Below are positions 1-64,000 of a stretch of 64,000 nt of DNA, one piece after another. The DNA comes from a virus. Taxonomy: Duplodnaviria > Caudoviricetes. The stretch lies in IMG/VR virus record IMGVR_UViG_3300043174_000028, positions 5,902 to 69,901 of that record; one strand, 5' to 3'. Below the pieces are notes generated by a model that was not told where the DNA came from, made no database searches, and saw nothing but the letters and a program-made list of their open reading frames with translations. Within the stretch, counting starts at the first letter, position 1; each line of letters starts with the position of its first letter. The translations under genes and the position numbers were made by a program.

Positions 1-2
1 TC

Positions 3-140
3 ATTCACAACAGCATCCCGGTCAAGTACGACTCCTCCGCCAACCGTTATGTCCCCAACGGGGACAGGCCCAGGATCCAGCTGGAGGTTCTCACCGAGCA
101 GCAGGTCTCCGAGATGATGGTCGAAGCTCTCATTACCTAG
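3..140 (+). CDS. 3' end of a CDS truncated by the window edge, hypothetical protein
   Basis: Open frame IHNSIPVKYDSS...EMMVEALIT ending in TAG at 138-140. Confidence 0.55.
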   Translation: MHNSIPVKYDSSANRYVPNGDRPRIQLEVLTEQQVSEMMVEALIT

Positions 141-198
141 AGAACCAACCAAGAACACTAGACCTACCCCTCGTCTTCTCGGCATACGGAGACCTAGA

Positions 199-510
199 AT
201 GCCCGCAGACACCCTACCCAGTACCCCAGTAGCCCCTGACCCTGCTGCGTTGAATCCTGACCCGGGGAACACGACAACAGTGCGTGTCCTATTCGGGTCA
301 GAAGCCTTCCGCCAGAAGGCAGCAGCCACCCGTGCCCGTAACCAGGGCAAACGCCAGGGTATCCGTGTCCTCCGGGGAGCCATCAGGAGCAAGTGCCTGG
401 AGTGCACCGGCAATTCCCTGCCGGACATAGCCCAGTGCACGGCAGGGGAGGGAAGCCCGGCTCCCTGCTCGCTTTGGTTCTGCCGCCCCTATCGGCAGAA
501 GCAGCCATGA
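199..510 (+). CDS. Hypothetical phage protein with a Cys-rich, possibly zinc-binding C-terminus
   Basis: GGAG RBS upstream; AIRSKCLEC...C...CSLW motif; stop overlaps next start (ATGA). Confidence 0.65.
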   Translation: MPADTLPSTPVAPDPAALNPDPGNTTTVRVLFGSEAFRQKAAATRARNQGKRQGIRVLRGAIRSKCLECTGNSLPDIAQCTAGEGSPAPCSLWFCRPYRQKQP

Positions 511-746
511 CCCAGGAGAATCCTTGGATCCAGGGCTACTTGCACAATGGGGACATGGCAGTGGCCATTGCCTACCGCCGCAATGCGGACGGTAGCGCGT
601 ATGAGTGGGTGCTGACCGGAACCCCCAGCCCGGAGAAGACATTGCTCCAGGCGTGCTTGCGATCTGCCTACGAGCAGATCATCCAACAACAACTCAGAAA
701 CCAGGAGACATTTGATGCAACTAACGCCAAGCCAGAAGAAAGCTGA
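507..746 (+). CDS. Hypothetical protein (79 aa)
   Basis: ATGA coupling with upstream ORF; 3' end overlaps the helicase RBS and start. Confidence 0.55.
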   Translation: MTQENPWIQGYLHNGDMAVAIAYRRNADGSAYEWVLTGTPSPEKTLLQACLRSAYEQIIQQQLRNQETFDATNAKPEES

Positions 747-2040
747 AGAGGAGTTCATGGATTTCCTGGTGGATCCCAGCCAGAAGGAGATGGTCATCTC
801 CGGCTTCGCTGGAACAGGGAAGACCTGGCTGGTGCAGCACCTCTGCCAGCTAGCGGACAGCTTCTATCAGTTGAGCTGCACCTTGGATAACGCCTCTTCC
901 TATCCACAGGAAATCGTACTGACAGCTACCACGAACAAGGCAGCCAAGGTGCTGGAGAACCAGACCTCGCAGAAGACCAGCACCATCCATTCATTGCTGA
1001 ATCTCAAGGTGCAGAACGACTACAGCACCGGCAAGGTGAAGCTCATTCAGAAGAGCAATCCGGTAGGGCTGGACACCTGCCTCGTCTTCGTGGACGAAGC
1101 CAGCATGGTGGACCTGGAGCTGCTCCAGTACATACGAGCCAGCAAGGCAGCGAAGATCGTATTTGTTGGGGACAAGTACCAGCTGCCTCCGGTGGGTGAG
1201 AGCAAGCCCGTGGTGTTCGACAGGAACAAGGGGATTGTCCACCTGGAGGATACCGTCCGGCAGGAAGCAGACAATCCAATCATTGGATTGGGAAGTGAAT
1301 TCCGGGAACTGCTGGATACCGGAATCCAGGGAAAGGGCTGGCCTGTCATTCCCGTGGACAACAAGCATGTCTTTCATTTGAACAGGGAAGAGCTGAAGCA
1401 ACAGCTCAACCAGTTCGTGGATGATGGCAGCTTTCACAGCAATGAAGTTGTGGTGCTGACCTGGAGTAACGACAGGGCGATCAGCTACAACAAGTACATC
1501 CGCAAGATGTACACGTCCGAGGAAGGGTTTGTTCCTGGTGAGATTGTTATTACCAACTCACCCGTGTTCAGATCCACCGGCCATGCACAGAACACTCAGG
1601 TCTTTGGTACTGATTGGTTCCTGCGTGTGGATAGCTGCGTTGACTTTGAAGCGGAACTCTTCATCCAGGATTACCTGCACAGGGTACCTGGCTGGCAACT
1701 GAGGCTAACGGATGCGCACATAACCGGATCATCCCTGGACGTGTTCATGCCAAAGAACAGGAACCAACAGAAGGATCTGCTGAAGAGGTTGGCAGAGGAC
1801 AAGAACTGGCCGGGTTACTTCAGGTTAAAGGAGACCTGGGCAGATGTTCGTTCCACTCACGCGCTTACTTGCCACAAGTCCCAGGGTTCCACCTATCGGG
1901 ATGTGATCATTGACTTGGATGACATTGGCAAGAATACCAAGTGGCGGGAGATGGCACGGATGCTCTATGTCGCTGTCAGCAGGGCCAGCCATAGGGTGTA
2001 TTTCTATGGCAGCTTGCCGGACAGGCAATGGAAATCCTAG
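715..2040 (+). CDS. Dda/RecD-like SF1B DNA helicase (N4 gp37-like)
   Basis: Walker A GFAGTGKT, Walker B FVDEASMV, GDKYQLPPV, TCHKSQGSTY, LYVAVSRA. Confidence 0.93.
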   Translation: MQLTPSQKKAEEEFMDFLVDPSQKEMVISGFAGTGKTWLVQHLCQLADSFYQLSCTLDNASSYPQEIVLTATTNKAAKVLENQTSQKTSTIHSLLNLKVQNDYSTGKVKLIQKSNPVGLDTCLVFVDEASMVDLELLQYIRASKAAKIVFVGDKYQLPPVGESKPVVFDRNKGIVHLEDTVRQEADNPIIGLGSEFRELLDTGIQGKGWPVIPVDNKHVFHLNREELKQQLNQFVDDGSFHSNEVVVLTWSNDRAISYNKYIRKMYTSEEGFVPGEIVITNSPVFRSTGHAQNTQVFGTDWFLRVDSCVDFEAELFIQDYLHRVPGWQLRLTDAHITGSSLDVFMPKNRNQQKDLLKRLAEDKNWPGYFRLKETWADVRSTHALTCHKSQGSTYRDVIIDLDDIGKNTKWREMARMLYVAVSRASHRVYFYGSLPDRQWKS

Positions 2041-2048
2041 GAGGAACC

Positions 2049-2594
2049 ATGGCCAAGCCGACACTCAACAAGATGTTCATCTTCAACAGCTTGTTCAATG
2101 CGATATTCGACCCAGCCAAGAAGTATTCCATTCAAACCAAGAAGAACCTGATCCAGAGGAATAACCAGCTCTACGGGAACACATCGGCAAGAGGTGGGTT
2201 GTACTACCTGGGAGTAAAGCACCTGTCTTATAACCCGGAGAACAACCTGCGGTATGTGCCGCACTATCCATTGCACGATAACTTGATCCCGGAGATGGAA
2301 GAGTACCTCAAGAGCAGGGATAAGCTCACCTCGTTCATGGATCAGGCTAACCGTACCCTGACTATCCTGCTGACTCCGGTGCAGAGCTATGAAGATCTGT
2401 ACTACCTGCTGGACAGCACCTTGTTCGTATTGGCTTGCCCGAACAGGAACTTCGATTCGGGTATGCCGACAGGCATGGCAGAGTACGTACCCAGCAAGCG
2501 GTTGCAGGAACTAAAGCAGGAACATGCCGAGTTCCTGCAACTGCTGCTGGAACAGCACATGGAAAACCTTATCTCTCAACAGCTCTATCAGTAG
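2049..2594 (+). CDS. Hypothetical protein between helicase and DNA polymerase (N4 gp38 position)
   Basis: GGAGG RBS, 181 aa, synteny with N4-like phages. Confidence 0.7.
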   Translation: MAKPTLNKMFIFNSLFNAIFDPAKKYSIQTKKNLIQRNNQLYGNTSARGGLYYLGVKHLSYNPENNLRYVPHYPLHDNLIPEMEEYLKSRDKLTSFMDQANRTLTILLTPVQSYEDLYYLLDSTLFVLACPNRNFDSGMPTGMAEYVPSKRLQELKQEHAEFLQLLLEQHMENLISQQLYQ

Positions 2595-2602
2595 GTGTAG
2601 CC

Positions 2603-4132
2603 ATGCTCAGGCATCTCATGTTTAGCACCGAACAGGAAAGCTATGACCTTGCCATCCTCATCAAGAACAAGGCCATGATCGAAAGGGAACTAATTACACA
2701 TTACATCCAACCCCTGGAGGATCTGGGCATAGCACGCAAGCAGGTGGTGGCACTCAGCCTTGAGATGTCGGACACCAACAAGGTGACAGCGCAGGAAGCC
2801 AAGGAATGCCTGGCTAACATTGGCTCTTACTGCAAACAAAAAGGCATCCGTCACGTGCTAGTGGCGGATGCCTTCTACTTCAAGACTGCGTGCAAGGTCA
2901 AAAAGGCGGAGCCTCACTACGGCTACGTACTGCCTGCGCCTCTCATCTCGCCCGGTGTCCAGGCTACCTTGAGCGTGAACTACCAACAGCTCTTCTACAA
3001 TCCCAGTCTTAAATCCAGATTGGTTATGGGATTGAATGCAGTAGCAAACAGTATATGTCACAAACCTGGATTGTTTGCAAACTCAATACTGATAAACGCC
3101 AGTTACCCGGAAACCATAGAAGATATAAGTCGAACATTACAGGAATTGCACAGTAAACCTGCACTCACCTGCGACATAGAAACACTAGGACTGAAACCAG
3201 AAGAACAGAGAAGCTTAGTGTCTATTGCCTTTGCCTGGGACAAGTATTCAGGCATAGCGTTCATGCTGAACAACTACCTGCCTAGCCATAGAACCAAGAT
3301 CAAGCAACTGTTGAAAAAGTTCTTCTTGCAATACAAGGGAACTTTAATCTTCCACAACGCAACCTTCGACACCAAGAACCTCATTCACTTCCTGTTCATG
3401 AAGAATCCTTCCGACCTGACAGGGATGCTGGAAGGATTGCACTGTCTCTACCGTAAGCTGGATGACACCAAGTTGCTGGCTTACCTCGCCAGCAATACCA
3501 CGGCTAACAATTCTCTGAGCCTGAAGGATCTGGCCTTCGAGTTTGCTGGCAAGTACAGCCTCGACAGCTTCGACTTCTCAGTGTGTCTGAACCAGAAAGA
3601 GATACTGGAATACAACCTGACCGACTGTGCTGCCACCTGGTATGTCTATGAGGTGTACCGGGAGAAGGTGAGACAGGAACAGGAGTGGATCTATCAGAGC
3701 TTGATGCTGTCTGCGCTCAAGACCATCACTCAGATGGAACTGACAGGCATGGCCATGAGCAAATCTGCCATCGACAGGCTGGCAGAGAACCTGCAAAGGG
3801 ACATGCGCAAGGTGGCACAGGACATTGCAGATCATCCTATTGTGCAGCAGTTCACCAGGGAACTGCGAATAGCAGCAGCCATCGAGCACACGGCACGGCT
3901 GAAGAAAACCATCAAGACGGAGGAAGACTACGCAGATCTGAAGTTCAATCCAGGAAGCAACAAGCATCTGGCAAAGCTCTTGTTCGACCATTTGGCTTTG
4001 CCTGTGTTCAGGTACACCGACACCAATGCTCCCAGCGTGGATGAGAAGTCCCTCAACTCTCTCATTGGCTGGATAAGAAACCAATTACCAGGAGACACAC
4101 ATGGCACAACTGACCCCGCTTCAGGTCTATGA
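2603..4132 (+). CDS. Family A DNA polymerase, block 1 (N-terminal domain, 3'-5' exonuclease, start of thumb)
   Basis: ExoI TCDIET, ExoII FHNATFD, ExoIII YNLTDC, FNPGSNKHLAKLLF; frame closes at 4132 before the polymerase motifs. Confidence 0.9.
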   Translation: MLRHLMFSTEQESYDLAILIKNKAMIERELITHYIQPLEDLGIARKQVVALSLEMSDTNKVTAQEAKECLANIGSYCKQKGIRHVLVADAFYFKTACKVKKAEPHYGYVLPAPLISPGVQATLSVNYQQLFYNPSLKSRLVMGLNAVANSICHKPGLFANSILINASYPETIEDISRTLQELHSKPALTCDIETLGLKPEEQRSLVSIAFAWDKYSGIAFMLNNYLPSHRTKIKQLLKKFFLQYKGTLIFHNATFDTKNLIHFLFMKNPSDLTGMLEGLHCLYRKLDDTKLLAYLASNTTANNSLSLKDLAFEFAGKYSLDSFDFSVCLNQKEILEYNLTDCAATWYVYEVYREKVRQEQEWIYQSLMLSALKTITQMELTGMAMSKSAIDRLAENLQRDMRKVAQDIADHPIVQQFTRELRIAAAIEHTARLKKTIKTEEDYADLKFNPGSNKHLAKLLFDHLALPVFRYTDTNAPSVDEKSLNSLIGWIRNQLPGDTHGTTDPASGL

Positions 4133-4394
4133 AGCACAGCAGATCATCAAGAAACTGGGTGGCGTAGGGATTCTCCAGGTGGATGACATCCCCGTGCTCA
4201 ACACTCAGACAGGTAAGGTACTCAAGCTGATGCTGGACATGAAGTGGCATGAAGCTTGGGAGATCCTCGAAGTGGCAGGAGGTACGGAAGGGCTGAGGCG
4301 TATGCGCACCCTGCGTACCCTGCCGAGAGTGGAGATTCACAAAAGGAAAAGCTTTGGTTCCAGGGGATTTGCCTACCGCCTGGAAGTTACATGA
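4101..4394 (+). CDS. 97-aa hypothetical protein nested between DNA polymerase blocks 1 and 2
   Basis: Own RBS (CAGGAG) inside block 1; stop overlaps the ATG of block 2 (ATGA). Confidence 0.7.
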   Translation: MAQLTPLQVYEAQQIIKKLGGVGILQVDDIPVLNTQTGKVLKLMLDMKWHEAWEILEVAGGTEGLRRMRTLRTLPRVEIHKRKSFGSRGFAYRLEVT

Positions 4395-5005
4395 ACAAGG
4401 ACTATTCGCTGGAAGAAATCCTGAACCTGCTGGAGAGCATCAAGAACCACAACGCTCTGAGCACGATGCTCTCCACTTTCATCAGCTCTTTCCAGAAGAA
4501 CACCCTGTCTCCAGATCCAACCAAGCCAGATGAAGTGCGCCTCTATGGTTCGTTCAACCTGGGAGGCACGCTTAGTGGCAGGTTGAGCAGCAGCTCGCCC
4601 AATCTCCAGAACATTCCCTCGACCGGGACTCCCTATGCCAAGCCTGTGAAGGAGTGCTTCCGCGCTCCTGCAGGCTGGCTCATGGTGGGAGCGGACTTCA
4701 ATGCGCTGGAGGAACGGGTGGGCAGCCTGCTCACCAAGGATCCAAACAGGCTCAAGGTCTACCACGAAGGGTTCGATGGGCACTGTCTCAGGGCCTATGC
4801 GTACTTCGGGGACAAGATGCCGGACATACGCCAGGCAACAGACCAGGAGCGTTGCTTCAAGCTGCAGGCAGGCAAGGATACGGTGTACTGCAAGGCAGAT
4901 GACGTGCTGGTTCTGCCTGACGGAACACGCAAGACGGTGCAACAACTATTCGAGGAGGAAGGCTATGGAGATAAAGCTGACTGCCAAGCCAACCAAGGTC
5001 AGTGA
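4391..5005 (+). CDS. Family A DNA polymerase, block 2 (includes motif A)
   Basis: GGTLSGRLSSSSPNLQNIP, motif A WLMVGADFNALEER, DGHCLRAYAYF. Confidence 0.9.
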   Translation: MNKDYSLEEILNLLESIKNHNALSTMLSTFISSFQKNTLSPDPTKPDEVRLYGSFNLGGTLSGRLSSSSPNLQNIPSTGTPYAKPVKECFRAPAGWLMVGADFNALEERVGSLLTKDPNRLKVYHEGFDGHCLRAYAYFGDKMPDIRQATDQERCFKLQAGKDTVYCKADDVLVLPDGTRKTVQQLFEEEGYGDKADCQANQGQ

Positions 5006-5096
5006 GATCAGCAGTACCGAATTCAACGTCTACTACATCAACTCAATAGCAAAGGAGCATAGGGGACTTCGCCAAGAATCGAAGTCCCCTACTTAG
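4965..5096 (+). CDS. Family A DNA polymerase, block 3 (43 aa, first half of motif B)
   Basis: Strong RBS GAGGAGG then ATG; INSIAKEHRGLRQESKSPT then TAG; matches N4-type LRQxSKxPT. Confidence 0.8.
   Translation: MEIKLTAKPTKVSEISSTEFNVYYINSIAKEHRGLRQESKSPT
5060..5091 (+). promoter_or_regulatory. Perfect 12-bp hairpin in polymerase block 3, ending at the last codon before the coding gap (candidate recoding signal)
   Basis: taggggacttcg (5060-5071) / cgaagtccccta (5080-5091), 8-nt loop. Confidence 0.6.
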
Positions 5097-5098
5097 CT

Positions 5099-5719
5099 TT
5101 TGCCCTTCAGTACGGCAGCAGTGCTAACGGTCTGGTGGAGAACTTTGGCTTTGCCCCGGACCAAGCCAGGAAACTCTATGAGAAGTATCACGAGCTGTAC
5201 GAGGTATCGGATACCTGGGTGCAGCACAAGCTGGAAGAGGCCAGTGCTCGTGGCTATGCAGAGCTGGCCTTTGGTCTGCGTTTGCAGACTCCGATATTGC
5301 AGCAGGTAATCCTGTCGGCCAAGCGGTCCCTGCCTTACGAGGCACACAAGGAAGCCAAGACCGTAGCCAACGCGCACGTGCAGTCATACAGCCTGCTCAA
5401 CACCCGGGCAGCCAATGCCTTCATGCAGCGTGTGTGGAAGTCCAAATACAAGGAACAGATCTTGCCTATTGCCCAGATCCACGACTCCATCTACCTGCTC
5501 ATTCGCAACAACCTGAAAGTTCTTCATTGGGTCAATGAGAACTTGATTGAAGAAATGAACTGGAACCAACTGCCTGAGTTGCAGGATTCTCGGGTGGGAC
5601 TGGAGGCCAAGCTGGAACTGTACTGGCCGGACTGGTCCAAGCCGCACGTCATCCCCAATGGGCTGTCATTGCAGCAGCTCAAGGAACATTTGGTTTCTCT
5701 CAAACTCAAGAAGGAATGA
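5099..5719 (+). CDS. Family A DNA polymerase, block 4 (second half of motif B, motif C); no start codon of its own before FALQYG
   Basis: FALQYG continues motif B after a 5-nt gap; motif C PIAQIHDSIYL; LYWPDWS C-terminus typical of N4-like polymerases. Confidence 0.85.
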   Translation, partial: FALQYGSSANGLVENFGFAPDQARKLYEKYHELYEVSDTWVQHKLEEASARGYAELAFGLRLQTPILQQVILSAKRSLPYEAHKEAKTVANAHVQSYSLLNTRAANAFMQRVWKSKYKEQILPIAQIHDSIYLLIRNNLKVLHWVNENLIEEMNWNQLPELQDSRVGLEAKLELYWPDWSKPHVIPNGLSLQQLKEHLVSLKLKKE

Positions 5720-5722
5720 AAG

Positions 5723-6706
5723 ATGCTGACTAATCGAAAGCATATCCCGCTACCTATGGCCGTATGGCTGGCAGCTCAGGATGGATATGACCTGGAGTTC
5801 CATCCGGAAGTCATCTCCGCCACCGAGTTGCTTCTTCCTTTGCGTTCCTTGGTTCTCTCCCGCAGAACGGAACGCAGGATCGTGCAGGACATCGACGATC
5901 TGGTGCCTTCCCGTCTGGGTACGGCAACCCATACAGCAATGGAGAATGCCTGGCTCAACCACTATGCGGCAGCCATGGCCAACCTGGGCTACTCCGATGA
6001 AGTGATTGCTTCCATCAAGATCAATCCAGATGTAGTCAATCCAGGAGATGTTCCTGTGTATCTGGAGAAGAGAACCAACAGGAAGCTGTTGGATTACACC
6101 ATCTCGGGCAAGTTCGACATTGTTATCAACGGTGAACTGCACGACCTGAAGACTACCAGGACGTTTGCCTGGATCAGTGGATCCAATGACAGGGAGTACC
6201 AGCTACAAGGCAGTATCTATCGTTGGCTTAATCCAGACCTGATTACAGAAGACTACCTGACTATCAACTACTTGTTCACTGACTGGAATGTGAACAGGGC
6301 CATGTCGGAGAACGATTATCCGACTAACCGTTGCATGTCCAAGAAGTTCCCGCTTCTGTCATTGAAGGACATTGAAACCTTCATGGTGGACAAGCTGGCT
6401 CAGTTCAAGAAGTACGAGACAGCCCCACAGGAAGAACTGCCCAAGTGCTCTACCAAGGAACTGTGGCAGGAGCATCCTCGTTGGGCGTACTACAAGAGCC
6501 CGAACAACATGAAACGGGCCACTAAGCTGTTTGATCTGGAAAAGGATGCCAATCTGTTCAACCAGCTCAACGGCAGCAAAGGTGTAGTAGTCAAGAGAGA
6601 AGGCGAACCAAGGCGCTGCAACTACTGCGCTGCCAGGAACTATTGCCTGCAGGCTCAGGACTTCGAGCTGGCGGGATTACTCAACAAACAGGAGACCTAC
6701 CCATGA
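5723..6706 (+). CDS. PD-(D/E)XK exonuclease (N4 gp42-like, Cas4-like)
   Basis: ISGKFDIV...HDLKTT, YQLQGSIY, C-terminal RRCNYC; synteny. Confidence 0.8.
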   Translation: MLTNRKHIPLPMAVWLAAQDGYDLEFHPEVISATELLLPLRSLVLSRRTERRIVQDIDDLVPSRLGTATHTAMENAWLNHYAAAMANLGYSDEVIASIKINPDVVNPGDVPVYLEKRTNRKLLDYTISGKFDIVINGELHDLKTTRTFAWISGSNDREYQLQGSIYRWLNPDLITEDYLTINYLFTDWNVNRAMSENDYPTNRCMSKKFPLLSLKDIETFMVDKLAQFKKYETAPQEELPKCSTKELWQEHPRWAYYKSPNNMKRATKLFDLEKDANLFNQLNGSKGVVVKREGEPRRCNYCAARNYCLQAQDFELAGLLNKQETYP

Positions 6707-8868
6707 GAAAACTGGACACGCTGCAGATGCACCCGCTGCAGCAATCCATCGTAGAGATACTGTCCATCAAGACCCAGAACACGGACACCATGTTCTTTCA
6801 CCTGATGGTGGCTTATCACTTCTCCAAGCTGGCCACCATGATGAGAACCAATGTGTCCATCGATGGGTTGGGCGTGCTGCCGGTGAACATGTACGCCATC
6901 AACCTTGCCCCGTCAGGTAGCGGCAAGGGCCGGTCGATGAACATCATTGAAGATCAGGTCATCAACCGGTTCCGTGAGAGGTTCATGGAAGAAACCTTCT
7001 TCGCCGTATCCAACGAGAACCTGGCCAAGCTCTCCCTGCGTAGAGCCAACAACAAGCACAGCACTCCGGAGATCGAGAAGCAGCTCCTTGAAGATGAGTT
7101 CAACGGAGCTGGTCCCATGGTGTTCAGCTTTGACAGTGCCACTACTGCTGCCGTGAAGCAGATGCGGCACAAGCTACTGCTAGCCAACATTGGATCCATG
7201 AACATGGAGATCGATGAGATTGGCAGCAACATGCTGGGCAACATGGAAGTGCTGACCAGCTTCCTGGAGCTGTTCGACATCGGCAAGATCAAGCAAAAGC
7301 TAACCAAGCACACCAAGGAGAACAACAGGTCTGAGGAACTGTATGGTTCCACTCCGACCAACATGCTGCTGTTCGGTACTCCAACCAAGCTGCTCAATGG
7401 CAGCAAGGTGGAGGACGAGTTCTACGAGATGCTGGAAGTTGGCTATGCCAGAAGGTGTTTCTTTGGCTTCAGCAAGTACCGGAAGCACGAGAAGCCCATG
7501 ACACCGCAGGAGATCTATTCGATCTTCACTGATCCAAACAATGAAAATACCTTGTTCGCCATTGCCGATAAGCTGGCAGAGCTGGCTGACATAGTGAACT
7601 ACGGCAGCACCATCAAGATGCCCAAGGACGTGATGCTGGAACTGATTTCCTACCGCCAGCACTGCGACCACAAGGCAGAGTCCTACTCAGAGTATGAAGA
7701 GATCCGCAAAGCAGAGCTGAAGCATCGTTACTTCAAGGCAGCAAAGCTGGCTGGTACGTATGCCTTCATCGATCAGTCGGTGAACATTACCGAGGATCAC
7801 CTGTACCACGCCATTGCAATGACCGAAGCCTCTGGCAGAGCGTTCGACCAGATCCTCCGTAGGGAACGCCCCTATGCCAAGCTGGCTTCCTACATCTGCA
7901 CCATCAAGCGGGAAGTGACCCACGCAGATCTGGTTGAGGACTTGCCTTTCTACAAGGGCACCGAAGCACAGAAGCGTGACATGCTTTCTTTGGCTGTGGC
8001 CTATGGCTACAAGAACAACCTGATCATCAAGCGTGAAACCATCGACGGGATTGAGTTCCTGTCGGGTAATTCCTTGCCCGTTACCGATCTGAACAAGCTC
8101 AAACTCAGCTACAGCAACGACTTCACCAAAAACTATGACAACCGCAACGGGCATTGGGACAACCTGGTAAACCTTTGCACTCGCGAGGGATACCATTGGT
8201 GCAACCACCACTTCATGGAACACGAGGATTTCCCTAGTCAACGGGGATACCGGGATGAAGCTCATACCTATCCTGGTTTCAATCTTCTGGTTCTGGATGT
8301 GGAGAACAGCGTCTCCATGGACCTGGCCAAGAGCCTGCTCTTCAGCTTTACCTGGTTCATGCACACCACCAAGAGGCACACGCCGGACAATCACCGTTTC
8401 AGGATTGTCCTGCCCATGTCTCATGTGCTGGAGCTGGACCAGAAGGACTACCGGGAGTTCATGAACAACATCTACGACTGGTTGCCCTTCACGGTAGACA
8501 GGCAAACCAACCAAAGGTCCAGGAAGTGGGAGACCTCTCCAGGCACTCACTTCTACAACGCAGGGCATCTGCTCGATGTGCTGCAGTTCATTCCTAAAAC
8601 CAAGAAGGCCGAGGAGAACAAGGTAAAGCTGCTGGAACAGGCTTCCTTGAACAACTTGGAGAGATGGTTCCTGAACCAGATGGAGGAAGGTAACAGGAAC
8701 AACATGCTATTGCGTTATGCCTTCTGTCTCGTGGATCAGAAGATGAGCTTCGACGACATCAAGGCAGAAGTGCTGGCTCTCAACAGCCAGAGCAAGAACC
8801 CACTAGCCAAAGACGAAGTACTGAACACCATCATGGTTTCAGTAGCCAAGAAACTCCAATCAAACTAG
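6703..8868 (+). CDS. DNA primase/helicase-associated protein (N4 gp43-like)
   Basis: APSGSGKG P-loop, EIDEIG, C-terminal primase-like region (TTKRH...RFRIVLP, EGNRNNMLLRYA); synteny. Confidence 0.8.
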   Translation: MRKLDTLQMHPLQQSIVEILSIKTQNTDTMFFHLMVAYHFSKLATMMRTNVSIDGLGVLPVNMYAINLAPSGSGKGRSMNIIEDQVINRFRERFMEETFFAVSNENLAKLSLRRANNKHSTPEIEKQLLEDEFNGAGPMVFSFDSATTAAVKQMRHKLLLANIGSMNMEIDEIGSNMLGNMEVLTSFLELFDIGKIKQKLTKHTKENNRSEELYGSTPTNMLLFGTPTKLLNGSKVEDEFYEMLEVGYARRCFFGFSKYRKHEKPMTPQEIYSIFTDPNNENTLFAIADKLAELADIVNYGSTIKMPKDVMLELISYRQHCDHKAESYSEYEEIRKAELKHRYFKAAKLAGTYAFIDQSVNITEDHLYHAIAMTEASGRAFDQILRRERPYAKLASYICTIKREVTHADLVEDLPFYKGTEAQKRDMLSLAVAYGYKNNLIIKRETIDGIEFLSGNSLPVTDLNKLKLSYSNDFTKNYDNRNGHWDNLVNLCTREGYHWCNHHFMEHEDFPSQRGYRDEAHTYPGFNLLVLDVENSVSMDLAKSLLFSFTWFMHTTKRHTPDNHRFRIVLPMSHVLELDQKDYREFMNNIYDWLPFTVDRQTNQRSRKWETSPGTHFYNAGHLLDVLQFIPKTKKAEENKVKLLEQASLNNLERWFLNQMEEGNRNNMLLRYAFCLVDQKMSFDDIKAEVLALNSQSKNPLAKDEVLNTIMVSVAKKLQSN

Positions 8869-8877
8869 GACTGCTCT

Positions 8878-9597
8878 ATGGCACTTAACCAGAACATCAT
8901 TCTCATTAGTGGCAAGTCAGCCACCGGCAAGTCAGCTAGCCTGCGTAAACTCAAGGATCAATCCAAGGTGATCTACCTGGGTTGCGAGAGCAACAAGCAA
9001 CTGCCCTTCCCCAACAAGTTCAAGCAGCTCACCGTCACGGATCCAATGCAGGTCTATCAGGCGTTTGCTCAAGCCGAACAGATGGACGTGCATACCATCG
9101 TGATCGACAGCCTGACCTACCTGATGGACATGTACGAGACCCGCTATGTCCAGACGGCTGCGGATACCCGCAGAGCTTGGGGAGACTACGCAAGCTATTT
9201 CAAGAACCTGATGCAGCAGTACGTCAGCGCCTCAACCAAGAACGTGGTGTTCCTTGCCCATACCTCGGACGTGTACAACGAGTCCGAGCTGGTCATGGAA
9301 ACCATGGTCAAGGTGAAGGGCAGCCTGATGAATCAGGGCATCGAGTCCTTCTTCTGCAACGTCATCTCTACCAAGAAGATGACACTAAAGAAGCTAGAGG
9401 AGTACCAGAACGAGCATCTGGTGTTTAGCGATGACGATCTGGAGCTAGGGTACAAGTACGTGTACCAGACTCGCTTAACCAAGGAGACCGTCAACGAGAG
9501 GATTCGTGGTCCCCTTGGCATGTGGGAAAAGTGGGAGACATTCATCGACAACGATCTGCAGATCGTGTTGGATCGACTCCACAAATATTACCAGTAG
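8878..9597 (+). CDS. AAA_24/Sak4-like ATPase (N4 gp44-like)
   Basis: GKSATGKS P-loop, IVIDSLTYLMD, FLAHT. Confidence 0.8.
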   Translation: MALNQNIILISGKSATGKSASLRKLKDQSKVIYLGCESNKQLPFPNKFKQLTVTDPMQVYQAFAQAEQMDVHTIVIDSLTYLMDMYETRYVQTAADTRRAWGDYASYFKNLMQQYVSASTKNVVFLAHTSDVYNESELVMETMVKVKGSLMNQGIESFFCNVISTKKMTLKKLEEYQNEHLVFSDDDLELGYKYVYQTRLTKETVNERIRGPLGMWEKWETFIDNDLQIVLDRLHKYYQ

Positions 9598-9630
9598 TTC
9601 AACCTTCCAATTACCAAAAGGAACCAAACC

Positions 9631-10359
9631 ATGTTTGACATGAACGCTCTCAAGCCGTCCGCCAGTGTCGAGATTTCCGACTTCGACGAGGATCGGGTCT
9701 CTTCTCCCCGCAGCTTCGTGCAGGAGTCCGGGGTCTACCCCATGACCATCGAGATGGCTCATCTCGGTATCACCAACAATGGGGCTACCTTCCTCAAGGT
9801 CCACTTCAAGGAGACCGACCTCGGTGGCATCAACCACTACGAGACCTTCTACCTGACCAACAAGGAAGGGCGTAACACCTACCGGGACAAGGACGGCAAG
9901 GATCGGTACATCCCCGGCTTTGCCCAGGCCAATACCCTGTCCCTGCTCTGCACCGGGAAGTACCTGTATGACCTGGACTTCCAGAAGAAGACCATCAAGC
10001 AGTACGACTACGCAGCCAAGGAAGAGCGTAACGTGCAGGTTGATGTGGCCATGGATCTGCTCAAGAAGAACGTGCACCTCGGACTGCTCAAGGTTATCGA
10101 GAACAAGCGCGTCAAGGATGCCAATGGCAACTGGGTCTCGGGCAACGACAAGCGGGAACTGAACACCATCGGCAAGATCTTTGCCGAGGATGGGCGTACC
10201 CTGAACGAGATTCAGGCCAAGCACCCGACGGGTGACTACCTGAAGGGGTGGTCCGACAAGCACACGGGGACGGTGGTGGACAAGTACAAGCCGGTGCGCA
10301 CCGCACCTGCTGCGCCTGCTCCCATGCCCCCGCCCTCCACGGAGTCCTTGTTCGACTGA
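9631..10359 (+). CDS. ssb: Single-stranded DNA-binding protein (N4 gp45-like)
   Basis: ESGVY..TI..A, YIPGFAQAN, Pro/Ala linker and C-terminal SLFD; synteny. Confidence 0.8.
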   Translation: MFDMNALKPSASVEISDFDEDRVSSPRSFVQESGVYPMTIEMAHLGITNNGATFLKVHFKETDLGGINHYETFYLTNKEGRNTYRDKDGKDRYIPGFAQANTLSLLCTGKYLYDLDFQKKTIKQYDYAAKEERNVQVDVAMDLLKKNVHLGLLKVIENKRVKDANGNWVSGNDKRELNTIGKIFAEDGRTLNEIQAKHPTGDYLKGWSDKHTGTVVDKYKPVRTAPAAPAPMPPPSTESLFD

Positions 10360-10366
10360 CAACCAG

Positions 10367-10396
10367 CCAATGCGGGAAAGGGATTTCCCGCCTTGG
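10367..10396 (+). terminator. Hairpin after ssb (terminator or processing site)
   Basis: ccaa-t-gcgggaaa / tttcccgc-c-ttgg; weak U tract. Confidence 0.45.
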
Positions 10397-10419
10397 TTCT
10401 CAAACTAAAGAGGAAACCA

Positions 10420-10677
10420 ATGAACATCATTCTCCAATACGAAGAAATCAAACTGGCTCTTACCGAGTATGTGAAGAACCAAGGCTTCCCCACCAAGAAC
10501 CGCAAGGTGACGGTGGACATTGCATCGGATGGCAGGAAGTCCCACTCCTATCATGCTCATATTGTCATTGAGCATCCTGAACTGGGTACCGTTACCCATC
10601 TGACCGAACCACTCGACCCCATGCTTGACGATGACCTGGCTGTGGACTTCGACAGTTCCGACAAGCCGCTCATCTAG
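10420..10677 (+). CDS. Hypothetical protein (N4 gp46-like)
   Basis: MNIILQYEEIKLALTEYV N-terminus, GAGG RBS, position after ssb. Confidence 0.65.
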   Translation: MNIILQYEEIKLALTEYVKNQGFPTKNRKVTVDIASDGRKSHSYHAHIVIEHPELGTVTHLTEPLDPMLDDDLAVDFDSSDKPLI

Positions 10678-10688
10678 CAGGACACGCC

Positions 10689-10832
10689 ATGAAAAACATG
10701 CTCATGGCTTTGATATTCATCCTATTGGCCATGTCTGCCTGGATCACCGTACCCATTCTTGGATACATCCTTGGCTTCGGTCTTGGCCTGCTGGTCCTCT
10801 CCACTATGATTGAGATGTGGAACGAGGAGTAG
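10689..10832 (+). CDS. Small membrane protein (47 aa)
   Basis: MKNMLMALIFILLAMSAWITVPILGYILGFGLGLLVLSTMIEMWNEE; hydrophobic; below the ORF-track cutoff. Confidence 0.6.
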   Translation: MKNMLMALIFILLAMSAWITVPILGYILGFGLGLLVLSTMIEMWNEE

Positions 10833-10840
10833 CAAAACTC

Positions 10841-10869
10841 CAGGGGCTCGCAAGGCCCCTGCCTCTTTT
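10841..10869 (+). terminator. Rho-independent terminator-like hairpin
   Basis: caggggc / gcccctg stem with tcgcaag loop followed by cctctttt. Confidence 0.5.
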
Positions 10870-10871
10870 AC

Positions 10872-10964
10872 GTCGGCATCTGCCGCACCACCAGTTGGCT
10901 GCATCTCGTTGGGTCTCCACCTCCCTGGATCCGACTGAGTTTGCGCTGCTGGGCAGATGCCGAC
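10872..10964. ncRNA. Candidate structured non-coding RNA (long imperfect hairpin)
   Basis: Perfect 13-bp closing stem gtcggcatctgcc/ggcagatgccgac, inner stem agttgg/ccgact; intergenic. Confidence 0.35.
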
Positions 10965-10991
10965 ACCCATTTACCAAACGAGTGAACCGAC

Positions 10992-11399
10992 ATGCCTGAC
11001 ATAACCGTACAGCTAGTCATGTCCCTGGATGTGTCCACTGAGACCTTCACGTTGGAGAGGCTCGTCATATCCAAGGAAGAAGAAGTGATCTTCTACAAGA
11101 AGATCCAGGACGATGAACCAGTAAATCCCTTTGACTTCGTAGCACCTGCTCTCAAGTTCAGCCACATGCTGGCAGATCATCTGCAAGCCATTGAGCAGGT
11201 TCCCTACACCGTGCACTTGACTGCCCTAACTCAAGTGATCCAGGAGGATGGAGGTCGAGTAGACCTGGACGAGAACCAAATAGAGTTCCTGCACGAAAGG
11301 ACCATGGAGTTCTGTGAAGCTCTCGTAAAAAGCATTTCAAACAAATTCACCGAAGAACCAACCCTTATGACAATGGAAGGCTCTTCAACCATTCACTGA
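10992..11399 (+). CDS. Hypothetical protein
   Basis: 135-aa ORF with phage-like codon usage, operon context. Confidence 0.65.
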   Translation: MPDITVQLVMSLDVSTETFTLERLVISKEEEVIFYKKIQDDEPVNPFDFVAPALKFSHMLADHLQAIEQVPYTVHLTALTQVIQEDGGRVDLDENQIEFLHERTMEFCEALVKSISNKFTEEPTLMTMEGSSTIH

Positions 11400-11416
11400 A
11401 CCAAAAGAGATTAGCC

Positions 11417-11599
11417 ATGAAAGATCTTTCTTATGCGTTGGATCTGTTGCGTACTGCTTCCGGGTATCTGCATACATCGCTCAGGAAGCTACCCATGTCC
11501 TTCAGTATGGAAGGACAGGACATTCTGGTAATGCTGAACTCCGTGGAGTTCAAACTGGAGGAAATGGAACGCAGAGCCAAGGAGGAAAATATTGCATGA
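11417..11599 (+). CDS. Hypothetical protein (60 aa)
   Basis: ATGA coupling to the resolvase gene. Confidence 0.55.
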   Translation: MKDLSYALDLLRTASGYLHTSLRKLPMSFSMEGQDILVMLNSVEFKLEEMERRAKEENIA

Positions 11600-12051
11600 A
11601 GATACTTGGCATAGATCCAGGACTGACAGGAGGTCTGGCCTTGTTGGATCTGGATAAGCTCACAGTCATTCCTATGCCTGTGCTCAAGCTCAAGGACAAG
11701 CAGACATTGGATCTGGGGGTGCTGGTGCAGAAGCTACAGGAGATGCAGCCAGACCATGTTTGCATCGAACAGCAGCAATCCATGCCCAAGCAAGGGCTCT
11801 CTTCCACCTTCCGTACCGGCTATCACTACGGCGTGCTGATTGGCGTGCTGGCTGCGCTCAAGGTGCCCTACGAGACAATCTCGCCGCGCCAGTGGAAGAA
11901 GGCCATGCAAGTGCCAGCGGACAAGTCGGCAGCACGGCACCGGGCGACTCAGTTACTTCCGCAGTATGCGGCCGCGTGGAGCAAGGCCAAGGATGACGGC
12001 TTGGCAGAGGCGGCGCTGATTGCGCTGTATGGCAGCACACGTTCGCCGTAA
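11596..12051 (+). CDS. RuvC-like Holliday junction resolvase
   Basis: ILGIDPGLTGGLA, VCIEQ, PRQWKK, DDGLAEAALIA. Confidence 0.88.
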   Translation: MKILGIDPGLTGGLALLDLDKLTVIPMPVLKLKDKQTLDLGVLVQKLQEMQPDHVCIEQQQSMPKQGLSSTFRTGYHYGVLIGVLAALKVPYETISPRQWKKAMQVPADKSAARHRATQLLPQYAAAWSKAKDDGLAEAALIALYGSTRSP

Positions 12052-12064
12052 AAAGGGGAAGAAG

Positions 12065-12328
12065 ATGAGAATCACAACCGACAGCGTGTTGGTCCAGCAG
12101 TTGATGGATAGCCGGACCCCCAAGACCGAACGTGAACATGCGGCAGTACGAGAAATCGAGAAGCTGCGTGAAGAGCTTTCCATTTGGCGGCATGTCTACC
12201 CCGACATTGCCCCCGAAAAGGTCCAACCAGACCGCACTCTATTGCTGGCTGAGATTGAGTTGCTAAAAGCAGAACTTGCAAATTGCAGAAAAAAGCTGGA
12301 GGTCTCCACTTGTTCATGTGGGGATTGA
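12065..12328 (+). CDS. Hypothetical protein
   Basis: AGGGGA RBS; RTPKTEREHAAVREIE coiled-coil. Confidence 0.6.
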   Translation: MRITTDSVLVQQLMDSRTPKTEREHAAVREIEKLREELSIWRHVYPDIAPEKVQPDRTLLLAEIELLKAELANCRKKLEVSTCSCGD

Positions 12329-12534
12329 CGCTTACACAAGAAGAACAGGACCGCATTAAAGCTGCTGCCCATGAAAGGTTTCTGTCCAAGCGCATGAGCG
12401 TTGCTCACTGGCTCAACGATGGAGTAACTCCTGGCCAGTGGGTGGAGGCAGACGAGGTTGAATTTAGAAAGATGGCGGCAAAGGCTTTTTCGCCTTCTAA
12501 CTTTTTGGAGAACAACAATGATCAACTACGATGA
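12325..12534 (+). CDS. Hypothetical protein
   Basis: TTG start overlapping the upstream TGA. Confidence 0.45.
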   Translation: MTLTQEEQDRIKAAAHERFLSKRMSVAHWLNDGVTPGQWVEADEVEFRKMAAKAFSPSNFLENNNDQLR

Positions 12535-12937
12535 AATCGTGAAAAACGTTGTTGCAAATACTGTAAAGCTGGAAATCAAGTACATCAAAAAAATAGCAGA
12601 AGCAGTTCTTGGAATGGAGATTGACGATTGGGGCAATGTAAAGCTGGTCAAGCAAGAGCTTATCGCCGAGCTTACAAGAGATCCAGATGTTCAAGCTGCT
12701 ATCGAAGACTGCCGTAAACGCATCGTCGAAGAAATCAAAAAGCCACTCACGCAGAACAACATCAGAGAAATGACTTCTAACATCAGAAGAAGGCTTATGG
12801 ATGAGCTTGAAGAGAATATCTACCACGAAATTTATTACGCGATATATGACAAGATGTCTTTGTCTATCAAAGAAAAGCTCAGTACTGATGCCGAGTTGGC
12901 TCCTTACTACGTAGCCGGAAAGGTCGGCAAGCTATAG
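12518..12937 (+). CDS. Hypothetical protein, paralogue of 15756..16160
   Basis: GGAG RBS; shared motif VLGxEIDxWGNxK and C-terminal LAPY. Confidence 0.7.
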   Translation: MINYDEIVKNVVANTVKLEIKYIKKIAEAVLGMEIDDWGNVKLVKQELIAELTRDPDVQAAIEDCRKRIVEEIKKPLTQNNIREMTSNIRRRLMDELEENIYHEIYYAIYDKMSLSIKEKLSTDAELAPYYVAGKVGKL

Positions 12938-12949
12938 GAGACACATTTC

Positions 12950-13144
12950 TTGAGAATCACGATTGAACCAACCAACAAAACAACTCCGCAATACTACCCA
13001 CGCACCATCATCGAAGTGGCAACCGATGAACTGAATTTGGAAGAGATGCTTAACTATCTGGTCAAGCCAGCACTGTTGGCTATTGGCTACTCACCCGAAC
13101 TGGTAGCTTCGCTAGGGGATGCCTACGAAGGAACCAGTCCCTAA
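12950..13144 (+). CDS. Hypothetical protein
   Basis: AGGAG RBS, TTG start. Confidence 0.55.
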   Translation: MRITIEPTNKTTPQYYPRTIIEVATDELNLEEMLNYLVKPALLAIGYSPELVASLGDAYEGTSP

Positions 13145-13171
13145 ACACACTACAACCAACCAGGAGAACCA

Positions 13172-13690
13172 ATGGATTACATGAAAATAAGAAAGAACCT
13201 GAAGCCCATATCGAAGAAGGAGCAGAAGGTCGTTGATAAGGCAGTCGGTCTTCTGAAGGAACGCTATGCAAATGGCGAGCGGTTCCTTAGTTCTGACAAC
13301 TCAATGGCTTTTATTCAGCTATCGATGGCTCAGTTCGACAGAGAAGTTTTCTCTTGCCTTTACCTGGATAACCAGCACAGGTTGATTGCTCAGGAGTACC
13401 TGTTCGTCGGTGCAGTGGATGGCATTCAGGTTTCCACACGGGAAGTCCTGCGAGCTGCACTGCTGCACAATGCCTCGGCTGTGATCCTGGCGCACAACCA
13501 TCCAGGCGGTACTGCCGAACCAAGCACGGAAGATCTAGCCATTACCAAGCAGCTTGAGAAGGCTCTGGGCATGGTAGGCATTCGCTTGCTGGATCACATT
13601 GTCGTAGGCACGCAGGAAACCACCAGCATTGCTGACCTGAACGCATCCCTGTTCATACACTCAGACGAGGAAGATACCCATGAATCTTAA
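13172..13690 (+). CDS. radC: RadC-like JAB-domain protein
   Basis: REVFSCLYLD, REVLRAAL, ILAHNHPGG...PS.ED, LLDHIVV; metal-binding residues intact. Confidence 0.92.
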   Translation: MDYMKIRKNLKPISKKEQKVVDKAVGLLKERYANGERFLSSDNSMAFIQLSMAQFDREVFSCLYLDNQHRLIAQEYLFVGAVDGIQVSTREVLRAALLHNASAVILAHNHPGGTAEPSTEDLAITKQLEKALGMVGIRLLDHIVVGTQETTSIADLNASLFIHSDEEDTHES

Positions 13691-13763
13691 CCTTTGGATC
13701 GTTGCTGTCCTGGCTTTCGGTGGAGCCTGGATCGTGGAGTTCCTGGCTTCCCTCATTTCCTGA
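13680..13763 (+). CDS. 27-aa membrane peptide
   Basis: MNLNLWIVAVLAFGGAWIVEFLASLIS; GAGGA RBS inside the radC 3' end. Confidence 0.45.
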   Translation: MNLNLWIVAVLAFGGAWIVEFLASLIS

Positions 13764-13775
13764 CGGAATCCAACC

Positions 13776-13985
13776 ATGATTACCATCGAAGTGTTTACTG
13801 ACGAATCTCCCCTATCCAACCAGGAAAGACTAGCCATCTACCAACAGAAGAAGCAGCACTGGAAGACTGAGCAGTGGTGGCTGCTCACCCACCCTGAAGA
13901 CGATGGAATCATTGTTGATCCGACACTTCCCGATTACGGACCCTGGGAAGACCTACCTGACTATCTGAAGAAGCAAGCGGAGTAG
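13776..13985 (+). CDS. Hypothetical protein
   Basis: ORF in operon context. Confidence 0.55.
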   Translation: MITIEVFTDESPLSNQERLAIYQQKKQHWKTEQWWLLTHPEDDGIIVDPTLPDYGPWEDLPDYLKKQAE

Positions 13986-13989
13986 AACC

Positions 13990-14244
13990 ATGGAAAGCAG
14001 AACTATCGTTGACCTAGAACTGCCACTGGAAGTTGCCTACAACTACTTCTCTGCGGAGAAAGCAGAGACAGGTCCGGAAGCCAAGTACCCCGGAGCCCCT
14101 GAGATCATCGAGATCACCAAGGTATTCCTGTTTGGATCTGACATCACCAAGAACCTGTCCGACAGAATGATGGAACGGGTGCATCGGGAACTTGAGTTCC
14201 AGATCGAAATGGGCAGGGAGTTTGAAGAGAGCCTGACTGACTGA
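13990..14244 (+). CDS. Hypothetical protein
   Basis: GGAG RBS; KYPGAPEIIEITKV motif. Confidence 0.6.
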   Translation: MESRTIVDLELPLEVAYNYFSAEKAETGPEAKYPGAPEIIEITKVFLFGSDITKNLSDRMMERVHRELEFQIEMGREFEESLTD

Positions 14245-14245
14245 C

Positions 14246-14473
14246 ATGAAATCCTACGAACCCGCAGAAGACCTGGTAATTGAAACCAAGTTCGACAATC
14301 CAGCTATCACCTGGTCTGAACTGAAAGCAGCTCTTGCCAGCATTGGCTCCAACCGTACCGAGAAAGGTATCGAATCCAGATACCACAACCTCAAGCAGAA
14401 GAGATCCATGAACGGCAAGGATACCTGGCTGAATTGTCCTTTCCTCACCGGTAAGAAACGTTCGACCAGTTGA
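14246..14473 (+). CDS. Hypothetical protein
   Basis: ORF directly after upstream stop; followed by a terminator. Confidence 0.55.
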   Translation: MKSYEPAEDLVIETKFDNPAITWSELKAALASIGSNRTEKGIESRYHNLKQKRSMNGKDTWLNCPFLTGKKRSTS

Positions 14474-14494
14474 ACCAACAACAACCCATTCAAG

Positions 14495-14532
14495 AAAGCC
14501 AACAAGGATTTCCTTGTTGGCTTTTTCTTTTT
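14495..14532 (+). terminator. Rho-independent terminator
   Basis: aaagccaacaagg / ccttgttggcttt stem plus ttcttttt tract. Confidence 0.8.
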
Positions 14533-14547
14533 CTACAGGAGAACCAT

Positions 14548-14769
14548 ATGAAGATCACATATAGCAGCCATAACCTGCATAACGTGCAGAACATCACCAT
14601 ACTCAAGCCAGTGCAGTTTCCCAACGGAGAGTGGATGCGGGAGATCAATGTCAGCTGTGGAACGCTGAAGCACTCCTTCGTCCTGTACGCAAAGCACAAG
14701 ATCGATCTGGGTGTGCTGGAGGAAGTGGATCTGGAGGAAGAAGAAGAGCAGGGAAAGCTGCACCTGTAA
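14548..14769 (+). CDS. Hypothetical protein
   Basis: AGGAG RBS, acidic C-terminus. Confidence 0.6.
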   Translation: MKITYSSHNLHNVQNITILKPVQFPNGEWMREINVSCGTLKHSFVLYAKHKIDLGVLEEVDLEEEEEQGKLHL

Positions 14770-14786
14770 CCCGACAGGAGAACTCA

Positions 14787-15740
14787 ATGAACTCTTACAA
14801 ACCAAGAAACTTCACACCCAAGCTGCTGGAGAATATCCGTGCTCTCTCTGGGTTGCACACCGACAAGTTGACTGCAGAGCTGATGAAGACCGTTGAGTTC
14901 TCTCTCAACAACTCTGTCTGCTGGTGCATCAACCCTGACGCCTTCGATCTTCTCTGGCACACCCAACTGACCCCGGATGCTCTTGAGAACATCTGGCTTC
15001 CTTATGATTCCATGGTGATTGAGTACGTCTTCGACTACAGCAAAACCAACATGAAGGTGCAGCCTGACGGTGACCCGGCCTACAACCGGGTCATCCTGCT
15101 GTTCAATGACCGGGTGGAAGGGGTGGACCAGATCACTGTGGTTCCCTTCTGGGAGATCATGGACACCACCCTGTCCCGTCTTGCTGAAGGCTTGCACACG
15201 CCCTCTCTGCCCAACAACTGGACCATCTCAGCCTACATGGCAGGGATCACACGGGACTCCATGAACCACATCGACAAGTGGTCTCACGACAAAAAGTACC
15301 TGTTCGGCAAGGAAGTCCACTCTCCTGAGCTAATACCTACTTTCCCCTACGAGGAACTCCTGGAAGAAGGCTGGATGGTCCACGCAGCCAATGCAGTGGG
15401 GGATGAGATCAAGCTGGCTCTGTCCCTGCTTGCCGTCCTGAATACCGAGCGTGTGCCACTAAGCCGTGTCCCTGCACCGGACAAGCTCAACAAGAAGCGC
15501 AGAGCCAACAACAAACCTCCTATTCCCGAGTACCGCACACTGAACATCAGCCACCCTACCGAACTGCTCAAGCGTATCCAGGGAACCAAGGACTCTCATG
15601 GAACTGTCAGACCTCATTGGCGGAGAGGGCATATCAGAAACCAACCCTATCCAGCCAAGCATGAACAGAAAAAGATCTGGATACGTCCTACGGTAGTAGG
15701 TGTGGGGGAAGCTAACCCTACCGACATCAAGATCATTTGA
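14787..15740 (+). CDS. Hypothetical phage protein with C-terminal PHWRRGH motif
   Basis: AGGAG RBS; basic NKKRRANNKP segment, VRPHWRRGHIRNQ...IWIRPTVVG. Confidence 0.75.
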   Translation: MNSYKPRNFTPKLLENIRALSGLHTDKLTAELMKTVEFSLNNSVCWCINPDAFDLLWHTQLTPDALENIWLPYDSMVIEYVFDYSKTNMKVQPDGDPAYNRVILLFNDRVEGVDQITVVPFWEIMDTTLSRLAEGLHTPSLPNNWTISAYMAGITRDSMNHIDKWSHDKKYLFGKEVHSPELIPTFPYEELLEEGWMVHAANAVGDEIKLALSLLAVLNTERVPLSRVPAPDKLNKKRRANNKPPIPEYRTLNISHPTELLKRIQGTKDSHGTVRPHWRRGHIRNQPYPAKHEQKKIWIRPTVVGVGEANPTDIKII

Positions 15741-15755
15741 ACAAGGAGAAAGTGC

Positions 15756-16160
15756 ATGAAACCAATAGACGTCATTATCAATAGCGTTGTTAACAAGGTT
15801 TCTACCTTGGAACAGAAGTATGTCGAGAAGATTGTTTGGGAAGTTCTCGGCATAGAGATTGATCCTTGGGGGAATATTAAATTTGTAAACCCAAGCTTTG
15901 CAGAGAAAATCTCCGCTTTACCCAACGTAGTAGAAGCAGTGACCAAACTGGAAAATCGTATTGCCAAAAGTGTTTGCAAACAGCTACCACAAACAACCAT
16001 CAATAACCTAGCGAACAATGTCAAAGACATGTTGCTGGAACATATTGAAGAGAAGGTTTACCGAGAAGTTCTTCTCGAAATAGAAGAGAAAATCTCTACA
16101 GATGTAAAAGCAAAACTCACCACCAACTCTAAACTGGCTCCTTATTTCAAGGAGCAGTAA
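15756..16160 (+). CDS. Hypothetical protein, paralogue of 12518..12937
   Basis: AAGGAG RBS; VLGIEIDPWGNIK and LAPY shared. Confidence 0.7.
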   Translation: MKPIDVIINSVVNKVSTLEQKYVEKIVWEVLGIEIDPWGNIKFVNPSFAEKISALPNVVEAVTKLENRIAKSVCKQLPQTTINNLANNVKDMLLEHIEEKVYREVLLEIEEKISTDVKAKLTTNSKLAPYFKEQ

Positions 16161-16180
16161 ACAACGGAGAACCAACAAAC

Positions 16181-16894
16181 ATGAATACCATCACTTCCAT
16201 GCAGGAAATGCTGGCCAACATCGCAAATGCTCACTCATTCGGGGGTGGGTACATGTACTCCGGTCATAGCTGGTACCTGAATAACCGGGAGCTGCCTGTA
16301 CGCCTTCACCGAGCTAACGAGCCAGACAAACGCTCTGACGAGGAAATGGCGCTTCTCGTAGAACCAAGACTTGGAACCGCTGAAGTGGGTGCAACCCTCG
16401 TCGAGCAGTACATCGGTGCCAGTGGAGATCACACTCGCTGGTTCGTGCTTGTGCCTGAAGGATGGCAGCTCGAAAGGGAAGAGTGGTTCGACCGCCAAGA
16501 CCGAGACCACAACTGGTCTTGGGTCAGGGGGGGGAGAATGAGTTACGACCTTTTCCTTTTGGATCCAGTAACCAAGGAAATTCTCCTCACCGACACACCG
16601 CATCAGATGCGTGGTGGTACCTATGCCCTGGGTGGCACCACGCAGATGCGGCTAAACGTCACCTACAACTACGGAGAGATACTGAGAACGGTGCTTGGCA
16701 CGGATGGCATTCGTTGGCTCTACGGTAAGACAGGATTGGAGTGCATCCCGGCCCTCACCGAAGCCATCAGCAAGCTCGGAGATGATGTCGATCCTAACTA
16801 CTGGACACCCACCGAGGGCAATGTGAAGCAAGCCCTCATTCAACTGCTCACGCTATCCAAGATGAGGCCGGATGGTGTGTGGGACGGAGACTGA
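16181..16894 (+). CDS. Hypothetical protein; apparent in-frame fusion of two genes across a G8 run (second start at 16538)
   Basis: Internal GGAG RBS and ATG (MSYDLFLLDPVT...MRPDGVWDGD); one G fewer would give ATGA coupling. Confidence 0.65.
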   Translation: MNTITSMQEMLANIANAHSFGGGYMYSGHSWYLNNRELPVRLHRANEPDKRSDEEMALLVEPRLGTAEVGATLVEQYIGASGDHTRWFVLVPEGWQLEREEWFDRQDRDHNWSWVRGGRMSYDLFLLDPVTKEILLTDTPHQMRGGTYALGGTTQMRLNVTYNYGEILRTVLGTDGIRWLYGKTGLECIPALTEAISKLGDDVDPNYWTPTEGNVKQALIQLLTLSKMRPDGVWDGD

Positions 16895-16897
16895 GAA

Positions 16898-17017
16898 ATG
16901 AAGTGGCAACTGGAAGAACGGACCGTAGACAGGATCTACCTTGCAGCTTACGTATGTGCGTTCATCGCAATAATCCTGAAGCTTGCAGCCGTCTTTATCA
17001 CCTTGTTTTGGACTTAA
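16898..17017 (+). CDS. 39-aa membrane peptide
   Basis: MKWQLEERTVDRIYLAAYVCAFIAIILKLAAVFITLFWT. Confidence 0.5.
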   Translation: MKWQLEERTVDRIYLAAYVCAFIAIILKLAAVFITLFWT

Positions 17018-17029
17018 AGGAAAACCTAC

Positions 17030-17260
17030 ATGCAACTGGAAACTCAGGAACTTCTCAAGACTTTCAAGCTCGGTTATCACTACCGGGATGAAGAAGTGAA
17101 GTTCTACAAGCAACGAATCGAGGAACTGATCGAAGCCCTTACCAGCCTACGCTGTGCTGGTGGATGGGTGAGGGATGTGATTGATACGGAACTCCTCAAG
17201 GAGCAGGACTACTACTTTCCAGCAGATTTCCCCGAGGAACTCCACGAACCCCTTTCTTGA
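17030..17260 (+). CDS. Hypothetical protein
   Basis: AAGGA RBS, operon context. Confidence 0.55.
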   Translation: MQLETQELLKTFKLGYHYRDEEVKFYKQRIEELIEALTSLRCAGGWVRDVIDTELLKEQDYYFPADFPEELHEPLS

Positions 17261-17278
17261 ACCAGGAGAGAACCAACA

Positions 17279-17464
17279 ATGGGAATTGCCAAGAGACTAC
17301 CCGAAGTAAACTTCAGCGTGCGGATGACGGGAGTCCTGTACGAACGCTTGGACAAGGCAGCCAAGAAGGCTGGAATATCCAAGGCGGGATATGTCCGGAG
17401 GCTTCTCTATGCTGCCCTGGATAACGGCACCAGGACAGCAGGGAAGCGCGTACCAAGGAAGTGA
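17279..17464 (+). CDS. Ribbon-helix-helix (Arc/CopG-like) DNA-binding protein
   Basis: FSVRM..LYERLDKAAKKAGISKAGYVRRLL pattern. Confidence 0.7.
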   Translation: MGIAKRLPEVNFSVRMTGVLYERLDKAAKKAGISKAGYVRRLLYAALDNGTRTAGKRVPRK

Positions 17465-17474
17465 GCAACACCCC

Positions 17475-17518
17475 GGGGGGATGGAACCAGCTTGGCTGGC
17501 TCTATCCCCCCTTTTTTT
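17475..17518 (+). terminator. Rho-independent terminator ending the + strand block
   Basis: ggggggatggaaccagc / gctggctctatcccccc stem followed by T7. Confidence 0.8.
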
Positions 17519-17640
17519 ATACCCGCGTTCTACGCGGCTTCTGAGACGCTAGGAGCCGTTCTAGCCCCTACCCGCTACCCCAGTACCACCCTGCCCCTCC
17601 CAGCGCCTCCTAGGGGCTGAGAGCCCACAGGGCGTAGGGG

Positions 17641-20600
17641 CTACTTACCTATCGTGAGAGGGTTCAGGACATTGGCCCATTGGTAGGCAGGGAACTGGAA
17701 TATGTCCGGAACCACCCCGAAGAAGGGTACGTTGAGCCTCTCCCCGGTCAGGCCACTGAAGGACATGAAGTTATCCCCAATGTCCGGAATACCCAGGTTG
17801 GTTAGGGACTGGAACAGCGCCATGCCAATGGTGGCTGTGGGCCTGTCGTGCAGGAGCTTGGCGTAGATACGCTGAGTCCTGAGCAGGAACTTGGAAAACA
17901 TGAACAACCCATAGTCATTGGCAGCCTGCAGGTAGGGATGCTGTGGCTCGTCGTAGTAGACGAAGGAATCCAACACATGGTTGAGGGCAGCTTCCCTGGG
18001 TTGCTTCTCCACCTCGGTCATGTGCTTGAACAGGATGAACCGACCCAGGAAGTCGCTGTAGATGTTGATGCCCATGACCCCGTTGAAGAGCTTGGTACCT
18101 GGGCGCATGAGCACTTCCTTGAAGGCGTTCTGACCTCCCGGGGGGATGAAGGACAGGGCTTCCTTGGACAGCATGGCAATGGGCTTCTTCTTCAGGGCTA
18201 CGTCCCTTGGTTCCACCTCGGCCACGATGCTGGTCAGAACACCCTTCTCGATCAGAACATTGACTGGATTGGCTCGCTGTTGCCGCAGCAGGAACTGTAT
18301 GCGGGCTTCCTCATCTTTCGTGATGGTTCTGGACATGGCCTTGGCATTCAGGTGAGCAAGCTCCTTCTCGACCCTGATGTGCTGGCGCATGGCCGAGATG
18401 CCGACCTTTAGGTTCTGCATGATGTAGGAAGGTGGTACGCCATTGGCCAGCAGCAGAGCAATGTTAGAGATGACATTGCCTATTACGACATTCGGTAGCA
18501 GCAGGATGGTGCTTTTGGCCATGGTGGCTACTTCCTGGATCACCAGGTCCGCCATGTAGATGACTGGGTAGGCATTACGGGGAATCTGGAAGGAGAACTT
18601 GCTCTTCCTGTTTTCCACATGCTTGATAACTGAACCAGTCAGGGTCCACTGCCGCTGACCCATGATGTAGCGGAACATCTCCTTGCGAACCCAGATCTCC
18701 TGAGCACCGAAGACCTTCTCGGCCTGTCTCTTGGCATCCTCGGGGAGCATGGCCCACATCTCCCGCATGGCTGCTTGTGGAGCGTCAGGCGCTACACGGA
18801 CAAAGACTCTCTGCTGCTTCCTGGGCTTGGCCAGGTTACGGGTGTAATCCTGGAACAGAACCTTGGTGGTTTCAGCATTGACCAGCTTGGTGTTGATGCG
18901 GTCCTGCACGGAAGCCAGCATCATGCCAATGTTGGTATTGGCCAGGTCTTCCCGCTTCAGCAGGGTGTCCTTGGTTTTCAGGGACATCATGTACCGCATG
19001 TCCACGATGCGTCCGTCCTTGGAGTAGACGGGAACCATCAGGGCTTCCGTGAAGGACGTAGGGTTGAAGAGCACCTGGTTCTGCATCAGAACCTTGCTTT
19101 CGATGTTGTTCAGGTATTCCTGCACGTTCTCCCTGGCTTCGATGTGAGGGTTGCTTCCTGGCTCATAATCGCCACGGGCAATGTCGAGGAAGCTCGTACC
19201 CTTGTGCTGTTCCGAGGTCAAGGAGTAGATGCCCTTGAGCCAGGAACCCATGTTGTACGGAGCCGTGTAGAGCATACGGCTCTTCGTGTTACTGGGGTCG
19301 TTGGGGTCTCGGGGAACCAACGCAGCAGGGAAGTAACCCAGTTCAGCCAGCTTCTTGCGGGTAGCTTCGTCGTTGTTGTCCACCACTACGGACATGTGCT
19401 GATCGAAGTTCTCCCGAGTCCAGCCCTTCATCATGTGGGATGGATTGTTATTGAAGCTTCTTTCCAGAGAATCTTCCACGAATCCACGGTGAAGCTGCAG
19501 CAATGCCACCATGCCATTCTCGTTAGGTCCCCTCTCCAGCTCCTCCATGAAGATCTTGTGGACCCTTTTCTTCTTGACTGGATCCGCCAGTTGGATGGCA
19601 TAAAGGGTGGCTAGCTCGTCAATGACACCCACCAGATCCTTCAGGGCTTCTTCGTCCTGCCTTTCATCCACGGGCAAGTGCTGCAGCTTGGCAATGTTGT
19701 GCGCGTTCATCTGCGGCAGCACATTGCCGTCCACGAACACGCCCCTGGACAGGTAGCTACCCAGTCCCATTGCCTGGTTCACTACGCTGATCCAGGCAGA
19801 AGGGGCATTCTCCTTGATTATGTCCAGACGGGAGTTGATCTCGGAACTCACCAGAATGTCGTTGTCCAGCAGGTCTGCCAGCTTCTCGACAGGTGCCTTG
19901 TCCAGCATGGACTGCATGTCCAGCCGCAGGACTATATCGTTGGTGGCTTTCCACTCGTCGTCATTGAGTTCCCGACCAAAGGACTTCTCGACGAACTCGG
20001 CATATTTGTCAGCCGTCTTCTTGCGGGCTACGTCAATGAGCTGGTGCGACCACCTAAACAGCTTACGGTAGGTGGAGACGGCATGTTGGGACATGCCGGT
20101 GATCTCCTTACCTACGGAATAGATGAATCCATCCTCGCCAACGAACTCTCGCACGCTCTTGCGGAGAATGTCGTTGTGCTGCTTGCGTACCTTGTTGGAA
20201 CGCAGCCTGACTACAATGTTGCCAAGGTTCTTTGGCAGGGACAGAAGGTGAGACTCTTCGCTTCTCTTGGCTTTGATCTCTTCCGGAGTCAGTCCTTCCA
20301 GTTCCTTCTCTCTTTTCTTGGCTTCATCCGAATAGTATTTATCAGCTTTCTTGAACATGTTGTCCACGAAAGCCTTGAACTTCACATCTCCTTGAGCAAT
20401 GGCTTTAGCTGCTCTCTTCTCCACCTGCCTGAACAAAGTTACCCGCTGGGCTTCGTTCACCGTAGCCAGGTCTTGGAACAGCTTGAGCAGAGACTCTCCT
20501 GCGTTCTTGCCCTTTAGCCGGACACGGCTATCCACCATCAGATCCACAGCACGGGAAAGGATGTTGCCCAGCAGCTTGATTGGATTGTTGGACCAGATCT

Positions 20601-23600
20601 TTTTCTTTTCCGGTATAGGCGTGTTCAGCAGGGCAGTCTTCAGTGCTTTGTTAGTCAAGCCAATGGCAGCAAACTCGTGAAGGTTCATGCCTTTTGGATT
20701 GTTGAAGATGTAGTCCCAGCGAGCCTGAGCTTTGTCCATGTCGGACTGGGTACGCTGACCGTCAGGACTGGGATTGAGCAGATCAACGGGTTGGACATTC
20801 TCCCGGGCTACGTTGTAGAGCTTCTCCACTTCCGTCCTGGCCCAGTGGTCGTTCTCCAGCACGAAATAGAACAGGGCATGGACATACTCGTGGACCGCAG
20901 TCTCCTGCAGGGACATTTCTACGGGAGAGGACGCATGGTTGCCTGCAACCTCCAGCAATACTGAATTGTCCTTGGAGTGGAAGGCACCCAGGTTCAGCGT
21001 ACCGGCAAGGTTGAACTGGACTGTCTGGGAGAATCCATCCGTATGCGCCAAGGCAGGGACGATGATGGTCTCCATGATCGAACGCAGATCCTCTGCGTGC
21101 TCTTCGTCTATCGCCACATTTTCGTGCTTAATCAGCTCCTCGAAAATGTTCATAGCATTGGCTGCAGTAACCCGATTTGAGTTCTTGGCCAGGAACTCTT
21201 GCAGCTTTGGCATGGTTCCCGAAGAACCAAGGGTTTCACCAGAACCAGAAGTTTCCGAGCTTGTTTCAGGTGCAGCCTTTGATGTTGTTTGGGTTGCAGC
21301 ATTTGGATTGGCAGTGAAGGCGCTGCCATTCAAGCCAGTAGAAAAGTGAGCAACTTGTCCAATCTCGTTGAACAAATACATCCTGTTAGCCATCACTTCT
21401 AACTGCAATCTGGTGTATCTAAAAGTATCTATTTCTTCCAACAGATCGATGAGTGCATTTGAGAAATCTTTTTCAGGGACATCTTCCAATTTCTCTAAAG
21501 CCTGACGAGCAAACTCATCACCTACTTCTTCCGTGAGAAATCCAGCAACCATGGCTATACGGGCTACCCTGTTACCCGCAGGAAACAGAGTGGTATTGTC
21601 CAGGCTTAGGTACACTCTGAGCTGATCCAGCCTTTTGATGTAACTGTCAATCACAGAGTCAATGAGGCTGTAGCTGCTATTTACCTTGTAGAGCAATTCG
21701 TTGAGCTTCTTGGCTATGCCTTCTACATGGTCAGTTCCATGTAGGAAAGCATCGTAGATTTGCAGCAGTTCCAGTTGAGCAAGGATGGCAGTCATGATGC
21801 TGCCGTCTATCGAGTGCACACCTTTACCCGTACCGCCTACGCCAACACCGCCCTTGTCTCCAGCTCCACCTACTGGTTTCACCCTCACTACTTGTACTTT
21901 ACCCTCCACCCTTTGCATAACGTGGCCTACTTCAGAAGGGTTAAGCACCATTCTGTTGTTAGGAACGCTTACTGAAGCTCTGCCGTTAGGCAAGGGCTCA
22001 CGCAGAGTTACTCGGGTAGTTCGCTGATCTGGCCGGTTAGCCATACCACTCAATAGCAGCTCTTGCATTGGACTATTGGTGGGAGTAGTCGGCGTGGGGA
22101 ATGAAGACAGCAGGCTTTTGCCAAACAGGAAGTCAAAGATTTCCTGTTCTTCTTTGCGAGTAGGCATTACTCCATTTTCATTTTTGAATTGCTCGACAGC
22201 TGCATCAAAGAACTTCTCACCAATTTTGTGCATTCTGTTGGTGAGTTCGGTAATGACGCTCTTGAGTTCCAGAAGTCCACCAAACTTCTTAACAATAGCT
22301 ACTCGCATTCCCAAGCCAATGGTTCTTTCCAGGGATCGCCGCATAACGCTATCCATCGACAGATTCCTATCGACAGTTACGATGTCTTCAGCGAACCAAT
22401 TACGTGCAAACTCAACCAGGGGAGTGTTGGAAACTCCTTCTTCAACTTTGGTTTTAAGAATCTTTTCTGCAGTCAAGTTTTCAAAGATTGCTTTTATTTT
22501 GTCCCGGTCAAACCCAGGCTGTGGAACATACTTGCGAGCAAGTGGTTCACCAGAAATATTTTTAATAACCCCAGTTGCAATAAGAGCGTTGTAGATACGC
22601 TCTGAACTGGGATTAACATCCCAACCAGCTCGGTAGTAACTCTTGATATGGTTGATGACATTCTCAGCAGCATTGTCATCACCTCTTTCTGCTAGAGCCA
22701 TCAGCTTCTCGTACCACATGGTCAAAGCTTTATCGCCCAAATTGCGAGCCAGGGCAGCCAAGCCAGCACCATAGATAGCTTGCATCAGAGGGTCTTTGAA
22801 CAACTCACGGATAGCTTTCAATACTCGTTGAGTTGTTGGATCCAGGATGGCAGGAATCATCCCATCCATTTTGTGAAAGTGGTTAAAGTGATAAATCATT
22901 TCACTAATCATTCTGGCTTTCTTTCTGTCAGATACGTCATCTCCGACAAAGTTATTAAGCTTCGCAGCAACAGCAACTAGAGTTTTCTGATCCGCTTCAT
23001 CTCTATCCTTTTCAGGCTTATCCAGAATCTTGGAAACTGTGCTGATGGAATCTGCAAGATCCTGGGTTACTTCCGTTGAATCTACAGCCAGTGCCTCATA
23101 GTTGTCCGTGTTGCCGGTATCTCGGAAATATTCACCTACGCTGCTATACCACTGGTCCTTGTAGAAGATGCCAGTGCCGTTGAGGATCTTCTTGATGTAT
23201 GCCGCAGTATCTTCTGGGGAAACCCCAGAACTAACCATAGGCATTTGCATGACGCTCAACGCCACCGCATTGGTCAGAGCGTCAGCTTCCGTAGGCAGAA
23301 TGAACTCAAAGTTGGCAGGCAGGCTATTGTCTGCTGCATAGGCAGCTTTGGCTTGCTGGTAATTGGCCCAGGTCTTCAAGCCAATAAGGCTATGCATCTT
23401 CTCCCCAAGCACCTTGGTTACTTTGGCTCGGTCCTCGTCAGTCCAAGGAGCCTTATTGTTCTCATCGAACAAGTGCAGCAGGCTGGCGTACTTGGGCGAG
23501 TACAGCTGTTCCAGGATGTGCTTGGCAAAGTTTGCATCCACCACATTCTTGTCAGCACCGCTCTGCACTGCACTCGGTTGATCCGGGAACAGGGGGGCTT

Positions 23601-26241
23601 TCAAGCCAAGAGCTGTGCTAATGGAAAATATGAACGGCAGGAACTCTGGTTTGGTTTCCAGGTCTGGATCAGTCAGATCCAAGCTGGAAGTCCAGGCAGT
23701 AGTTCCAACAAAGAACCGAATGATCTTGCTGGCTGCCGGGCTAAAGATTCCATCAATCATGTTTCGATTGTTACGCGCCATCATCTGACGCATGTACACC
23801 GTAGGAGATCCCGCAGTTATGTACGCGAACAGGGTCTTCAGATCGGTCAACAAAGTCAGATTGCGACCTTCCTGGGAGAGTTCGTCAGAAAGGTGAACCG
23901 ACCTTGGATCTTTCCAGCCAAACATCACAGCTATCTGCTGCATGTCTCCCATGCGCTTCAGCAGATCAACCATTCCATCAATGGCTCTGTAGGGAACAGT
24001 CTGCGCTTTTTGCTGCCCTTTGATCTGATCTGGAGTCAACTCCTGGGAAGTACCAGAGATCTTTGGATCTACCCTTTTAATGGGCTTGGTGTTGAACAGG
24101 TCCGCTTTGTTTTCAACACCAAATATCAATTCCAAAGTGGTACCGAGAACAGTGAAAGTATCGATGATCTTTTCAATGTTCTTGTGCGGACTCCAGTAGG
24201 AGTCCGTGTCTTCAGCAGTGATGTTGAACTTCTTGTTCCCTGCAGGGTACAAACGAATAAAACTGATTTCAGTATCAGTAACGGTTTCACCGTTCTTGTC
24301 CTGATATTGAGGATTTGCTGAGTTGTAGAGAAAAGGAATATCCGTGTACTCGTCGGAAGTAGGATCTTCCCTTCTGGCAGAAAACCATCTTTGACTGATT
24401 CTTTTTGGAACCAGCTCACCATTAACCACCATGGTTGGTTCTGCAAATATGCGCAGCTTCCAGGCAGTGCCCAGCGTAAGAAGAGCCAACGAGTTAACCA
24501 GATCTTGCTTGAAGTAACCGGACACTCCACCAAATTCATCCAGATTCAACGCTTGCTCGATGGAAGCACTCAGTTCTTTTATGACGGTGCTTCTGAGCAT
24601 CCCCATGTCTTGCAGAACTCGCGTTTCTTCCTCGGTAACGAACGATCTACCCATCAAGCTTTCAATGCTCTCTGAGTCGTTGTACATCAGCTTTCTGCCG
24701 TGCATACCCAGGAACTTGAACAGAGCCAAGGCCATTGCACCAATAACATTGGGCGGTAGCCGACCTGACTCTGCATCTCGCAGGTAGTGGTAAGGAGCTG
24801 TGTTGAGCTGCTGCTGAAGGTTGGCGTAGCTCTTACCTTCCCTTACGTGGATGGGACTGGTAGCTTCCGTTGGATCTCCATCCTGTGCAGGACGAATCTC
24901 CGGCATCACCTTGTCGTAGAGCATCCGTGAGAACTGCTCGGTGAAAACAGAGAACCGTTTCAGAGGTTCCTCGAAAGACACTTCCGTAGTCTTGAACAGA
25001 TCTTCAAGAAACTGTGGAACCCGGAAAGACTGAATGAATGAGGGGAAGAAGGAGAAGAATGTATCGTTCTTAGCCCGGGGGAATACTCCAGTCTCCAGAG
25101 AACCAACCTCAATATTGTCGTTACGGATTACATCCGCAGCTATGTTGGGGTCGTTGATTATCTGGTTCTCTACCATCTGCAGGAACAGAGTCAGGTCATT
25201 GTTGGCAATGAACATCTGCTCTCTGGTATTGGAACCAACATTGGTAAAGAACGTGATGTTCACGTCCAGAGCAGTCTTCTGCAGACTGGTGAGGCTTTGC
25301 AACTGTTCTTCCGGAGTCTGGTCGGAAAGAATCTCAAAGGTTTCCAGAGTACGCTTTTCCAGGATCTCCATTGCTTCCTGGCGCTGCTTCTCCACTTCCT
25401 CCAAGTTGAGATTTTTTGCGTTCTCAGAGTTCTTTATGTCGCTGACAGCCAAAGCTCTCAGCACATCCAACACGGTACCTACAGCCCAAGCTCCACCCTC
25501 AACTTTGAGAAATCCATTACTGCGAACCAAACCAACAAACTTGGCGTAACGGACATAGTGCGGATTGGTTAGGCGGTAATAGCGGTTGTACGCATAGTTC
25601 ATGCGTTCAGACAGGTCTTTCAGTTCAGCCAACTTAACAGGCTCTTTTTTCTCCAGCTTAGTAACCAGGGCTTCTAGCTCCTTCATGCGCCTGTCGGTCA
25701 TGTCACCGGATGCTGCCGACCAAATCCTGATCTCAGGATGCTGCTGCCTGAAGCTCTGCAGTACGTTGAGCTTGTCCCTGAACATCTTGGAATTGTCTTT
25801 AAGCTTGCGCTTAAAGACTTTCTCAACGCTACCACCAATGGCCTTCTTCAAAGCCTCCATAATGCTTTTGACATAGCCATCAATAAACGCTCTGCGATTG
25901 GCAGCGTTTTCATCTTTCTGAGCTTTAAGAGCAGCCTTTCTGCTATTGGCTTTGAAATGCTGCAAAACCTTTTCTGAATCGGACATGTTTCTTGCTTTGT
26001 TTGTGTCCTCTGCTGCTTTTGCAGCATTTGCTTTGTTCTGCTGTTTTTGTTCCAGCAATCCTTTGTAGTACGTATAGAACTTCTTGAAGTTATCTATGTT
26101 GTGCAACAACGAAAGATCTCCAGATGCCTCTGGATCAATTCCACTCTCATACAGCATCTCTTCTAAAGCATCCGGCGAATGCTTCTGCCGAATAGCCTCG
26201 ACCATTTTCTTCAAACTTTCGATGTCACAGCTAGTAGCCAT
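17641..26241 (-). CDS. Virion-encapsidated RNA polymerase (N4 gp50 polymerase and C-terminal domains), 2866 aa
   Basis: T7-family motif A EADALTN, motif B RELFKDPLMQAIYG, motif C VHSID...IYDA; zincin-like HEYVH; a single Cys (residue 5). Confidence 0.9.
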   Translation of the reverse strand: MATSCDIESLKKMVEAIRQKHSPDALEEMLYESGIDPEASGDLSLLHNIDNFKKFYTYYKGLLEQKQQNKANAAKAAEDTNKARNMSDSEKVLQHFKANSRKAALKAQKDENAANRRAFIDGYVKSIMEALKKAIGGSVEKVFKRKLKDNSKMFRDKLNVLQSFRQQHPEIRIWSAASGDMTDRRMKELEALVTKLEKKEPVKLAELKDLSERMNYAYNRYYRLTNPHYVRYAKFVGLVRSNGFLKVEGGAWAVGTVLDVLRALAVSDIKNSENAKNLNLEEVEKQRQEAMEILEKRTLETFEILSDQTPEEQLQSLTSLQKTALDVNITFFTNVGSNTREQMFIANNDLTLFLQMVENQIINDPNIAADVIRNDNIEVGSLETGVFPRAKNDTFFSFFPSFIQSFRVPQFLEDLFKTTEVSFEEPLKRFSVFTEQFSRMLYDKVMPEIRPAQDGDPTEATSPIHVREGKSYANLQQQLNTAPYHYLRDAESGRLPPNVIGAMALALFKFLGMHGRKLMYNDSESIESLMGRSFVTEEETRVLQDMGMLRSTVIKELSASIEQALNLDEFGGVSGYFKQDLVNSLALLTLGTAWKLRIFAEPTMVVNGELVPKRISQRWFSARREDPTSDEYTDIPFLYNSANPQYQDKNGETVTDTEISFIRLYPAGNKKFNITAEDTDSYWSPHKNIEKIIDTFTVLGTTLELIFGVENKADLFNTKPIKRVDPKISGTSQELTPDQIKGQQKAQTVPYRAIDGMVDLLKRMGDMQQIAVMFGWKDPRSVHLSDELSQEGRNLTLLTDLKTLFAYITAGSPTVYMRQMMARNNRNMIDGIFSPAASKIIRFFVGTTAWTSSLDLTDPDLETKPEFLPFIFSISTALGLKAPLFPDQPSAVQSGADKNVVDANFAKHILEQLYSPKYASLLHLFDENNKAPWTDEDRAKVTKVLGEKMHSLIGLKTWANYQQAKAAYAADNSLPANFEFILPTEADALTNAVALSVMQMPMVSSGVSPEDTAAYIKKILNGTGIFYKDQWYSSVGEYFRDTGNTDNYEALAVDSTEVTQDLADSISTVSKILDKPEKDRDEADQKTLVAVAAKLNNFVGDDVSDRKKARMISEMIYHFNHFHKMDGMIPAILDPTTQRVLKAIRELFKDPLMQAIYGAGLAALARNLGDKALTMWYEKLMALAERGDDNAAENVINHIKSYYRAGWDVNPSSERIYNALIATGVIKNISGEPLARKYVPQPGFDRDKIKAIFENLTAEKILKTKVEEGVSNTPLVEFARNWFAEDIVTVDRNLSMDSVMRRSLERTIGLGMRVAIVKKFGGLLELKSVITELTNRMHKIGEKFFDAAVEQFKNENGVMPTRKEEQEIFDFLFGKSLLSSFPTPTTPTNSPMQELLLSGMANRPDQRTTRVTLREPLPNGRASVSVPNNRMVLNPSEVGHVMQRVEGKVQVVRVKPVGGAGDKGGVGVGGTGKGVHSIDGSIMTAILAQLELLQIYDAFLHGTDHVEGIAKKLNELLYKVNSSYSLIDSVIDSYIKRLDQLRVYLSLDNTTLFPAGNRVARIAMVAGFLTEEVGDEFARQALEKLEDVPEKDFSNALIDLLEEIDTFRYTRLQLEVMANRMYLFNEIGQVAHFSTGLNGSAFTANPNAATQTTSKAAPETSSETSGSGETLGSSGTMPKLQEFLAKNSNRVTAANAMNIFEELIKHENVAIDEEHAEDLRSIMETIIVPALAHTDGFSQTVQFNLAGTLNLGAFHSKDNSVLLEVAGNHASSPVEMSLQETAVHEYVHALFYFVLENDHWARTEVEKLYNVARENVQPVDLLNPSPDGQRTQSDMDKAQARWDYIFNNPKGMNLHEFAAIGLTNKALKTALLNTPIPEKKKIWSNNPIKLLGNILSRAVDLMVDSRVRLKGKNAGESLLKLFQDLATVNEAQRVTLFRQVEKRAAKAIAQGDVKFKAFVDNMFKKADKYYSDEAKKREKELEGLTPEEIKAKRSEESHLLSLPKNLGNIVVRLRSNKVRKQHNDILRKSVREFVGEDGFIYSVGKEITGMSQHAVSTYRKLFRWSHQLIDVARKKTADKYAEFVEKSFGRELNDDEWKATNDIVLRLDMQSMLDKAPVEKLADLLDNDILVSSEINSRLDIIKENAPSAWISVVNQAMGLGSYLSRGVFVDGNVLPQMNAHNIAKLQHLPVDERQDEEALKDLVGVIDELATLYAIQLADPVKKKRVHKIFMEELERGPNENGMVALLQLHRGFVEDSLERSFNNNPSHMMKGWTRENFDQHMSVVVDNNDEATRKKLAELGYFPAALVPRDPNDPSNTKSRMLYTAPYNMGSWLKGIYSLTSEQHKGTSFLDIARGDYEPGSNPHIEARENVQEYLNNIESKVLMQNQVLFNPTSFTEALMVPVYSKDGRIVDMRYMMSLKTKDTLLKREDLANTNIGMMLASVQDRINTKLVNAETTKVLFQDYTRNLAKPRKQQRVFVRVAPDAPQAAMREMWAMLPEDAKRQAEKVFGAQEIWVRKEMFRYIMGQRQWTLTGSVIKHVENRKSKFSFQIPRNAYPVIYMADLVIQEVATMAKSTILLLPNVVIGNVISNIALLLANGVPPSYIMQNLKVGISAMRQHIRVEKELAHLNAKAMSRTITKDEEARIQFLLRQQRANPVNVLIEKGVLTSIVAEVEPRDVALKKKPIAMLSKEALSFIPPGGQNAFKEVLMRPGTKLFNGVMGINIYSDFLGRFILFKHMTEVEKQPREAALNHVLDSFVYYDEPQHPYLQAANDYGLFMFSKFLLRTQRIYAKLLHDRPTATIGMALFQSLTNLGIPDIGDNFMSFSGLTGERLNVPFFGVVPDIFQFPAYQWANVLNPLTIGK

Positions 26242-26264
26242 TACGGTAATTCCCTTCTAACGAG

Positions 26265-29200
26265 TTACTGGCACTTGTTCAGGAAATCTTCCATGTCATT
26301 CAAAATATTCTCATTGGCTTCACCAACTACATTGGTTTTACCTTCTTCTTCCAAAGAGTTTGGAGCAGCTTCTTGTCCAGCTTTTGGTGCACCAAACATG
26401 TTCTGGAAAAGGGACTGTAGCTGAGCCCCTGTCATGTTGCTTGGATTAGTAGGTGTAGATGGCTCTGTTTCTGGATTAGGTGTTTGGTTAGGTGTTTGGT
26501 TAGGTGTGGGATTAGGTGTGGAATTAGGTACATTTTGCCCACTAGCTAGCCTTTTAAGAGCTGCAGCAAAATCAGCACCACTAACAACACGATCCCCTTC
26601 TCCAATATCGGGATACTCTTCTTCTTCTTCCTGCTGCTGCTGCTGCTGTGCTTGAGTTGTTGTAGCCGTAGCCGTAGCTGTCGTCGTATCTGTTGCCGTA
26701 GCTGCTTCAGCATTACTTGCAACATCAAGCTCACTCTGCGCTTCGAGGAAAGCGGCAAACCTTTCTGCTGCGTCTTTTTTGGCAAGATTAAATACGGGAA
26801 TACCTTTACGGGAAGCCATGTCAATAGCTTGACCAGTGCCTCCAGTATCTATGGTTCTTTCCGCAGAAGTCTCTACACCATCAGGTGTCCAAGTCAGCAC
26901 GAAATCAACCGGCGAATCTAAATTCTTACCAAAGATCTGATTGGTGCTTCTTGCCATAAGCGCCAATCCATAAGCATTGAGCTTATCAGGCTGTGGATGA
27001 AGCTCTTTGGCTATTTCTTTAGTTTGATCCGTAGCATCTTTTGCAAGGAAGATTTCCTTGTTTTCCACATTTTCGCCAAATGCAGTGTCTACTCCGACCG
27101 CACCTCCAGAACGCAATACATAACCGAGTTTTTCAAGTATCTTTGCGTACTTGGCTACTAATTCCAAAACTGCTTTCGGAGCTTGTCTAGCGCCTATGCC
27201 TGCATAGGTCATGGTTCTAACTGCAGGATTCTTACTAGGCAGCTTGTCAAAGATAGGTGTCTTGCGTGTGCCACTAGCAGCTTTGGGTTTGTTCTGCGCG
27301 ACATACTCTTTCAGGCCAGCAATAAGCTCTTCAAACTTTGCTGGGTCAACCAGGGCTTCACCCAGGATCCGCATGACCCTGAAACCAAAGCTGGAATCCT
27401 TGTCTTCCTCTGCACCAATGACATTCAGAGTCTTGATGTTGTTGGTTTTCAGGAACTCCCTGATTTGGTCAGCAACCACCTTGGCATAGTCCTTATCCGA
27501 CATGCCTTCAGGCTTGACCATATCCAAGAACAAATAGGGCTTGCTGTTCCTGTCTCCTTCCAAATACTGCAGAGCCTTCTTGTTAGCAAAACTCAGATTC
27601 ACGCCTTCACGCTTCCACAGAATAGTGCCATCAGAATTGGCAATGTTCTGCACCAGCGTCTCAAGATCGTTACCGTAGTCCTTTGGCAGAAGACCAAACC
27701 GCCGACCCAGGATTGAGAGCTTGTCTACGATCAGATCCTTTAGAGCAATTCCTCCGGTCAGCAGATTAAACATCTCTGCGATGTACAGAGAACCAGTATC
27801 TCCACCGCTTCTACCTGCAGAAGTGACCTTCTCGACAGAGAGTTCTGGGTTCAAGGGCAGGTTGCCTGGCTTCCTGTCTTTCCCGAGATCTTCCCCTGTA
27901 GGTACACCCTCGTACCGGGCAACCATGAGCATCTTGAAGCTTTCATACAGAGCCTTGGCGTAGAAGTCCAAGTCCTGCTGCATAGTCTCCACGCTGTTCA
28001 GGTCTGCACCCTTTCCAGCTTTCTGGTACTGCAAAGCCAAAAGCAAACCAAAGAAGTTGTTGAGCATTGGGCTCATGTTAGAGACGTACTGGATCCGCAA
28101 GGGAGTAACTACGCTACCTGCGATTGGATCCATGGCAGCCAACTTGGCTGCGAGTTCTTGCCTGTCTTTTTCGGGGAGAGTGTTTCCATATAACTCACCC
28201 GTCAAAGGCACAAAGCTTCCGTCTTTAGCCTGAGAAATAAACTTCACTTCGAGCTTGTTCTTTGCACCCTCTTCCGCAGCAGGCGTGTAGTTGAAGACCC
28301 AATTAAGCTTGACTGCCTCTACCAGATCCAACTTATCCAGAGTCAAACCAAACAGCTTCTTCAGCTTGCCTATCAGCTTGCCAGCTATTCCTCGGACATT
28401 CTTTTCAGCCACTCTGTCTGAACGAAATTCTCCGAACTTCTTAAAGTTCTCCTGGACCGACTTAATGATTTCAACCTGAGTGCTGACCCACTCCTCACTG
28501 GTCTTGTCCAACTGCTCCAGCGCATCACCGTCCAGCTCACGCTTGATGACTTCATAAGCCCTCAAAGCCTGGAACAACTCAGCATTGGCTCTGGCATTTA
28601 CGCTGTCTTTGGTTTTCAGCAGAGCATTTATGTTTACACCTGCTTCTGTGAGTCTCTTGACGACCTCTTCGCCAAGATTCTCTTTCAGGTTTTTAATGAA
28701 CTTGTCTACGTCAGAGATCTCGGAGATCTCAATGCTCGTGCTGTCCTTATTCAAGCCAACAAGCTTGTTGGTCTTTTCCAGGGACGGCTTGACCAAGCCG
28801 ACCTTGAAATCGACATTGCTCAGACTCTTCAGGAAATCCCTGACATTGGACACCACGTAGAGCAGTACGCCGGTACGCTTGGGCTGAGGATTCTTCTTTG
28901 GACCAGTACCGGCCCCGGTACCCGTGCCTGTACCTGTGCCAGTACCCGCACTCTCTGCGCCACCTGAGCCCCCTCTAGGCCCTCTACCGCCTGACCCTGT
29001 ACCTACCCCTTCCCCGGCCTCTCCGCCGCCTCTCTGGCCACCGGAACGCCCAACCAGCCAGTCAGAGAAACGTGTCTGGAGCTTGCTGAAGATCTCCGTG
29101 AACTGGTTGGCAGTTTCAGCATCCAGCTTGCCGATGAAGTCAGCCAGTTGAGCCACCAGCTCTTTGACCCTGGCATGGGTCTCTGCGGTGTAGGGTCCGT

Positions 29201-32200
29201 TGAACAGGGCATTGAGTTCGCCCATGGGACCAGCAAACTCTGGGTTGCTGCTGGCTTCAATGGAGTTCTGCAGTGCCGCTAGGACCGCTGCAGCAGAGGA
29301 GGCTCCCGTTGCAGCAGTGGAAGTTGCTGCTGTGCCAGTAGCAGCAGTGGTGGTAGTGGTGGTGGTACCAGTACCAGTACCAGTACCAGTACCGGCATTA
29401 GTGGAGGTACCTGTAGCGCCCTCTGCACCAGCAGCCGCAGCAGCCGCAGCTTTTTCTTTTGCCTTTTCAGCCTTGTTGGCTTGGTTCCTGTAGATGACAT
29501 CCCTGGAGATTCTCTGGGGAGGGTCAAACCGCAAGAAGTTTTTCTTCTCGCCAGTGACAGGATCCATGTACTCCGTATCGATTAACGGACCTAGACCCTT
29601 GCGTTCTTTGGTTCCTAGAGGAAGCTCACCAGTCCTGGCCAGGTTGTTCCTGATTTGGTACAGGCTGTCATGGATCTTCTGCATGGCAGCTTGTTCTTTG
29701 AGCAGGGTGTTCAGAAAGTTCCTGGCACCCGTAACGGTGGTGGAAGTAACCAGGTCTCTAGTACCTCCCCCCATGCTCTTGTTGTAGGCGGATCTAACCC
29801 GATTCCAGACATCCTTTTCCTGGACCGTAGCTGGATCTTCCTTAGACATTACCTCTTCAAACTGAGCCAGAACTTCCTGTAAGTCTTCAACCTTGTTTTG
29901 CTGGCTATACAGGAAGGTACTGAAGTTGTTCAGCAGACGGTCTACTTCAGTCGTGTTCTTTTTGTTGTTGGCTAGGACACGAAGAATCCTCTCTGCATGA
30001 CCAATGACGGACTGCTTGCCCTGCTTCTCCTGGTAGTTGAGCTTGCCAAACTGACCAAACTTTTCATTAAAGACTTTGGAAGCTTCACCAGTAAGGTTTG
30101 AGATAAGAGCCTGAAACTCTGCGGGCAAGCCAGCAATCATCTCCCTAAATTCAGGAGAGCTGAAGCTATCCAGCACTCCTGCTTCCAGCATGGAGATGAG
30201 TTTCTTAACGGAATTGCTGCTGCTCTTGCCGCTGCCGATGGAAGCCATCAAGGATTCCATGGCTTCATCGCCTGCAAACCTTTCTCCTTCGCTTAGTGGA
30301 GGAGTGTTGTACAGCGTATCGTTAATGTCGTTGATGGTTTGTTTGAGATAGGGGAACAGGAAAGCTTTCCTAAATTCACCTAACTGAACCTTCAGGTCGT
30401 CTAAGACAGCTTTCTGTTGGCCAAGCGAGTTCGTGTCTTCTGCAGTCAGGGTTTCCTTTTTGGATAGTTCTTCAACCTGCCGCTCAAGCTTTTCCTGAGC
30501 TACTCTGCCGGACTCAAGTACGTCGAACACATCTCCGACAGTGACTTTATCCGCAGACTTGCTAGAGACAACTTCCTCCGTGTGAATGTAGGCTTTGAGC
30601 CACTCATTGGCAGAAGCCTCTGGGCTCAAGCCAACGATGCTTCCAGTCTTTGGATCGAACTGAGTGGTTCGAGTAGTCTTGCTGAGAGTCTCCTGCTCAG
30701 AGAGTTTCTGGCTTATGGCTTGCTGGAACTTCTCAGGAGAGAGGCTGGCTATAGGCGCATTGAAATCAATGGGGGATGTATCGGCTTCTGCTTTCTGAGC
30801 AGGAGCAGTTCCACCACCACCACCTGTACCTGAAGGACCAGTGTCATCCTCACTTACAGTTGTGTTGATGAGATTGGACCATCTGTTCTTGAGCCTTTGC
30901 CCAAGACTTTCTCTTCTGTCTGTGGCTTCACCAGATCCAGAAAAGATGCTACGGACTCCGGAAGCAAAAGCCTTAGCAGGCTGGTTAAACACCTGGGTAC
31001 CTGATGCCAAACCAAAGCCAGTTACAGCACCCGTACCTGCTTGCGTACCTACACCCTGGTACCAGGGTGTGTCCTGTCCCAAATTCTCTCGGGCATTGAT
31101 GTTAGAGATAGCCTTGCTACCACCGCTCTCAAGAGCTTCCTGGAAAAACTCTCCCATGCCAGGCTTGAAGAAATTCCCTGCAGCCTGAAAGACTCTTCCC
31201 TTTCCAGATAGCTTTTCCGAGCTTTTTGCTGCCTGCACAGCAATGCCTTTCTCAAGGCTACTGCCACCCAACAGTGTGTTGGCAACAATGGTTATGGGCA
31301 GCATTCCTGCAAAGGCATCGGCATAAGCCTTTTCAGCCACAATGCTTCTAGCTTCTTCCTGAGATACCGACTTAATCAGCTCTCGGTATAGAGAATTTTT
31401 CTTGGCTAGAACTTCAAAGGGCGTATCCAGAACTGCATTGGAAGCCTCATGCGCAGTGGACGCAGCTTCCATGAGCACAGCAGAACCAACAACTGGGGCG
31501 CTTACATAGCCTCGCAGGTACTTGACAACTGCCTTGTCGTTCAAGGGAAGCTTGGCCAGGTCATCAGGCATGTTCTTAATGCCAAGCTTCCTGGCGATAG
31601 AACCTACCTTGACTGAGAGCATCAAGCTGCTGAGAGACTCTGAGGCAGTCTCCATTACCCTGGCTGGATCTTGCAGCGAATCTACAACCGACTTGTAGAA
31701 ATCTTTACTGAGGTTCAAACCAATAGCAGCATCCCTGGAGTAACCCACATCCATCAAGGTTTGGATTCTGTCCTCGGTGCTTGCTTCAGAAATCCTGTCA
31801 CGTAGCGCAGCCATGGCATCCTTGTATTGCCCTATGGAACTGCGCTTGCTCTTCAAATACTTTGCTGTGTCGTCCAGGCCCTTAGTTACTTTACCCAGGC
31901 CCCAATCCCAAAGCTTCTCTACACCCTTGCCGCTATTGATAATGAATTGTTCGATATTTTCTTCTGGGGTATTCAGATACTTCCGGCTGTTTAGAAGCTC
32001 TTCTCTCAACTTGCTCTGCTTAACATCTTCAGCTATGGCCTGCGCACGATCCTTCCTGGCTTTATCCCAGGTTTCAGCAAAGCGGCTTACACCCGTACCA
32101 AAGGCTTCTGAGTAAACATCTTCTTTCCCTTCACGCAGGGATTTCTTGATACTTTGTGTACCACCAAACAAACCGGAACCATAAGCTGTACCGAAATCCT

Positions 32201-33017
32201 CGACATATCCTGAAAGGGCTTCCGCAGTAGTAATTGGATCTTTGACGGTACTAACTAGACCACCAACAACATCTGCCACACCTGCACCAAAATTCTTGGC
32301 TGCATCCTTGGAGTATTCCCAAATACTTCTATCACCTCTGCCTTTAAGGTCTAGTCCGGCTGCTCCGGAAAAGACATCCCGCATTCGCTTTTCAGCATTG
32401 GCATCGTCTGCATAATTGAAGTTGAATTTTGGATCATTAAACGCATCCAGCAAAGACTCCCCATTTGGAGCTGTAATGTCCGCGTAGGCAGCTCCTGTTG
32501 GGCTCAATGAAAAACCTGTATTGCCGGTAGCAGTCAACCGACCCCTGTCGCCCAACCCTCTTACAGCATCATTTACGTTGTTCTGCACATACCTGGCATA
32601 CTCCGCAGCTACGGACGGAGTAACATAATCTTTATCCGGTTCAATATTCTTCGGACCAAACCAGTTGCTAGTAGTCTTACCTAAATTGTTAGCAACGTAG
32701 TTCTGTACTTTCTGCCACTCTCTAGGATTAGTCTGAGCAAGCTGTTCAAAGTACGGAAGATCACCACTAAAAATATTTACCTTGTTTGAACCTAGCTTGA
32801 AGATAGTGCCATCGACATTAAGCTCGTTCTCCTTTTGAGGTATGAACTCAATAGGCTTACCAACGAACTTGTCCTCTTCAATCTGCTTCGCAGCTTTTGG
32901 ATCAAGCCTTCCTCTCTTCTCCTGACCAATGGACTCCAGGAATCTGGATTTAGTTTCAGCCAGAGAAAGGTTTGCATCTGCTGAGGCTTCAGCCCACAGA
33001 TCGTAAGGACTAGCCAT
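26265..33017 (-). CDS. Large ejected protein corresponding to the N-terminal part of N4 vRNAP, with two SLOG-family domains, 2250 aa
   Basis: EFFQEALESGG...GVGTQAGTGAVTGFG resembles the N4 vRNAP N-domain (from recall); SLOG motifs SAGRSGGD/NSDGT/KTLNVIG and YAGIGAR/SGGAVGVD/GGTGQAI; a single Cys (penultimate residue). Confidence 0.8.
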   Translation of the reverse strand: MASPYDLWAEASADANLSLAETKSRFLESIGQEKRGRLDPKAAKQIEEDKFVGKPIEFIPQKENELNVDGTIFKLGSNKVNIFSGDLPYFEQLAQTNPREWQKVQNYVANNLGKTTSNWFGPKNIEPDKDYVTPSVAAEYARYVQNNVNDAVRGLGDRGRLTATGNTGFSLSPTGAAYADITAPNGESLLDAFNDPKFNFNYADDANAEKRMRDVFSGAAGLDLKGRGDRSIWEYSKDAAKNFGAGVADVVGGLVSTVKDPITTAEALSGYVEDFGTAYGSGLFGGTQSIKKSLREGKEDVYSEAFGTGVSRFAETWDKARKDRAQAIAEDVKQSKLREELLNSRKYLNTPEENIEQFIINSGKGVEKLWDWGLGKVTKGLDDTAKYLKSKRSSIGQYKDAMAALRDRISEASTEDRIQTLMDVGYSRDAAIGLNLSKDFYKSVVDSLQDPARVMETASESLSSLMLSVKVGSIARKLGIKNMPDDLAKLPLNDKAVVKYLRGYVSAPVVGSAVLMEAASTAHEASNAVLDTPFEVLAKKNSLYRELIKSVSQEEARSIVAEKAYADAFAGMLPITIVANTLLGGSSLEKGIAVQAAKSSEKLSGKGRVFQAAGNFFKPGMGEFFQEALESGGSKAISNINARENLGQDTPWYQGVGTQAGTGAVTGFGLASGTQVFNQPAKAFASGVRSIFSGSGEATDRRESLGQRLKNRWSNLINTTVSEDDTGPSGTGGGGGTAPAQKAEADTSPIDFNAPIASLSPEKFQQAISQKLSEQETLSKTTRTTQFDPKTGSIVGLSPEASANEWLKAYIHTEEVVSSKSADKVTVGDVFDVLESGRVAQEKLERQVEELSKKETLTAEDTNSLGQQKAVLDDLKVQLGEFRKAFLFPYLKQTINDINDTLYNTPPLSEGERFAGDEAMESLMASIGSGKSSSNSVKKLISMLEAGVLDSFSSPEFREMIAGLPAEFQALISNLTGEASKVFNEKFGQFGKLNYQEKQGKQSVIGHAERILRVLANNKKNTTEVDRLLNNFSTFLYSQQNKVEDLQEVLAQFEEVMSKEDPATVQEKDVWNRVRSAYNKSMGGGTRDLVTSTTVTGARNFLNTLLKEQAAMQKIHDSLYQIRNNLARTGELPLGTKERKGLGPLIDTEYMDPVTGEKKNFLRFDPPQRISRDVIYRNQANKAEKAKEKAAAAAAAGAEGATGTSTNAGTGTGTGTGTTTTTTTAATGTAATSTAATGASSAAAVLAALQNSIEASSNPEFAGPMGELNALFNGPYTAETHARVKELVAQLADFIGKLDAETANQFTEIFSKLQTRFSDWLVGRSGGQRGGGEAGEGVGTGSGGRGPRGGSGGAESAGTGTGTGTGTGAGTGPKKNPQPKRTGVLLYVVSNVRDFLKSLSNVDFKVGLVKPSLEKTNKLVGLNKDSTSIEISEISDVDKFIKNLKENLGEEVVKRLTEAGVNINALLKTKDSVNARANAELFQALRAYEVIKRELDGDALEQLDKTSEEWVSTQVEIIKSVQENFKKFGEFRSDRVAEKNVRGIAGKLIGKLKKLFGLTLDKLDLVEAVKLNWVFNYTPAAEEGAKNKLEVKFISQAKDGSFVPLTGELYGNTLPEKDRQELAAKLAAMDPIAGSVVTPLRIQYVSNMSPMLNNFFGLLLALQYQKAGKGADLNSVETMQQDLDFYAKALYESFKMLMVARYEGVPTGEDLGKDRKPGNLPLNPELSVEKVTSAGRSGGDTGSLYIAEMFNLLTGGIALKDLIVDKLSILGRRFGLLPKDYGNDLETLVQNIANSDGTILWKREGVNLSFANKKALQYLEGDRNSKPYLFLDMVKPEGMSDKDYAKVVADQIREFLKTNNIKTLNVIGAEEDKDSSFGFRVMRILGEALVDPAKFEELIAGLKEYVAQNKPKAASGTRKTPIFDKLPSKNPAVRTMTYAGIGARQAPKAVLELVAKYAKILEKLGYVLRSGGAVGVDTAFGENVENKEIFLAKDATDQTKEIAKELHPQPDKLNAYGLALMARSTNQIFGKNLDSPVDFVLTWTPDGVETSAERTIDTGGTGQAIDMASRKGIPVFNLAKKDAAERFAAFLEAQSELDVASNAEAATATDTTTATATATTTQAQQQQQQEEEEEYPDIGEGDRVVSGADFAAALKRLASGQNVPNSTPNPTPNQTPNQTPNPETEPSTPTNPSNMTGAQLQSLFQNMFGAPKAGQEAAPNSLEEEGKTNVVGEANENILNDMEDFLNKCQ

Positions 33018-33019
33018 GC

Positions 33020-34465
33020 TTATCTCCAAATATCTCTACGCCCCGTCAAAATATCACGATTTCGAGAATCTTTTTCAGTTCGCGCGGTTTCTGCATTGTT
33101 AGCCCGTGTTTTTTCGTCTTTCGCAACTTGTGCTTCAAACTCACTTCTTTTTTCATCTAATTTAAGTAGAAACTTTTGCATCTCTACATATGCGTTATAC
33201 GCTGCCTGCCCACTACCTGTAGGTATAGTGGAAACTAAATCTCCAGTTAGTTGAGCCATCTTCTTTGGATCGTACTCAGCGGAGTGCATCATTCTCGGAA
33301 GGATTTCAAGAATGGCCTCTCCATTGAATCTCTTTTGAGCCAACAGACCGACTGTGTTTTCTACTTCTTTGCGCAGCTTATTTACGTCACTATTTACGTC
33401 ATATAGTGAGTCGTAGAAGTTATCTCCAAATACCTTCTGCAAACCTGTCTGCAGGTGTGGCGAAGTCTGACTGAACAATGCTCTTGTCACACTTTCTACA
33501 GAAGTTTCACCAGGCTTAGATCCAACAAACCAATCATCAGGATTGGGGAGTCGTACTTTCCCATTAGCGCCATATACAACATTGCCGCTTTCAAATACTT
33601 TCATAGCTTCTGATCTTCTTGCTGCGGCGTCTAATGATTTCCCGGCTTCAGCAATTGCTTGAGCACGAGCTAAAGCTTCATTTTGTTGGTTGAAATACAC
33701 ACTCTTACGAAGCATTTCGGGAGGTATCTTGTGCTCATCCGCATACTCTCTAAAGAAATTACCCATTTGAGTATCAGCATAAGCACCAGCTTTAGCTTTA
33801 AGTTCTGCGGGCAAATTCTCTGGCAAAGGTTGGTTAGGATGGGTTGACAACCATTCGTTCATACCTCTTTGGTAGAATCCATCTGCGATATTTTGACGTT
33901 GTGTATTAAAAGCTATGTCGGCTTGCCTGGATGCAGCGTCAGCATCTCTCTCGTCTTTCCCCAAACGCTGAATATTTTCTCGCTGTTCTTTAGTTAAATG
34001 GCCAGTTTCAGTATTGGCATAAGCTTGTGCGTTATGACTTCCAATTTGTGCCTTAGCCAAAGGTTCCACCATCTTGGCTTCTTCTTCTGCCTTATTTGCC
34101 TGAGCCGAACTCAGCTTACCCGAAGTCAAATCTTTGTAAGCACCACCCGTACTCTTCAGTACATTTTCAAAAGTACCTATTCCAGCAGCAGTAGGTATGC
34201 CGCTACCTGCTAGCATGGAGTAGAAGTTTCCCTGTTCTTTGTTGAGCTTCTCGAAATCTCCACCGTAGCTGCCCATGAACGCTGCAACCAGACGGCTAGC
34301 ATCGTTTAGCTCCTGCTCTCTACGACTCTCACCGTAGGCTTTGCTCAGATTGATTAGATCGGTCGAAGCATGAGCCAGACCCGATGCAGCCGTTGCACCA
34401 AAGCCAGTCTCGAACTTGGGACCATCTACGTTCTTCCAGGAGATCGGAGAGCTTTTAGTAGTCAT
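33020..34465 (-). CDS. Internal virion/ejection protein (N4 gp51 position)
   Basis: Synteny, Ala-rich helical composition, no Cys. Confidence 0.65.
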   Translation of the reverse strand: MTTKSSPISWKNVDGPKFETGFGATAASGLAHASTDLINLSKAYGESRREQELNDASRLVAAFMGSYGGDFEKLNKEQGNFYSMLAGSGIPTAAGIGTFENVLKSTGGAYKDLTSGKLSSAQANKAEEEAKMVEPLAKAQIGSHNAQAYANTETGHLTKEQRENIQRLGKDERDADAASRQADIAFNTQRQNIADGFYQRGMNEWLSTHPNQPLPENLPAELKAKAGAYADTQMGNFFREYADEHKIPPEMLRKSVYFNQQNEALARAQAIAEAGKSLDAAARRSEAMKVFESGNVVYGANGKVRLPNPDDWFVGSKPGETSVESVTRALFSQTSPHLQTGLQKVFGDNFYDSLYDVNSDVNKLRKEVENTVGLLAQKRFNGEAILEILPRMMHSAEYDPKKMAQLTGDLVSTIPTGSGQAAYNAYVEMQKFLLKLDEKRSEFEAQVAKDEKTRANNAETARTEKDSRNRDILTGRRDIWR

Positions 34466-34475
34466 GGCTCATTCC

Positions 34476-35045
34476 TCAACCAATGCTGTACTTCTGAATG
34501 TACTGCGCTTCAGTGGGTCGGCTGGTAATCGTATGGTTCGGGTCAAAGGTCTCGTAGGCATTAGCCTTACGAGCCACCGCATTGTTGTAATCCGCTAGCT
34601 GGTTCGCGTAGTTCTTGTTCCAGGAATCCTTCTGGAACTCGAAAGCTTCCTTCTGCAGATTCAAGGACTGCATGGCATTCCAGACCTGACCCAAGCTGGC
34701 AATGGCAGAGAGCCCACGGCTAATGCCTTCCATGCCACCCAAGCTGCTCAAGAAACCAGAGTTGGCATTAGGGTCGGTTTCTAGGTTTTTCCAAGTAGTC
34801 TGGAAGTTCTCAATGGCTTTAGGGTCTGCATTGGCAGCCTGCAGTGGTGATAGCTGCTGAGTGAACATAGGCAATGCAGCATTGGGTACAGCATAGGTTT
34901 TACCTTGGAAAACCATGGGAACAGTGTTAGCAGTGCTGCTGCTGCTACCACCAAAAAGTCCACCAAAAAGACCATTTCCACTGCTACTACTGCTGGTAGT
35001 TGGAGTGGTTGTAATACCGGGAAACTGCAAGCTTGACCAGGCCAT
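34476..35045 (-). CDS. Small ejection protein (N4 gp52-like)
   Basis: GLSAIASLGQVWNAMQSLNLQKEAFEFQK..WNKNYANQ pattern; Gly/Ser-rich; no Cys. Confidence 0.75.
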   Translation of the reverse strand: MAWSSLQFPGITTTPTTSSSSSGNGLFGGLFGGSSSSTANTVPMVFQGKTYAVPNAALPMFTQQLSPLQAANADPKAIENFQTTWKNLETDPNANSGFLSSLGGMEGISRGLSAIASLGQVWNAMQSLNLQKEAFEFQKDSWNKNYANQLADYNNAVARKANAYETFDPNHTITSRPTEAQYIQKYSIG

Positions 35046-35047
35046 GT

Positions 35048-37279
35048 TCATACTCCTCTAAGATCAGCCAGCATGGCTGTTGCTGGATTGATAGTTTCTT
35101 TGGTTTTTGGAAGCTGCAAACATGCTTCCACGAACTTCTCGACAATCACGGTGCAATTCACTCCTGGATCGTGATCCAGAGTCCTGCGGTAGAACTCCTC
35201 CGGCCCATCGTTGTAGCTCAACATAGTTCTGGTTCGCACTATGTCCAGTGGCTCGATGTAGCTGGGCGCACCCGCTAGCGTGTAGTAAGCATCTTCCAGT
35301 ATTTCTTCCTTTTCTGCGCTGCTCTTGGTGAAGTCGGCGAGTTCTTCTTGGAGCTTCGCAGTGACGCTCTGAGAGTAGAGGTTGAAACCAGCCTGTACTA
35401 CGGAAGTCACCGTACTGAGCAACTGCATGGCGCTACCAAAGCCAGTGGCAGTCAGGTTGCTCCACATGCCGCTCATCCACTGGCTGAATCCTCCAGCGAG
35501 GTAGATGCTCACAACCAGGCTGAAGATCCAACCAACATCTCCCAGGAAGGAAGATGCCATGGAGATCATGAAGCCAATGACCATTTTGACGAAGGTACTG
35601 AGCAGAGTGTAGGCAAACGTACCTGCAGCAATGCCTAGTCCGCCAGCCAGCATATTGATGAGCTGGTACTGCTGTGCCAACACAACCAAGACTACAACGA
35701 TAACTACTAGCAGGAATTTGAAGAAGGTCTTCTGGTACCACTTCACCTTAATCTTCTGAACAAGGAACAGTGTTCCTCTGAACGATTTCTGAACTACCCA
35801 CTCTCTGTCTGAAGCGTTCAGTTCATACAGCAAGCCAACATGCAATGGAATGCTGGGAACTACGTCGCTTTCTTTTGGATAAACAGTGTAAATACCTTTC
35901 TTGGTATTCACAGAGTACGAAGTGCTGAAGCCATACACAGCTAGAACTTCAGCTATGTACGGAGTTACCCAGCGATAAGTGTATGAAGGAAACAGGATGA
36001 CATTTGTTGCCACGTCAGAACCGTAGGCATATTCCTCCTTGTCTATGGTTCCGAAGTTCAGTTTGTTTGGGTCCAGCACATAAGGCTGAGAGACCTCGAC
36101 AAAACCATGCAGGATGTCCTCACAGCTAATGGTCTCAGAGAAACCGTTGCTACCACCAATTTCAATCTTGATTCCGTAATTGGATCCAATGCTCCACACA
36201 TTGATGCCTGGATGGTAGATATTGCCGAAGGTTCCTCTACGCAGAGCATCAAAGAACAGAAACGTGTACTCGGTCTTGTCTTTGTTGTTGTTGACCAAAA
36301 CAGGCGTATTGCCCCCAAATACCTGACTAAACCCTGGTTCAAGGGCGAAGTGCAGAAAGATGTCCGTCTTTTCTGCTTTCTCCGTATCCAGTTCTACAAA
36401 CTTCTCGTAGAACTCTTCTATGTCAATATTGATCTTGTCTCCCAGCTTTTCCGTAGCCTTGCTGACTTCAGTGGAAATGTCTGTGTACGGAACCTTGTCC
36501 CGCATCAGAATGATTACCGGAACAAAACTGTCTTCCAGTTCATCTCCTGGGTATTCAACAAGAGTTGGATAGGTTCCATCCTTGGCTCTGTAGACCCAAA
36601 GCCAAAGAGTAGAACCTGTGGGAACTCGGGTAAGCCAGACGTAATAATACTGGTCCAGGTTATTCGGTTTAGGCAGGGTAGCTACCTTGATCTTGAATGC
36701 CGGACCCTGGTAGTTACCGTCCGCATCCAGATCATCCGCTACGCTGTGCAACCAGATTTCATAATTTAATCCAGCTCTGTCAGTGATTACGACAGGAGCA
36801 CCTGACATCTCTACCTGGCTACCGTGGAAACCAGAAGGATCTGCTACATGGTAGGTCTTGGTTCCTATCCGCCAAGGTACGTTGTTGGCGTCTACCCAGT
36901 TCTGCTGCAGCCAATACTGGGCATTCACCAGCAACATAGGCCGAGCCAGCATGGCCTTGAGGATGGTTATGTCTTCTGGTTCAGGAAAGACCTGATCGTT
37001 CAGGACTGTCCGAAGCTCGGCTTCAGAGAAGTCGTAGAAGAAGTTGGCTGTCTTGGGTGGAGGGAATGGGTACTTCTTGATTCCGTAGCGGATGAACCTA
37101 CGGATTCGATGGCTCCAACCCAAGAGATTAGAACCAACAATAGCTCCCGCTATGCTGTCTCCAGAGCGGCAAGCATTGAGCACCATGCGCTTCCGTGTGT
37201 TCTCGAAGTTCTTTTCTTCGAGCAAAGCATCCGAAGCAACATAGGCTTTATATTCAGTCGAGTTGCTGAATATTCCCAT
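35048..37279 (-). CDS. Structural protein with hydrophobic C-terminal segments (N4 gp53-like)
   Basis: MGIFS start; VKWYQKTFFKFLLVVIVVV transmembrane region; synteny. Confidence 0.75.
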   Translation of the reverse strand: MGIFSNSTEYKAYVASDALLEEKNFENTRKRMVLNACRSGDSIAGAIVGSNLLGWSHRIRRFIRYGIKKYPFPPPKTANFFYDFSEAELRTVLNDQVFPEPEDITILKAMLARPMLLVNAQYWLQQNWVDANNVPWRIGTKTYHVADPSGFHGSQVEMSGAPVVITDRAGLNYEIWLHSVADDLDADGNYQGPAFKIKVATLPKPNNLDQYYYVWLTRVPTGSTLWLWVYRAKDGTYPTLVEYPGDELEDSFVPVIILMRDKVPYTDISTEVSKATEKLGDKINIDIEEFYEKFVELDTEKAEKTDIFLHFALEPGFSQVFGGNTPVLVNNNKDKTEYTFLFFDALRRGTFGNIYHPGINVWSIGSNYGIKIEIGGSNGFSETISCEDILHGFVEVSQPYVLDPNKLNFGTIDKEEYAYGSDVATNVILFPSYTYRWVTPYIAEVLAVYGFSTSYSVNTKKGIYTVYPKESDVVPSIPLHVGLLYELNASDREWVVQKSFRGTLFLVQKIKVKWYQKTFFKFLLVVIVVVLVVLAQQYQLINMLAGGLGIAAGTFAYTLLSTFVKMVIGFMISMASSFLGDVGWIFSLVVSIYLAGGFSQWMSGMWSNLTATGFGSAMQLLSTVTSVVQAGFNLYSQSVTAKLQEELADFTKSSAEKEEILEDAYYTLAGAPSYIEPLDIVRTRTMLSYNDGPEEFYRRTLDHDPGVNCTVIVEKFVEACLQLPKTKETINPATAMLADLRGV

Positions 37280-37283
37280 TGGA

Positions 37284-38090
37284 TCATGCGTTAAACACGC
37301 CCCAAAGCATTCTGTGAACGATGGACGCAATCTCGTCTGCTTGCAGTCCATCCGGTACCGGGTAGTCCTCGTCTACCGACTTGGACACTGACCAGGTATC
37401 CACAATGATCTTGGCAGCCTGCTGCTCTGCGTTACGGATAAAGCCTCTGCGCTGCTGTTCGAGTAGCTCCACCTGCTTACGGTTGATGTCCGGCTGAACC
37501 AGCTCAGACATGTACTTGGCACGAACCAGGTTGGCTTCTGCTGCCGTCTTCTCGATGGTGTAGGGCAGAGTCTCAAGAATCTGCCGGGTCTGTGCATTGG
37601 TCAGCGGAATCCTGGCAGCAATCTCGTTGGCTTCATTCAGGACTCTCTGACCTTCCAGCCGGAGCCTTTCAGCTTCAAATTCCAGCTTCTTGACTTCTAG
37701 CGGGAAGATGTAATCAATCTGGTACCTGAGCTTCTCCCGCTCCAGCTCCAACAACAGAGATTCGTTCTCCAGTTTCTTTAACTCCATGGGGAGAACGTAA
37801 TCTATCTGGAACCGAAGCTTCTCTTTCTCCAGTTCCAGAACAGCAATCTCAGCAGCTATCTTGGCTTTCTGTGCAGAAGCCAGAGCCATCCCCACCAGAT
37901 ATTGCGTGGAGTTGCTCATGGCAAACTCCATGCTGGCAAGGAACACCTTGCTGTAATCGGTTCCCCGGATACGTTGCTCCTTAAACTCGTAGTCAAGGTG
38001 CGAGCGCAGATCCGCCATGATGGCGTTAATCAGCAATGGGAGGTCTGTGGACCCTTGCACTGCTTCCGAGGAACCAATAACAGCATTCAT
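37284..38090 (-). CDS. Structural protein (N4 gp54-like)
   Basis: HLDYEFKEQRIRGTDYSKVFL, QQRRGFIRNAEQQAAKI. Confidence 0.75.
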   Translation of the reverse strand: MNAVIGSSEAVQGSTDLPLLINAIMADLRSHLDYEFKEQRIRGTDYSKVFLASMEFAMSNSTQYLVGMALASAQKAKIAAEIAVLELEKEKLRFQIDYVLPMELKKLENESLLLELEREKLRYQIDYIFPLEVKKLEFEAERLRLEGQRVLNEANEIAARIPLTNAQTRQILETLPYTIEKTAAEANLVRAKYMSELVQPDINRKQVELLEQQRRGFIRNAEQQAAKIIVDTWSVSKSVDEDYPVPDGLQADEIASIVHRMLWGVFNA

Positions 38091-38093
38091 TTT

Positions 38094-38834
38094 TTATTCC
38101 TCCACACCACCAGCCATGGCTTGACGACGGGCAAGTTCTTTCAGTTCTTGGATCGTCATGGGTTCCATGCGTTCAATGGCGTACTCGTTCACCAGCTTGC
38201 TGCGGTTGATCTTCTGACCATTAGGGCCATTCACTACATAGCCCACTCGACACTTGCGGTTGAGCAGTTCCTTGTAAATGACATAAGGAACGTGATAGGG
38301 CTCGTCCGAGTTGTACGGGATGTACTTCTTGAACGTGCCCATCCTGGCTGAACCAACAGAAATAATCTCACCAGGCCACTGCTTCTTGTTTGGATTCAGG
38401 CATTGCAGCCGAATCCGAACCAGTCGCCCCATGTTCTGTTTGTTCTCTGCCGTGGTCTTTTCCAGGTACTCCTGTTCCGTCATGCACAGGTTCTTGGGAA
38501 CGACGACAGGAGGGCTCTCGGGCTTTACTTCTTGCCCTTCTTCATCGGGGGCATCGGCTTCGATCCCGCCTTCTTCCCCGACATCTTCTTCGGAGGCATC
38601 TCCATCATAGGATCCATACTCCCCTTCGATGGTGCCTTCTTCATCTTGCTCATCGAGTTCATTTTCATGTTGGCTCACCAGCTCCGCTAGTCGATTGATG
38701 CCTATCCGATGGTGGTACTTAATGCCCAACGCATCGGCTTTGATCTTCAGGGTTTGCAGCAAAGGGTTGTCTGCACGGTCTTTCGGTCCCCATTCCCGAG
38801 GCTCTTGCTTGTCATCCTTCTTCTCATGGGCCAT
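38094..38834 (-). CDS. Conserved N4 gp55-like protein
   Basis: LKIKADALGIKYHHRIG, RLVRIRLQCLNPNKK.WPGEI, ELARRQAM. Confidence 0.8.
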   Translation of the reverse strand: MAHEKKDDKQEPREWGPKDRADNPLLQTLKIKADALGIKYHHRIGINRLAELVSQHENELDEQDEEGTIEGEYGSYDGDASEEDVGEEGGIEADAPDEEGQEVKPESPPVVVPKNLCMTEQEYLEKTTAENKQNMGRLVRIRLQCLNPNKKQWPGEIISVGSARMGTFKKYIPYNSDEPYHVPYVIYKELLNRKCRVGYVVNGPNGQKINRSKLVNEYAIERMEPMTIQELKELARRQAMAGGVEE

Positions 38835-38856
38835 GTAAACCTCCTTCTCGGTTACA

Positions 38857-38888
38857 TCCCTGCCCTAGACCAATTTCCAGGGCAGGGA
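38857..38888 (-). promoter_or_regulatory. Strong hairpin after the capsid stop codon, without U tract (3' stabilising or processing site)
   Basis: tccctgccctaga / tccagggcaggga inverted repeat. Confidence 0.5.
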
Positions 38889-38899
38889 ATCCAGGCTCA

Positions 38900-39776
38900 T
38901 TACAGCTCGGCAACGGTCTTGATGAGGGCAATACGCTCAGGGCGGAGAGCCATGAAGCCGTAGTACCACTTGATCGACCAGAAGCCAGTCTCGCCATACG
39001 GATCGTTACGATCCGCCACTTCCTTGCCCGGCTCCTTATGGGTGATCTTGAACTTCACGGACTTGCCATCGGTCTGGAAACCAATGGTCGTGAAGGACGC
39101 ATCACCCACAACCAGCATCGGGAACACGTCGTACTTCAGGGCACCGCTCTTGTCAGAGCTGTACCTGTACAGGTCCGTGTCCGGAGTGGTCACAGCCGCA
39201 CCCGCAGCCGACCAGTGCATCATCTCGGGAACCACGATGATGCGGAAGTCGTGAACGGCACCGACTTCACCACGGGCAATGGTGGCAGCCGCACCGTACT
39301 GAGCCACGGGAATGAACGCCTGATGACCGTGGTAGTCCGTCATCTTCATCAGGGACGGAACCAGCTCAGAACCCACGTACATGTACCGGGCCGCATTGAC
39401 CACCTTGGTATCGATCATGCGAGAACCAGTAATGACCTTGGTGTTCTTGGGCGTGCGGTTGTTGTCCAGCTCAATCGCCAGCTTAACCAGGTCGTCATAC
39501 GAGATGCTGTCGCCAGCAGTCGTGTTAGCGCCACCTTTCAGCGTGTCGGTGGAGGTGGCAGTACCCGTGTACCGAACCACACCAGCCGAGTTCAGAAGGT
39601 CAATCTGGAGCTGATCCTCAGTGATCTTGTTGGCTGCCGTGACAGCCTCCGTGGTCATGTGCATCAGCAGCTCTTCGTCACTGTCGAAGTCCAGCGACTC
39701 CTGGGTGTACTCCTCGAAGAAGCCAAACTTCTCAAGCGTACCCTCAAGCTCGATACGCTTCATGCCAACGCGGTTT
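38900..39776 (-). CDS. Major capsid protein (N4 gp56-like), exon 3
   Basis: NRVGMKRIELEG...FGFFEEYTQESLDFDSD...DPYGETGFWSIKWYYGF. Confidence 0.92.
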
Positions 39777-40641
39777 CCTATACGTTCAAGAAGGCTCGCT
39801 AGTTCCTTCCCCGTTTTCCAGTAGTTAAACAGGAAAACTGCTGTATGTCGCCATACAGAGCAGACTACATCACGAACTGTCGTGGCAAACAGTTCCTTAC
39901 CATTTCCACTTCCAATAGCTTGAAGTGTACTCCCATATGGGATAGTCGTTAGAGTCGGGTTAGATAACATTAAGAGCATACCCATTAAATTCAGAATAAG
40001 TCTGAACTATCCGATTAGCTGCTTGTGCAGCCATACGCTCTGCCTCAGATTCTCCATATTTCTTGATGCTGAATTGTTTGGATTTGGCGAATAATTTTCC
40101 TTGAACAGTAGCCTTGACTACAGCTCTGAAGTAAATCTCGCCCTTTACTGCATTGGAGATACGATCCACATAGTGATACCGTGAACTCCTACCAAACTTC
40201 AGACCAATATTTTTGTAGTGTGCTTTACGACGCCCATGCTTAAAGGCATGTAGAGCATTTTCACTTGGAGTACACCATTCGAGATTATCCACGTTATTGT
40301 TTAGTGGATTACCGTCAATATGGTTTATCTGAGGTTTATTGTGTGGGTTGGAAATAAAGTGTTCTGCGACAAGACGGTGTACGGAATAAGTATCCTTTCC
40401 ATACTCATTGCGCAAACCAACCTTGTAGTAACCATTGCCACCCAACCATAAAGACATTGGTTTGTTGGTACGCACAGACAGCACAGTACCTTCAGTGCTG
40501 ATCTGATACTTACCTTCAAATCCTTCAATGTCTTTCCACACAATCATCTGTTACTACCCTTACTACGGGATTGTCTCAGAGAGATTTTCCCCGTTTAGAT
40601 AAGTTTTCTATTACCGTCACCAGTAATAGGCGCATTAGTTT
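39777..40641 (-). mobile_element. Group I intron 2 in the capsid gene, encoding an HNH homing endonuclease
   Basis: 5' exon ends in U (CGCGT), intron ends in G; core elements AACGACTATCCC and GATGTAGTCTG; splicing restores GGRVNRVG. Confidence 0.9.
39960..40547 (-). CDS. Intron-encoded NUMOD4/HNH homing endonuclease with AP2-like C-terminus
   Basis: WKDIEGFEGKYQIS, VHRLVAEHF, INHIDGNPLNNNVDNLEWCT..EN. Confidence 0.92.
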   Translation of the reverse strand: MIVWKDIEGFEGKYQISTEGTVLSVRTNKPMSLWLGGNGYYKVGLRNEYGKDTYSVHRLVAEHFISNPHNKPQINHIDGNPLNNNVDNLEWCTPSENALHAFKHGRRKAHYKNIGLKFGRSSRYHYVDRISNAVKGEIYFRAVVKATVQGKLFAKSKQFSIKKYGESEAERMAAQAANRIVQTYSEFNGYALNVI

Positions 40642-41093
40642 ACGCGGCCACCCGTCTCAGAGAGCATGGGGATCTTGGCCATGATGGTTCCAACATCCTT
40701 CGAGGAACCATACAGGTTGCCGTAATCCGGAACCGTGCCGTCATCGACAATCGCCACAGTCCAACCAGCAGTCGTCATCGCCGCAGTAATGGTGGCGTAG
40801 GTTGGATTGGCCGTAGCAAACCCGTGCATGTGGCCGAACATCATCACCTTGCCTTCAGCAATGTGCTTGGCTTCAGCAGTCGAGTTTGCGTAGGTAGCGT
40901 GGGTGCCCAGACCCTCGAAGTAGTACAGCATCCCACCTTCACTGGCCGGAGCCTTCAGGGAGATGACGTACTTGGCCTTCGCACCATTGATCGCAGTGCT
41001 GGCGCCATTGGCATCAATACCCTGATCGTTGATGTTCCGATCATCGAGAATCGGCATGTAGTGGTAACGCTTGATCGTCTTGCCCATGTTCTT
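40642..41093 (-). CDS. Major capsid protein, exon 2 (contains a 93-aa insertion)
   Basis: KNMGKTIKRYHYMPILDDRNINDQGIDA...GNLYGSSKDVG...ETGGRV. Confidence 0.9.
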
Positions 41094-41401
41094 CCTGTGT
41101 GTTCGCCAATGGACGCTACGCCATTGACCGCTCCGGGACTTCGGAGCTGCTGCAAGTTTCCTTGCAGAGCAGATCATATCTTCATCCCGATAAACCCATC
41201 GGGACGCTGGGCGCTTCCCCTCGCTTGAGGGTACTTCCTTGCGGAATGATCGTTGCGCCTTATTTGCCATAACTTTGCACACACTAGATTGTGTCGATGG
41301 CAAATCTCGGCTCAGGGTTGTCTTCAACATAACTTGGTCAGAGTTTCCCTGAGTTCACCCAGTTATCTCATGCAAATTACTTTGCCGAGGCCCTTCAGTT
41401 A
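41094..41401 (-). mobile_element. Group I intron 1 in the capsid gene (308 nt, no ORF)
   Basis: Exon ends CCT; P1 GCCU/GGGC with U.G; P7 variant AACGATCA / ATGATC; terminal G; splicing restores SMPKNMGK. Confidence 0.88.
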
Positions 41402-41560
41402 AGGCATGGACGTGACATCAGCCAGCTGGCTGAAATACTGCTCCTTGGCCGCCTCAACCAGAGCCTTCTTGTAGAAGAAGTCCAGTCGAATCTGCGGACC
41501 CACGGTGCTAGGAGTGGGAGAATTGGGTTTGTTGTACATGTGGGGGGTTTCGAGTGCCAT
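41402..41560 (-). CDS. Major capsid protein, exon 1 (spliced product 495 aa)
   Basis: AAGGTG RBS; MALETPHMYN...QIRLDFFYKKALVEAAKEQYFSQLADVTSMP; exons 159+452+877 nt = 496 codons. Confidence 0.88.
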
Positions 41561-41588
41561 TTCAGTTCACCTTTAGGAAGAAAACCAA

Positions 41589-42692
41589 TCAATAACTCTC
41601 AACACCCAGCTTCTCGAACTCAGCGTCGGACATAGCCAACGGATTAAAATCACTCGGGAAGCTACGTGTCGATCCGGTCTTGGGAGAACCCGCTGCCTTC
41701 TTGCGGTCCTTTATCTTGGATTCCTGCTGCCTTCTGCCCGTGTCCTCGTTCGTATCCGCTTTCTGGAACTTACGAAACGCACCTTTGGCATTCAGTGCGT
41801 CACCCACGGTCTTGTACGCAGCAAGATCAGATAGCCCCTCCAGGCGACCAAAGACACGTTCCTGAGCCACGATGTTCATAATCTCATCGTAGATGCCCAG
41901 GCTGATGTGCTCGTTGATAACCCGGATGATCTGGGGCTGATCCAAAAGAACGCGCTTACTCTCAGCATCCCACTTCTCAGTGAGTTCTGACATGGTTCTG
42001 GAGAAGCTGTCTGTCGAGCGGATCTCGTCCAGGACTTCATCCAGCTCCATCTCCTTGTCGCTGGCCAAGTGATAGCTGGGTTGGTAAGACGCGCTAGTGT
42101 CCAAGTCCAAGTCCAGTGGATTGATTTCACTGTCCTTCAGGAACTTGGCGATGGCTTCAGGCTTGCCCTTATGCAAATCGATCAGGAAGTTCACCTTGTC
42201 CTCAGTGAGCAACCCATTGCTGCTGAGTGCTTTGAGGATTTTAAGGTTGGGCTTTAGCTCCACCATCTTCTTGTGGTAGTTGGCTCCCATAGACATGAGC
42301 CTACGGGCGTCTTCTACCGAGTTCACCTTCATGTCCTGCTTGTTGGCTCTGAAAGGAGCCAGAAGCTTTTCGTACTCAGACTTGTAGTCGATTGGCCCAG
42401 AAGCAGGCTCCTGGGTGTCTTTCTCAGCCTGAATACGAGCTTCGGCGTACAGATCTTCTGCACGCTTCTCGCTCACGGGCTGTTTGGTGTCCTGTTCCGC
42501 GTCAGACTTCTGAACAGGAACCTGTCCTGTTTCCCCGTCTGAACCAGGCACCTCTTCAGTTGCCGTGTCTTGCGAATCCGCCTGGCCATCTTCATCCTCG
42601 AAGTCCTGCTCCGAGTTCTGAATGTCCTCGCGGATTTGCTCCAGGCTCATGCCGGAAACTTCTTCGTCGGACATATCGAGAGGATTAGCCAT
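41589..42692 (-). CDS. N4 gp57-like protein (annotated as tape-measure or scaffolding-like)
   Basis: Acidic N-terminus, PFRANKQDMKV, LMSMGANYHKKM, NPLAMSDAEFEK; position before capsid gene. Confidence 0.8.
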   Translation of the reverse strand: MANPLDMSDEEVSGMSLEQIREDIQNSEQDFEDEDGQADSQDTATEEVPGSDGETGQVPVQKSDAEQDTKQPVSEKRAEDLYAEARIQAEKDTQEPASGPIDYKSEYEKLLAPFRANKQDMKVNSVEDARRLMSMGANYHKKMVELKPNLKILKALSSNGLLTEDKVNFLIDLHKGKPEAIAKFLKDSEINPLDLDLDTSASYQPSYHLASDKEMELDEVLDEIRSTDSFSRTMSELTEKWDAESKRVLLDQPQIIRVINEHISLGIYDEIMNIVAQERVFGRLEGLSDLAAYKTVGDALNAKGAFRKFQKADTNEDTGRRQQESKIKDRKKAAGSPKTGSTRSFPSDFNPLAMSDAEFEKLGVESY

Positions 42693-43048
42693 CAGACTTC
42701 CTCCTCTTCAAAGTTGCCCGAGAGAATGTCCTGACGAACCCTGGAATTCTCCATAATCGCTCTTTCAGACATCTTGCCGAGAATCTCTACCCGATTCAGG
42801 TATTGGTAGAACTCGCCGATGCCGGTAATGATCTTGTCCAGATTCTTGGAATTGTTCTCGTCCTGCATGTTTGGATCTGCCTTGAGCAGAACTACACGAT
42901 GAGACTCGCGCTCTAGGTATCCTTCCAGAACCAAAGCCTTGAAGTCATTGTTCTTGTACAACCGCTCCAGCGAGTGCATCAAATCCACTGACCGCTTGGC
43001 AGCTTCCAACTGGATTTCAAGTTCGTGCAATAGGTTTTCCGCGCTCAT
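42692..43048 (-). CDS. N4 gp58-like protein
   Basis: LERLYKNNDFKALVLEGYL; synteny. Confidence 0.75.
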   Translation of the reverse strand: MSAENLLHELEIQLEAAKRSVDLMHSLERLYKNNDFKALVLEGYLERESHRVVLLKADPNMQDENNSKNLDKIITGIGEFYQYLNRVEILGKMSERAIMENSRVRQDILSGNFEEEEV

Positions 43049-43075
43049 CTATTACTCCTCGTGTGTCCCTCAGCA

Positions 43076-45343
43076 TTACCTGTAGGATGGTTTCCTTGGT
43101 TTCATGCTCTCAAGAGCCAGTCTCATACGCTGTTCAGCTTCCTTCATGCGCATGTTGGCTTCTGCCTGCGCACCCTGACGTTCCAGGTCTCTCTCCTGCT
43201 TAACACCGGACTCCTGTTCAACAAAGTCCAGATCCAACATATCAGCTTCATTGCCCAGATACCGGGCACGAACTTCCTCTGTCCCTGCCTTGGCTTCATT
43301 GAGCATAGACGAAGTACCCGCCATCGAAGCCTGAGCCTGCAAGTTCTGAATCTTAGCCTGCAACAGAGCCAACTCAAGCTGGGCTTTCTGCTGAACCATA
43401 GGATCAGGCTGAGGCTGGAACTCCTCAATTCTCTTGGCCAGGTCGGGCATGTTCCTCAACCTGGCTATTTCGGACAGAATCATCTTGGACATATCGGGCA
43501 ACATGTTATTGCCCATGGTCTGCAACATGAAAGCCAATTCCTGGGCCTTGGCGTTATCGCTCTCAGCCGTGGAAATCTCCAACTTGATGTCAAAGTTTCC
43601 GTACAGGTCATCCCGCTGGACCGTCACGAACTTGTCGTTCGTAACCCGGACCACTTCCTGATCCGACAGGAACACGCCATTCATGGCAATGATCTTTCGG
43701 CCAATGGATTTCATGCCTTCAGCCAAGCGCCTGAGTATTCCCAGTTCCCGCTTGGAGGCTGCGTCCAGCACGCCTCTTACGCCTGTAGCCGTCTGACCCA
43801 GAGCATCCCCTGACAGTCCACCGCTAAACGCCTTAACGCCTGTCAGGGCCTCTGCCTCCGCATTCTGCATCTGCAGCATTACCTGAGCAGACTGAGGAAT
43901 CTCCGGGTAGGTGTGCGTGAAGATGGCTGTTCTTGGGTCGATATGAGCATTGAAGTCATAGTCCATGCCCATCTCGAACTTTCTACGGTTGGTTACATCC
44001 AGGGCATCCTGCCGTATGCCGATCTGCCCATTGGCTGACCGGCCCATAATGTCCACCATGCCCCGAGTAACTGCGCCTACGACCTTCTGGTTGTCCTCCA
44101 GAAGCTCTCCATCAGGCTCCCCGTACAGAGAGTTCTTCACAGGCAGGTATTGCACGATCACAAAGGGCAGCTTCCCATCCGGGAAGGGGCTTTCCTCCAG
44201 TTGGATCATGGTGTCTCCAACCCAGGTAGCCACAATGGCCTTGGTCTTGCCCGTATTCTCGATGTCCCAGAAGCCCCAATACTCATAAGCCATGAATTTC
44301 TTTCTTGGCTCATCAGCAAACTTAAAGTTTCTGGCGTCATCGGACATATGAGCATCGGGTTCAGCCAGCAAGCTGCTGCTCTCGATGTTGATCTTGTCCA
44401 AATTCTGATACCGCCCGGACTTTTTCAGTTCACTGAGGGAAGTCTCGTAGCGGTAAATGATGAAATTAGCCTTGTCCTGGTTTCCTATGCAGGTAGGATC
44501 CAGGATCACGTTCTCGTAATTGCAAACCTCTACCGTTGGATGGTTCTTGACCACCACCAACTGCTTCTCCAGAGCCATGCCCACGACAACTTCGGTCAAG
44601 TCCTGTGGACCAAAGGGCTTGGACCCAATACCCATTACCCCTTCCGGAGAACCAACAGGGGGTCCAGGTAGCTCTCCTGGCATTCCTGGAGGCGACAAGG
44701 ATGTGGGGCTTCCCGGCCCAGGAGGCATTGCACCAGGGGGAGGTGTACCTACCCCTTGCCCCAGTGCGCTGAGAAGCTCTGGGAGCCCCGGAGCCCCTGT
44801 AGACACGGGGAACGGCATCACATTATTGGGTGGGATAGGAACCAGCTTGGTGACTGGAACCTCCACGTCCTGCTCAACCTCCTCGAACTCCCAGCCAATG
44901 CGGACAATGACCGTCCCTTCGTTGACGGCAGCACGCACGTACTGGTCGATGAAGCGGTTCTTGTCGATCTTGGTGGTGAACTGGTTGTTTAGGATCAGCT
45001 CATTCTGTTGAGCTGCCTTGCGGTCATCCCAGGAGACGGGCTCGGCCTTGAACAGATTAGGCGTGTTCAGGAAGGGCTCGGACAGAGCGGCATAGCGCCA
45101 CTCCGCCTGCTTCCTAATGAGCTTGGGAACGATGTTGGATCGGCCTTTGACCTTCTTGATCTTGGCTGAACCAGTGACATTCAGGTTATCCAGCCAACGG
45201 TCAATCTTCTGGCATTGCGCTGAGTGGCTGCTCTGCGCTTCCCGATAGTCTTTCTTGAGGTCTTCAACGGAAGGTTCGTTCTCCCAATCCGTAAGCTTGG
45301 GAACCTCCCGTGTCAGACTCTTCAGCGATAGCTCTTTTTCCAT
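43076..45343 (-). CDS. Portal protein (N4 gp59-like)
   Basis: LTDWENEPS, PKLIRKQAEWRYAALSEPFL, YGEPDGELLEDNQK, DAASKRELGILRRLA. Confidence 0.92.
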   Translation of the reverse strand: MEKELSLKSLTREVPKLTDWENEPSVEDLKKDYREAQSSHSAQCQKIDRWLDNLNVTGSAKIKKVKGRSNIVPKLIRKQAEWRYAALSEPFLNTPNLFKAEPVSWDDRKAAQQNELILNNQFTTKIDKNRFIDQYVRAAVNEGTVIVRIGWEFEEVEQDVEVPVTKLVPIPPNNVMPFPVSTGAPGLPELLSALGQGVGTPPPGAMPPGPGSPTSLSPPGMPGELPGPPVGSPEGVMGIGSKPFGPQDLTEVVVGMALEKQLVVVKNHPTVEVCNYENVILDPTCIGNQDKANFIIYRYETSLSELKKSGRYQNLDKINIESSSLLAEPDAHMSDDARNFKFADEPRKKFMAYEYWGFWDIENTGKTKAIVATWVGDTMIQLEESPFPDGKLPFVIVQYLPVKNSLYGEPDGELLEDNQKVVGAVTRGMVDIMGRSANGQIGIRQDALDVTNRRKFEMGMDYDFNAHIDPRTAIFTHTYPEIPQSAQVMLQMQNAEAEALTGVKAFSGGLSGDALGQTATGVRGVLDAASKRELGILRRLAEGMKSIGRKIIAMNGVFLSDQEVVRVTNDKFVTVQRDDLYGNFDIKLEISTAESDNAKAQELAFMLQTMGNNMLPDMSKMILSEIARLRNMPDLAKRIEEFQPQPDPMVQQKAQLELALLQAKIQNLQAQASMAGTSSMLNEAKAGTEEVRARYLGNEADMLDLDFVEQESGVKQERDLERQGAQAEANMRMKEAEQRMRLALESMKPRKPSYR

Positions 45344-45347
45344 GGCA

Positions 45348-45839
45348 TCAAACCGTATCGCCCACCACTAGCAGACGTATCAGGGCATGGAAGTTGGCAG
45401 GAGTGTTTGGTTCGATTGTTCGCTTGATCCAAATGCCCCGATACCCTCCACCTGCACCTAGCGTACCGAGATCCAACGCACTACCAGCATCAATGGCTCG
45501 GGAAAAGGTCACACCATTGGGGATGTCGGTAGGGTACTGCTGCTGCAGCTCGGGAATGCTGGCAGCCAGGCTGCTGATGCCCAGTTCAATATGCATCGTT
45601 GAACCAAGGGAAATGGTCTGCAGGTAGGTATGGACCTCGTTGAGCGCATCGGCAACCGAGTTGTTCACTACGTACAGGCAGTGATGATCCACCAGACCGG
45701 ACAGAGCTTGCTGACCTGTGACACGGGTAAGGAAGTTGTCCGAGACTCCGAAGATGATCTCGTTCTGCAGGTCAGGCAGTCCTCCAAGATTGCCTCCTTG
45801 AGAACCATAAAACTTGATGTCGCTTTTGAGTACGCTCAT
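45348..45839 (-). CDS. Hypothetical virion-associated protein
   Basis: 163 aa; DIKFYGS, YRGIWIKRTI motifs; structural-gene context. Confidence 0.6.
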   Translation of the reverse strand: MSVLKSDIKFYGSQGGNLGGLPDLQNEIIFGVSDNFLTRVTGQQALSGLVDHHCLYVVNNSVADALNEVHTYLQTISLGSTMHIELGISSLAASIPELQQQYPTDIPNGVTFSRAIDAGSALDLGTLGAGGGYRGIWIKRTIEPNTPANFHALIRLLVVGDTV

Positions 45840-45847
45840 TGGAGTTC

Positions 45848-46027
45848 TCAGGATCCCGAAGTCGTAGTGAAACCAAAGTTCAGTTCAGTGCTGAAACCAC
45901 TGTACACAGGAAAACCAAACACAATGTCCCACTGCAAGTGATTTGGAATGCTGTAGCTGAGTCCAGTGTTAGCCACGATGTAGTGACTTGTACTGAATCC
46001 AGTCTCTAGTTCAATTTCCAGGATCAT
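45848..46027 (-). CDS. Hypothetical protein (59 aa)
   Basis: ATGA coupling with the 46024 ORF; MILEIELETGFS... Confidence 0.5.
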   Translation of the reverse strand: MILEIELETGFSTSHYIVANTGLSYSIPNHLQWDIVFGFPVYSGFSTELNFGFTTTSGS

Positions 46028-46218
46028 TTGCCTTTACGCATGGTCTTGAATGCTTTGGCCAAGCCACATTGCTTGGCAGTAGTTCCCGTGTGCTTCTTGG
46101 CACAGAACTCTGAAATGCTCTTCTTGGCTTTCTTGGCTTTGGCAGTCAGCGCACCAGGACGCTTGATGACTTCATCCCTGGGTTTGCCGAAGAGTGTGCC
46201 TTTGCTCATGGCTAGCAC
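46024..46218 (-). CDS. Small Lys-rich basic protein
   Basis: IKRPGALTAKAKKAKKS motif; very basic. Confidence 0.6.
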   Translation of the reverse strand: MLAMSKGTLFGKPRDEVIKRPGALTAKAKKAKKSISEFCAKKHTGTTAKQCGLAKAFKTMRKGK

Positions 46219-46265
46219 TTCTTGCCGCCACCGCCCTTACCCTTACCACCTTTGCTCTTTTTCAT
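46212..46265 (-). CDS. 17-aa Lys/Gly micropeptide MKKSKGGKGKGGGGKKC
   Basis: GAGGAG RBS at normal spacing; 3' end overlaps the next gene's start. Confidence 0.55.
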   Translation of the reverse strand: MKKSKGGKGKGGGGKKC

Positions 46266-46282
46266 GGCTTTACTCCTCTGAA

Positions 46283-46519
46283 TTAACGCGGGGGGCCATA
46301 CCCCCGCCCTTTGCCGTATTTGGATTTCTCCGGTGACTTGCCATCCTTCCGGGTGCGAACCCAATCACCTCGGGCGATGGCTTTCTTGTCGCTAGCCGAT
46401 GGAGACCTCACTGCCACAATCTCATCACCACCGCGCTTCTTCTTGGCCTTGGCTTGCGCCGCAGAGGAAGCAACGATAGCGGTGTTGCGGCCTTTGAAGT
46501 AATAAAGCTTCTGGCTCAC
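46283..46519 (-). CDS. Small basic protein (78 aa)
   Basis: GTGA overlap with the fibre gene; K/R/G-rich. Confidence 0.55.
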   Translation of the reverse strand: MSQKLYYFKGRNTAIVASSAAQAKAKKKRGGDEIVAVRSPSASDKKAIARGDWVRTRKDGKSPEKSKYGKGRGYGPPR

Positions 46520-47559
46520 GGCCCCATCCTGGCTTCAAGCGCGGCCACCTTGGCGCTGAGTTCTTTGACGGCTTCTACAAGCAAAGCCGTTATCTGGTGC
46601 CCTAGTTGAATGCTCAGGTAGTTTTCTCCGCTCTTTGACTCGCCCTTTTCGTCGCAGTCAAAACCGGCACGCGAAACAATCTGCGGAAATACTTGCTGGA
46701 CTTCCTGGGCAAGCAAACCCGTGTCCGCCCCGGTAGAAGGCTGCGGTCCGCCTTCTTTCCAAACAAAGTCGTATCCGGTGATTTTTGACAAACGCTCCAT
46801 CGGGTTTGAAATTGCGACTTTATTATCCTTGAGGCGCGCATCAGAAGCGTTCGGCGTCAAGTTGCCATTGACGATTACGTTTCCTGCCCTATCACATTGA
46901 AGAAGCCAACTTGAAAACCCGCCAGCAGCAAGAGTTGTAGCAAAACCAATAATTCCGTCAGTGTTTCCAGGGGTTTCATTGAGGTAGCTCCAGAATGCCT
47001 GCGCCTTGCTGTTTATGAAATGGTTAACAGCAGGAACAGATGCTTTTCTAACAATTTGAATTATTGGAGTTTGACCACCCCCGGAGTCGTGATCAATAAT
47101 AGGTCCGCTAGGGCAAATGCCGTCCGTAATGCTAAACCGAATTGCAGAAGTAAAAGTCGCCCCGGCATCATCTACGGCGCCGACAACTGTGCCATTTATT
47201 AAAGGAGCAAGCGACGAACGCTTGAAACCAGACGGCCGCGTTGGATGATTAACATCGAACCTTTCGGCAGCAGTAACCTTTGGTACAAGCAACTCGCCGG
47301 TCATTGTGTCGCCAGACACGTTCACATATCGCGCATCAGCAGCATCCCGATTCATTGCCTCTTTCGCGGCTGTAGCATCAGGCACAATCAACGGGCCGGT
47401 CATGGTGTCGCCGGTCTTGGCAACCTTGTCTGACGCAAGCTCGTAGCCGTTGATACCTTCAATCGTCTTGGCCGTGCTGTCGATTTGCAGTGCGTTCTCG
47501 GCAGCCGTGCCCAGGAGGACTTTGGTGCCGTCGGCGGATGCGGTGAGTTTGGCGGACAT
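46516..47559 (-). CDS. Tail fibre/spike with C-terminal peptidase S74 intramolecular chaperone
   Basis: SDARLKDN, GLLAQEVQQVFP, LLVEAVKEL; TGDTMTG repeats. Confidence 0.85.
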   Translation of the reverse strand: MSAKLTASADGTKVLLGTAAENALQIDSTAKTIEGINGYELASDKVAKTGDTMTGPLIVPDATAAKEAMNRDAADARYVNVSGDTMTGELLVPKVTAAERFDVNHPTRPSGFKRSSLAPLINGTVVGAVDDAGATFTSAIRFSITDGICPSGPIIDHDSGGGQTPIIQIVRKASVPAVNHFINSKAQAFWSYLNETPGNTDGIIGFATTLAAGGFSSWLLQCDRAGNVIVNGNLTPNASDARLKDNKVAISNPMERLSKITGYDFVWKEGGPQPSTGADTGLLAQEVQQVFPQIVSRAGFDCDEKGESKSGENYLSIQLGHQITALLVEAVKELSAKVAALEARMGP

Positions 47560-47572
47560 GTGCAATCTCCTA

Positions 47573-47848
47573 TCAAGCGATTCTCTGTTTAATCAGAGAA
47601 CCCGTGCGATACAGGCTACCAACAGGAACGCCACCCGCCGCCGCAGCAGCGTCGTCTGCGTAGTCAGCAAGCTGCGGAAAGCCACACCGCCCTGCCGCGT
47701 CTACCGTAATGATGTTCTGCGTGGTGGCATCCGCATTACCACGGGCTAGAACCATGCTTCCGTCGTCAGCGGACGCATCCAGCACGAAGTTGTGAGCAGG
47801 CGTAGTGCTCAAGCCGAGTTGAGCTTTGTTGGATTTGATGACGCTCAC
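47573..47848 (-). CDS. Small tail-fibre-associated protein
   Basis: YADDAAAAAGGVPVGSLYRTG motif; context. Confidence 0.6.
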   Translation of the reverse strand: MSVIKSNKAQLGLSTTPAHNFVLDASADDGSMVLARGNADATTQNIITVDAAGRCGFPQLADYADDAAAAAGGVPVGSLYRTGSLIKQRIA

Positions 47849-48126
47849 GGCTTTGACTCCCTGAGTAGCTTCTTGAGTTCCGTTACCGACAGGCCGAGCG
47901 CAGCAAGCCGCTGCTCAAGCGTCGGTGGCGGTGGTGGTACATGGGGCGGTGGGTCTGTCACGGTCAGCGTGCCGTCTGCCGCAATCGTTGGAATCCTGCC
48001 GTTCGACTGCGCCTCGAAGAACTGGTCGTAAGTTGACTGGTCAATCTCAACGGCATCGGCTGGAATGTTTGCCCCGTGGATGCTATCGAGGTAGAAGCCT
48101 TTTGTGCTGTGCGCGTACTTGTACAT
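47845..48126 (-). CDS. Tail fibre assembly chaperone
   Basis: FYLDSIHG.NIP.DAVEI...GRIPTI..DG motif; follows a fibre gene. Confidence 0.7.
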   Translation of the reverse strand: MYKYAHSTKGFYLDSIHGANIPADAVEIDQSTYDQFFEAQSNGRIPTIAADGTLTVTDPPPHVPPPPPTLEQRLAALGLSVTELKKLLRESKP

Positions 48127-48127
48127 G

Positions 48128-49237
48128 TCAGTGCCCCGTAGCTATCCATGAAACGCCGATATTTACCGCAGCCATATTCGGGTTGCGTGTATAGATAGAA
48201 AATGTACTTTTCACCGCTCCGTTGTAACTAACACTGATATTGTTAGGCGAATCAATTACTGCTAACGCTATCTGAAACACGCCATTAGGGAATGCTATTG
48301 GAAACGTCGCAGTTGCATCACCCGGGCCTGCGGTTAATACAGAACCCCATTGCGTGATAACGCCGCTTTTAGGATCGACTATATAACCGTTGGCGGCCTT
48401 ACTAAAAGTATTCCCCTCCCAGGCTGCCCCGTCTGCAAGCGTGATGTTCCCATAGACGACAGCAGCGCCAAGTTCTGCTCGTAATTTCTTGCTGCCCCAG
48501 GGCGTTGAAATGGTTCCAGGATTTAAGCATTTTGAGTTCAGCAACATTCCAAAATTCGTGGCGACATTTTGGCGCAGCGTTAGCGTTTTGCCGCTAAGGT
48601 TCAAGTTTTCAACAATTAACAATGTGCTTCTGGCTGCAGATTCAAGCATCAAATTATCGATAAGCGTTAACCTTTCGCAATTCAAAACGCATATACCCGC
48701 AGTGTCGCATTTGATTAACGACGGCGACATGCTTGCTACGGACCCAAACCATAAAAGAGCATTATAGTTTGTAGTATTAAACACCAAATTGATGTTATCC
48801 AAGCGCAATTCGGTGCTGCCCTGAATCTGTCCGTTAATCGTGACGGCCTGGCCGTTACCTTTCAGCGTGATTACGGCAGATGACGACTGAAATAAGATGT
48901 TGCCGTTTACCGTATGCGGGCCTGCGCCGAAGTTTATTGTTAGCGCCCTTACATTTATGCGACTGTTCACCCAAGTGACGGCAGACAGCAGATTATCGAA
49001 TGCGTCACCTGAGCCGTTACCGTCTCCAACAGGATCAGCAGGATTTGCAGAGCCAGTCGTAGCGACGTTAAGCGTTAGCGTGTCGAAGTTGATAGCGACG
49101 AACCTGTGTCGGCTCTTGAGGCTCTTGGTTGCATCGACAAAGCCTTCATTGTCAATGGTCAGCGCCACAGGCGAACCGTCAGGCGCATTGATTTGCGCCA
49201 CGTCGATGCCGTTAGTTCCATCAATCTTGACTGACAT
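48128..49237 (-). CDS. Tail fibre / receptor-binding protein
   Basis: C-terminal GYIV.P.SGVITQWG...TFPIAFPN...SWIATGH domain; AT-richer central part. Confidence 0.75.
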   Translation of the reverse strand: MSVKIDGTNGIDVAQINAPDGSPVALTIDNEGFVDATKSLKSRHRFVAINFDTLTLNVATTGSANPADPVGDGNGSGDAFDNLLSAVTWVNSRINVRALTINFGAGPHTVNGNILFQSSSAVITLKGNGQAVTINGQIQGSTELRLDNINLVFNTTNYNALLWFGSVASMSPSLIKCDTAGICVLNCERLTLIDNLMLESAARSTLLIVENLNLSGKTLTLRQNVATNFGMLLNSKCLNPGTISTPWGSKKLRAELGAAVVYGNITLADGAAWEGNTFSKAANGYIVDPKSGVITQWGSVLTAGPGDATATFPIAFPNGVFQIALAVIDSPNNISVSYNGAVKSTFSIYTRNPNMAAVNIGVSWIATGH

Positions 49238-49247
49238 GCTCGCCCCC

Positions 49248-49703
49248 TTAGACCACGGTCCAAACCGAACCCGGTTCGACCGTCACGCTGAATCCAGCAG
49301 ACACAATAACAGGACCGAACGATCCACCATTGGATCCTGACTTCACCACAATGTCTTCGTCTACTGTCTGGGAATTGTAGAAGACAGCTTTGTTTTCTTC
49401 CCGGCCATACATCTGGCCACTGCCGCCCACTTCATCCCAGTGAGACTTGTCCCAAGGCGCAGCAGTAACGGCTGCTCTTGCCCTAAAGATCTTGCCATTG
49501 CGGGCTATCAGGCTGTCCTTGGCGTAGTTGGAATCTTCCGAGAAGTAACGAACCACCAGAAGATCTAAAGCCAGCTTGTTGCTGTCGATGACTCCTAGCT
49601 GCTTGTCAGGCCAGTTGACATAAAGCTCTCCCGGTTCATGTGAACCAGAAGCAGGGCGGCTTCCTGTAACTGAGCTTCTAGCTACTTGAACTCGATTAGT
49701 CAT
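49248..49703 (-). CDS. Tail-associated protein
   Basis: GELYVNWPD, RNGKIFRARAAV, FYNSQTV motifs. Confidence 0.65.
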   Translation of the reverse strand: MTNRVQVARSSVTGSRPASGSHEPGELYVNWPDKQLGVIDSNKLALDLLVVRYFSEDSNYAKDSLIARNGKIFRARAAVTAAPWDKSHWDEVGGSGQMYGREENKAVFYNSQTVDEDIVVKSGSNGGSFGPVIVSAGFSVTVEPGSVWTVV

Positions 49704-49721
49704 AGGTGTGTACCTTCAGTG

Positions 49722-50132
49722 TCAATACCGACCCAAATCTATTTGTCCCGTTTTCCACGGAAAGCCTTTGTCTGTACTGCTAACCAGAATTTGATTGGCT
49801 TTGGTTGCTTGCGGAACTGCGGCACTGCCGTTCAGAGAAGAAGGTGAACTGGCAACTTCTTCCCAGATATTGTTGGAAGTGTATGCCTTGAGCGTTGGTT
49901 TGGTCGTAGCCGACATGGTGGAGAGATCCAACCAAAGCTCTCCAACCCTTGGATTGTTGGGTGCTACGACACCATAGAACACAGGCGTACTGTTAACCGG
50001 GAGAACTTCATCATCGAACATGGTTGCAATGACTTGCCCTACGTTGGCAGGAGTCTTTGCAACAACCACATCACCGCTCTGCACGGACAGAGCAGGAATG
50101 TAAGTGGCTACTCGCAGGTTTTGAGAAGACAT
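49722..50132 (-). CDS. Tail-associated protein
   Basis: APNNPRVGELWLD motif; C-terminal DLGRY. Confidence 0.6.
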   Translation of the reverse strand: MSSQNLRVATYIPALSVQSGDVVVAKTPANVGQVIATMFDDEVLPVNSTPVFYGVVAPNNPRVGELWLDLSTMSATTKPTLKAYTSNNIWEEVASSPSSLNGSAAVPQATKANQILVSSTDKGFPWKTGQIDLGRY

Positions 50133-50142
50133 GTTTTAGTCC

Positions 50143-51081
50143 TCACGGATAAGTGCCACAGTCAATGGTTACGTCTTCCAGGTTCACGTTGGAGATGGTG
50201 GAAAACGCAGCATCTCCGCCATCGATGATGACCACCTTGTTGGCGGCTGCAGTCCAGTTCATCGTCATGCCAGCATGAATGGCATTCACGCCTGCGACAT
50301 TCACAAAGGCTGCCGGATCAATGTCTCCCTGGATCACATCCCAACGGGTGCCGTTCCAAAAGAGCATGTCTCCACGAGAAGTTGTCGTACCTGGATTCTC
50401 AATCTGAGCAGTCCAGGTAGCGTCAATGGTGCCGTCCGTGTTGCTGATGCAGAACGAACCAATAACCAGAGTGGAGTTCTGGAACTTGTAGTGCAATGTC
50501 AGGTTGACTGAACCAAGATACTGAACAGTTGCAGGCAGAGAGAGAAAGCGATTGTCAATCTTGCCGCTGGTAGTGGTCATTACCAACTTGTGTACGTTGT
50601 TGGCACTATTCAGCGAATCTGGTTTAACCAGAATGCGGCTAGCTAGTCCTGCGGGAGAGATGGCTTTGCGAGTCTCTGTTCCTGCTTGGATCTCGGCAGC
50701 ACTAGCAAACTCAGTAGCAGAACCAAGAGGAGCCCAGTCAGCATCCGCTCCACCTGCCCCGATCTTGACGTAGGCAGTCTGTCCGTATTCGGCAATGACG
50801 ATAGAAGTCGTAGGCTTGTTAGCCAAACTGCCCCAAGCAACGCCAATGCCTGTAGCTGAACCAACAGTACCTCCAGGCAGAGAGACGGAACCAACAGTAA
50901 TCGGTACATCCGGATTAACTTCTCGCCAACCTACACCATCAAAGATGAACATTGTTGGCTTATCGGTAGCACCCGCTACTCCGGGCATGTTGAACGCAAT
51001 AGTTCCTTCTAGGGCTCCTACAGTGCTCGGAGAACCGGGAGTGCCGTTGATCTTGCGTAGAAATTGAATTTCGGTAGCCAT
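50143..51081 (-). CDS. Tail-associated protein
   Basis: EFASAAEIQAG, YLGSV, GDMLFWNGTRW, C-terminal IDCGTYP. Confidence 0.65.
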   Translation of the reverse strand: MATEIQFLRKINGTPGSPSTVGALEGTIAFNMPGVAGATDKPTMFIFDGVGWREVNPDVPITVGSVSLPGGTVGSATGIGVAWGSLANKPTTSIVIAEYGQTAYVKIGAGGADADWAPLGSATEFASAAEIQAGTETRKAISPAGLASRILVKPDSLNSANNVHKLVMTTTSGKIDNRFLSLPATVQYLGSVNLTLHYKFQNSTLVIGSFCISNTDGTIDATWTAQIENPGTTTSRGDMLFWNGTRWDVIQGDIDPAAFVNVAGVNAIHAGMTMNWTAAANKVVIIDGGDAAFSTISNVNLEDVTIDCGTYP

Positions 51082-51096
51082 CGAAATCTCTCCAAA

Positions 51097-51534
51097 TCAA
51101 GCCATGAATACGGTGGCTTCTTCTGCTCGACGGGCCACCAAACCAGAAAGGGTCACATGTCCTGCGTGAACCCACCGACCAAACTCGTGCGAAGCTCCTG
51201 TGAAGTCCTTGGCATTGATTAGCTTCAGCAGCGTGGACCCCTTGAATGCACCACAACCCAGGTTGTACACGAACGACACCAGTGCAGCGGCCTGATGCGC
51301 GGTCAGTTCAACCTTGACCGCCTTCCGCACGCAGCGGTAGGCGTCGCTGGCGGCATCCCGTAGCAGGTGGTCAGCCTCCTCCTCGGTGACTACCGTGTGC
51401 GGCGTCACGTTGCGCGTGGTCCCGTAGCCCACCGTCCACACGCCCACCGAGTCCTGGTAGGCGTGTGAACGGAAGCCCTCGAACTTCTTAATCATGGGCA
51501 GGGCCAAGTCGAGCACTTCGTTTTCGTTGTTCAA
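51097..51534 (-). CDS. Endolysin, GH24 phage lysozyme
   Basis: IKKFEG...YQDSVGVWTVGYG, ALVSFVYNLG, GLVARRAEE; GGAGG RBS and TTG start. Confidence 0.9.
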   Translation of the reverse strand: MNNENEVLDLALPMIKKFEGFRSHAYQDSVGVWTVGYGTTRNVTPHTVVTEEEADHLLRDAASDAYRCVRKAVKVELTAHQAAALVSFVYNLGCGAFKGSTLLKLINAKDFTGASHEFGRWVHAGHVTLSGLVARRAEEATVFMA

Positions 51535-51908
51535 TTTTCCTCCTGGCTCATGTCCCAGAGTTGATAGCCCAACTGACTCACTTGTGCCTGTACCCAACCA
51601 ATCTCCTCGTACAGATGCAACAAGTCCTCTCGTACCGATTGCCGCTCAAAATACTTGCGTCGTTCCTGTTGTTCACGGTCGATGAAGCTGACTTCCTGTT
51701 CGAGCTTAGACAGCCGCTCGTCCATTTCCAGTAGCTTCTTGCCCCACTCACGCAAGTTGCCCATGTCCGCGTGCAGCTCGGAGACGCGCTCATCCAGCGT
51801 GATGACCTTCTCCGCTGCCCACCCAATCATGGCAAGCAGCATCGCCATCGCCACGCTGACGATGGTGACGCCCAGGGGCGTTCGAGGTATCAGCGGTTCG
51901 TCAATCAT
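51531..51908 (-). CDS. Membrane-anchored coiled-coil protein in the lysis cassette
   Basis: One N-terminal transmembrane segment followed by a coiled coil. Confidence 0.55.
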   Translation of the reverse strand: MIDEPLIPRTPLGVTIVSVAMAMLLAMIGWAAEKVITLDERVSELHADMGNLREWGKKLLEMDERLSKLEQEVSFIDREQQERRKYFERQSVREDLLHLYEEIGWVQAQVSQLGYQLWDMSQEEN

Positions 51909-52107
51909 CTCCGCCTTCCTTTCCAGCAGACGGTGGCACGGCAATACCAGAGATGCCGCCCGCGCACACTGCCGCCAAGTTCAAGAGTGCTTCTGATGTC
52001 GTCTTGTCGAAGAACATCAGCACCACCTCCGCCGCAATGGCCGCTATCGCGATGGAACCCAACGCGAAGATGATGAGGCGGCGAGTGGCGGGGAGGAGGT
52101 GAACCAT
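51901..52107 (-). CDS. Putative holin (two transmembrane segments)
   Basis: 68 aa, two hydrophobic segments, charged C-terminus, next to the endolysin. Confidence 0.55.
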   Translation of the reverse strand: MVHLLPATRRLIIFALGSIAIAAIAAEVVLMFFDKTTSEALLNLAAVCAGGISGIAVPPSAGKEGGDD

Positions 52108-52109
52108 AT

Positions 52110-55100
52110 TTAACCCTTGTATACGCGCCATTCGGCCATGTTGTGCGTGTAACCAGAGAAGTAGATTGTTGTAGGCGGTTTAGCCGGGTCAATTTCTACC
52201 TGGTACCACATAGTAGCTGGCGTGCTATTCGAGTATTCGTATGTGGATTCCACCTTGATGAAGCACAATGCCGGATCACGCATGTCAATGAGCACTTTTG
52301 TGGAAAACCACTTCCCTGAAGCACTGTTTGTGAATGTAGCTCTCCAGAATCCCGGACCTCCCTCTTCAAACAGCCAATGTCCGTTGGCAGAGCCACCACC
52401 AATCTTGTTGTAACCACCGGCTGCTGTCATAGCCATGCCAGTCAAATTGCGAATATCGCCTTCGGCATACAGCGTTTTGTTGCCATAACGAGGAACGACA
52501 AACGCAGTCTCGGAACCAGGCACATAAGCAGGCAGTTTCCAGTAACCTTCCAGTCTAGTTACAACACCCTTTTGGATTGGGAACTCCTGACCGGACGCGC
52601 TCTGGCCGATGTTGATGCCTGGCGGCAACGTAGCCTGCGCATCGCCTGACATAGCCTTGAGCTGCTGCGTCAGGTCTGCCCCAGGATAGTCTTCATCGCC
52701 ACGGAACGAAGAAATGGCCTCAACGGACGCACTGTTGTTAGTCACTGTATGCAGCGTCAACGGGGCAAGCTTGTCAGGCGCTGCAGTCACGCGCACAGCA
52801 AACGCTCGTCCACGCAAAGCTGTGTTCTTAACAACGAACGTCAGCAAACCAACAGGGCCAGGCGCAAGCATGACGACTGTCTTGATGTTTTGGTTTTTGA
52901 CGTAAGCAATCGTTGGAGATACGTGGAAGTTAGAAGATGCCGCCGATGCAACATCGAACTCGTATGTGTTGCCGTCGGTGCCTTCTTCTGCAATCTCGAT
53001 GCGGTAGACACCAGCCGCCTCGACAAAGCCGCGCACCAAGCTGATCTTGTCATCAACATTAACAGTGTTGGGAATGACAACGCGAAAGTTGCGTACGTTG
53101 CCCCACTCAACTACACCAGTCACGGTATCAGCTTGCGGGCGAGGGGTAGCTGTACCCAATGTCCAGTCGGTTTGCGCCGTATCGGCAAAAGTAACCCAAC
53201 CCCCATGATCGGCAGCAGCATCTCCAGTCCACATAGCTACGTGGTTGCCAGAAGCGAATGCCATTCCGGTGAAGTGACCGGCAGTCGGCCTGGCCACAGG
53301 AGCAACGGGGAACTGGCTCCCGGGATTGCCGTTGGGAATGATAAGCCAGCCGTCGAGGACTTCGCGGTTGTTTCCATCCCTGCCAGAGAACCAAGACAGG
53401 CCCGTATAAACAAACAGGGTATTTTCTGCCCAGTAGCGGCCTTCGAACTTCGTACCCGGAAGCTGCCCGATTGGAATGGCGACACCTCCTGGGAAAGTGA
53501 CTTTGATTGTCTGGCCAAGCACAGGTGAAACAAGACCATTACCGATACTGATGGCGTCAGGCCATTCCTCATAATTGCTGCCGCTGGAAACGCTTTGCAG
53601 CGTAAAAGCAGGCGGTACCTGTACCTGGTAATAATCACCAATGGTGTTAGTTGCACCATTCTGATTAAACGTCAGCAGATTAACTTTACCTGCCACCTGT
53701 CCAATGGACAGATCACCTAGCTTGGTATGACTTGCCTTGACCCAGTGCCCAGTAATTGAATTGGCTACTGGATTGGTAGTAACGGAGAATCGAGCAATAG
53801 CTCCGGACAAACGATCAAAGTAAGCATCACCATTCTGCGGTTGAATGCCTTGCGGGAAAGTCCCTGCAGGCATACCCCAGTTATGCGCCTGATCAGTGTG
53901 CGCAGGATCAAAGTCACCAGCACCGAAGAAAGTGCGAGTCACTGCACCAGAACTGCCACCCCCAATCTGTTGCCAGTACGCTGCAGAGACGGGATCAGCC
54001 GGATCAGGAATGTTTGCAGGAACCATCTGGGTAGCACGATAGAAACTGTTGGTGGCTCCCCAATAGACAATGGCATTGATCTGGTACTGACGAGCAGACC
54101 ATGCCATGTTTCCACGCACTACAGACCAGTATTCATCAACAGACCAGGAACCTGCCTGTCCTGCACTCGCAGGACCAGTCCAGCGTCCCCATTGGTTCTC
54201 TGCCACGGCATAGCCCAAGGCATTAGCCAGCAAAGGAGCTGCCGCCTGCATGGCAGCAACATCCGGATAGACAACGATAGGATGTTCTGCCCTGGCAACA
54301 ATGTCGATATACCCATTGCTGGTGACATCCCAGCGATACAGCGCCGGATTGCCATTCATCCTCTGGGAACGGGCTACGAATACCAGCGTGGATTCCAGCG
54401 GAGGAGTGCGTGGTAGCTGCGTGTCGTCATCCACGTGGATGATTCCCGACTCCAGCACCAGCTCAGTCCACTTGTTGGTTCCAGCCGAAGGAGTGAAGGT
54501 GTAGGTCGGTGGCGTAGTGGGCCTTGGCTGCCTGTCAGGCACGTGCACTGCCGCGGGAGGCGTAGGCGCATTCACGCCATTGATCTGATGGTTGGTGCCA
54601 CCCTGACCCACAAACTCCGGAGCCCCCAACCGGGCACCGTTCGGCACCTTGATCCAAACAGGCCCAGTAGCACTGGACAGAACCAAGGCATCAAAGGCTG
54701 CCATGGGCAGCAAGGAAGCAAAGTTCCCCAGGCTAGGCGCATTGCGCCATGTGGGGTACTCGGTATCCATCGAGCCCACGGTGAGCTGGCTAGCCGTAAT
54801 GGCCCACCAGGAACCCACTGCCTGCGGAATAGTTGCCTGAGCCAACAGCTGCCCGGCATTGAGACCGCTGCTGATGGTAGTGACCATGCCCGGATAATTG
54901 GGATTACCCAAGGACACGGGATCCTGAACGATGGTCACTCCACCCGTAGACTTGACGATGCTGTAACCACCCGTCCCCTGAGACGGATCCTCCAGCACCA
55001 TGATCGTTGAACCAGAAGGAATTACTCCTCCACCAGCCGCTATGGGCGCATTCACTGCGGAAGTGATCTGAGCCCAGGTACCTGCCGTCGCTGCGGACGG

Positions 55101-58100
55101 AGGAGCCAGCAAGCCCATGTTCACCTGCGTAGTGATCGGGCCTACATCTGTAGTCGGCAGGATGTCATGCGCTGCCACGACAGGCGGAAGGGTAACGGCT
55201 CCTGCATCTGCCCAACCTCCCACGCCATAGGCCGTATTGCCCGTGTTGAGTACGGCATGGCCTGCCGTTATTGCCAGCGTTTGGTTCGCTACACCAGGAA
55301 CATTGATAGTCCCGCCTGCAGTAGAAACAACCCACTTCCCGGTATTGCCCACCGTGGCTGGATTGTTCGTCATCCACAACAGCACGTCATTGGTCGTTGC
55401 CAACGTGCCATCGAAGTTGGTGCCGTTGATGGTGACAGCCTGAGCAGGCGCAGTAGGCGCTTGATCTCCGGTCTGTACGGCAGCTCTCGCCCGGTAGATG
55501 TGCTGATTGAAGTAAACCAGCGCACCTTGTTCCCAGTTGCCATCCGTCCAGGGCAGCAAACCGTAGAGCCTGTCACCACGCAGCTTGCTCAACAGGTCGG
55601 AAGCCACATGAACCCAGTTGGTTCCATTCGACTGGATCCAGTCCCCCACCTGCAACGTCTCGCCCGACAAATCGGTGCCGATGCCAGGCGTAGTCCCGTC
55701 AGCCAGAATGCCCAGGGACACAATCGTTTCAGTAGGCGTTGGCGTTACCGTGATGGCTCCATTGCCATTGTCGGCAATCGCAAAGCCAAAGGTACCGGCA
55801 GCAGCACTTGCCGACAGCTTGGCAATGATCTCCTGCACGCCATCCGTCGCATCAAGCTGAATGCGGGCAACATGCTGGGAACCAACACCGCCTACAGATA
55901 CTTCCGCCAGGATGTACAGGTCTCGTGCCGTACCCACTGTCGTACCGCTGGGAATGGCAACAATGCCTTCCACGGAGTCTCCAGCAGTACCGCTCGGAGC
56001 CTTGGTTTCGGTCCAGGTAACGGGATGAGCATTCGGGTCGGTCAGCGAATCCCGCACCTCATAGTTGGGCGGACCCACCCATGTCCAGTAAGCACCCCTG
56101 TTTGTGGGCGTAGGCACAGGCAGCAATCCAAGCTCTGCAGAGCCCGCCTGCGGCATGATGTTGACGGTACCTTGGAACAGCGAAGACGAAGCCACCCACT
56201 GCTTGATCTCGTCCTCGGTCAGCACGTACTGCCAGGCAGTGCCGTCCCACACCTTGAACTCGGTGTGATTGGCTTCCGTAGTGACCTGCAAATCTCCTAC
56301 CCGCAGCGGACCCACTTCATCCGCTGCCGCTACCGTAGGCTTGACGTAGATGCGCTGATCCAAGCGAATCCAATCACCGCTAGGCTTGGAAGTCACTGCG
56401 GGTACGTAACCCGGAGGCTGTGCCCCTGCACCGCTGGCTGTCACGGTAATGGCGGCAACATGCCCCATTGCCGTGTCATCGAGTTCTATGTTGCCGATTA
56501 TTGGCACGCTAACGACATAGTTGTGCGCGTGCGCCAGCAATGCCTGCGAGATCAAGGTCGTTGCAGCTTGCAGCGTGGATCCCGCTGGAACGGTCACGGA
56601 AATCAACGCCTGCCCAAATGCCGTGTTGTCCACAACAAATTGCAGCGTCACATCCGCAGCCAGCGGGGCATTCTGCAAGCTAAAGTTGATGGTCCAGGTG
56701 TTGAGCCCGCTGGTAATCGTGAACGAGTCCGCCATCAGATAACCAGGCGGTACACCACCCGGCGGAGGCTGTGCAGGGCTGCCACCAATCAGGGGACCGC
56801 TCTGCGCGTCCCACACATAGGCCCGACCCAACGGATTACCGGCATTGTCTTCACGGATGATGTAGGTGACATCCGGATCGGGAGCTGGCGGCAGATTGGC
56901 CGACCGATCCACGATAAGCAACGGATGCGCAGCAGTCTGCGGAAGAATCTGCTCAAAGTCAGCCAGCGTATTCTGCCGGGCATTGGCATTGCGTCTCAGC
57001 AAGCCAAAGTTGCCCAAGCCATCCAAATCATCCACATAGAGCAGCTGGTTCTGTTCCAGCTCGGTGTCAGGCAGCACGTTCAGCGCAGCAACATTTGCCA
57101 CACGCATCAACGTACCGCTGCCTACCAGCAACCAGTCAGCCAGCGTGCCTGACGCTGCATTCCGGTTACGGATATAGATCTTGGATTCGTCTCGCTGGTA
57201 GTAGAGTTCTCCCTCTACCGACGGACCCGTAGGCGAAGAAGCCAGCAGCAGTTCAGCCTCGTCGTTCACTACATGGGTGCCGCCTCCTGCACCACCCGCA
57301 GAGATCCAACGAGCACCTTCCCAAATCCAGAGTTCTCTCGTATCCCGCTGAAAGAGCAGTTGCCCTTCCAGCAGCCTGCGAATGTCCACTGCATTCTTAG
57401 CGGCTGCATCGGCAACCACCATGGGCAACCCGTTACGCAGCTTGTTCCAGGTTACGCCATCAGTGACCCAAAGGCTTCTCTCTGCCGTAGCCAACAGTAA
57501 CTCGCCCGCGGCATTGATGGGCGTAGCTGCCACAGCAGCTTCATCCGCCACGCTACGAATGGCATTGGCCAGCTCATTCACCGGCTGCCACCGAGGCGGC
57601 ATGAGATGCCCGTTCCAGACGTAGATGACGCTGTTCTCGGCAACGTAGTACGTGTCTCCGTGGCTGGCTCCTGCAACGGGTAGCTGCGCCACGGTATCAA
57701 TGATGTTGAACGGAGAAGCCGCATTGGTCTGCGGCAGTGCCGTCTTGAACCACAGGCCCCACACATGGCTGTCGGGACGCAGCGGTGTCGTGAAGGTAAT
57801 CAGGTTGTTGAAGGCAACGTAGGTCTTCCCTGGTTCCTGCCGCACCCCATCAATGAAAATCTCCAGCTCGTGATCCGCTGCAACGAGAGCTTCCGGATAG
57901 TCATTGGCGGCATCATTGCGATGCAAGAAGAACTGCGTCCTCACACCATCGATCAACCCAGGCTGACGGGGAGCAACCGTCCCCTGCGTTACCTTGGTGT
58001 AGTTGATGTTGAAGTCCGCCAGCGGATAGACGTTCATGCCTCCAGGAGCCAGATACTCCGGAGGTACGCTCAGGCTGATCTGCAAATAGTTATTGGCGTC

Positions 58101-59348
58101 AGGAACGCGCAGCAGCTCGATGTAGGACTTGTGCCGGTTGATGATGTAGTCGTAGTTCTGGTGCCCGTCATCAGGAACCAGCAGCACGCCATTGAGGTAA
58201 ACCTCCACACCCTCATACGGCGGCGAAGCAGACAGACCGTGCGCATTGCCGAACAAGTCTTTCTGGCTCAAGAAAAACCGGGAAACTCCTCCCGGTGTCT
58301 TGTAAACCAGGTTGGCCAGACCTGCTTTCACATACGTCAGCTTGGCCGCAGGATCCTGGGCTCCTAACGTCTTGGCATCCAGAAACAGGCCCCAGCTCAC
58401 CGAGTCATTGCGGTGCGCCTGCTTGAAGCTGATACCTGCGGAAGTGACCCAATAATCCTTCTCAGGGATCTGCCTTACGCCATCGACATAAATCTCCAGC
58501 TGCAGGGCACTGCCAGGATGGATCTGTTCCTGCAGTCCGCTCTGCTCAATCAGAACAGGAAAGTCCTTTTGCAGTCCGTCAAAGGGAAAGCTCACCAGCT
58601 TGACGGCACTGATACCGCCAAAGGGCATGTGCTCCCGAGGAATCAGTACGTCGATCTGTACGATGTCCCCTGCGTCCAGGGGATCCAAGAAAGTTACCGT
58701 GGACGTGGTGACGTTCACGGTGAAGTCCAAATCTTCGGCTTTTCTTAACCCATTGACGTGGACATGTATCAATTCCGGGTAATCTTGATGCAGAAGGTAA
58801 AAGCTGTTCCTCTCGTCAGGAAGGCTGATGTTGATTGAACGGGTCTTGGGGCCAACGATGTACAGCAGCGTGGCAATGACCGCTGGCGTCAGGGCCTTCT
58901 CCTTGAAGGTTGCCAGCTCATTGGCCGTCCAAACGTAGATGTCGATTTCGGAGTTGCGAGGCGGGATACGGTCGAACTGCACCTCGTTGGGCAGCTCGGT
59001 GAAGTCCTCTATCACCCGCTGCCTGATGCCGTTCAGGTACACCTCGACCTGATTCTTGCCCGGCTGGATGACGTACTCGCCCAGATAAAACCTGTACTTC
59101 TTGCCGTCACCCGTAGCAGATATTCGCTGGAATCCAACGGAACCCAGCATTCCCTCCAGGACAATTTTCTCCCAGGTACCGCCCAGCCCACTGATGACCC
59201 AACGGTAAAAAGCTGCATGGCCATCCCCAATGCGGGCATGACCCATGGTTTGGACTACCTGGTTCTCGTAGCCCTCCAATAGCTGCAGATCGAGATAGGT
59301 ATCAGCGACCGTATCGACTACGGAGTTTCTTGCCCGGATCAGTGCCAT
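52110..59348 (-). CDS. Large modular tail fibre protein (2412 aa)
   Basis: Repeated VYLNG(V/I).Q..DF beta modules, carbohydrate-binding-like modules (WEQGALVYF, YQINAIVYW), Ala/Gly/Pro-rich linkers. Confidence 0.8.
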   Translation of the reverse strand: MALIRARNSVVDTVADTYLDLQLLEGYENQVVQTMGHARIGDGHAAFYRWVISGLGGTWEKIVLEGMLGSVGFQRISATGDGKKYRFYLGEYVIQPGKNQVEVYLNGIRQRVIEDFTELPNEVQFDRIPPRNSEIDIYVWTANELATFKEKALTPAVIATLLYIVGPKTRSINISLPDERNSFYLLHQDYPELIHVHVNGLRKAEDLDFTVNVTTSTVTFLDPLDAGDIVQIDVLIPREHMPFGGISAVKLVSFPFDGLQKDFPVLIEQSGLQEQIHPGSALQLEIYVDGVRQIPEKDYWVTSAGISFKQAHRNDSVSWGLFLDAKTLGAQDPAAKLTYVKAGLANLVYKTPGGVSRFFLSQKDLFGNAHGLSASPPYEGVEVYLNGVLLVPDDGHQNYDYIINRHKSYIELLRVPDANNYLQISLSVPPEYLAPGGMNVYPLADFNINYTKVTQGTVAPRQPGLIDGVRTQFFLHRNDAANDYPEALVAADHELEIFIDGVRQEPGKTYVAFNNLITFTTPLRPDSHVWGLWFKTALPQTNAASPFNIIDTVAQLPVAGASHGDTYYVAENSVIYVWNGHLMPPRWQPVNELANAIRSVADEAAVAATPINAAGELLLATAERSLWVTDGVTWNKLRNGLPMVVADAAAKNAVDIRRLLEGQLLFQRDTRELWIWEGARWISAGGAGGGTHVVNDEAELLLASSPTGPSVEGELYYQRDESKIYIRNRNAASGTLADWLLVGSGTLMRVANVAALNVLPDTELEQNQLLYVDDLDGLGNFGLLRRNANARQNTLADFEQILPQTAAHPLLIVDRSANLPPAPDPDVTYIIREDNAGNPLGRAYVWDAQSGPLIGGSPAQPPPGGVPPGYLMADSFTITSGLNTWTINFSLQNAPLAADVTLQFVVDNTAFGQALISVTVPAGSTLQAATTLISQALLAHAHNYVVSVPIIGNIELDDTAMGHVAAITVTASGAGAQPPGYVPAVTSKPSGDWIRLDQRIYVKPTVAAADEVGPLRVGDLQVTTEANHTEFKVWDGTAWQYVLTEDEIKQWVASSSLFQGTVNIMPQAGSAELGLLPVPTPTNRGAYWTWVGPPNYEVRDSLTDPNAHPVTWTETKAPSGTAGDSVEGIVAIPSGTTVGTARDLYILAEVSVGGVGSQHVARIQLDATDGVQEIIAKLSASAAAGTFGFAIADNGNGAITVTPTPTETIVSLGILADGTTPGIGTDLSGETLQVGDWIQSNGTNWVHVASDLLSKLRGDRLYGLLPWTDGNWEQGALVYFNQHIYRARAAVQTGDQAPTAPAQAVTINGTNFDGTLATTNDVLLWMTNNPATVGNTGKWVVSTAGGTINVPGVANQTLAITAGHAVLNTGNTAYGVGGWADAGAVTLPPVVAAHDILPTTDVGPITTQVNMGLLAPPSAATAGTWAQITSAVNAPIAAGGGVIPSGSTIMVLEDPSQGTGGYSIVKSTGGVTIVQDPVSLGNPNYPGMVTTISSGLNAGQLLAQATIPQAVGSWWAITASQLTVGSMDTEYPTWRNAPSLGNFASLLPMAAFDALVLSSATGPVWIKVPNGARLGAPEFVGQGGTNHQINGVNAPTPPAAVHVPDRQPRPTTPPTYTFTPSAGTNKWTELVLESGIIHVDDDTQLPRTPPLESTLVFVARSQRMNGNPALYRWDVTSNGYIDIVARAEHPIVVYPDVAAMQAAAPLLANALGYAVAENQWGRWTGPASAGQAGSWSVDEYWSVVRGNMAWSARQYQINAIVYWGATNSFYRATQMVPANIPDPADPVSAAYWQQIGGGSSGAVTRTFFGAGDFDPAHTDQAHNWGMPAGTFPQGIQPQNGDAYFDRLSGAIARFSVTTNPVANSITGHWVKASHTKLGDLSIGQVAGKVNLLTFNQNGATNTIGDYYQVQVPPAFTLQSVSSGSNYEEWPDAISIGNGLVSPVLGQTIKVTFPGGVAIPIGQLPGTKFEGRYWAENTLFVYTGLSWFSGRDGNNREVLDGWLIIPNGNPGSQFPVAPVARPTAGHFTGMAFASGNHVAMWTGDAAADHGGWVTFADTAQTDWTLGTATPRPQADTVTGVVEWGNVRNFRVVIPNTVNVDDKISLVRGFVEAAGVYRIEIAEEGTDGNTYEFDVASAASSNFHVSPTIAYVKNQNIKTVVMLAPGPVGLLTFVVKNTALRGRAFAVRVTAAPDKLAPLTLHTVTNNSASVEAISSFRGDEDYPGADLTQQLKAMSGDAQATLPPGINIGQSASGQEFPIQKGVVTRLEGYWKLPAYVPGSETAFVVPRYGNKTLYAEGDIRNLTGMAMTAAGGYNKIGGGSANGHWLFEEGGPGFWRATFTNSASGKWFSTKVLIDMRDPALCFIKVESTYEYSNSTPATMWYQVEIDPAKPPTTIYFSGYTHNMAEWRVYKG

Positions 59349-59363
59349 AACCGTTCAGCCCAA

Positions 59364-60125
59364 TCAGTAAAACCGAATGATGTCTATCGTGGTGCCATCA
59401 GGCAGCGGAGCCAGAATGCTAATCGTGGTTGGATTCACTTCCAGATACTCGAATCCCTGCTTCAGATACCTGCCATCCCGGTAGATCATCAGTTCGTTCT
59501 TGCCCGGACCATAGAAGAAGTTGGCTGGCGTAAGGTTCAGCGTGGTGATGTTCTGCACCACGGTCATGTGCTGCGGAGCCACCAAACGAAGCTCCTGCCG
59601 GTTCACGCTCGGACCCACGCCATTCGAGTGCGTGTTGGTCAGCTTGTCCGTCACCACCACGGACACCACATCGTCCACGTGCAACCGCTCGGACAGATGC
59701 ACCTTCAAGCCGTTCAGCGTGTAGGAGCGACCCAATGCCTGATAGACACCGTTCACGAACAGGGCAATGCCGTAGTAGCTCTGCAGCTCGAACGGCGGCA
59801 GATCCAATTCAATCAAGCAACCATCCGGCAGGTTGGTTGCAGAGTTGAACTGCTTCAGCTCGCCATAGGTGAAGTTGTAGCTGCTCGACACGCCCTTCAG
59901 CGCAAGAATGGCGTCAATGTTCTCGTAGATGGCTTCAATGGCGGGAATGTGCGCCGCCAGCTTCTCCACGCTAACGAACACTTCTGCGTGGTTCTTGAAC
60001 AGGTCCAGCACATAGTCCAGCGTGTGGATGTTGTCGGCTACCAGCTTCACGTTGTCGTAAGCCGAACCAATGTACTTCTCCACCAAGCCAGTGACCGACT
60101 GGTTTGAATTGAGCATGTTTCTCAT
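59364..60125 (-). CDS. Tail protein (N4 gp66-like N-terminus)
   Basis: LVEKYIGSAYDNVKLVADN; two LFVNGVYQ/IYRDG modules. Confidence 0.75.
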   Translation of the reverse strand: MRNMLNSNQSVTGLVEKYIGSAYDNVKLVADNIHTLDYVLDLFKNHAEVFVSVEKLAAHIPAIEAIYENIDAILALKGVSSSYNFTYGELKQFNSATNLPDGCLIELDLPPFELQSYYGIALFVNGVYQALGRSYTLNGLKVHLSERLHVDDVVSVVVTDKLTNTHSNGVGPSVNRQELRLVAPQHMTVVQNITTLNLTPANFFYGPGKNELMIYRDGRYLKQGFEYLEVNPTTISILAPLPDGTTIDIIRFY

Positions 60126-60128
60126 CTG

Positions 60129-60833
60129 TCAGACCCAACCTTGGTTATCCAGCCGCATGTTGCCGTAGCAGGTACTAATCTGCAGCCCTGCCTTGAGTGC
60201 GTTCTGTACGGAATTCTCGAACTTCTGCAGGTAAACCGAACTCTCTGCGTCCGGTACGCTGGTCAGCGAACCAAAGGCCCTATATCCCACGTACAGCAGC
60301 AGAGGCTCCAGCAACCCTTCCGGGAGCATCACCTGCACGTCCTTTGGATCCTCATCGGGCCTGAGTTCAATCTTCGGGTGGGATGCCCGGTAGTGCACCA
60401 GCAGGATGTTGTGGTGCTCGGGGAAGGGAACTTGAAGCTGGTTGTAGCTAGGGGTGAACAGCGACCAGGGTTCCGTCAGATCGTTCAGGTACATCAGCTC
60501 CCCATTCTCGTTGAACACCTGCTCGATCTTGAGCAGATCGTTCTGGAAGGGCTGGTATACCGAATCGATGATGTACTTCTCTTTGGCGGGGGACAGGGTG
60601 TTGGTTGCTGCGTAGTGCTTGTCCAGCGTGTAGACCTGTATGTGATCGTGCAACTGAACCAGCACTTCCTTCGACGAGAGCCAAAACCGCTTGTACAGCT
60701 CCTTCAATCCCAGGTTTATGTGCGCCAACACCTTGGGCAAATCTTCACGACGAATGCCGTCGTCCCAGCCACCCATTGCGAGTTGGCTGAGTTCACCGTA
60801 GGTCAGTTGTTCCAGGATTTCTGCTAGCGTCAT
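60129..60833 (-). CDS. Head-tail adaptor (N4 gp67-like)
   Basis: LTYGELSQL, INLGLKELYKRF, NMRLDNQGWV. Confidence 0.85.
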   Translation of the reverse strand: MTLAEILEQLTYGELSQLAMGGWDDGIRREDLPKVLAHINLGLKELYKRFWLSSKEVLVQLHDHIQVYTLDKHYAATNTLSPAKEKYIIDSVYQPFQNDLLKIEQVFNENGELMYLNDLTEPWSLFTPSYNQLQVPFPEHHNILLVHYRASHPKIELRPDEDPKDVQVMLPEGLLEPLLLYVGYRAFGSLTSVPDAESSVYLQKFENSVQNALKAGLQISTCYGNMRLDNQGWV

Positions 60834-60917
60834 AGCTAAACCTTTAAGGTTTGACCAATGACGCGAGAGCTTGTGTCAGGGGGGCAGTGAAGTTCGCGCT
60901 TCGGCAGGGATTATGGT

Positions 60918-63554
60918 CTAAGCCAAGTATCTGTCAAGCAAATCTTCCCGGGGCGGTTCCATCTCCTCCCAGTACCGGGAGTGCTGCTCCTTCCCCGGAT
61001 GCGGGCTGACCTGGCTGGGCTTCCAGGCTTTTAGGCTGGCCAGCATGGAAATGGTGTCCAGGAAATCGTCATGCTTGGCCCTGAACCCATTGGCCGAAGC
61101 CAGGGAAATCTCATTCATGGCTTCCCGGATCTCCACGCTGTCCTTCCGTTCCTCCGGGAACCAGATCTTGTTCATCTTGAACAGCGGAACCATGACGTTG
61201 AACCGCTGCATCTTGTTGGTATTCGGCCGAATGCCCGGACGGTTATTGTTCCCCTCGGAAGCCAAGGTGAAATAAATGTTCCGGGTAATCATTTCCCCCT
61301 GGATCCAGGAAATGAACCCCTGCTGCTGGCCGGTAATCTCGATCCCCACCTGCTGCGGCCTATACTCCTGAACCAGCTTGAACAGGTCATCAATGTTCTG
61401 GTTCATCAGCTGCCGCCGACAGATCCCATCCACCCACAGCCAATCCCCGGCATTGTTGTAGGCCCACACGGAAATCACCGAGAAGTCCCCTGAACTCCTC
61501 TCCGTCGTGGCAAAGTCCGTCGTGATATAAAAATTGAAGGCCCCCTTGTTGTCCAGCACCAGCCCCCGCTTGTACCAGGTGATGTCCGCATCATCGATCA
61601 GCCGGTCCTCGTCCGACATGATCTGTAGCATCATCTCCTGGTTGAACGTATCCAACCTCCCCGAAAGCAACGCCTTCTCGTAACGGTTCTCCACGTACTC
61701 ATACGGGAACCGATCAGGCCAGGCGCTCCTGAAATCCTCCCGCGTGCACGGAAACTTCTCACAGATCGGATACACGTTCACCGCCCAAGCCCCGCTCTCC
61801 ACCGCCTTGTACAGCGGATCCTTGGCATTAAACGGCGTACCGCTCCAGATAATCTTGTTCCTGCTTGGGTGCAGCGCATATTCAATGCTGCTGTACACCG
61901 TATCTTCAATGTTCCCCAGAATGGTTGGACTCTTCGCATCCTCATCCGAAATCAGGTCATCCAGCACAGCCAGCTGTGGACGGGTGTTCAATTCACTGGT
62001 GTTGTGGGTTGGAATGTAGCCCGTAGTCACGAACTCGTGCGCAGGATCATCCAGCATGATGCACTGGCTGGGTTCTTCCGGAATCTCGGTTATGTCCACC
62101 AACGCAATGAAACCAAACCAACGAAAGGAATGCTTCCACTTAACCGCTTTCCTTGGCAACGAGAACGGGTTGAAGCTTCCCGTGAAGGTCAGCCGGTACT
62201 GCAGGAACCTGTTGCCCTTCTTCTGAATCTCGCTACAGGAAACCCGCATACCCAATGATCTGCCGAGTTCCTGAACATCTCTCGCCAAGGCCGGGCTGAT
62301 GGTGGAGTAGCTCACCGTACCGCAGTCCGTCACCGTACCGTCGGTGTCCAGCAAACCCGCCAGCAACCTCTTCCGCTGCTCAACGGAACCAAACAGATAC
62401 TCGGGAGGAATGCTTTTGGTTCTGCCGGTATGGCCGTACATGCCAAGCCTGGTCAACTCCCGCTTGATCCCCTTGAACCTGACTCTCAGCAGCTCCTCAC
62501 GCTTCGGCCTCTTGTCCTTCACCACCGACAAACTAAGCGCATACTGTGCCTGCAGCATTTCCACGTAATGCAATATGTCTCCCGGCAAGCCCCCTACCGG
62601 CGCACACTTGTTCGTCAGGCTGCCATCCCCCAGGAGTATTCCCACCAAATAAGGATCCAATAACAGATCCTTCCGGGAATATCTCACAGGTTCCACCGCA
62701 CGCATGTAGTAACGATACTTGTAGTGCTTCTGCTTCAGCCCCTCGTTCCTGGCAAATCTCAGCAACTCTTCCGTCACTACATCCTGCTTGACCAAAGTTT
62801 CCTGGGTCATTCCTTTCTTGAACCAAAGGCTGTTGAGATGCCCTGCACTGACCTTCAACCTTCTACCGTCTTCAAACTTCAGCTCGTACATCTTGTCGTG
62901 CAGCACGGCTGACTTACCCAATATTCGTGCCGGATACCCGGCAGGCGTGTACACCCACTCCCCCGCCTGCACGTCCCGCATGGTCACTCGACCCTTGTCC
63001 GTATACAGCACCTCATCCAGAGCCAGCGGCCCTCGCACACCAGTCTGCGCACCATGCCCGGTCACAACAAACTCCCTGTTTGCCCTGTTCTTGAAGTACC
63101 ACCGAATATCGGTGAACTTGGTTTCCGGGATGTAATGCCGCAGGAACGAACTGTTCTGCCACCTTCTCTCCAACCGCAACCGCATCTTCTTCACACCGTT
63201 CTCTATGCTGTCGCTCACATAGAGGGCGTAGTTCACGTTCTTCATGTTCGGCAGCTCACCGTACACTGCCAGATACAAGAACAAATATTCCCCCAGCAAA
63301 CTGGTCTTCCCCAGTCCCCGTGCGCACATGTTGCACACGTGCTTCTTCGCATGGATTAGCTCATCCAGCATCCTGTAGTGAACCACGGGAGTTTCATGTT
63401 CCTCCCCATTCGCCCCGTTCACTAACTTCACAAAGTTCACAAACTCCAATGCGAACTCGCTCGGCACATAGTTGCTAGCCGTGTTGTAATCCACGGCCAG
63501 CAAATACTCCTCCACCTTCTTGTTAACGGCTGCTTCTTTCATCGATTGAACCAA
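60918..63554 (-). CDS. terL: Terminase large subunit (N4 gp68-like) with a 343-aa intein
   Basis: ARGLGKTS Walker A, TGVRG, RPQLAVLDDL, TTDFAT, HDDFLDTISML; start may be at 63542. Confidence 0.93.
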   Translation of the reverse strand: MVQSMKEAAVNKKVEEYLLAVDYNTASNYVPSEFALEFVNFVKLVNGANGEEHETPVVHYRMLDELIHAKKHVCNMCARGLGKTSLLGEYLFLYLAVYGELPNMKNVNYALYVSDSIENGVKKMRLRLERRWQNSSFLRHYIPETKFTDIRWYFKNRANREFVVTGHGAQTGVRGPLALDEVLYTDKGRVTMRDVQAGEWVYTPAGYPARILGKSAVLHDKMYELKFEDGRRLKVSAGHLNSLWFKKGMTQETLVKQDVVTEELLRFARNEGLKQKHYKYRYYMRAVEPVRYSRKDLLLDPYLVGILLGDGSLTNKCAPVGGLPGDILHYVEMLQAQYALSLSVVKDKRPKREELLRVRFKGIKRELTRLGMYGHTGRTKSIPPEYLFGSVEQRKRLLAGLLDTDGTVTDCGTVSYSTISPALARDVQELGRSLGMRVSCSEIQKKGNRFLQYRLTFTGSFNPFSLPRKAVKWKHSFRWFGFIALVDITEIPEEPSQCIMLDDPAHEFVTTGYIPTHNTSELNTRPQLAVLDDLISDEDAKSPTILGNIEDTVYSSIEYALHPSRNKIIWSGTPFNAKDPLYKAVESGAWAVNVYPICEKFPCTREDFRSAWPDRFPYEYVENRYEKALLSGRLDTFNQEMMLQIMSDEDRLIDDADITWYKRGLVLDNKGAFNFYITTDFATTERSSGDFSVISVWAYNNAGDWLWVDGICRRQLMNQNIDDLFKLVQEYRPQQVGIEITGQQQGFISWIQGEMITRNIYFTLASEGNNNRPGIRPNTNKMQRFNVMVPLFKMNKIWFPEERKDSVEIREAMNEISLASANGFRAKHDDFLDTISMLASLKAWKPSQVSPHPGKEQHSRYWEEMEPPREDLLDRYLA
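62001..63029 (-). mobile_element. Intein with LAGLIDADG endonuclease, Pro-initiated (class-3-like)
   Basis: PLALDE... to ...YIPTHN/T; YLVGILLGDG and LLAGLLDTDG; Cys in block F (SQCIML). Confidence 0.9.
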
Positions 63555-63560
63555 AAAGGA

Positions 63561-64000
63561 TCAAACCCTCTCCGCAATGCCACTAATAATCTTCTGCGTG
63601 GCGATCTCGTGGGTCTTCATGGTTCCTGTCTCCAGCATCTCCTTCTGCCTCTTCACCAGTTCCATGGTTGTACGCCGCAGCTCAATGATCGATTCATCCT
63701 GCTTGATGTTCAAATCCAGGCTCACCTTCTGCGTCTCAGGCAGCTTCAGGTGATTCAGAATACTATTAGCCGCATCCGACCTCACCTTCTCGCTCTTGGC
63801 ATTCAGCATCAAGTCCGCCTGAACATTCAGTGCTTGCTGATACAAGTCCTGGTTCAGCACATAACTGGGAATAAGCGTCTGCTCAAAGATTCCCGTTACC
63901 AGCTTATTCCTGGTATACGCGCTGACAAACCCTCTCACCGAATCTTCCGAGAACCCTTCGCTCTTTAACCGCTGATACCTCTCCGGAAAGGTCTTCACAT
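63561..64000 (-). CDS. N4 gp69-like protein (putative terminase small subunit), 5' truncated
   Basis: FVSAYTRNKLV, YQQALNVQADLM, SEKVRSDAANSILNHLK.PE. Confidence 0.8.
   Translation of the reverse strand, partial: VKTFPERYQRLKSEGFSEDSVRGFVSAYTRNKLVTGIFEQTLIPSYVLNQDLYQQALNVQADLMLNAKSEKVRSDAANSILNHLKLPETQKVSLDLNIKQDESIIELRRTTMELVKRQKEMLETGTMKTHEIATQKIISGIAERV

Follow-up and report, generated by a model that had tools for sequence, protein, structure and literature searches.

A family A DNA polymerase gene of an N4-like phage divided into four blocks, with an apparent scar of a mobile HNH endonuclease cassette and a putative five-nucleotide ribosomal hop

The family A DNA polymerase gene of the N4-like phage described here is divided into four blocks and appears to be a working gene in pieces. 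This conclusion draws on the anatomy of the gene, its reproducibility, purifying selection on its reading frames, and an architecture conserved among relatives; assembly and activity of the protein are inferred from these sequence data. In the best reading of these data, the blocks give three chains, the third of them made by a +5 ribosomal hop that is itself an inference; we hold the whole explanation, three chains and hop together, to be probable, with real room for doubt. The earlier note on this DNA had inferred about three chains combined with recoding, and the recurrent splits in relatives, the single-nucleotide polymorphisms (SNPs), the predicted binding between fragments, and an unavoidable frame change within motif B all fit that inference, in which assembly, activity, and recoding remain inferred. 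The window, i.e., the whole stretch of DNA that was analyzed, is 64 kb long. The setting of the phage is freshwater metagenomes.

All four blocks lie on the + strand, where the earlier note had placed them. Chain 1 (2603-4132; 509 aa) includes the 3'-5' exonuclease domain and the first thumb helix and closes with a short lineage-specific extension followed by TGA at 4130-4132. The polymerase part of chain 2 (4391-4828) holds the second thumb helix, palm motif A, and the first part of the fingers. The polymerase-homologous end of a 43-aa ORF (5037-5093) carries the first half of motif B, including the Arg and Lys of the O-helix, and its last codon is a Thr codon, ACT, at 5091-5093. Block 4 (5099-5719; 206 aa) supplies the second half of motif B, the remaining fingers, and palm motif C. 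Blocks 1, 2, and 4 are in one frame, and the 43-aa ORF is in another together with ORFx, a passenger gene described below.

Mapping by tblastn onto intact N4-like polymerases placed 2606-4066 at residues 1 to about 490 (Pfam DNA_pol_A profile positions 11-68), 4412-4828 at about residues 494-633 (profile 73-203), and 5096-5662 at residues 659-847 (profile 213-362), while 5037-5093, in the frame of the 43-aa ORF, corresponds to residues 641-659 of an intact homologue with 74% identity. No polymerase sequence was found to be absent from the blocks in comparison with the intact N4-like polymerases and DNA_pol_A. Identity to intact Schitoviridae polymerases is 32-55% for all blocks, with 49-55% for the polymerase part of block 2 and 43% for block 4. 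The DNA_pol_A scores (PF00476; cut-off, 34.3 bits) are 74 bits for block 2 and 45.9 bits for block 4, and DNA_pol_A_exo1 (PF01612; cut-off, 23.6 bits) matches chain 1 with 32.3 bits. The profile is matched along its whole length in the order expected of family A, a 3'-5' exonuclease and then thumb, palm, and fingers. The Pfam and tblastn mapping thus bears out the claim of a four-block family A polymerase with motifs A and C on different ORFs.

The further claim that all catalytic motifs are intact holds for motifs A and C, on blocks 2 and 4, respectively, but has to be qualified for motif B, whose residues are all encoded but take up the family spacing only if 5094-5098 is skipped. These five nucleotides (+ strand), TAG and CT, form a coding gap between the two halves of motif B, and deleting exactly them restores the spacing of the O-helix residues seen in homologues. 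Similarly, the motif B/C block described as a separate unit at 5099-5719 was correctly positioned but lacks a start codon at 5099. The first ATG, GTG, or TTG in its frame is the GTG at 5135, and because this lies downstream of the second half of motif B, block 4 alone would be without a complete motif B. A frame change within motif B is therefore unavoidable for a complete motif. Shifts of -1, +2, and +5 all enter the same frame.

We infer that chain 3 would start at ATG 4965, read a head of about 24 aa and the first half of motif B, hop over 5094-5098, and continue through 5099-5719. Most likely, peptidyl-tRNA-Thr would leave ACU as UAG enters the A site and would re-pair 5 nt downstream; the O-helix would presumably tolerate no extra residues, so that recoding would keep the 5-nt insertion out of the protein. 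The take-off codon ACT is followed directly by the stop codon TAG, and the codon before the resume point is GCT, with one mismatch. The landing codon in the window, GCU, is thus not a Thr codon, and a G-U pair is needed at the first codon position. A perfect 12-bp hairpin with an 8-nt loop (5060-5091, + strand) ends at the first base of the take-off codon and, lying immediately 5' of the gap, would help the +5 hop. There are only four perfect hairpins of at least 10 bp in the 64 kb, and the local fold of this one has a z-score of -4.4, with the caveat that part of the potential to form stems comes from the motif B codons themselves.

Relatives L019, L020, L030, and L041/42 have five extra nucleotides after the second Thr of motif B, and because this is four codons downstream of the window's gap, the two are not the same insertion. 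Their take-off and landing codons flank TAA and are ACG/ACA in L019, ACG/ACG in L020 and L041/42, and ACT/ACT in L030. These relatives have their own hairpins of 8-12 bp abutting the take-off codon, displaced by the same amount as the gap, and a local fold comparison found no hairpin at the corresponding place in gapless homologues. The matched codons and TAA are weaker evidence of selection than they seem at first sight, since a 5-bp tandem duplication at Thr-Tyr codons yields both automatically. L033, which by tail and head is the closest relative, is broken by 1 nt within a stretch of four T; reading through would take a +1 shift, unless the break is an error of that one contig.

An unlikely but still tenable alternative is that the ribosome shifts by -1 (or +2) into the same frame as that reached by +5, or that recoding does not occur and the products of the 43-aa ORF and of a start at GTG 5135, which is available, are distinct chains of a four-chain enzyme. 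A run of four C (5086-5089) would allow tRNA-Pro to slip back one base, and the non-cognate landing codon of the hop is also a point for this alternative. A further point against the hop is that short stop-hops in synthetic constructs are characterized as non-programmed and of low efficiency (bioRxiv 10.1101/2022.08.31.505936). A -1 shift, however, would insert two residues after the O-helix Lys and before the Phe/Tyr pair, where the spacing is constant in all homologues, and in the relatives the two added residues would fall between Phe and Tyr. The fold analysis showed no downstream stimulatory structure for a frameshift; the strong structure lies upstream. A start at GTG 5135 would lose the second half of motif B altogether, and a single SNP upstream of it, at 5125, is silent in no frame but that of block 4. 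We prefer the +5 hop; a -1 shift with two additional residues remains possible.

About eight diverged metagenomic N4-like lineages have a polymerase gene broken, as in the window, at the thumb tip (site 1), in the fingers (site 2), or at both; the loci are L018/19, L020, L021/22, L030, L031, L032, L033, and L041/42. The comparison of breakpoints that had been proposed earlier thus finds both split sites recurring in several diverged lineages. The split relatives carry proper start codons and stop/start overlaps, and chain-2-sized proteins with the same start region and tail are found at 45-52% identity in many metagenomes.

At site 2, chain 2 is fused in frame to a tail of 58 aa and a stop codon (CTE; 4829-5005, + strand). 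The CTE is not present in intact polymerases and is conserved as a protein in eight other split lineages, in which the amino-acid replacements are conservative. The head of chain 3 (NTE; 4965-5036, + strand; about 24 aa) is the N-terminal part of the 43-aa ORF, and from its sequence the last 11 or so residues may be a diverged copy of a native segment. The NTE is conserved in L019, L020, L030, L033, and L041/42, always with the same three first residues, and in all of these it overlaps the 3' end of an endonuclease gene. Site 2 of the relatives has a free-standing HNH homing endonuclease between the conserved tail and head, and the endonuclease ORFs (NUMOD4 and/or HNH_3) overlap both out of frame; those in L018-L020, L030-L033, and L041/42 were recognized by a NUMOD4 and/or HNH_3 match or by close similarity to such ORFs.

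No endonuclease ORF was found at 4829-5036 of the window, either in the ORF list or in profile searches, and since the relatives carry one, the window looks like an endonuclease-lost state. L021 has only a 47-aa ORF between tail and head, possibly an endonuclease remnant, although this is our own reading with no test behind it. In L031, the tail, endonuclease, and head are found together at a different insertion site, about 20 residues upstream; because both travel with the endonuclease there, we assign the tail and head to a mobile element and not to the polymerase. L018 and L019 are identical until 13 nt past the gap and divergent beyond it, and this point fits either the end of the element or that of a co-conversion tract. 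Judged by these sequence comparisons, site 2 looks like the scar of a mobile HNH endonuclease cassette of which the window kept the tail and head and lost the endonuclease. The cassette would consist of an in-frame tail, a free-standing HNH homing endonuclease, and a head that supplies the start codon of the downstream fragment.

A clue to the target of the endonuclease comes from the cultured Acinetobacter phage nACB1 (Schitoviridae), whose homologue is 49.5% identical to that of L019 and sits in a group I intron (identified with Rfam) inserted inside motif B. The first eight letters of nACB1 exon 2 are the same as the L019 gap and the next codon. The 5-nt gap would then lie in DNA that this endonuclease family probably recognizes, and an insertion there would shield the carrier from its own enzyme; both target and protection are inferred. 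The support for a protective gap is indirect and by analogy only, namely, the intron-borne homologue at the same place in motif B of nACB1.

The insertions might instead be self-splicing introns or an intein, the mature polymerase being a normal single chain, and we regard this as very improbable. The genome of the window does have a group I intron, at 41150-41411 (68.8 bits; Rfam), related endonucleases reside in an intron in nACB1 and possibly also in vibriophage JA-1 (PMC3670811), and the start of the CTE, in our own reading, loosely resembles the first intein block. However, Rfam searches that detected the true introns of the window genome and of nACB1 gave no group I match (RF00028) in 3900-5400, even at E values up to 10, or in seven relatives at E values up to 1, and the inserts fold with z-scores of -0.3 and -1.1, compared to -4.7 for the real intron. 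With no RF00028 match and no stable fold, a group I intron at the insertions was rejected. An intein was rejected as well, since no Pfam or NCBIfam intein model matched at E values up to 10 and the tail and head together come to about 80 aa, compared to about 130 aa or more for a Hint fold. The endonuclease of the relatives, moreover, has an ORF and a start codon of its own, in a different frame. All five SNPs in the inserted segments are synonymous in the ORF frames (two of two in ORFx and two of two in the CTE, in each case in that frame only, and the one at 5021 in the NTE, in the 43-aa ORF frame only), the tail replacements are conservative across lineages, and the 5-nt gap would survive splicing.

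The reality of the breaks was examined with independent sequences. A contig from another metagenome (L038) matches 3432-5707 at 99.6% identity with 9 SNPs, and a second contig (L017) matches 4189-6875 at 98.7% identity with 35 SNPs, neither with any gap. Logan contigs of four runs, taken from four studies, contain neither insertions nor deletions nor joints, and two of the runs may derive from the source sample. The contigs of a groundwater run (X3) span both site 1 junctions and the motif B gap, and the 5-nt gap is unchanged in L017, L038, and runs X1-X3. Read in the assigned frames, 22 of the 25 SNPs between three strains are synonymous, compared to 4 and 1 when they are read in the two alternative frames (binomial P of about 3e-9). 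Outside the inserted segments, the synonymous SNPs number three of three in chain 1, nine of ten in the polymerase part of chain 2, and six of eight in block 4. Because the breaks are shared without indels and 22 of 25 SNPs are synonymous, the gene represents neither assembly error nor decay. The absence of decay claimed in the earlier note is thereby confirmed, and the outcome that would have refuted its view, breaks that vanish in other assemblies, was looked for and did not occur. It is hardly credible, then, that the polymerase is a recently inactivated pseudogene or that the breaks are sequencing or assembly artefacts (a version already contradicted), as four frame changes inside 1 kb of one gene in a metagenome assembly with no isolate might suggest, given that, besides these data, the window has uninterrupted ORFs of 2866, 2254, and 2412 aa at other places, lineages whose DNA differs by about 30% have the same architecture, and the polymerase gene of the cultured nACB1 is also interrupted in motif B.

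The first break, at site 1, is filled by ORFx (4101-4394, + strand), a 97-aa passenger gene with its own Shine-Dalgarno-like sequence, which starts inside the end of chain 1 and whose stop codon overlaps the ATG of chain 2 (ATGA). It is a fifth ORF of the locus, missing from the four blocks of the earlier note. ORFx had no match in Pfam, PHROG, or NCBIfam; its ESM Atlas neighbors are phage HTH_39/winged-helix clusters, and ORFx may, as a lead only, be a small winged-helix-like gene. A free-standing homologue, 58% identical, adjoins a terminase small subunit gene. Among the relatives, site 1 holds other ORFs or nothing, and we read it as an old split in the N4-like clade that gathers cargo genes.

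Co-folding of the fragments, which had been proposed as a check, was run on chain 2 with the 43-aa ORF, and the two are predicted to bind, with an ipSAE of 0.63 compared to 0.00 for the best of three controls. Of 80 solved complexes, 58 scored this high, as did 2 of 110 mismatched pairs. Contacts agree between runs to at least 97%, with a pLDDT of at least 77 for the partner, and the predicted interface is mainly between CTE residues 145-191 and NTE residues 1-29. Our own alignments were used as input, and the polymerase part of the prediction may reflect memory of solved Pol I folds; we know of no counterpart of the CTE and NTE segments in solved polymerases. The CTE and NTE would most likely clasp chains 2 and 3 together, a role inferred with no binding data.

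To our knowledge, the efficient bypass of T4 gene 60 stood for decades as the sole programmed example in phages. The loci described here may represent a second natural family of phage translational-bypass elements, i.e., a mobile HNH cassette directed at motif B of family A polymerases, with a 5-nt shield that ribosomes hop from a Thr codon before a stop with the help of a hairpin, a portable tail/head pair that joins both parts of the split enzyme, and a three-chain polymerase with an older split at the thumb tip; we put this forward tentatively, with doubt slightly outweighing belief. They are a simple, testable candidate for bypass, with a gap of 5 nt, defined flanking codons, and a hairpin that moves with the site, and natural variants in which the gap lies at another position, measures only 1 nt, or is missing are at hand for comparison. 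They also extend to a new host gene and a new phage family the idea of homing endonucleases that bring their own repair kit, here rejoining tails and a gap that would prevent self-cleavage. An apparently three-chain replicative polymerase of family A is of interest for polymerase structure and split-enzyme engineering, and such split polymerase genes should not be labelled pseudogenes in annotation.

Among known systems, nACB1 shares with the relatives of the window the same endonuclease family and apparently the same target, motif B DNA. In nACB1, however, the group I intron would restore one mRNA and one chain, whereas no such intron is detectable in the window or its relatives, the endonuclease of the window-type relatives precedes motif B by about 140 nt, and the products stay separate. 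I-HmuI of phage SPO1 is an intron-borne HNH endonuclease in a phage family A polymerase gene. For the polymerase gene of Vibrio phages JA-1/VchO139-I, an intron was merely suggested by the authors (PMC3670811). The nrdA gene of Aeromonas phage Aeh1 is split by free-standing mobE, and its tailed fragments form an active complex, as summarized in a preprint (bioRxiv 10.1101/2022.08.31.505936). The analogy that the earlier note drew with it holds for the split of an enzyme gene by a free-standing HNH endonuclease and for the tails added to the fragments, but no gap or recoding is reported for nrdA, the chains are two rather than three, and the enzyme is another one.

Stop-hops of +5/+6 nt are known from synthetic constructs (Weiss et al. 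1987, as cited in Atkins et al. 2016; PMC5009743). There, too, peptidyl-tRNA passes a stop codon and pairs again a few bases further on, between matched codons. Those sites are engineered, whereas the polymerase site is natural, lies in an essential gene, is conserved across lineages, and has a hairpin. Natural short-distance counterparts of gene 60 have long been presumed, and few utilized cases are listed (PMC5009743).

With site 2 read as the scar of an HNH cassette that combines a split gene with bypass, mobA and genes 39 and 60 of T4 are the closer precedent. There, mobA divides the gene for the large topoisomerase subunit into genes 39 and 60, and translation bypasses 50 nt (bioRxiv 10.1101/2022.08.31.505936; Bonocora et al. 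2011, cited there). The T4 element has an HNH endonuclease, a CTE of about 44 aa, an NTE of 44-46 aa, and a gap after codon 46, and loss of the endonuclease with tails and bypass retained has been described for elements of this type (bioRxiv 10.1101/2022.08.31.505936). The tail and head gave no meaningful sequence match to the T4 39-mobA-60 region, and the endonucleases of the relatives match the mobA remnant only marginally (E values of 0.01-0.03 against a 3-kb subject); because sequence homology is lacking, we class the polymerase element as working like the T4 element and not as a member of it. In both, an HNH endonuclease gene lies inside an essential, conserved gene, the upstream fragment has an in-frame C-terminal extension of about 44-58 aa, and the downstream ORF opens with an element-encoded head and a short host-like stretch. 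The gap comes 43-47 codons into the downstream ORF (46 in T4), and a stop directly follows the take-off codon. The endonuclease ORF is overlapped, in a different frame, by those of the tail and head, and lineages that lost the endonuclease keep the tails and gap. The polymerase element differs in its host gene, a family A polymerase of N4-like podophages rather than a myophage topoisomerase, in a gap of 5 nt rather than 50, and in the non-cognate landing codon of the window. It has no stem-loop around the take-off codon, and instead a hairpin ends there, and a second, independent split at site 1 brings the number of chains to three.

The window makes up most of a 69.9-kb IMG/VR virus record with a rated completeness of 94%. 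Its best DNA matches come from N4-like phages (Schitoviridae), and its gene order (helicase, polymerase, exonuclease, primase) is likewise N4-like; no cultured close relative exists. Two adjacent giant ORFs (17641-26241 and 26265-33029, minus strand; 2866 and 2254 aa) sit at the position of the N4-like single virion RNA polymerase gene and may be a second gene in pieces in the same genome.

Read in a single frame, the polymerase region (2603-5719) consists of three long open stretches, with short stretches interrupted by stops between them. Chain 1 (2603-4132, plus strand) holds the exonuclease domain and positions 11-68 of the Pfam DNA_pol_A model, chain 2 (4391-5005, plus strand) holds positions 73-203, and 5063-5719 (plus strand) holds positions 213-362. 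Three intact Schitoviridae polymerases were used as tblastn queries, and their residues 1 to ~490 mapped to 2606-4066, ~494-633 to 4412-4828, 641-659 to 5037-5093 in a different frame, and 659-847 to 5096-5662; given this coverage of all blocks, no polymerase sequence is missing. There are two insertions. The first (site 1, thumb tip, ~4067-4411) is occupied by a 97-aa ORF, ORFx (4101-4394), and the second (site 2, fingers, ~4829-5036) holds the 58-aa tail of chain 2 and the ~24-aa head of a 43-aa ORF (ATG at 4965) that continues into the first half of motif B. At 5094-5098 the frame changes with no residue missing. Block 4 (5099-5719) has no ATG, GTG, or TTG start upstream of 5135, and so could not, if translated as a separate ORF, provide the second half of motif B. 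The encoding of the polymerase in four blocks, as read by the earlier note, is confirmed by the Pfam and tblastn mapping and by the reproduction of the frame breaks in independent contigs.

Random indel errors can be ruled out as the cause of the breaks. ORFs of 2866, 2254, and 2412 aa are unbroken elsewhere in the window, and two near-identical contigs align to the locus without gaps: L017, a 2,687-nt JGI contig from another sample, covers 4189-6875 and differs at 35 positions, and L038, which is 2,276 nt long and comes from a third data set, covers 3432-5707 with 9 substitutions. Logan contigs over 3900-5300, from four runs in four studies of freshwater and groundwater, show no inserted or missing letters and no joints, with the groundwater run spanning 4016-4395 and 5018-5187. 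Two of these four runs are possibly the source sample, and all are DNA contigs, blind to rare variants, RNA ends, and splicing; no RNA run carrying the locus was found among public runs. The breaks thus persist without indels in independent assemblies, where their disappearance would have refuted the earlier note. Nor is the locus decaying, as that note had also judged: among the distinct substitutions in 3432-5719, 22 of 25 are synonymous in the proposed frames, while the other two frames make only 4 and 1 of them synonymous (P ~3e-9 under a generous 30% expectation). Five substitutions fall within the inserted segments, two of them in ORFx, two in the chain 2 tail, and the fifth in the 43-aa ORF's head; all are synonymous only in the frame of their own ORF, so these segments are translated and under selection.

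With chain 2 as query, a search recovered numerous metagenomic proteins that match it in size, are 45-52% identical, start at the same point, and end in a homologous tail. The loci L018/L019, L020, and L041/L042 each encode a chain 1 of ~490 aa, a chain 2 of ~200 aa with tail, an HNH endonuclease of ~200 aa, a 47-aa ORF whose head is the same as in the window's 43-aa ORF, and the rest of the polymerase; chain 1 is followed by a cargo ORF of ~160 aa in L018-L020 and by none in L041/L042. L030 shares this layout, without cargo at site 1. In L032, a different ORF, of 113 aa, comes before a 191-aa chain 2 with tail, and an endonuclease-like ORF comes after it; the contig stops short of motif B. 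The polymerase ORFs of L021/L022 are 493, 176, and 234 aa, with an intact motif B and, between the second and third, a 47-aa ORF that is possibly an endonuclease remnant. L033, nearest to the window by tail and head, is unsplit at site 1. Splits therefore recur at site 1 and/or site 2 in diverged N4-like lineages when breakpoints are compared across relatives, as the earlier note had proposed doing.

The arrangement in L031 is informative about site 2: the tail, endonuclease, and a similar head lie ~20 residues further upstream in the polymerase, and motif B is intact. Because both tail and head move with the endonuclease, we infer that they are parts of a mobile endonuclease cassette. The interpretation of site 2 as a cassette scar is well supported, as is the conclusion that the polymerase splits are functional and conserved. 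We conclude from these comparisons that site 1 is a clade-wide thumb-tip split with variable cargo, and that the window represents the cassette state after endonuclease loss. No close cassette-free relative of the window polymerase, from which exact element ends could be mapped, was found, the best IMG/VR relatives being 56-69% identical. Two IMG/VR loci with more distant family A polymerases (L014, L015) have insertions of 263-867 nt and ~390 nt at two different sites, after homologue residues 593 and 672.

ORFx, the tail, and the head have no PHROGs, Pfam, or NCBIfam matches, and the 47-aa head ORF has no tblastn match in the phage collection at an E of 1e-3. An unrelated contig carries a free-standing homologue of ORFx, 58% identical, next to a gene for the terminase small subunit. 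The language-model and structure neighbors of ORFx are phage winged-helix (HTH_39-like) proteins, which we regard only as a lead to its identity. On locus L016, a small Cys-rich (zinc-ribbon-like) ORF (526-756) separates the ORFx homologue from a gene for the terminase small subunit, an unrelated setting for this passenger gene.

A group I intron occurs elsewhere in the window, with an Rfam match at 41150-41411 (minus strand; 68.8 bits, fold z = -4.7), the only one to reach the Rfam threshold. It extends into the 5' end of ORF 40635-41330 and is found shortly downstream of ORF 41589-42692 (minus strand). Relaxing E to 10 brought up no Rfam group I intron match in 3900-5400, seven related loci have none either, and the folding of both polymerase insertions is no more stable than that of shuffled sequence (z = -0.3 and -1.1); introns at either insertion were rejected on these grounds. 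A long bypass like that of gene 60 might be read from two in-frame CTA codons 243 nt apart, one preceding TGA 4130 and the other at 4373; we rejected such bypass over sites 1 and 2 because relatives show ordinary starts, stop/start overlaps, and out-of-frame cargo ORFs there. The tail may be a decayed duplicate of the downstream polymerase segment, to which, among the tails, only that of L019 aligns, and weakly. An intein or split intein was rejected: the segments are too small for one, and no intein model matches the locus with the E cut-off raised to 10.

The L019 endonuclease is 49.5% identical to an HNH endonuclease from the cultured Acinetobacter phage nACB1 (Schitoviridae; OQ032511), where it sits in an insertion of ~850 nt within motif B (3360-4210), both flanks of which match the Rfam group I intron (E = 9e-9 and 1e-5). 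The first eight letters of exon 2 in nACB1 are identical to the L019 gap plus the next codon. From the place of the insertion and these letters, motif B DNA is inferred to be the likely homing site of this endonuclease family. The nACB1 record annotates the polymerase as two "DNA polymerase" CDS and a probably spurious third on the opposite strand. L018 and L019, from one sample, are identical for >3 kb, from upstream of the polymerase through the endonuclease and gap, and diverge strongly (at ~1/5 of positions) from 13 nt past the gap (5317 onward), suggesting a recombination or homing boundary with the pattern expected of an element end or co-conversion tract.

In the window, the 43-aa ORF ends with the Thr codon ACT (5091-5093) followed by TAG, and homologue sequence picks up at 5099; with exactly 5 nt left out, the O-helix residues, part of motif B, regain their constant spacing. 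In four other lineages the 5 additional nt follow the second Thr of motif B, which places them four codons downstream of the window gap, in the order Thr codon, TAA, and a second Thr codon overlapping the stop. The take-off and landing codons are ACG/ACA in L019, ACG/ACG in L020 and L041/L042, and ACT/ACT in L030. A caveat is that in the relatives the Thr-Tyr codons are the site of a tandem duplication that makes up the five letters, and such a duplication yields the TAA and a matching landing codon automatically. In L033 (1690-1700), a run of four T at the gap position of the window contains one T too many, reflecting either a need for a +1 shift or a homopolymer error in a single 3.1-kb contig, and the gapless L021 and L031 indicate that the motif B break is not obligatory. 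Beyond TAG 5094, the next ~70 codons in the frame of the 43-aa ORF are free of stops (5100-5309, plus strand), giving a read-through product of >110 aa; this may be a chance effect of GC-rich DNA.

A hairpin lies directly 5' of each gap, and its position moves with that of the gap: a perfect 12 bp in the window (local fold z = -4.4), 10 bp in L019 (z = -3.8), 12 bp in L020 (z = -2.9), and 8 bp in L030 (z = -0.7, not significant). Perfect hairpins of at least 10 bp number only four in the 64-kb window, and no significant structure was found in gapless homologues. A +5 ribosomal hop over 5094-5098, joining the 43-aa ORF and block 4 into a third chain, is plausible but unproven, and the same holds for a protective role of the gap.

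Complex prediction for chain 2 with the 43-aa ORF gave an ipSAE of 0.63, a mark also reached for 58 of 80 solved complexes and for 2 of 110 mismatched pairs; the best of three controls gave 0.00. The alignments were our own; at least 97% of contacts were common to the runs, and partner pLDDT was at least 77. The co-folding suggested by the earlier note thus predicts binding, and the model supports the two chains binding each other. The confident contacts mostly join tail residues 145-191 with head residues 1-29, for which we know of no counterpart in solved polymerases, so these are unlikely to be predictor memory; the polymerase-derived contacts may be. A clasp role for tail and head is plausible but unproven. 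Comparative, population, and modeling evidence together support a polymerase of about three chains combined with recoding, the hop itself remaining unproven.

We found no publication that describes a family A polymerase with a tail/head cassette or a coding gap. In N4-like vibriophages, a 2013 paper pointed out HNH genes that interrupt the polymerase gene and suspected that introns carry them (PMC3670811); the polymerase of vibriophage JA-1 differs in being split at another site, with non-coding flanks. For the gap, engineered stop-hops (Weiss et al. 1987) are cited in a 2016 recoding review, in which natural short-distance counterparts of gene 60 are described as long presumed, with few utilized natural cases given (PMC5009743). 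In the T4 mobA element, an HNH endonuclease splits the topoisomerase gene, adding a C-terminal extension of ~44 aa, an N-terminal extension of 44-46 aa, and a coding gap after codon 46 that stops self-cleavage and adds no residues to the conserved region; lineages without the endonuclease retain the tails and gap (bioRxiv 10.1101/2022.08.31.505936). Homology to this element is limited to marginal endonuclease similarity, and we therefore treat the resemblance as functional rather than as membership. The T4 element is the closest precedent for the cassette of the window and its relatives, which follows the same logic.

Follow-up and report, generated by a model that had tools for sequence, protein, structure and literature searches.

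How can a phage make its DNA polymerase when five bases, a stop codon among them, stand inside motif B? The question is raised by the window, i.e., the whole stretch of 64,000 nt analysed here. It is part of a 69.9-kb IMG/VR contig, which is estimated to be 94% complete and is the record of a diverged, uncultured N4-like phage. Our answer, which is drawn from sequence comparison, is that the split family A DNA polymerase gene of this phage probably contains a programmed +5 translational hop, in other words a short-range bypass.

A split polymerase gene with an interrupted motif B

The polymerase is of the N4 gp39-like family A type and is encoded in pieces, called blocks 1 to 4 below. PF01612 and PF00476 (Pfam) are matched across blocks 1, 2 and 4, and the 3'-5' exonuclease domain and motifs A, B and C are all present across the pieces. 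The blocks are 34-59% identical to Schitoviridae polymerases. Is there another polymerase that could take over its role? A search with PF00476 over the whole 69.9-kb record matched only the split gene, and no second family A polymerase was found. The features of the locus are the following:

2435-4132: block 1, exonuclease/thumb block of the polymerase
4101-4394: inserted ORF orf97, 97 codons, coupled by ATGA to the motif A block
4391-5005, plus strand: block 2, middle polymerase fragment with motif A, PF00476 positions 64-203
4829-5002, plus strand: C-terminal tail of the middle fragment, its last ~59 codons, which uninterrupted polymerases do not have
4952-4962, plus strand: strong Shine-Dalgarno (SD) sequence GAGGAGGAAGG of the C-terminal fragment, 2 nt before ATG 4965
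4965-5093, plus strand: block 3, first 43 codons of the C-terminal fragment, with the new leader and the first half of motif B (ORF 4965-5096)
5052-5057, plus strand: SD-like AAGGAG, 2 nt 5' of the hairpin (3 nt in the relatives L007, L029 and L077)
5060-5091, plus strand: 5' stem-loop, a perfect 12-bp stem (5060-5071 / 5080-5091) with an 8-nt loop, ending on A5091
5091-5093, plus strand: putative take-off codon ACT (Thr), the last frame-0 codon matching motif B
5094-5098, plus strand: coding gap TAGCT, a TAG stop plus CT; the proposed landing codon is GCT 5096-5098
5099-5719, plus strand: block 4, resumed frame with the second half of motif B (FALQYG), motif C and the polymerase end, PF00476 positions 215-362

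Besides the motif B gap, the polymerase is split into separate genes at two further places. The match to full-length polymerases stops at ...GDKMPDI, about position 4828. In the full-length relatives, which are read in a single frame, ...GDKMPDI is followed by about seven residues and then by INSIAKKYKPLRQESKAPTFALTY..., and compared with them the window has ~187 extra bases at 4828-5037, made up of the tail and the new leader. The leader of the C-terminal fragment is conserved among split relatives. Since split forms with an uninterrupted motif B have the conserved leader as well, nothing links it to bypassing.

Starting at ATG 4965, frame 0 runs for 43 codons through ...INSIAKEHRGLRQESKSPT to ACT 5091-5093 and then meets TAG 5094-5096. 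FALQYG resumes at TTT 5099, in the frame of blocks 1, 2 and 4, and the segment from there to 5719 is 42-47% identical to the N4-like polymerases of cultured phages. Full-length relatives read this region without interruption as ...LRQESKAPTFALTY..., and the motif B register R-x3-K-x3-F-x3-Y (the O-helix) is regained only by dropping exactly 5094-5098. The product joined in this way has 249 aa, and it aligns without gaps to nine uninterrupted metagenome C-terminal fragments of 232-250 aa. Could block 4 be started on its own? Its frame has a stop at 5060-5062, and the first ATG, GTG or TTG is GTG 5135. Having no earlier start codon, block 4 cannot begin upstream of the essential Phe and Tyr. An earlier note, made from the sequence alone, had described TAGCT as an interruption of motif B whose removal restores the motif, and this is now confirmed by the sequence, the relatives and the 249-aa alignment. 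Two of its further claims hold as well: no start lies in the block-4 frame before the essential Tyr (none precedes GTG 5135), and the inverted repeat that ends on the A of ACT is perfect.

The gap in close and distant relatives

Is the gap also found outside the window? One contig from another JGI metagenome (L005) is 98.7% identical to the window over 2687 bases, with no gaps, and a second (L090) is 99.6% identical over 2109 bases. Both have the same hairpin and the same TAGCT, and these independent contigs differ elsewhere from the window by 35 and 9 substitutions, respectively. Logan contigs of three studies span the site without indels, at depths of 72, 15 and 3; they are contigs of freshwater and groundwater DNA, and one of the studies is possibly the source sample. 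Thus TAGCT, which the earlier note proposed to verify by read mapping, is kept at the contig level by all three studies.

The differences between the window and L005 also tell about selection on the gene. Seventeen of the 35 fall in orf97 and polymerase blocks 2-4, and 14 of these 17 are synonymous in each block's assigned frame, blocks 3 and 4 included. The polymerase gene is under selection and is not dead.

A length-restricted protein search found many metagenome N4-like polymerases that are split at the same place, and several C-terminal ORFs of metagenome relatives start just after motif B. The contigs of the relatives were fetched, and 160 loci from viral and metagenome collections were scanned. 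About ten distinct gap-bearing lineages were found, with gaps of 1, 5, 9 or 48 nt at three positions of motif B, namely after SKxPT (site A), after FALT (site B) and after FLL (site C). Their forms are listed here, with a slash before the resume codon:

Site A, ACT TAG CT/TTT, 5 nt: the window
Site A, ACC TAG CT/TTT, 5 nt: L007, with the same TAGCT as the window, though distant
Site A, ACC TGA CT/TTC, 5 nt: L029 and L118
Site A, ACT TAA CT/TTT, 5 nt: L076-78
Site A, ACT TAG GGA ACT/TTT, 9 nt, in frame: L006
Site A, one extra T, 1 nt: L131
Site B, ACG TAA CG/TAC, 5 nt: L009
Site B, ACG TAA CA/TAT, 5 nt: L057, L063 and L079
Site B, ACC, then 48 nt ending in ACT, /TAC, 48 nt, in frame, with TGA inside: L008
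Site C, CTC AGG TAA CTT/ACC, 9 nt: L043

Every element-bearing sequence found is metagenomic, and none is from a cultured phage. Cultured phages gave no near-identity match to the window, and the 43-aa leader had no match among them by tblastn. A scan of viral contigs with a single protein gave no match either, whereas alignment-based scans did find loci. DNA pattern scans for the SD-like motif plus a stem recovered the already known L029 contig; two other hits of such scans, L173 and L174, were chance matches in unrelated genes and were rejected.

Is there any rule behind gaps of such different lengths? In the window the take-off codon is followed by TAG; in the relatives TAG, TAA or TGA comes next, or else AGG and then TAA. 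Take-off and landing codons are fully compatible in seven relative lineages, e.g., ACT/ACT, ACC/ACT, ACG/ACG, ACG/ACA and CTC/CTT, and where the two codons of a relative differ they stay in one wobble class (ACC/ACT, ACG/ACA, CTC/CTT). In the window, ACT and GCT agree in bases two and three, and base one needs a G-U pair. With TAG as the stop, the landing codon of the 5-nt form is GCT, both in the window and in the distant L007; as it is GCU and not ACU in these two, re-pairing there requires a first-position G-U. The comparison suggests a rule that applies nearly always: the tRNA of the last correct codon would re-pair on the codon just before the next correct codon, with a stop between the two. 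One exception to the matched codons is L071, which reads CCG TGA ACA ACA TTC and has six extra bases and no hairpin. Because some gaps are in frame and others are not, neither a fixed frameshift nor readthrough accounts for all of them. The pattern supports a matched-tRNA hop to the codon before the resume codon as the only explanation for gap lengths of 1, 5, 9 and 48 nt alike. The gap design is kept across more than 40% protein divergence.

A hairpin and an SD-like motif upstream of the gap

For 5040-5110 the folding energy is -28.8 kcal/mol (z = -5.3), a stability that 0 of 200 shuffles reach. The last 45 nt up to the take-off codon have folding energies of -20 to -24 kcal/mol in nearly all gap-bearing site-A loci. 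The median for this region is -3.7 and the minimum -15 kcal/mol among 141 uninterrupted loci (Mann-Whitney p = 9e-6, computed from distinct sequences; this p-value is indicative only, since the test, like those on covariation and the SD motif below, counts related sequences as independent). Relatives with the hairpin but no gap, a counter-case raised by the earlier note, were looked for, and the strong hairpin is absent in the 141 uninterrupted relatives.

The stem sequences vary among the gap-bearing loci, yet the pairing is kept, and four pairs are changed on both sides. The covariation score is 0.244 vs 0.133 for shuffles and is reached by 0 of 500 shuffles, figures that are indicative for the reason given above and are lowered by two rows standing out of register in the alignment. 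One stem pair of L006 has turned from C-G to A-T through two synonymous substitutions. Thus the alignment of related polymerases that the earlier note suggested has shown that the gap recurs at this spot with variable length, and that a covarying hairpin recurs with it.

At the place of the SD-like motif, GGAG or GAGG is found in 7 of 9 distinct gap-bearing site-A sequences vs 5 of 117 uninterrupted ones (Fisher p = 3e-7, again indicative only). In linear sequence AAGGAG is 33 nt from the take-off codon. The elements at site B and site C have GGAGG or AAGGAG, then a 10-12-bp hairpin abutting the take-off codon. In L008 the gap itself holds an 18-bp hairpin, 14 bp of which form a perfect inverted repeat.

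The gap as part of a mobile HNH cassette

There is a further question, where did the gap come from? In nine gap-bearing loci whose flank is long enough, the upstream fragment's tail is separated from the leader by an HNH/NUMOD4 endonuclease gene. The tail of the window's middle fragment is homologous to the N-terminal-fragment tails in L007 and L008. The window itself has the split and both tails, and the HNH gene is missing at its polymerase locus, as it is in L076-78. These loci show that the gap belongs to an HNH homing-endonuclease cassette (tail, HNH gene and new leader) that splits the polymerase. The lineage of the window has lost the endonuclease gene and kept the split, the tails and the gap.

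L029, which has the cassette, and L040, which has none, are ~99% identical from the resume codon on and diverged just before it. From this break in identity it follows that the inserted DNA is recent and that the gap lies at its 3' edge. In a quick tree built from the downstream part of the polymerase, gap forms do not group together but turn up at various places between uninterrupted polymerases, and the 5-nt site-A form requires at least three changes. What could be the use of the gap to the cassette? By analogy with MobA, the homing-endonuclease element of T4 gene 60, the gap may be the cassette's immunity mark, which would break the endonuclease target in the conserved motif B DNA, where the protein sequence allows no other change. 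As a separate observation, the minus strand of the window carries a related HNH gene at 40128-40535.

Mechanism of the proposed hop

The hop itself, its efficiency and the parts played by the hairpin and by the SD-like motif are inferred, along the following lines. Translation of the C-terminal fragment would begin at ATG 4965, and after 43 codons the peptidyl-tRNA(Thr) would sit on ACU 5091-5093 with UAG in the A site. Termination at UAG might be slow in the weak context UAG-C. The tRNA(Thr) would then release ACU, the mRNA would slide by 5 nt, and the tRNA would re-pair on GCU 5096-5098 through a U36-G wobble and two further pairs. Decoding would restart at UUU 5099, and the product would be the 249-aa fragment with an intact O-helix (SKSPT-FALQYG).

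How might the hairpin and AAGGAG take part? At take-off, the 5' arm and the loop of the hairpin would be outside the ribosome and the 3' arm inside, so any role of the hairpin must be dynamic, which is a conjecture. A slide of about 5 nt would free the first bases of the 3' arm, and the loop-proximal pairs could form and act as a ratchet. The hairpin, together with the AAGGAG just 5' of it, would push the slide forward and block a backward slide. AAGGAG might also hold the ribosome, or add tension after the stem forms. For gene 60, a 2024 preprint proposes pairing of the exiting mRNA as the driver of forward bypassing (10.1101/2024.12.09.627546).

The reading of this locus as a candidate programmed bypass, put forward in the earlier note, is now supported by the variable gaps, the matched codons, the covarying hairpin and the exclusion of an artefact. 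One point against it is the yield. Synthetic stop-hops in E. coli are inefficient, and an essential polymerase needs a reasonable yield. We also lean, with more reserve than for the hop in the window, towards a wider reading: N4-like phages may carry a modular family of micro-bypass elements, each with an SD-like motif, hairpin, take-off codon, stop and landing codon, with gaps of 1-48 nt at several motif B positions, and associated with HNH cassettes as self-immunity marks. The hop would then be efficient enough for an essential replicase even through ACU -> GCU, and the family would be a case of natural, utilised short stop-hopping, of which the papers searched gave no description, with an origin independent of T4 gene 60.

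Alternative explanations

Might there be no recoding at all? Translation would then terminate at TAG, and either the polymerase would be defective or block 4 would be made separately, leaving the O-helix in two polypeptides. It can be said for this that the polymerase is already split at two other places, and that an SD-like motif with a bridging hairpin lies upstream of block 4. Nevertheless it is unlikely. In the window and in most relatives the block-4 frame offers no start before the essential Phe and Tyr, and an O-helix divided between Lys and Phe would probably not function. This reading also does not agree with the purifying selection on both block 3 and block 4, with a record that holds no second polymerase, or with a design conserved over more than 40% protein divergence. 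Recoding of TAG as a sense codon was rejected too, for the onward frame has no polymerase homology and 16 of 61 crude long ORFs end in TAG. No tRNA genes were found in the window, and hence there is no suppressor tRNA in it.

The frame change that is needed, from frame 0 to frame 2, equals -1. Could it be a -1 frameshift on the C CCU run, with tRNA(Pro) slipping back and a product that reads SKSP-Y-L-A-FALQYG? In every 5-nt form at site A the Thr codon is preceded by a run of four or five C, and a P-site slip is formally possible; the C run, however, is required for the stem anyway. The slip would lengthen the O-helix by two residues, placed between its conserved Lys and Phe; every uninterrupted relative keeps these two at i/i+4. 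There is neither an X XXY YYZ heptamer nor a downstream stimulator, the only strong structure being the upstream hairpin, and the in-frame 9-nt and 48-nt gaps and the gaps at site B would be left unexplained. We therefore take such a shift to be very improbable.

It is scarcely credible that the bases are removed at the nucleic-acid level, by RNA processing, polymerase slippage or a DNA subpopulation, and not by the ribosome. We know of no system that removes 5 nt from RNA, no homopolymer run is there for slippage, and no Rfam family or intron core was found in 3900-5800. One point in favour is that in L008 the 48 nt of the gap form a tight hairpin, which an RNA cutting and joining system could in principle excise. 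As for a DNA subpopulation, the gap-free form is absent from the DNA contigs of the three studies, though contigs hide rare variants. Finally, the window is itself a metagenome-assembled contig, but the chance that TAGCT is a sequencing or assembly artefact is negligible, for the same five bases are present in L005, L090 and the Logan contigs of three studies and gaps of like kind occur in distant relatives; assembly error is excluded.

Significance

To our knowledge, T4 gene 60 is the only case in which bench experiments have proven programmed translational bypassing. In the literature searched we found no published bypass in a polymerase gene, and the claim of the earlier note that none is described in an N4-like polymerase stands within that scope. 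What would a programmed hop in the polymerase mean? If true, it would be a second, unrelated bypass family beside T4 gene 60, and bypassing would be a recurrent way for homing cassettes to break their own target in indispensable, conserved coding DNA. The elements offer a natural series for the study of forward sliding, with gaps of 1, 5, 9 and 48 nt, three stops, matched and wobble landings, and covarying hairpins. There is also a warning for annotation, again if the hop is true: some "frameshifted" polymerase genes in phage metagenomes would be functional.

Comparison with known systems

If ribosomes hop over the five bases, as is most likely, the element would be a short version, rarely met in nature, of the bypass in T4 gene 60. 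The 50-nt bypass of T4 gene 60 was reportedly described by Huang in 1988 and by Bonocora in 2011. It sits in a MobA homing-endonuclease element; MobA elements occur only in Topo2L, the topoisomerase large subunit, and some of them have lost the endonuclease and kept the bypass (Manning and Atkins 2022, bioRxiv 10.1101/2022.08.31.505936). The two systems are alike in many ways. In both, an essential gene is split by an HNH-type cassette that adds C- and N-terminal tails, and a short leader ORF ends at the take-off codon and is followed by a stop, with a 5' stem-loop and an SD-like element. The landing codon is for the same tRNA in seven relative lineages; the window's ACT/GCT pair would need the first-position G-U for this. 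The gap lies in highly conserved DNA near the 3' edge of the cassette, and loss of the endonuclease with the bypass kept would have its counterpart in the window. The 'hungry' AGG in the A site, known from some MobA clades, is found here in L043.

The differences from T4 gene 60 are also clear. Here the element sits in the family A DNA polymerase gene of N4-like podoviruses, there in the topoisomerase gene of myoviruses. As MobA occurs only in Topo2L, the polymerase element is analogous to the MobA family and not a member of it. The gap has 5 nt in the window, 50 in gene 60. A gap of 5 nt cannot contain the take-off stem-loop; of the gaps in the relatives, the 48-nt one in L008 is the only one with a hairpin inside. 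The hairpin of the polymerase elements abuts the take-off codon on its 5' side, and the SD-like motif is 5' of the hairpin instead of inside the gap. The take-off amino acid is Thr here and Gly there, and the leaders have no sequence similarity.

Is there any precedent for such a short hop? Synthetic stop-hops in E. coli (Weiss et al. 1987; O'Connor et al. 1989) include +5 and +6 events and a case in which 9 nt specify one amino acid (PMC5009743). As in our proposal, the peptidyl-tRNA crosses a stop to a matching codon a few bases on, overlapping or not. Those are low-level reporter events, whereas the hop here would be needed for an essential enzyme and has putative dedicated stimulators at its side. 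According to a 2016 review, no natural in-frame stop-hop was known (PMC5009743).

Two other natural systems can be compared. The 'byp' elements of Magnusiomyces capitatus mitochondria are mobile GC-rich inserts of 27-55 nt (Lang et al. 2014, via PMC5009743). They are short inserts in essential genes that are skipped in translation, as the polymerase gaps would be, and their take-off/landing match is sometimes imperfect, with two-out-of-three pairing as would be the case for ACU -> GCU. They differ in the use of mitochondrial ribosomes, in an unused codon in the A site, and in having no endonuclease cassette. For the terminase genes of Streptomyces phages a candidate bypass with a proposed regulatory function has been put forward, and it relies on the rare codon UUA (PMC10732093). 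It shares with our candidate a short coding gap, a proposed 5' stem-loop and a flanking Shine-Dalgarno interaction, and it is likewise without bench proof. Unlike the polymerase element, it is UUA-dependent and not linked to a homing endonuclease.

The +1 frameshift of prfB (RF2) gives a last point of reference. Its A-site stop is followed by C, a weak context, and an upstream SD-like sequence favours forward movement. The weak-context stop and the upstream SD-like sequence are both found in the window. In prfB the tRNA slips by +1, its new codon overlaps the old one, and the SD is at a distance of 3 nt, while here the tRNA would move by +5 onto a codon that shares only the last base of the stop, and a hairpin stands between the SD-like motif and the site.

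Additional coding elements in the split polymerase gene

Two features of the family A DNA polymerase gene, which is split into blocks 1-4 in the window, lie upstream of the gap in motif B:

4101-4394, + strand, 97-codon ORF inside the polymerase thumb region, with its own SD
4829-5002, + strand, extra C-terminal tail on the upstream polymerase fragment, found also at the ends of the L007 and L008 N-fragments

The ORF starts 32 nt upstream of the block 1 stop, and its end overlaps the ATG of block 2 as ATGA. A Pfam search gave no match for it, and it has no equivalent in full-length relatives, whose polymerase runs unbroken across that point. The tail shares the pattern …ERCFK…CK…D..V…G with the cassette-bearing relatives L007 and L008, and it may serve to keep the two polymerase fragments together.

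Further HNH genes

A related HNH gene is found 250-1000 nt 5' of motif B in the N4-like polymerase loci L137, L037, L120, L056, L166, L106, L122 and L031. In these loci motif B is intact and the HNH gene lies farther upstream, before the GYDGH region, which suggests a second insertion site there. This site may have a gap of its own. The window itself carries another homologue:

40128-40535, - strand, HNH endonuclease homologue; its identity to the endonucleases in the L007, L008 and L009 cassettes is 33-48%

It falls where the earlier note had placed introns of the capsid gene.

Structure around the gap and its variants in relatives

The minimum-energy fold around the gap predicts an extra outer helix of 7 bp, in which GCAAAGG (5049-5055) pairs with CUUUUGC (5097-5103). 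The first arm overlaps the SD-like motif, and the second lies on the landing and resume codons.

Three relatives carry other forms of extra bases. L071, otherwise nearly identical to the uninterrupted L089, reads CCG TGA ACA ACA TTC (2480-2503), that is, six extra bases in frame, with neither a hairpin nor a matched codon; this relative may use a different mechanism or genetic code, or it may be defective. In L131 the sequence ACC T TTT CTG (1490-1503) has one extra T, with an HNH gene and a weaker hairpin on its 5' side; it represents a +1 form of the motif B element. The third case is much longer:

L008:2973-3022, 48-nt in-frame gap

It contains an 18-bp hairpin, 14 bp of which form a perfect inverted repeat, its second codon is TGA, and a GGA-rich stretch lies a few bases 5' of the landing ACT. 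Among the elements found in this analysis, it is the one most similar to the gene 60 gap.

What the first reader, a model, noticed from the sequence alone, without database searches (positions are those of the whole stretch)
26200..26300. Split virion RNA polymerase whose only two cysteines face each other across the break: possible head-to-tail disulfide chain
Seen: the 2250-aa upstream protein has one Cys, in its penultimate residue (...FLNKCQ*). The 2866-aa polymerase has one Cys, at residue 5 (MATSC...). The genes are 23 nt apart, out of frame, and the second has its own RBS-like AGAAGGGA. The two neighbouring ejection proteins (33020-35045) have no Cys. Known: N4 vRNAP is one roughly 3500-aa chain with no cysteine, and it is ejected through the cell envelope. 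Inference: about 5100 residues are kept Cys-free except at the junction, so the halves may be joined by a disulfide for packaging or sequential ejection and released in the reducing cytoplasm.
Basis: partly seen in the sequence, partly recalled or inferred. Interest (0 to 1): 0.85.

Follow-up and report, generated by a model that had tools for sequence, protein, structure and literature searches.

The report
Cysteine clasp joining split virion polymerase
This N4-like phage makes its giant injected RNA polymerase as two proteins whose only cysteines sit at the two ends that face each other; the same rule holds at every genuine break I found in distant relatives, and a published phage structure shows such a pair as a real disulfide, so the pieces are probably tied head to tail into one thread for injection.

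Summary
The 2250-aa upstream protein has one Cys, at its penultimate residue. The 2866-aa polymerase has one Cys, at residue 5. The genes are 23 nt apart, with an RBS. Both match the N4 virion RNA polymerase family, as N-terminal domain and as RNAP plus C-terminal domain.

In 15 adjacent junctions between vRNAP pieces, including the window, both facing ends carry a Cys. These come from relatives only 17-27% identical, one of them the cultured Alteromonas phage AD45-P1.
- The upstream Cys lies 0-5 residues from the C-terminus. The downstream Cys is at residue 3-6.
- End pieces have one Cys. In the 3-piece and 4-piece chains, middle pieces have exactly two, one at each end.
- Twelve complete unsplit relatives and N4 gp50 have none.
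- A break caused by a 1-nt indel (L020) has no Cys.

In cyanopodophage A4, gp27 and gp26 carry the same signature (..NPCQF* | MSKHC). Cryo-EM shows them disulfide-bonded in the virion (PMC12002296). I found no sequence homology between them and this pair.

The bond here, and its release in the cytoplasm, are inferred and untested. This scan has already found the same rule on other genomes. I found no paper describing it for vRNAPs.

The parts
26265..33017 (-). Upstream piece (P0084, 2250 aa). It is the N4 gp50 N-terminal-domain homologue plus SLOG/DprA-like cargo domains and low-complexity linkers. Its single Cys is penultimate (..FLNKCQ*).
   Evidence: phrog_2206 profile positions 47-982 match residues 292-1322 (E 4e-30); phrog_768 and Pfam cpYpsA also hit. 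Cys count.
26271..26273 (-). TGC codon of the only Cys in the upstream piece, one residue before the stop.
26242..26264 (-). 23-nt intergenic spacer with the AGAAGGGA ribosome-binding site, which ends 9 nt before the ATG.
26227..26229 (-). TGT codon of the only Cys in the polymerase piece (residue 5). This column is invariant in the 6-sequence alignment A3.
17641..26241 (-). Downstream piece (P0001, 2866 aa). It has a poorly conserved all-alpha N-terminal region (about residues 1-470), a T7-like RNAP domain, and the C-terminal domain.
   Evidence: phrog_2206 E 9e-256, with residues 1681-2824 matching profile positions 2252-3373. phmmer against N4 gp50 aligns residues 1775-2827 to N4 2447-3470.
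21292..24834 (-). RNAP catalytic domain (about residues 470-1650). Invariant columns are D987 (ExDGxTNG, motif A-like), R1145/K1149/Y1157/G1158 (motif B-like) and D1479/D1497 (IHSxDG...HDA, motif C region).
   Evidence: Invariant columns in A2 and A3. The assignment to T7 motifs is from my own knowledge of T7 RNAP.
17770..21201 (-). vRNAP C-terminal domain, with an invariant HExxH (residues 1784-1788, nt 20878-20892).
26736..27827 (-). SLOG / DprA-like domain region carried on the upstream (ejected) piece.
   Evidence: Pfam PF12694 matches residues 1735-1890; phrog_768 matches residues 1939-2098. Stand-alone phage DprA-like homologues appear.
33020..34465 (-). gp51-position ejection protein (481 aa, no Cys).
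   Evidence: Operon position; Cys count. No family hit.
34476..35051 (-). gp52-position small ejection protein (191 aa, no Cys).
   Evidence: phrog_18869 and phrog_2646; Cys count

Best explanation
The phage encodes the N4-type virion RNA polymerase as two proteins. One is an N-terminal 'ejection/anchor' piece that also carries SLOG cargo domains. The other is an RNAP plus C-terminal-domain piece. Both are kept free of cysteine, like all vRNAPs, except for one Cys at the C-terminal tip of the first and one at the N-terminal tip of the second. In the mature, oxidised virion these two most likely form an intermolecular disulfide. The two chains then behave topologically like the single beads-on-a-string chain of N4 gp50. 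The N-terminal piece leaves first through the tail and the gp51/gp52 conduit, and the tethered polymerase follows. A tip-to-tip link keeps the assembly linear, so it can still thread a channel about 35 A wide. Shown here: the signature, its strict conservation and its covariation with breaks. Shown in print: that the same signature is a disulfide in phage A4 virions. Inferred: that the bond forms in this phage, that it forms after assembly or lysis on top of a non-covalent docking of the termini, that it serves ordered ejection, and that it may be reduced in the cytoplasm.
For: (1) Both ORFs belong to the vRNAP family. Each has a single Cys, at the facing tip. (2) Same break in relatives 17-27% identical: L003 ..ETIC*|MATSC, L004 ..QECK*|MNAC, L005 ..LDCK*|MPNC, L006 ..GRCK*|MTINC. 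Where the upstream protein is complete (1681 and 1885 aa) it has one Cys in total. C5 is an invariant alignment column. (3) A different break, RNAP|CTD: L033 ..LKDC*|MAC, L034 ..GGIC*|MIC, L040 ..IKDC*|MSC, L043 ..YRCLGAKL*|MKSC, and cultured Alteromonas phage AD45-P1 ..KHCKQ*|MTIC. (4) The 3-piece L053 and 4-piece L055 chains: middle pieces have exactly two Cys, one at each tip, and end pieces have one, at the junction-facing tip. In L055 an inserted Dda-like helicase piece carries both. (5) Twelve of 12 complete unsplit relatives (3370-4926 aa) have 0 Cys, as do 38 of the 48 vRNAP homologues in the first protein search and N4 gp50. (6) Specificity: among selected complete ORFs in the loci, 28 of 53 of at least 800 aa have terminal-only Cys, against 3 of 344 smaller ones. 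(7) Artefact control: L020's break has no Cys. L020 differs by a single 1-nt gap from the 99.2% identical L021, where the ORF is continuous. (8) Precedent: A4 gp27 (1717 aa, sole Cys 1715) and gp26 (1114 aa, sole Cys 5) are disulfide-bonded in the virion cryo-EM structure, with gp27's C-terminal helix lying in a cleft of gp26 (PMC12002296). (9) The AD45 split was checked by PCR, and both polypeptides were seen on gels (PMC3821669). (10) The N4 model has the N-terminal domain leading and anchoring the RNAP-CTD through a flexible linker (PMC13434306). The breaks fall in the regions of N4's two linkers, judged approximately from profile coordinates.
Against: There is no biochemical or structural datum for this phage or for any split vRNAP. 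The AD45 gels show two separate bands, and the excerpt I read does not state the gel conditions; separate bands are expected if the gels were reducing, but they do not show a link. Heads are filled in a reducing cytoplasm, so the bond cannot be what recruits the upstream piece. A non-covalent docking must exist, and none was detected. A4 gp26 and gp27 show no sequence homology to this pair, so the precedent is by analogy. One clade of polymerases with an N-terminal Cys (L007, L069, L002, P0064) has no adjacent partner. Only candidate partners further upstream were seen: L002, a 1160-aa protein with its sole Cys 11 residues from the end; and L069, an ORF ending ..KECG*.
Confidence: 0.72

Rival explanations
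1. The tip cysteines are a selected junction feature, but the link is not a disulfide. The two thiols might share a metal ion (Zn, Fe or Cu) with neighbouring side chains, or might only stabilise a non-covalent helix-in-cleft docking.
For: The pairing and covariation require only that the two tips meet. Acidic residues often precede the C-terminal Cys (..KDC..QEC..LDC).
Against: Two thiols alone make a poor metal site, and no conserved His, Asp or Cys neighbours are seen in the alignments. The only solved example of the signature is a disulfide.
Confidence: 0.1
2. The cysteines drive a covalent re-ligation, such as protein trans-splicing or a thioester-type ligation, that restores one polypeptide.
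For: A Cys next to each break is reminiscent of intein and extein junction nucleophiles. This genome reportedly holds an intein and other split genes (first-reader notes seen, not checked by me).
Against: Only 0-5 residues lie beyond the C-terminal Cys and 2-5 before the N-terminal Cys, so there is no room for intein blocks. Pfam and PHROGs report no intein domain. The AD45 work saw two separate polypeptides of 270 and 175 kDa on gels. The A4 structure shows two chains joined by S-S.
Confidence: 0.04
3. Each tip Cys pairs with its own kind (upstream piece with upstream piece, polymerase with polymerase) or with a third virion protein, rather than across the break.
For: N4 packs about 4 vRNAP copies per virion (cited in PMC13434306), so homotypic contacts are possible. 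The clade without an adjacent partner (L007, L069) shows that an N-terminal Cys can occur without a neighbouring C-terminal Cys gene.
Against: In 15 of 15 adjacent junctions both sides carry the Cys. The outer ends of the chains never do. The A4 bond is heterotypic.
Confidence: 0.08
4. Coincidence, or relaxed constraint at disordered termini. Cys is tolerated only at the tips, with no function.
For: Termini are often unconstrained. A few unsplit vRNAPs carry one stray Cys.
Against: Stray Cys in unsplit proteins are mostly internal. Outer termini never carry them. The Cys is invariant where the flanking sequence is unalignable. The number of Cys tracks the number of breaks exactly: 0, 2, 4, 6.
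Confidence: 0.01

Closest known systems
Cyanopodophage A4 (Anabaena phage A-4L) ejection proteins gp27-gp26, disulfide Cys1715-Cys5 (PNAS 2025, PMC12002296)
   Same: Two adjacent genes for large packaged ejection proteins. Each protein has a single Cys: the upstream one three residues from its C-terminus (..NPCQF*), the downstream one at residue 5 (MSKHC). The bond is seen in the virion by cryo-EM.
   Different: No detectable sequence homology to this pair. A4 has a 41.7-kb genome and I saw no vRNAP among its annotations. The paper reports the bond as a structural detail, not as a rule for split cargo.
Coliphage N4 gp50 and other Schitoviridae vRNAPs (e.g. Pseudomonas phage DEV gp71)
   Same: Homologous N-terminal, RNAP and C-terminal domains. 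Same operon order after the gp53-, gp52- and gp51-position genes. Strict avoidance of Cys (PMC11445570).
   Different: N4 and DEV have one chain of about 3400-3500 aa with flexible linkers and no Cys at all. Here there are two chains totalling 5116 aa, extra SLOG cargo, and a Cys pair where the chain is broken.
Alteromonas phage vB_AmaP_AD45-P1 split vRNAP (ORF127/ORF126; PMC3821669)
   Same: A cultured phage with a PCR-verified split vRNAP. Both polypeptides were seen on gels. I find the same signature in its record (..KHCKQ* | MTIC).
   Different: The break lies between RNAP and CTD rather than between NTD and RNAP. The authors read the cysteines as a sign that the protein is not injected. 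GenBank labels the region 'potential frameshift'.
Split inteins (e.g. cyanobacterial DnaE)
   Same: A gene split in two, with a Cys next to each break.
   Different: No intein blocks and only a few residues beyond the cysteines. The products stay as separate chains in AD45 and A4.

Membership tests
N4-type virion RNA polymerase (Schitoviridae gp50, phrog_2206) | Sequence homology across the N-terminal domain, RNAP domain and C-terminal domain | tested here: met
   P0001 E 9e-256 (profile 2252-3373 plus a second stretch). P0002 E 4e-30 (profile 47-982). The CTD aligns to N4 gp50 residues 2447-3470.
N4-type virion RNA polymerase (Schitoviridae gp50, phrog_2206) | T7-like single-subunit RNAP catalytic motifs A, B and C intact | tested here: met
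   Invariant D987, R1145/K1149/Y1157/G1158 and D1497 in 13- and 6-sequence alignments. Motif naming is from memory of T7 RNAP.
N4-type virion RNA polymerase (Schitoviridae gp50, phrog_2206) | Single polypeptide of about 3500 aa | tested here: not met
   Two ORFs, 23 nt apart and out of frame, with an RBS between them. The same split is conserved in L003-L006.
N4-type virion RNA polymerase (Schitoviridae gp50, phrog_2206) | Suppression of cysteine | tested here: met
   2 Cys in 5116 residues, against roughly 1% in the phage's other ORFs. Both exceptions are at the junction.
N4-type virion RNA polymerase (Schitoviridae gp50, phrog_2206) | Packaged in the virion and ejected into the host | not testable with these tools
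   Inferred from homology and operon position only.
Disulfide-clasped ejection proteins (A4 gp27-gp26 type) | Sole Cys at the C-terminal tip of the upstream protein and at about residue 5 of the downstream protein, with adjacent genes | tested here: met
   A4 checked
Disulfide-clasped ejection proteins (A4 gp27-gp26 type) | Physical S-S bond in the virion | not testable with these tools
   Shown only for A4.
Disulfide-clasped ejection proteins (A4 gp27-gp26 type) | Sequence homology to A4 gp26 or gp27 | tested here: not met
   hhalign probability 0.3%; best BLASTP E 0.003 over 59 residues.
Split intein | Intein N- and C-fragments (about 100 plus 35 aa, blocks A/B and F/G) flanking the break | tested here: not met
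   One residue follows the upstream Cys and four precede the downstream Cys. No intein family hit.

The most novel reading that the evidence does not exclude
Tip-cysteine clasps may be a general, modular coupling system of podophage ejected cargo. Any break in a giant injected protein, or any inserted extra module (the SLOG enzymes here, the helicase in L055), would be daisy-chained head to tail by a reducible S-S bond. The cargo would then thread the tail in a fixed order as one linear string and come apart in the reducing cytoplasm. This would also explain why these proteins are otherwise kept strictly Cys-free.
Probability: 0.45. Interest if true: 0.88.

Novelty: new variant of a known kind. 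Interest (0 to 1): 0.8.

Why it matters
How a protein of 3500 or more residues is threaded through a 35-A tail, and in what order, is an open question for N4-like phages (PMC13434306). A conserved tip-to-tip covalent clasp would show three things. Chain continuity itself is under selection. The N-to-C order of domains matters for ejection. Phages can add or split cargo modules without losing that continuity. It also reinterprets published observations: the AD45 conclusion that the protein is 'not injected', GenBank's 'potential frameshift' label, and perhaps the DEV survey's dismissal of Cys near truncated ends as sequence errors. It gives a simple sequence rule for telling real splits of ejection proteins from assembly frameshifts. 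It is directly testable in a cultured phage.

Tried and rejected
1. Complex prediction on residues 1-520 of P0001 against the last 90 residues of the upstream piece gave no verdict (score 0.31, mark 0.32). I do not count it either way.
2. AlphaFold2 of residues 1-520 of P0001 with 5 rows gave mean pLDDT 51 and an all-alpha model. That is too poor for a fold search against A4 gp26, so none was run.
3. Searches with the N-terminal 500-600 aa found nothing: GenBank phages, IMG/VR and the word-indexed protein search.
4. The word-indexed search with the upstream piece found only the window's own protein.
5. blastn of the junction against phages found nothing.
7. The genome search on the relatives' records: those records are not held.
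9. P0079 and P0064 contigs: one is not on record and one has no DNA.
10. Considered and rejected:
   - A nucleotide-level cause, such as a coupling signal. The codons are TGC or TGT at variable distances, with overlapping or spaced genes.
   - Lipobox or CaaX-type modification. The position is wrong and there is no signal peptide.
   - An assembly frameshift. The split is conserved across relatives about 25% identical.
11. 'Split-size' polymerases without Cys (P0059, P0060) have no adjacent large upstream gene. They are not counter-examples, but they are not explained either.
Full report
**Observation**

The window is 64 kb of a 69.9-kb IMG/VR virus record that CheckV estimates as 94% complete. 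On the minus strand, ORF 26265-33029 encodes the upstream protein. The called protein starts at the ATG at 33017 and is 2250 aa (P0084). ORF 17641-26241 encodes a 2866-aa protein.

- Each protein has exactly one cysteine: the penultimate residue of the first (..FLNKCQ*) and residue 5 of the second (MATSC).
- The genes are 23 nt apart and out of frame. AGAAGGGA ends 9 nt before the ATG.
- The two small ORFs upstream (33020-34465 and 34476-35051) have no Cys. The phage's other ORFs average roughly 1% Cys.
- N4 gp50 (3500 aa), gp51 and gp52 have none.

**What the genes are**

- PHROGs places both proteins in the virion RNA polymerase family phrog_2206. The upstream protein matches profile positions 47-982, the N-terminal domain. 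The downstream protein matches positions 2252-3373 plus a second stretch (E 9e-256).
- The downstream protein keeps invariant columns that I read, from my knowledge of T7 RNAP, as motif A (D987), motif B (R1145, K1149, Y1157, G1158) and motif C (D1497). Its C-terminal domain aligns to N4 gp50 residues 2447-3470.
- The upstream protein also carries SLOG/DprA-like domains (Pfam cpYpsA, phrog_768) between low-complexity linkers.
- Gene order matches the N4 ejection operon, in the gp53, gp52, gp51, gp50 positions.
- In relatives, the upstream piece carries SLT and Peptidase_M15_3 cell-wall hydrolase domains. This fits an ejected protein.

The phage has no close relative. Nothing in GenBank phages or IMG/VR matches the junction region. 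The best vRNAP homologues are 21-28% identical.

**The family background**

Of the 48 homologues found with the conserved part of the polymerase, 38 have no Cys in 3000-4900 residues. This agrees with a published count of 0.00075% Cys in gp71 homologues against 0.865% proteome-wide (PMC11445570).

An exhaustive HMMER search with residues 1-1200 of the polymerase found 34 relatives. Among those 2087-2776 aa long, in which the match to query residues 400-1190 lies near the relative's own N-terminal end, P0053, P0055, P0057, P0058, P0061, P0062 and P0064 have one Cys in the whole protein, at residue 4-7. Shorter fragments show the same tip Cys (P0069, P0075, and P0054, which also has five internal Cys). 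The unsplit relatives have none, apart from two internal Cys in P0073 and one at residue 7 in P0005, whose called start is uncertain.

I fetched the contigs that encode these relatives. Where the upstream gene is visible, it ends in a Cys:

| Locus | Upstream end | Downstream start |
|---|---|---|
| L003 | ..ETIC* | MATSC |
| L004 | ..QECK* | MNAC |
| L005 | ..LDCK* | MPNC |
| L006 | ..GRCK* | MTINC |

The complete upstream proteins (1681 and 1885 aa) have that Cys and no other. These proteins are 17-27% identical to the window's. The polymerase N-terminal 470 residues are barely alignable, yet C5 is an invariant column.

**Other breaks**

A metagenome scan gave 80 loci.

- Twelve complete unsplit vRNAPs (3370-4926 aa) have no Cys.
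- Five lineages are broken between RNAP and CTD instead. Each has the pair:

| Locus | Upstream end | Downstream start |
|---|---|---|
| L033 | ..LKDC* | MAC |
| L034 | ..GGIC* | MIC |
| L040 (also L037, L046) | ..IKDC* | MSC |
| L043 | ..YRCLGAKL* | MKSC |
| Alteromonas phage AD45-P1 (cultured) | ..KHCKQ* | MTIC |

- L053 is a three-piece chain: ..IRNCK* | MINC....VICQG* | MSC.
- L055 is a four-piece chain. An RNAP piece (phrog_2206 positions 1080-1993) and an inserted Dda-like helicase piece each have exactly two Cys, one at each tip. The end pieces have one, at the tip that faces the chain.

The number of Cys therefore tracks the number of breaks: 0, 2, 4, 6. Counting the window, 15 of 15 adjacent junctions carry the pair, and no outer terminus does. 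Among selected complete ORFs in all loci, 28 of 53 proteins of at least 800 aa have terminal-only Cys, against 3 of 344 smaller ones.

**Controls and exceptions**

- L020 has a break with no Cys. It differs by a single 1-nt gap from the 99.2% identical L021, where the ORF is continuous. So an artefactual or very recent break lacks the signature.
- Two Cys-free 'short' polymerases (P0059, P0060) have no adjacent large upstream gene and are not demonstrable splits.
- One clade (L002, L007, L069, P0064) has the N-terminal Cys but tail genes immediately upstream. Candidate partners lie further upstream. In L002 it is a 1160-aa protein whose only Cys is 11 residues from the end, and the polymerase start is better placed at MSQSC behind GGGAG. 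In L069 it is an ORF ending ..KECG*. This clade remains unexplained.

**Precedent**

[quoted passage not shown] In the genome record, gp27 (1717 aa) has only Cys1715 (..NPCQF*) and gp26 (1114 aa) has only Cys5 (MSKHC). This is the same signature as the window. I found no sequence homology between the A4 pair and this pair, so the support is by analogy.

The AD45 paper verified its split by PCR and saw both polypeptides on gels. It took the cysteines to mean the protein is not injected (PMC3821669). GenBank labels the region 'potential frameshift'. I found no paper proposing junction disulfides for vRNAPs. This scan had already reached the same reading on other genomes, both N4-like and crAss-like.

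**Mechanism**

In the current N4 model, the N-terminal domain associates with gp51, leaves first and anchors in the inner membrane. The RNAP and CTD follow as beads on a string, joined by flexible linkers at residues 907-1006 and 2102-2123 (PMC13434306). The breaks seen here fall in the regions of those linkers, judged approximately from profile coordinates.

A tip-to-tip disulfide restores a linear, threadable chain. I therefore hold the following, at about 0.72:
- The pair forms a disulfide in the virion.
- It most likely forms after assembly or lysis, on top of a non-covalent docking.
- It serves ordered ejection.

Reduction in the cytoplasm is plausible but untested.

Rivals:
- A metal or non-covalent clasp (0.10).
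- Homotypic pairing or pairing with a third partner (0.08).
- Covalent re-ligation (0.04).
- Chance (0.01).

**What failed**

The complex prediction gave no verdict. The AlphaFold model of the N-terminal region was too poor to search with. Raw reads could not be consulted.

**Verdict**

Relative to print, it is a new variant of a known kind: disulfide-linked ejection proteins and Cys-free vRNAPs are both known, but their combination as a rule for split vRNAPs is not described.

Noticed in passing
window 26736-27827 (-): The ejected N-terminal piece carries SLOG/DprA-like domains (Pfam cpYpsA, phrog_768), which normally occur as stand-alone phage proteins. L005's partner has cpYpsA too, while L004's has only SLT and M15. 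An injected nucleotide-binding or nucleotide-processing enzyme could be an early counter-defence cargo.
   Followed up: partly
window 20878-20892 (-), residues 1784-1788 of the polymerase piece: An HExxH motif (..AVHEYVHA..) is invariant in the C-terminal domain across the 6-sequence alignment. It may correspond to the putative zinc-binding motif noted for DEV gp71-C.
   Followed up: no
window 52110-59348 (-): A second giant protein (2412 aa, weak tail-fibre and virion-protein PHROG hits) is also nearly Cys-free. It has one Cys, at residue 2362, which is not at a tip.
   Followed up: no
L055:5879-8584 (+): A 901-aa Dda/PIF1-like helicase with a Cys at each tip sits between the RNAP and CTD pieces of a 4-piece chain. 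An unsplit relative (P0046, 4316 aa) has helicase domains fused in-frame. The same module therefore exists both fused and clasped.
   Followed up: partly
L088 (KF005317.1) 10624-22348 (-): GenBank annotates the AD45-P1 vRNAP region only as 'potential frameshift', with no CDS. The two ORFs (2495 and 1409 aa) are intact and carry the tip-Cys signature.
   Followed up: yes
L002:9980-17629 (+): The gene caller's start for P0027 is probably 7 codons too late. The upstream ATG behind GGGAG gives MSQSC, which restores the N-terminal Cys that the called protein lacks.
   Followed up: partly
L020 against L021: Two contigs 99.2% identical differ by a single 1-nt gap that breaks the CTD ORF in L020. This is an example of an assembly or recent frameshift that mimics a split, but without cysteines.
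   Followed up: yes
window 2603-5719, 38900-41560, 62001-63029: First-reader notes on this genome report a DNA polymerase in several blocks, a capsid gene with introns and a terminase intein. The genome seems unusually fragmented by mobile elements, which may bear on how the vRNAP split arose.
   Followed up: no
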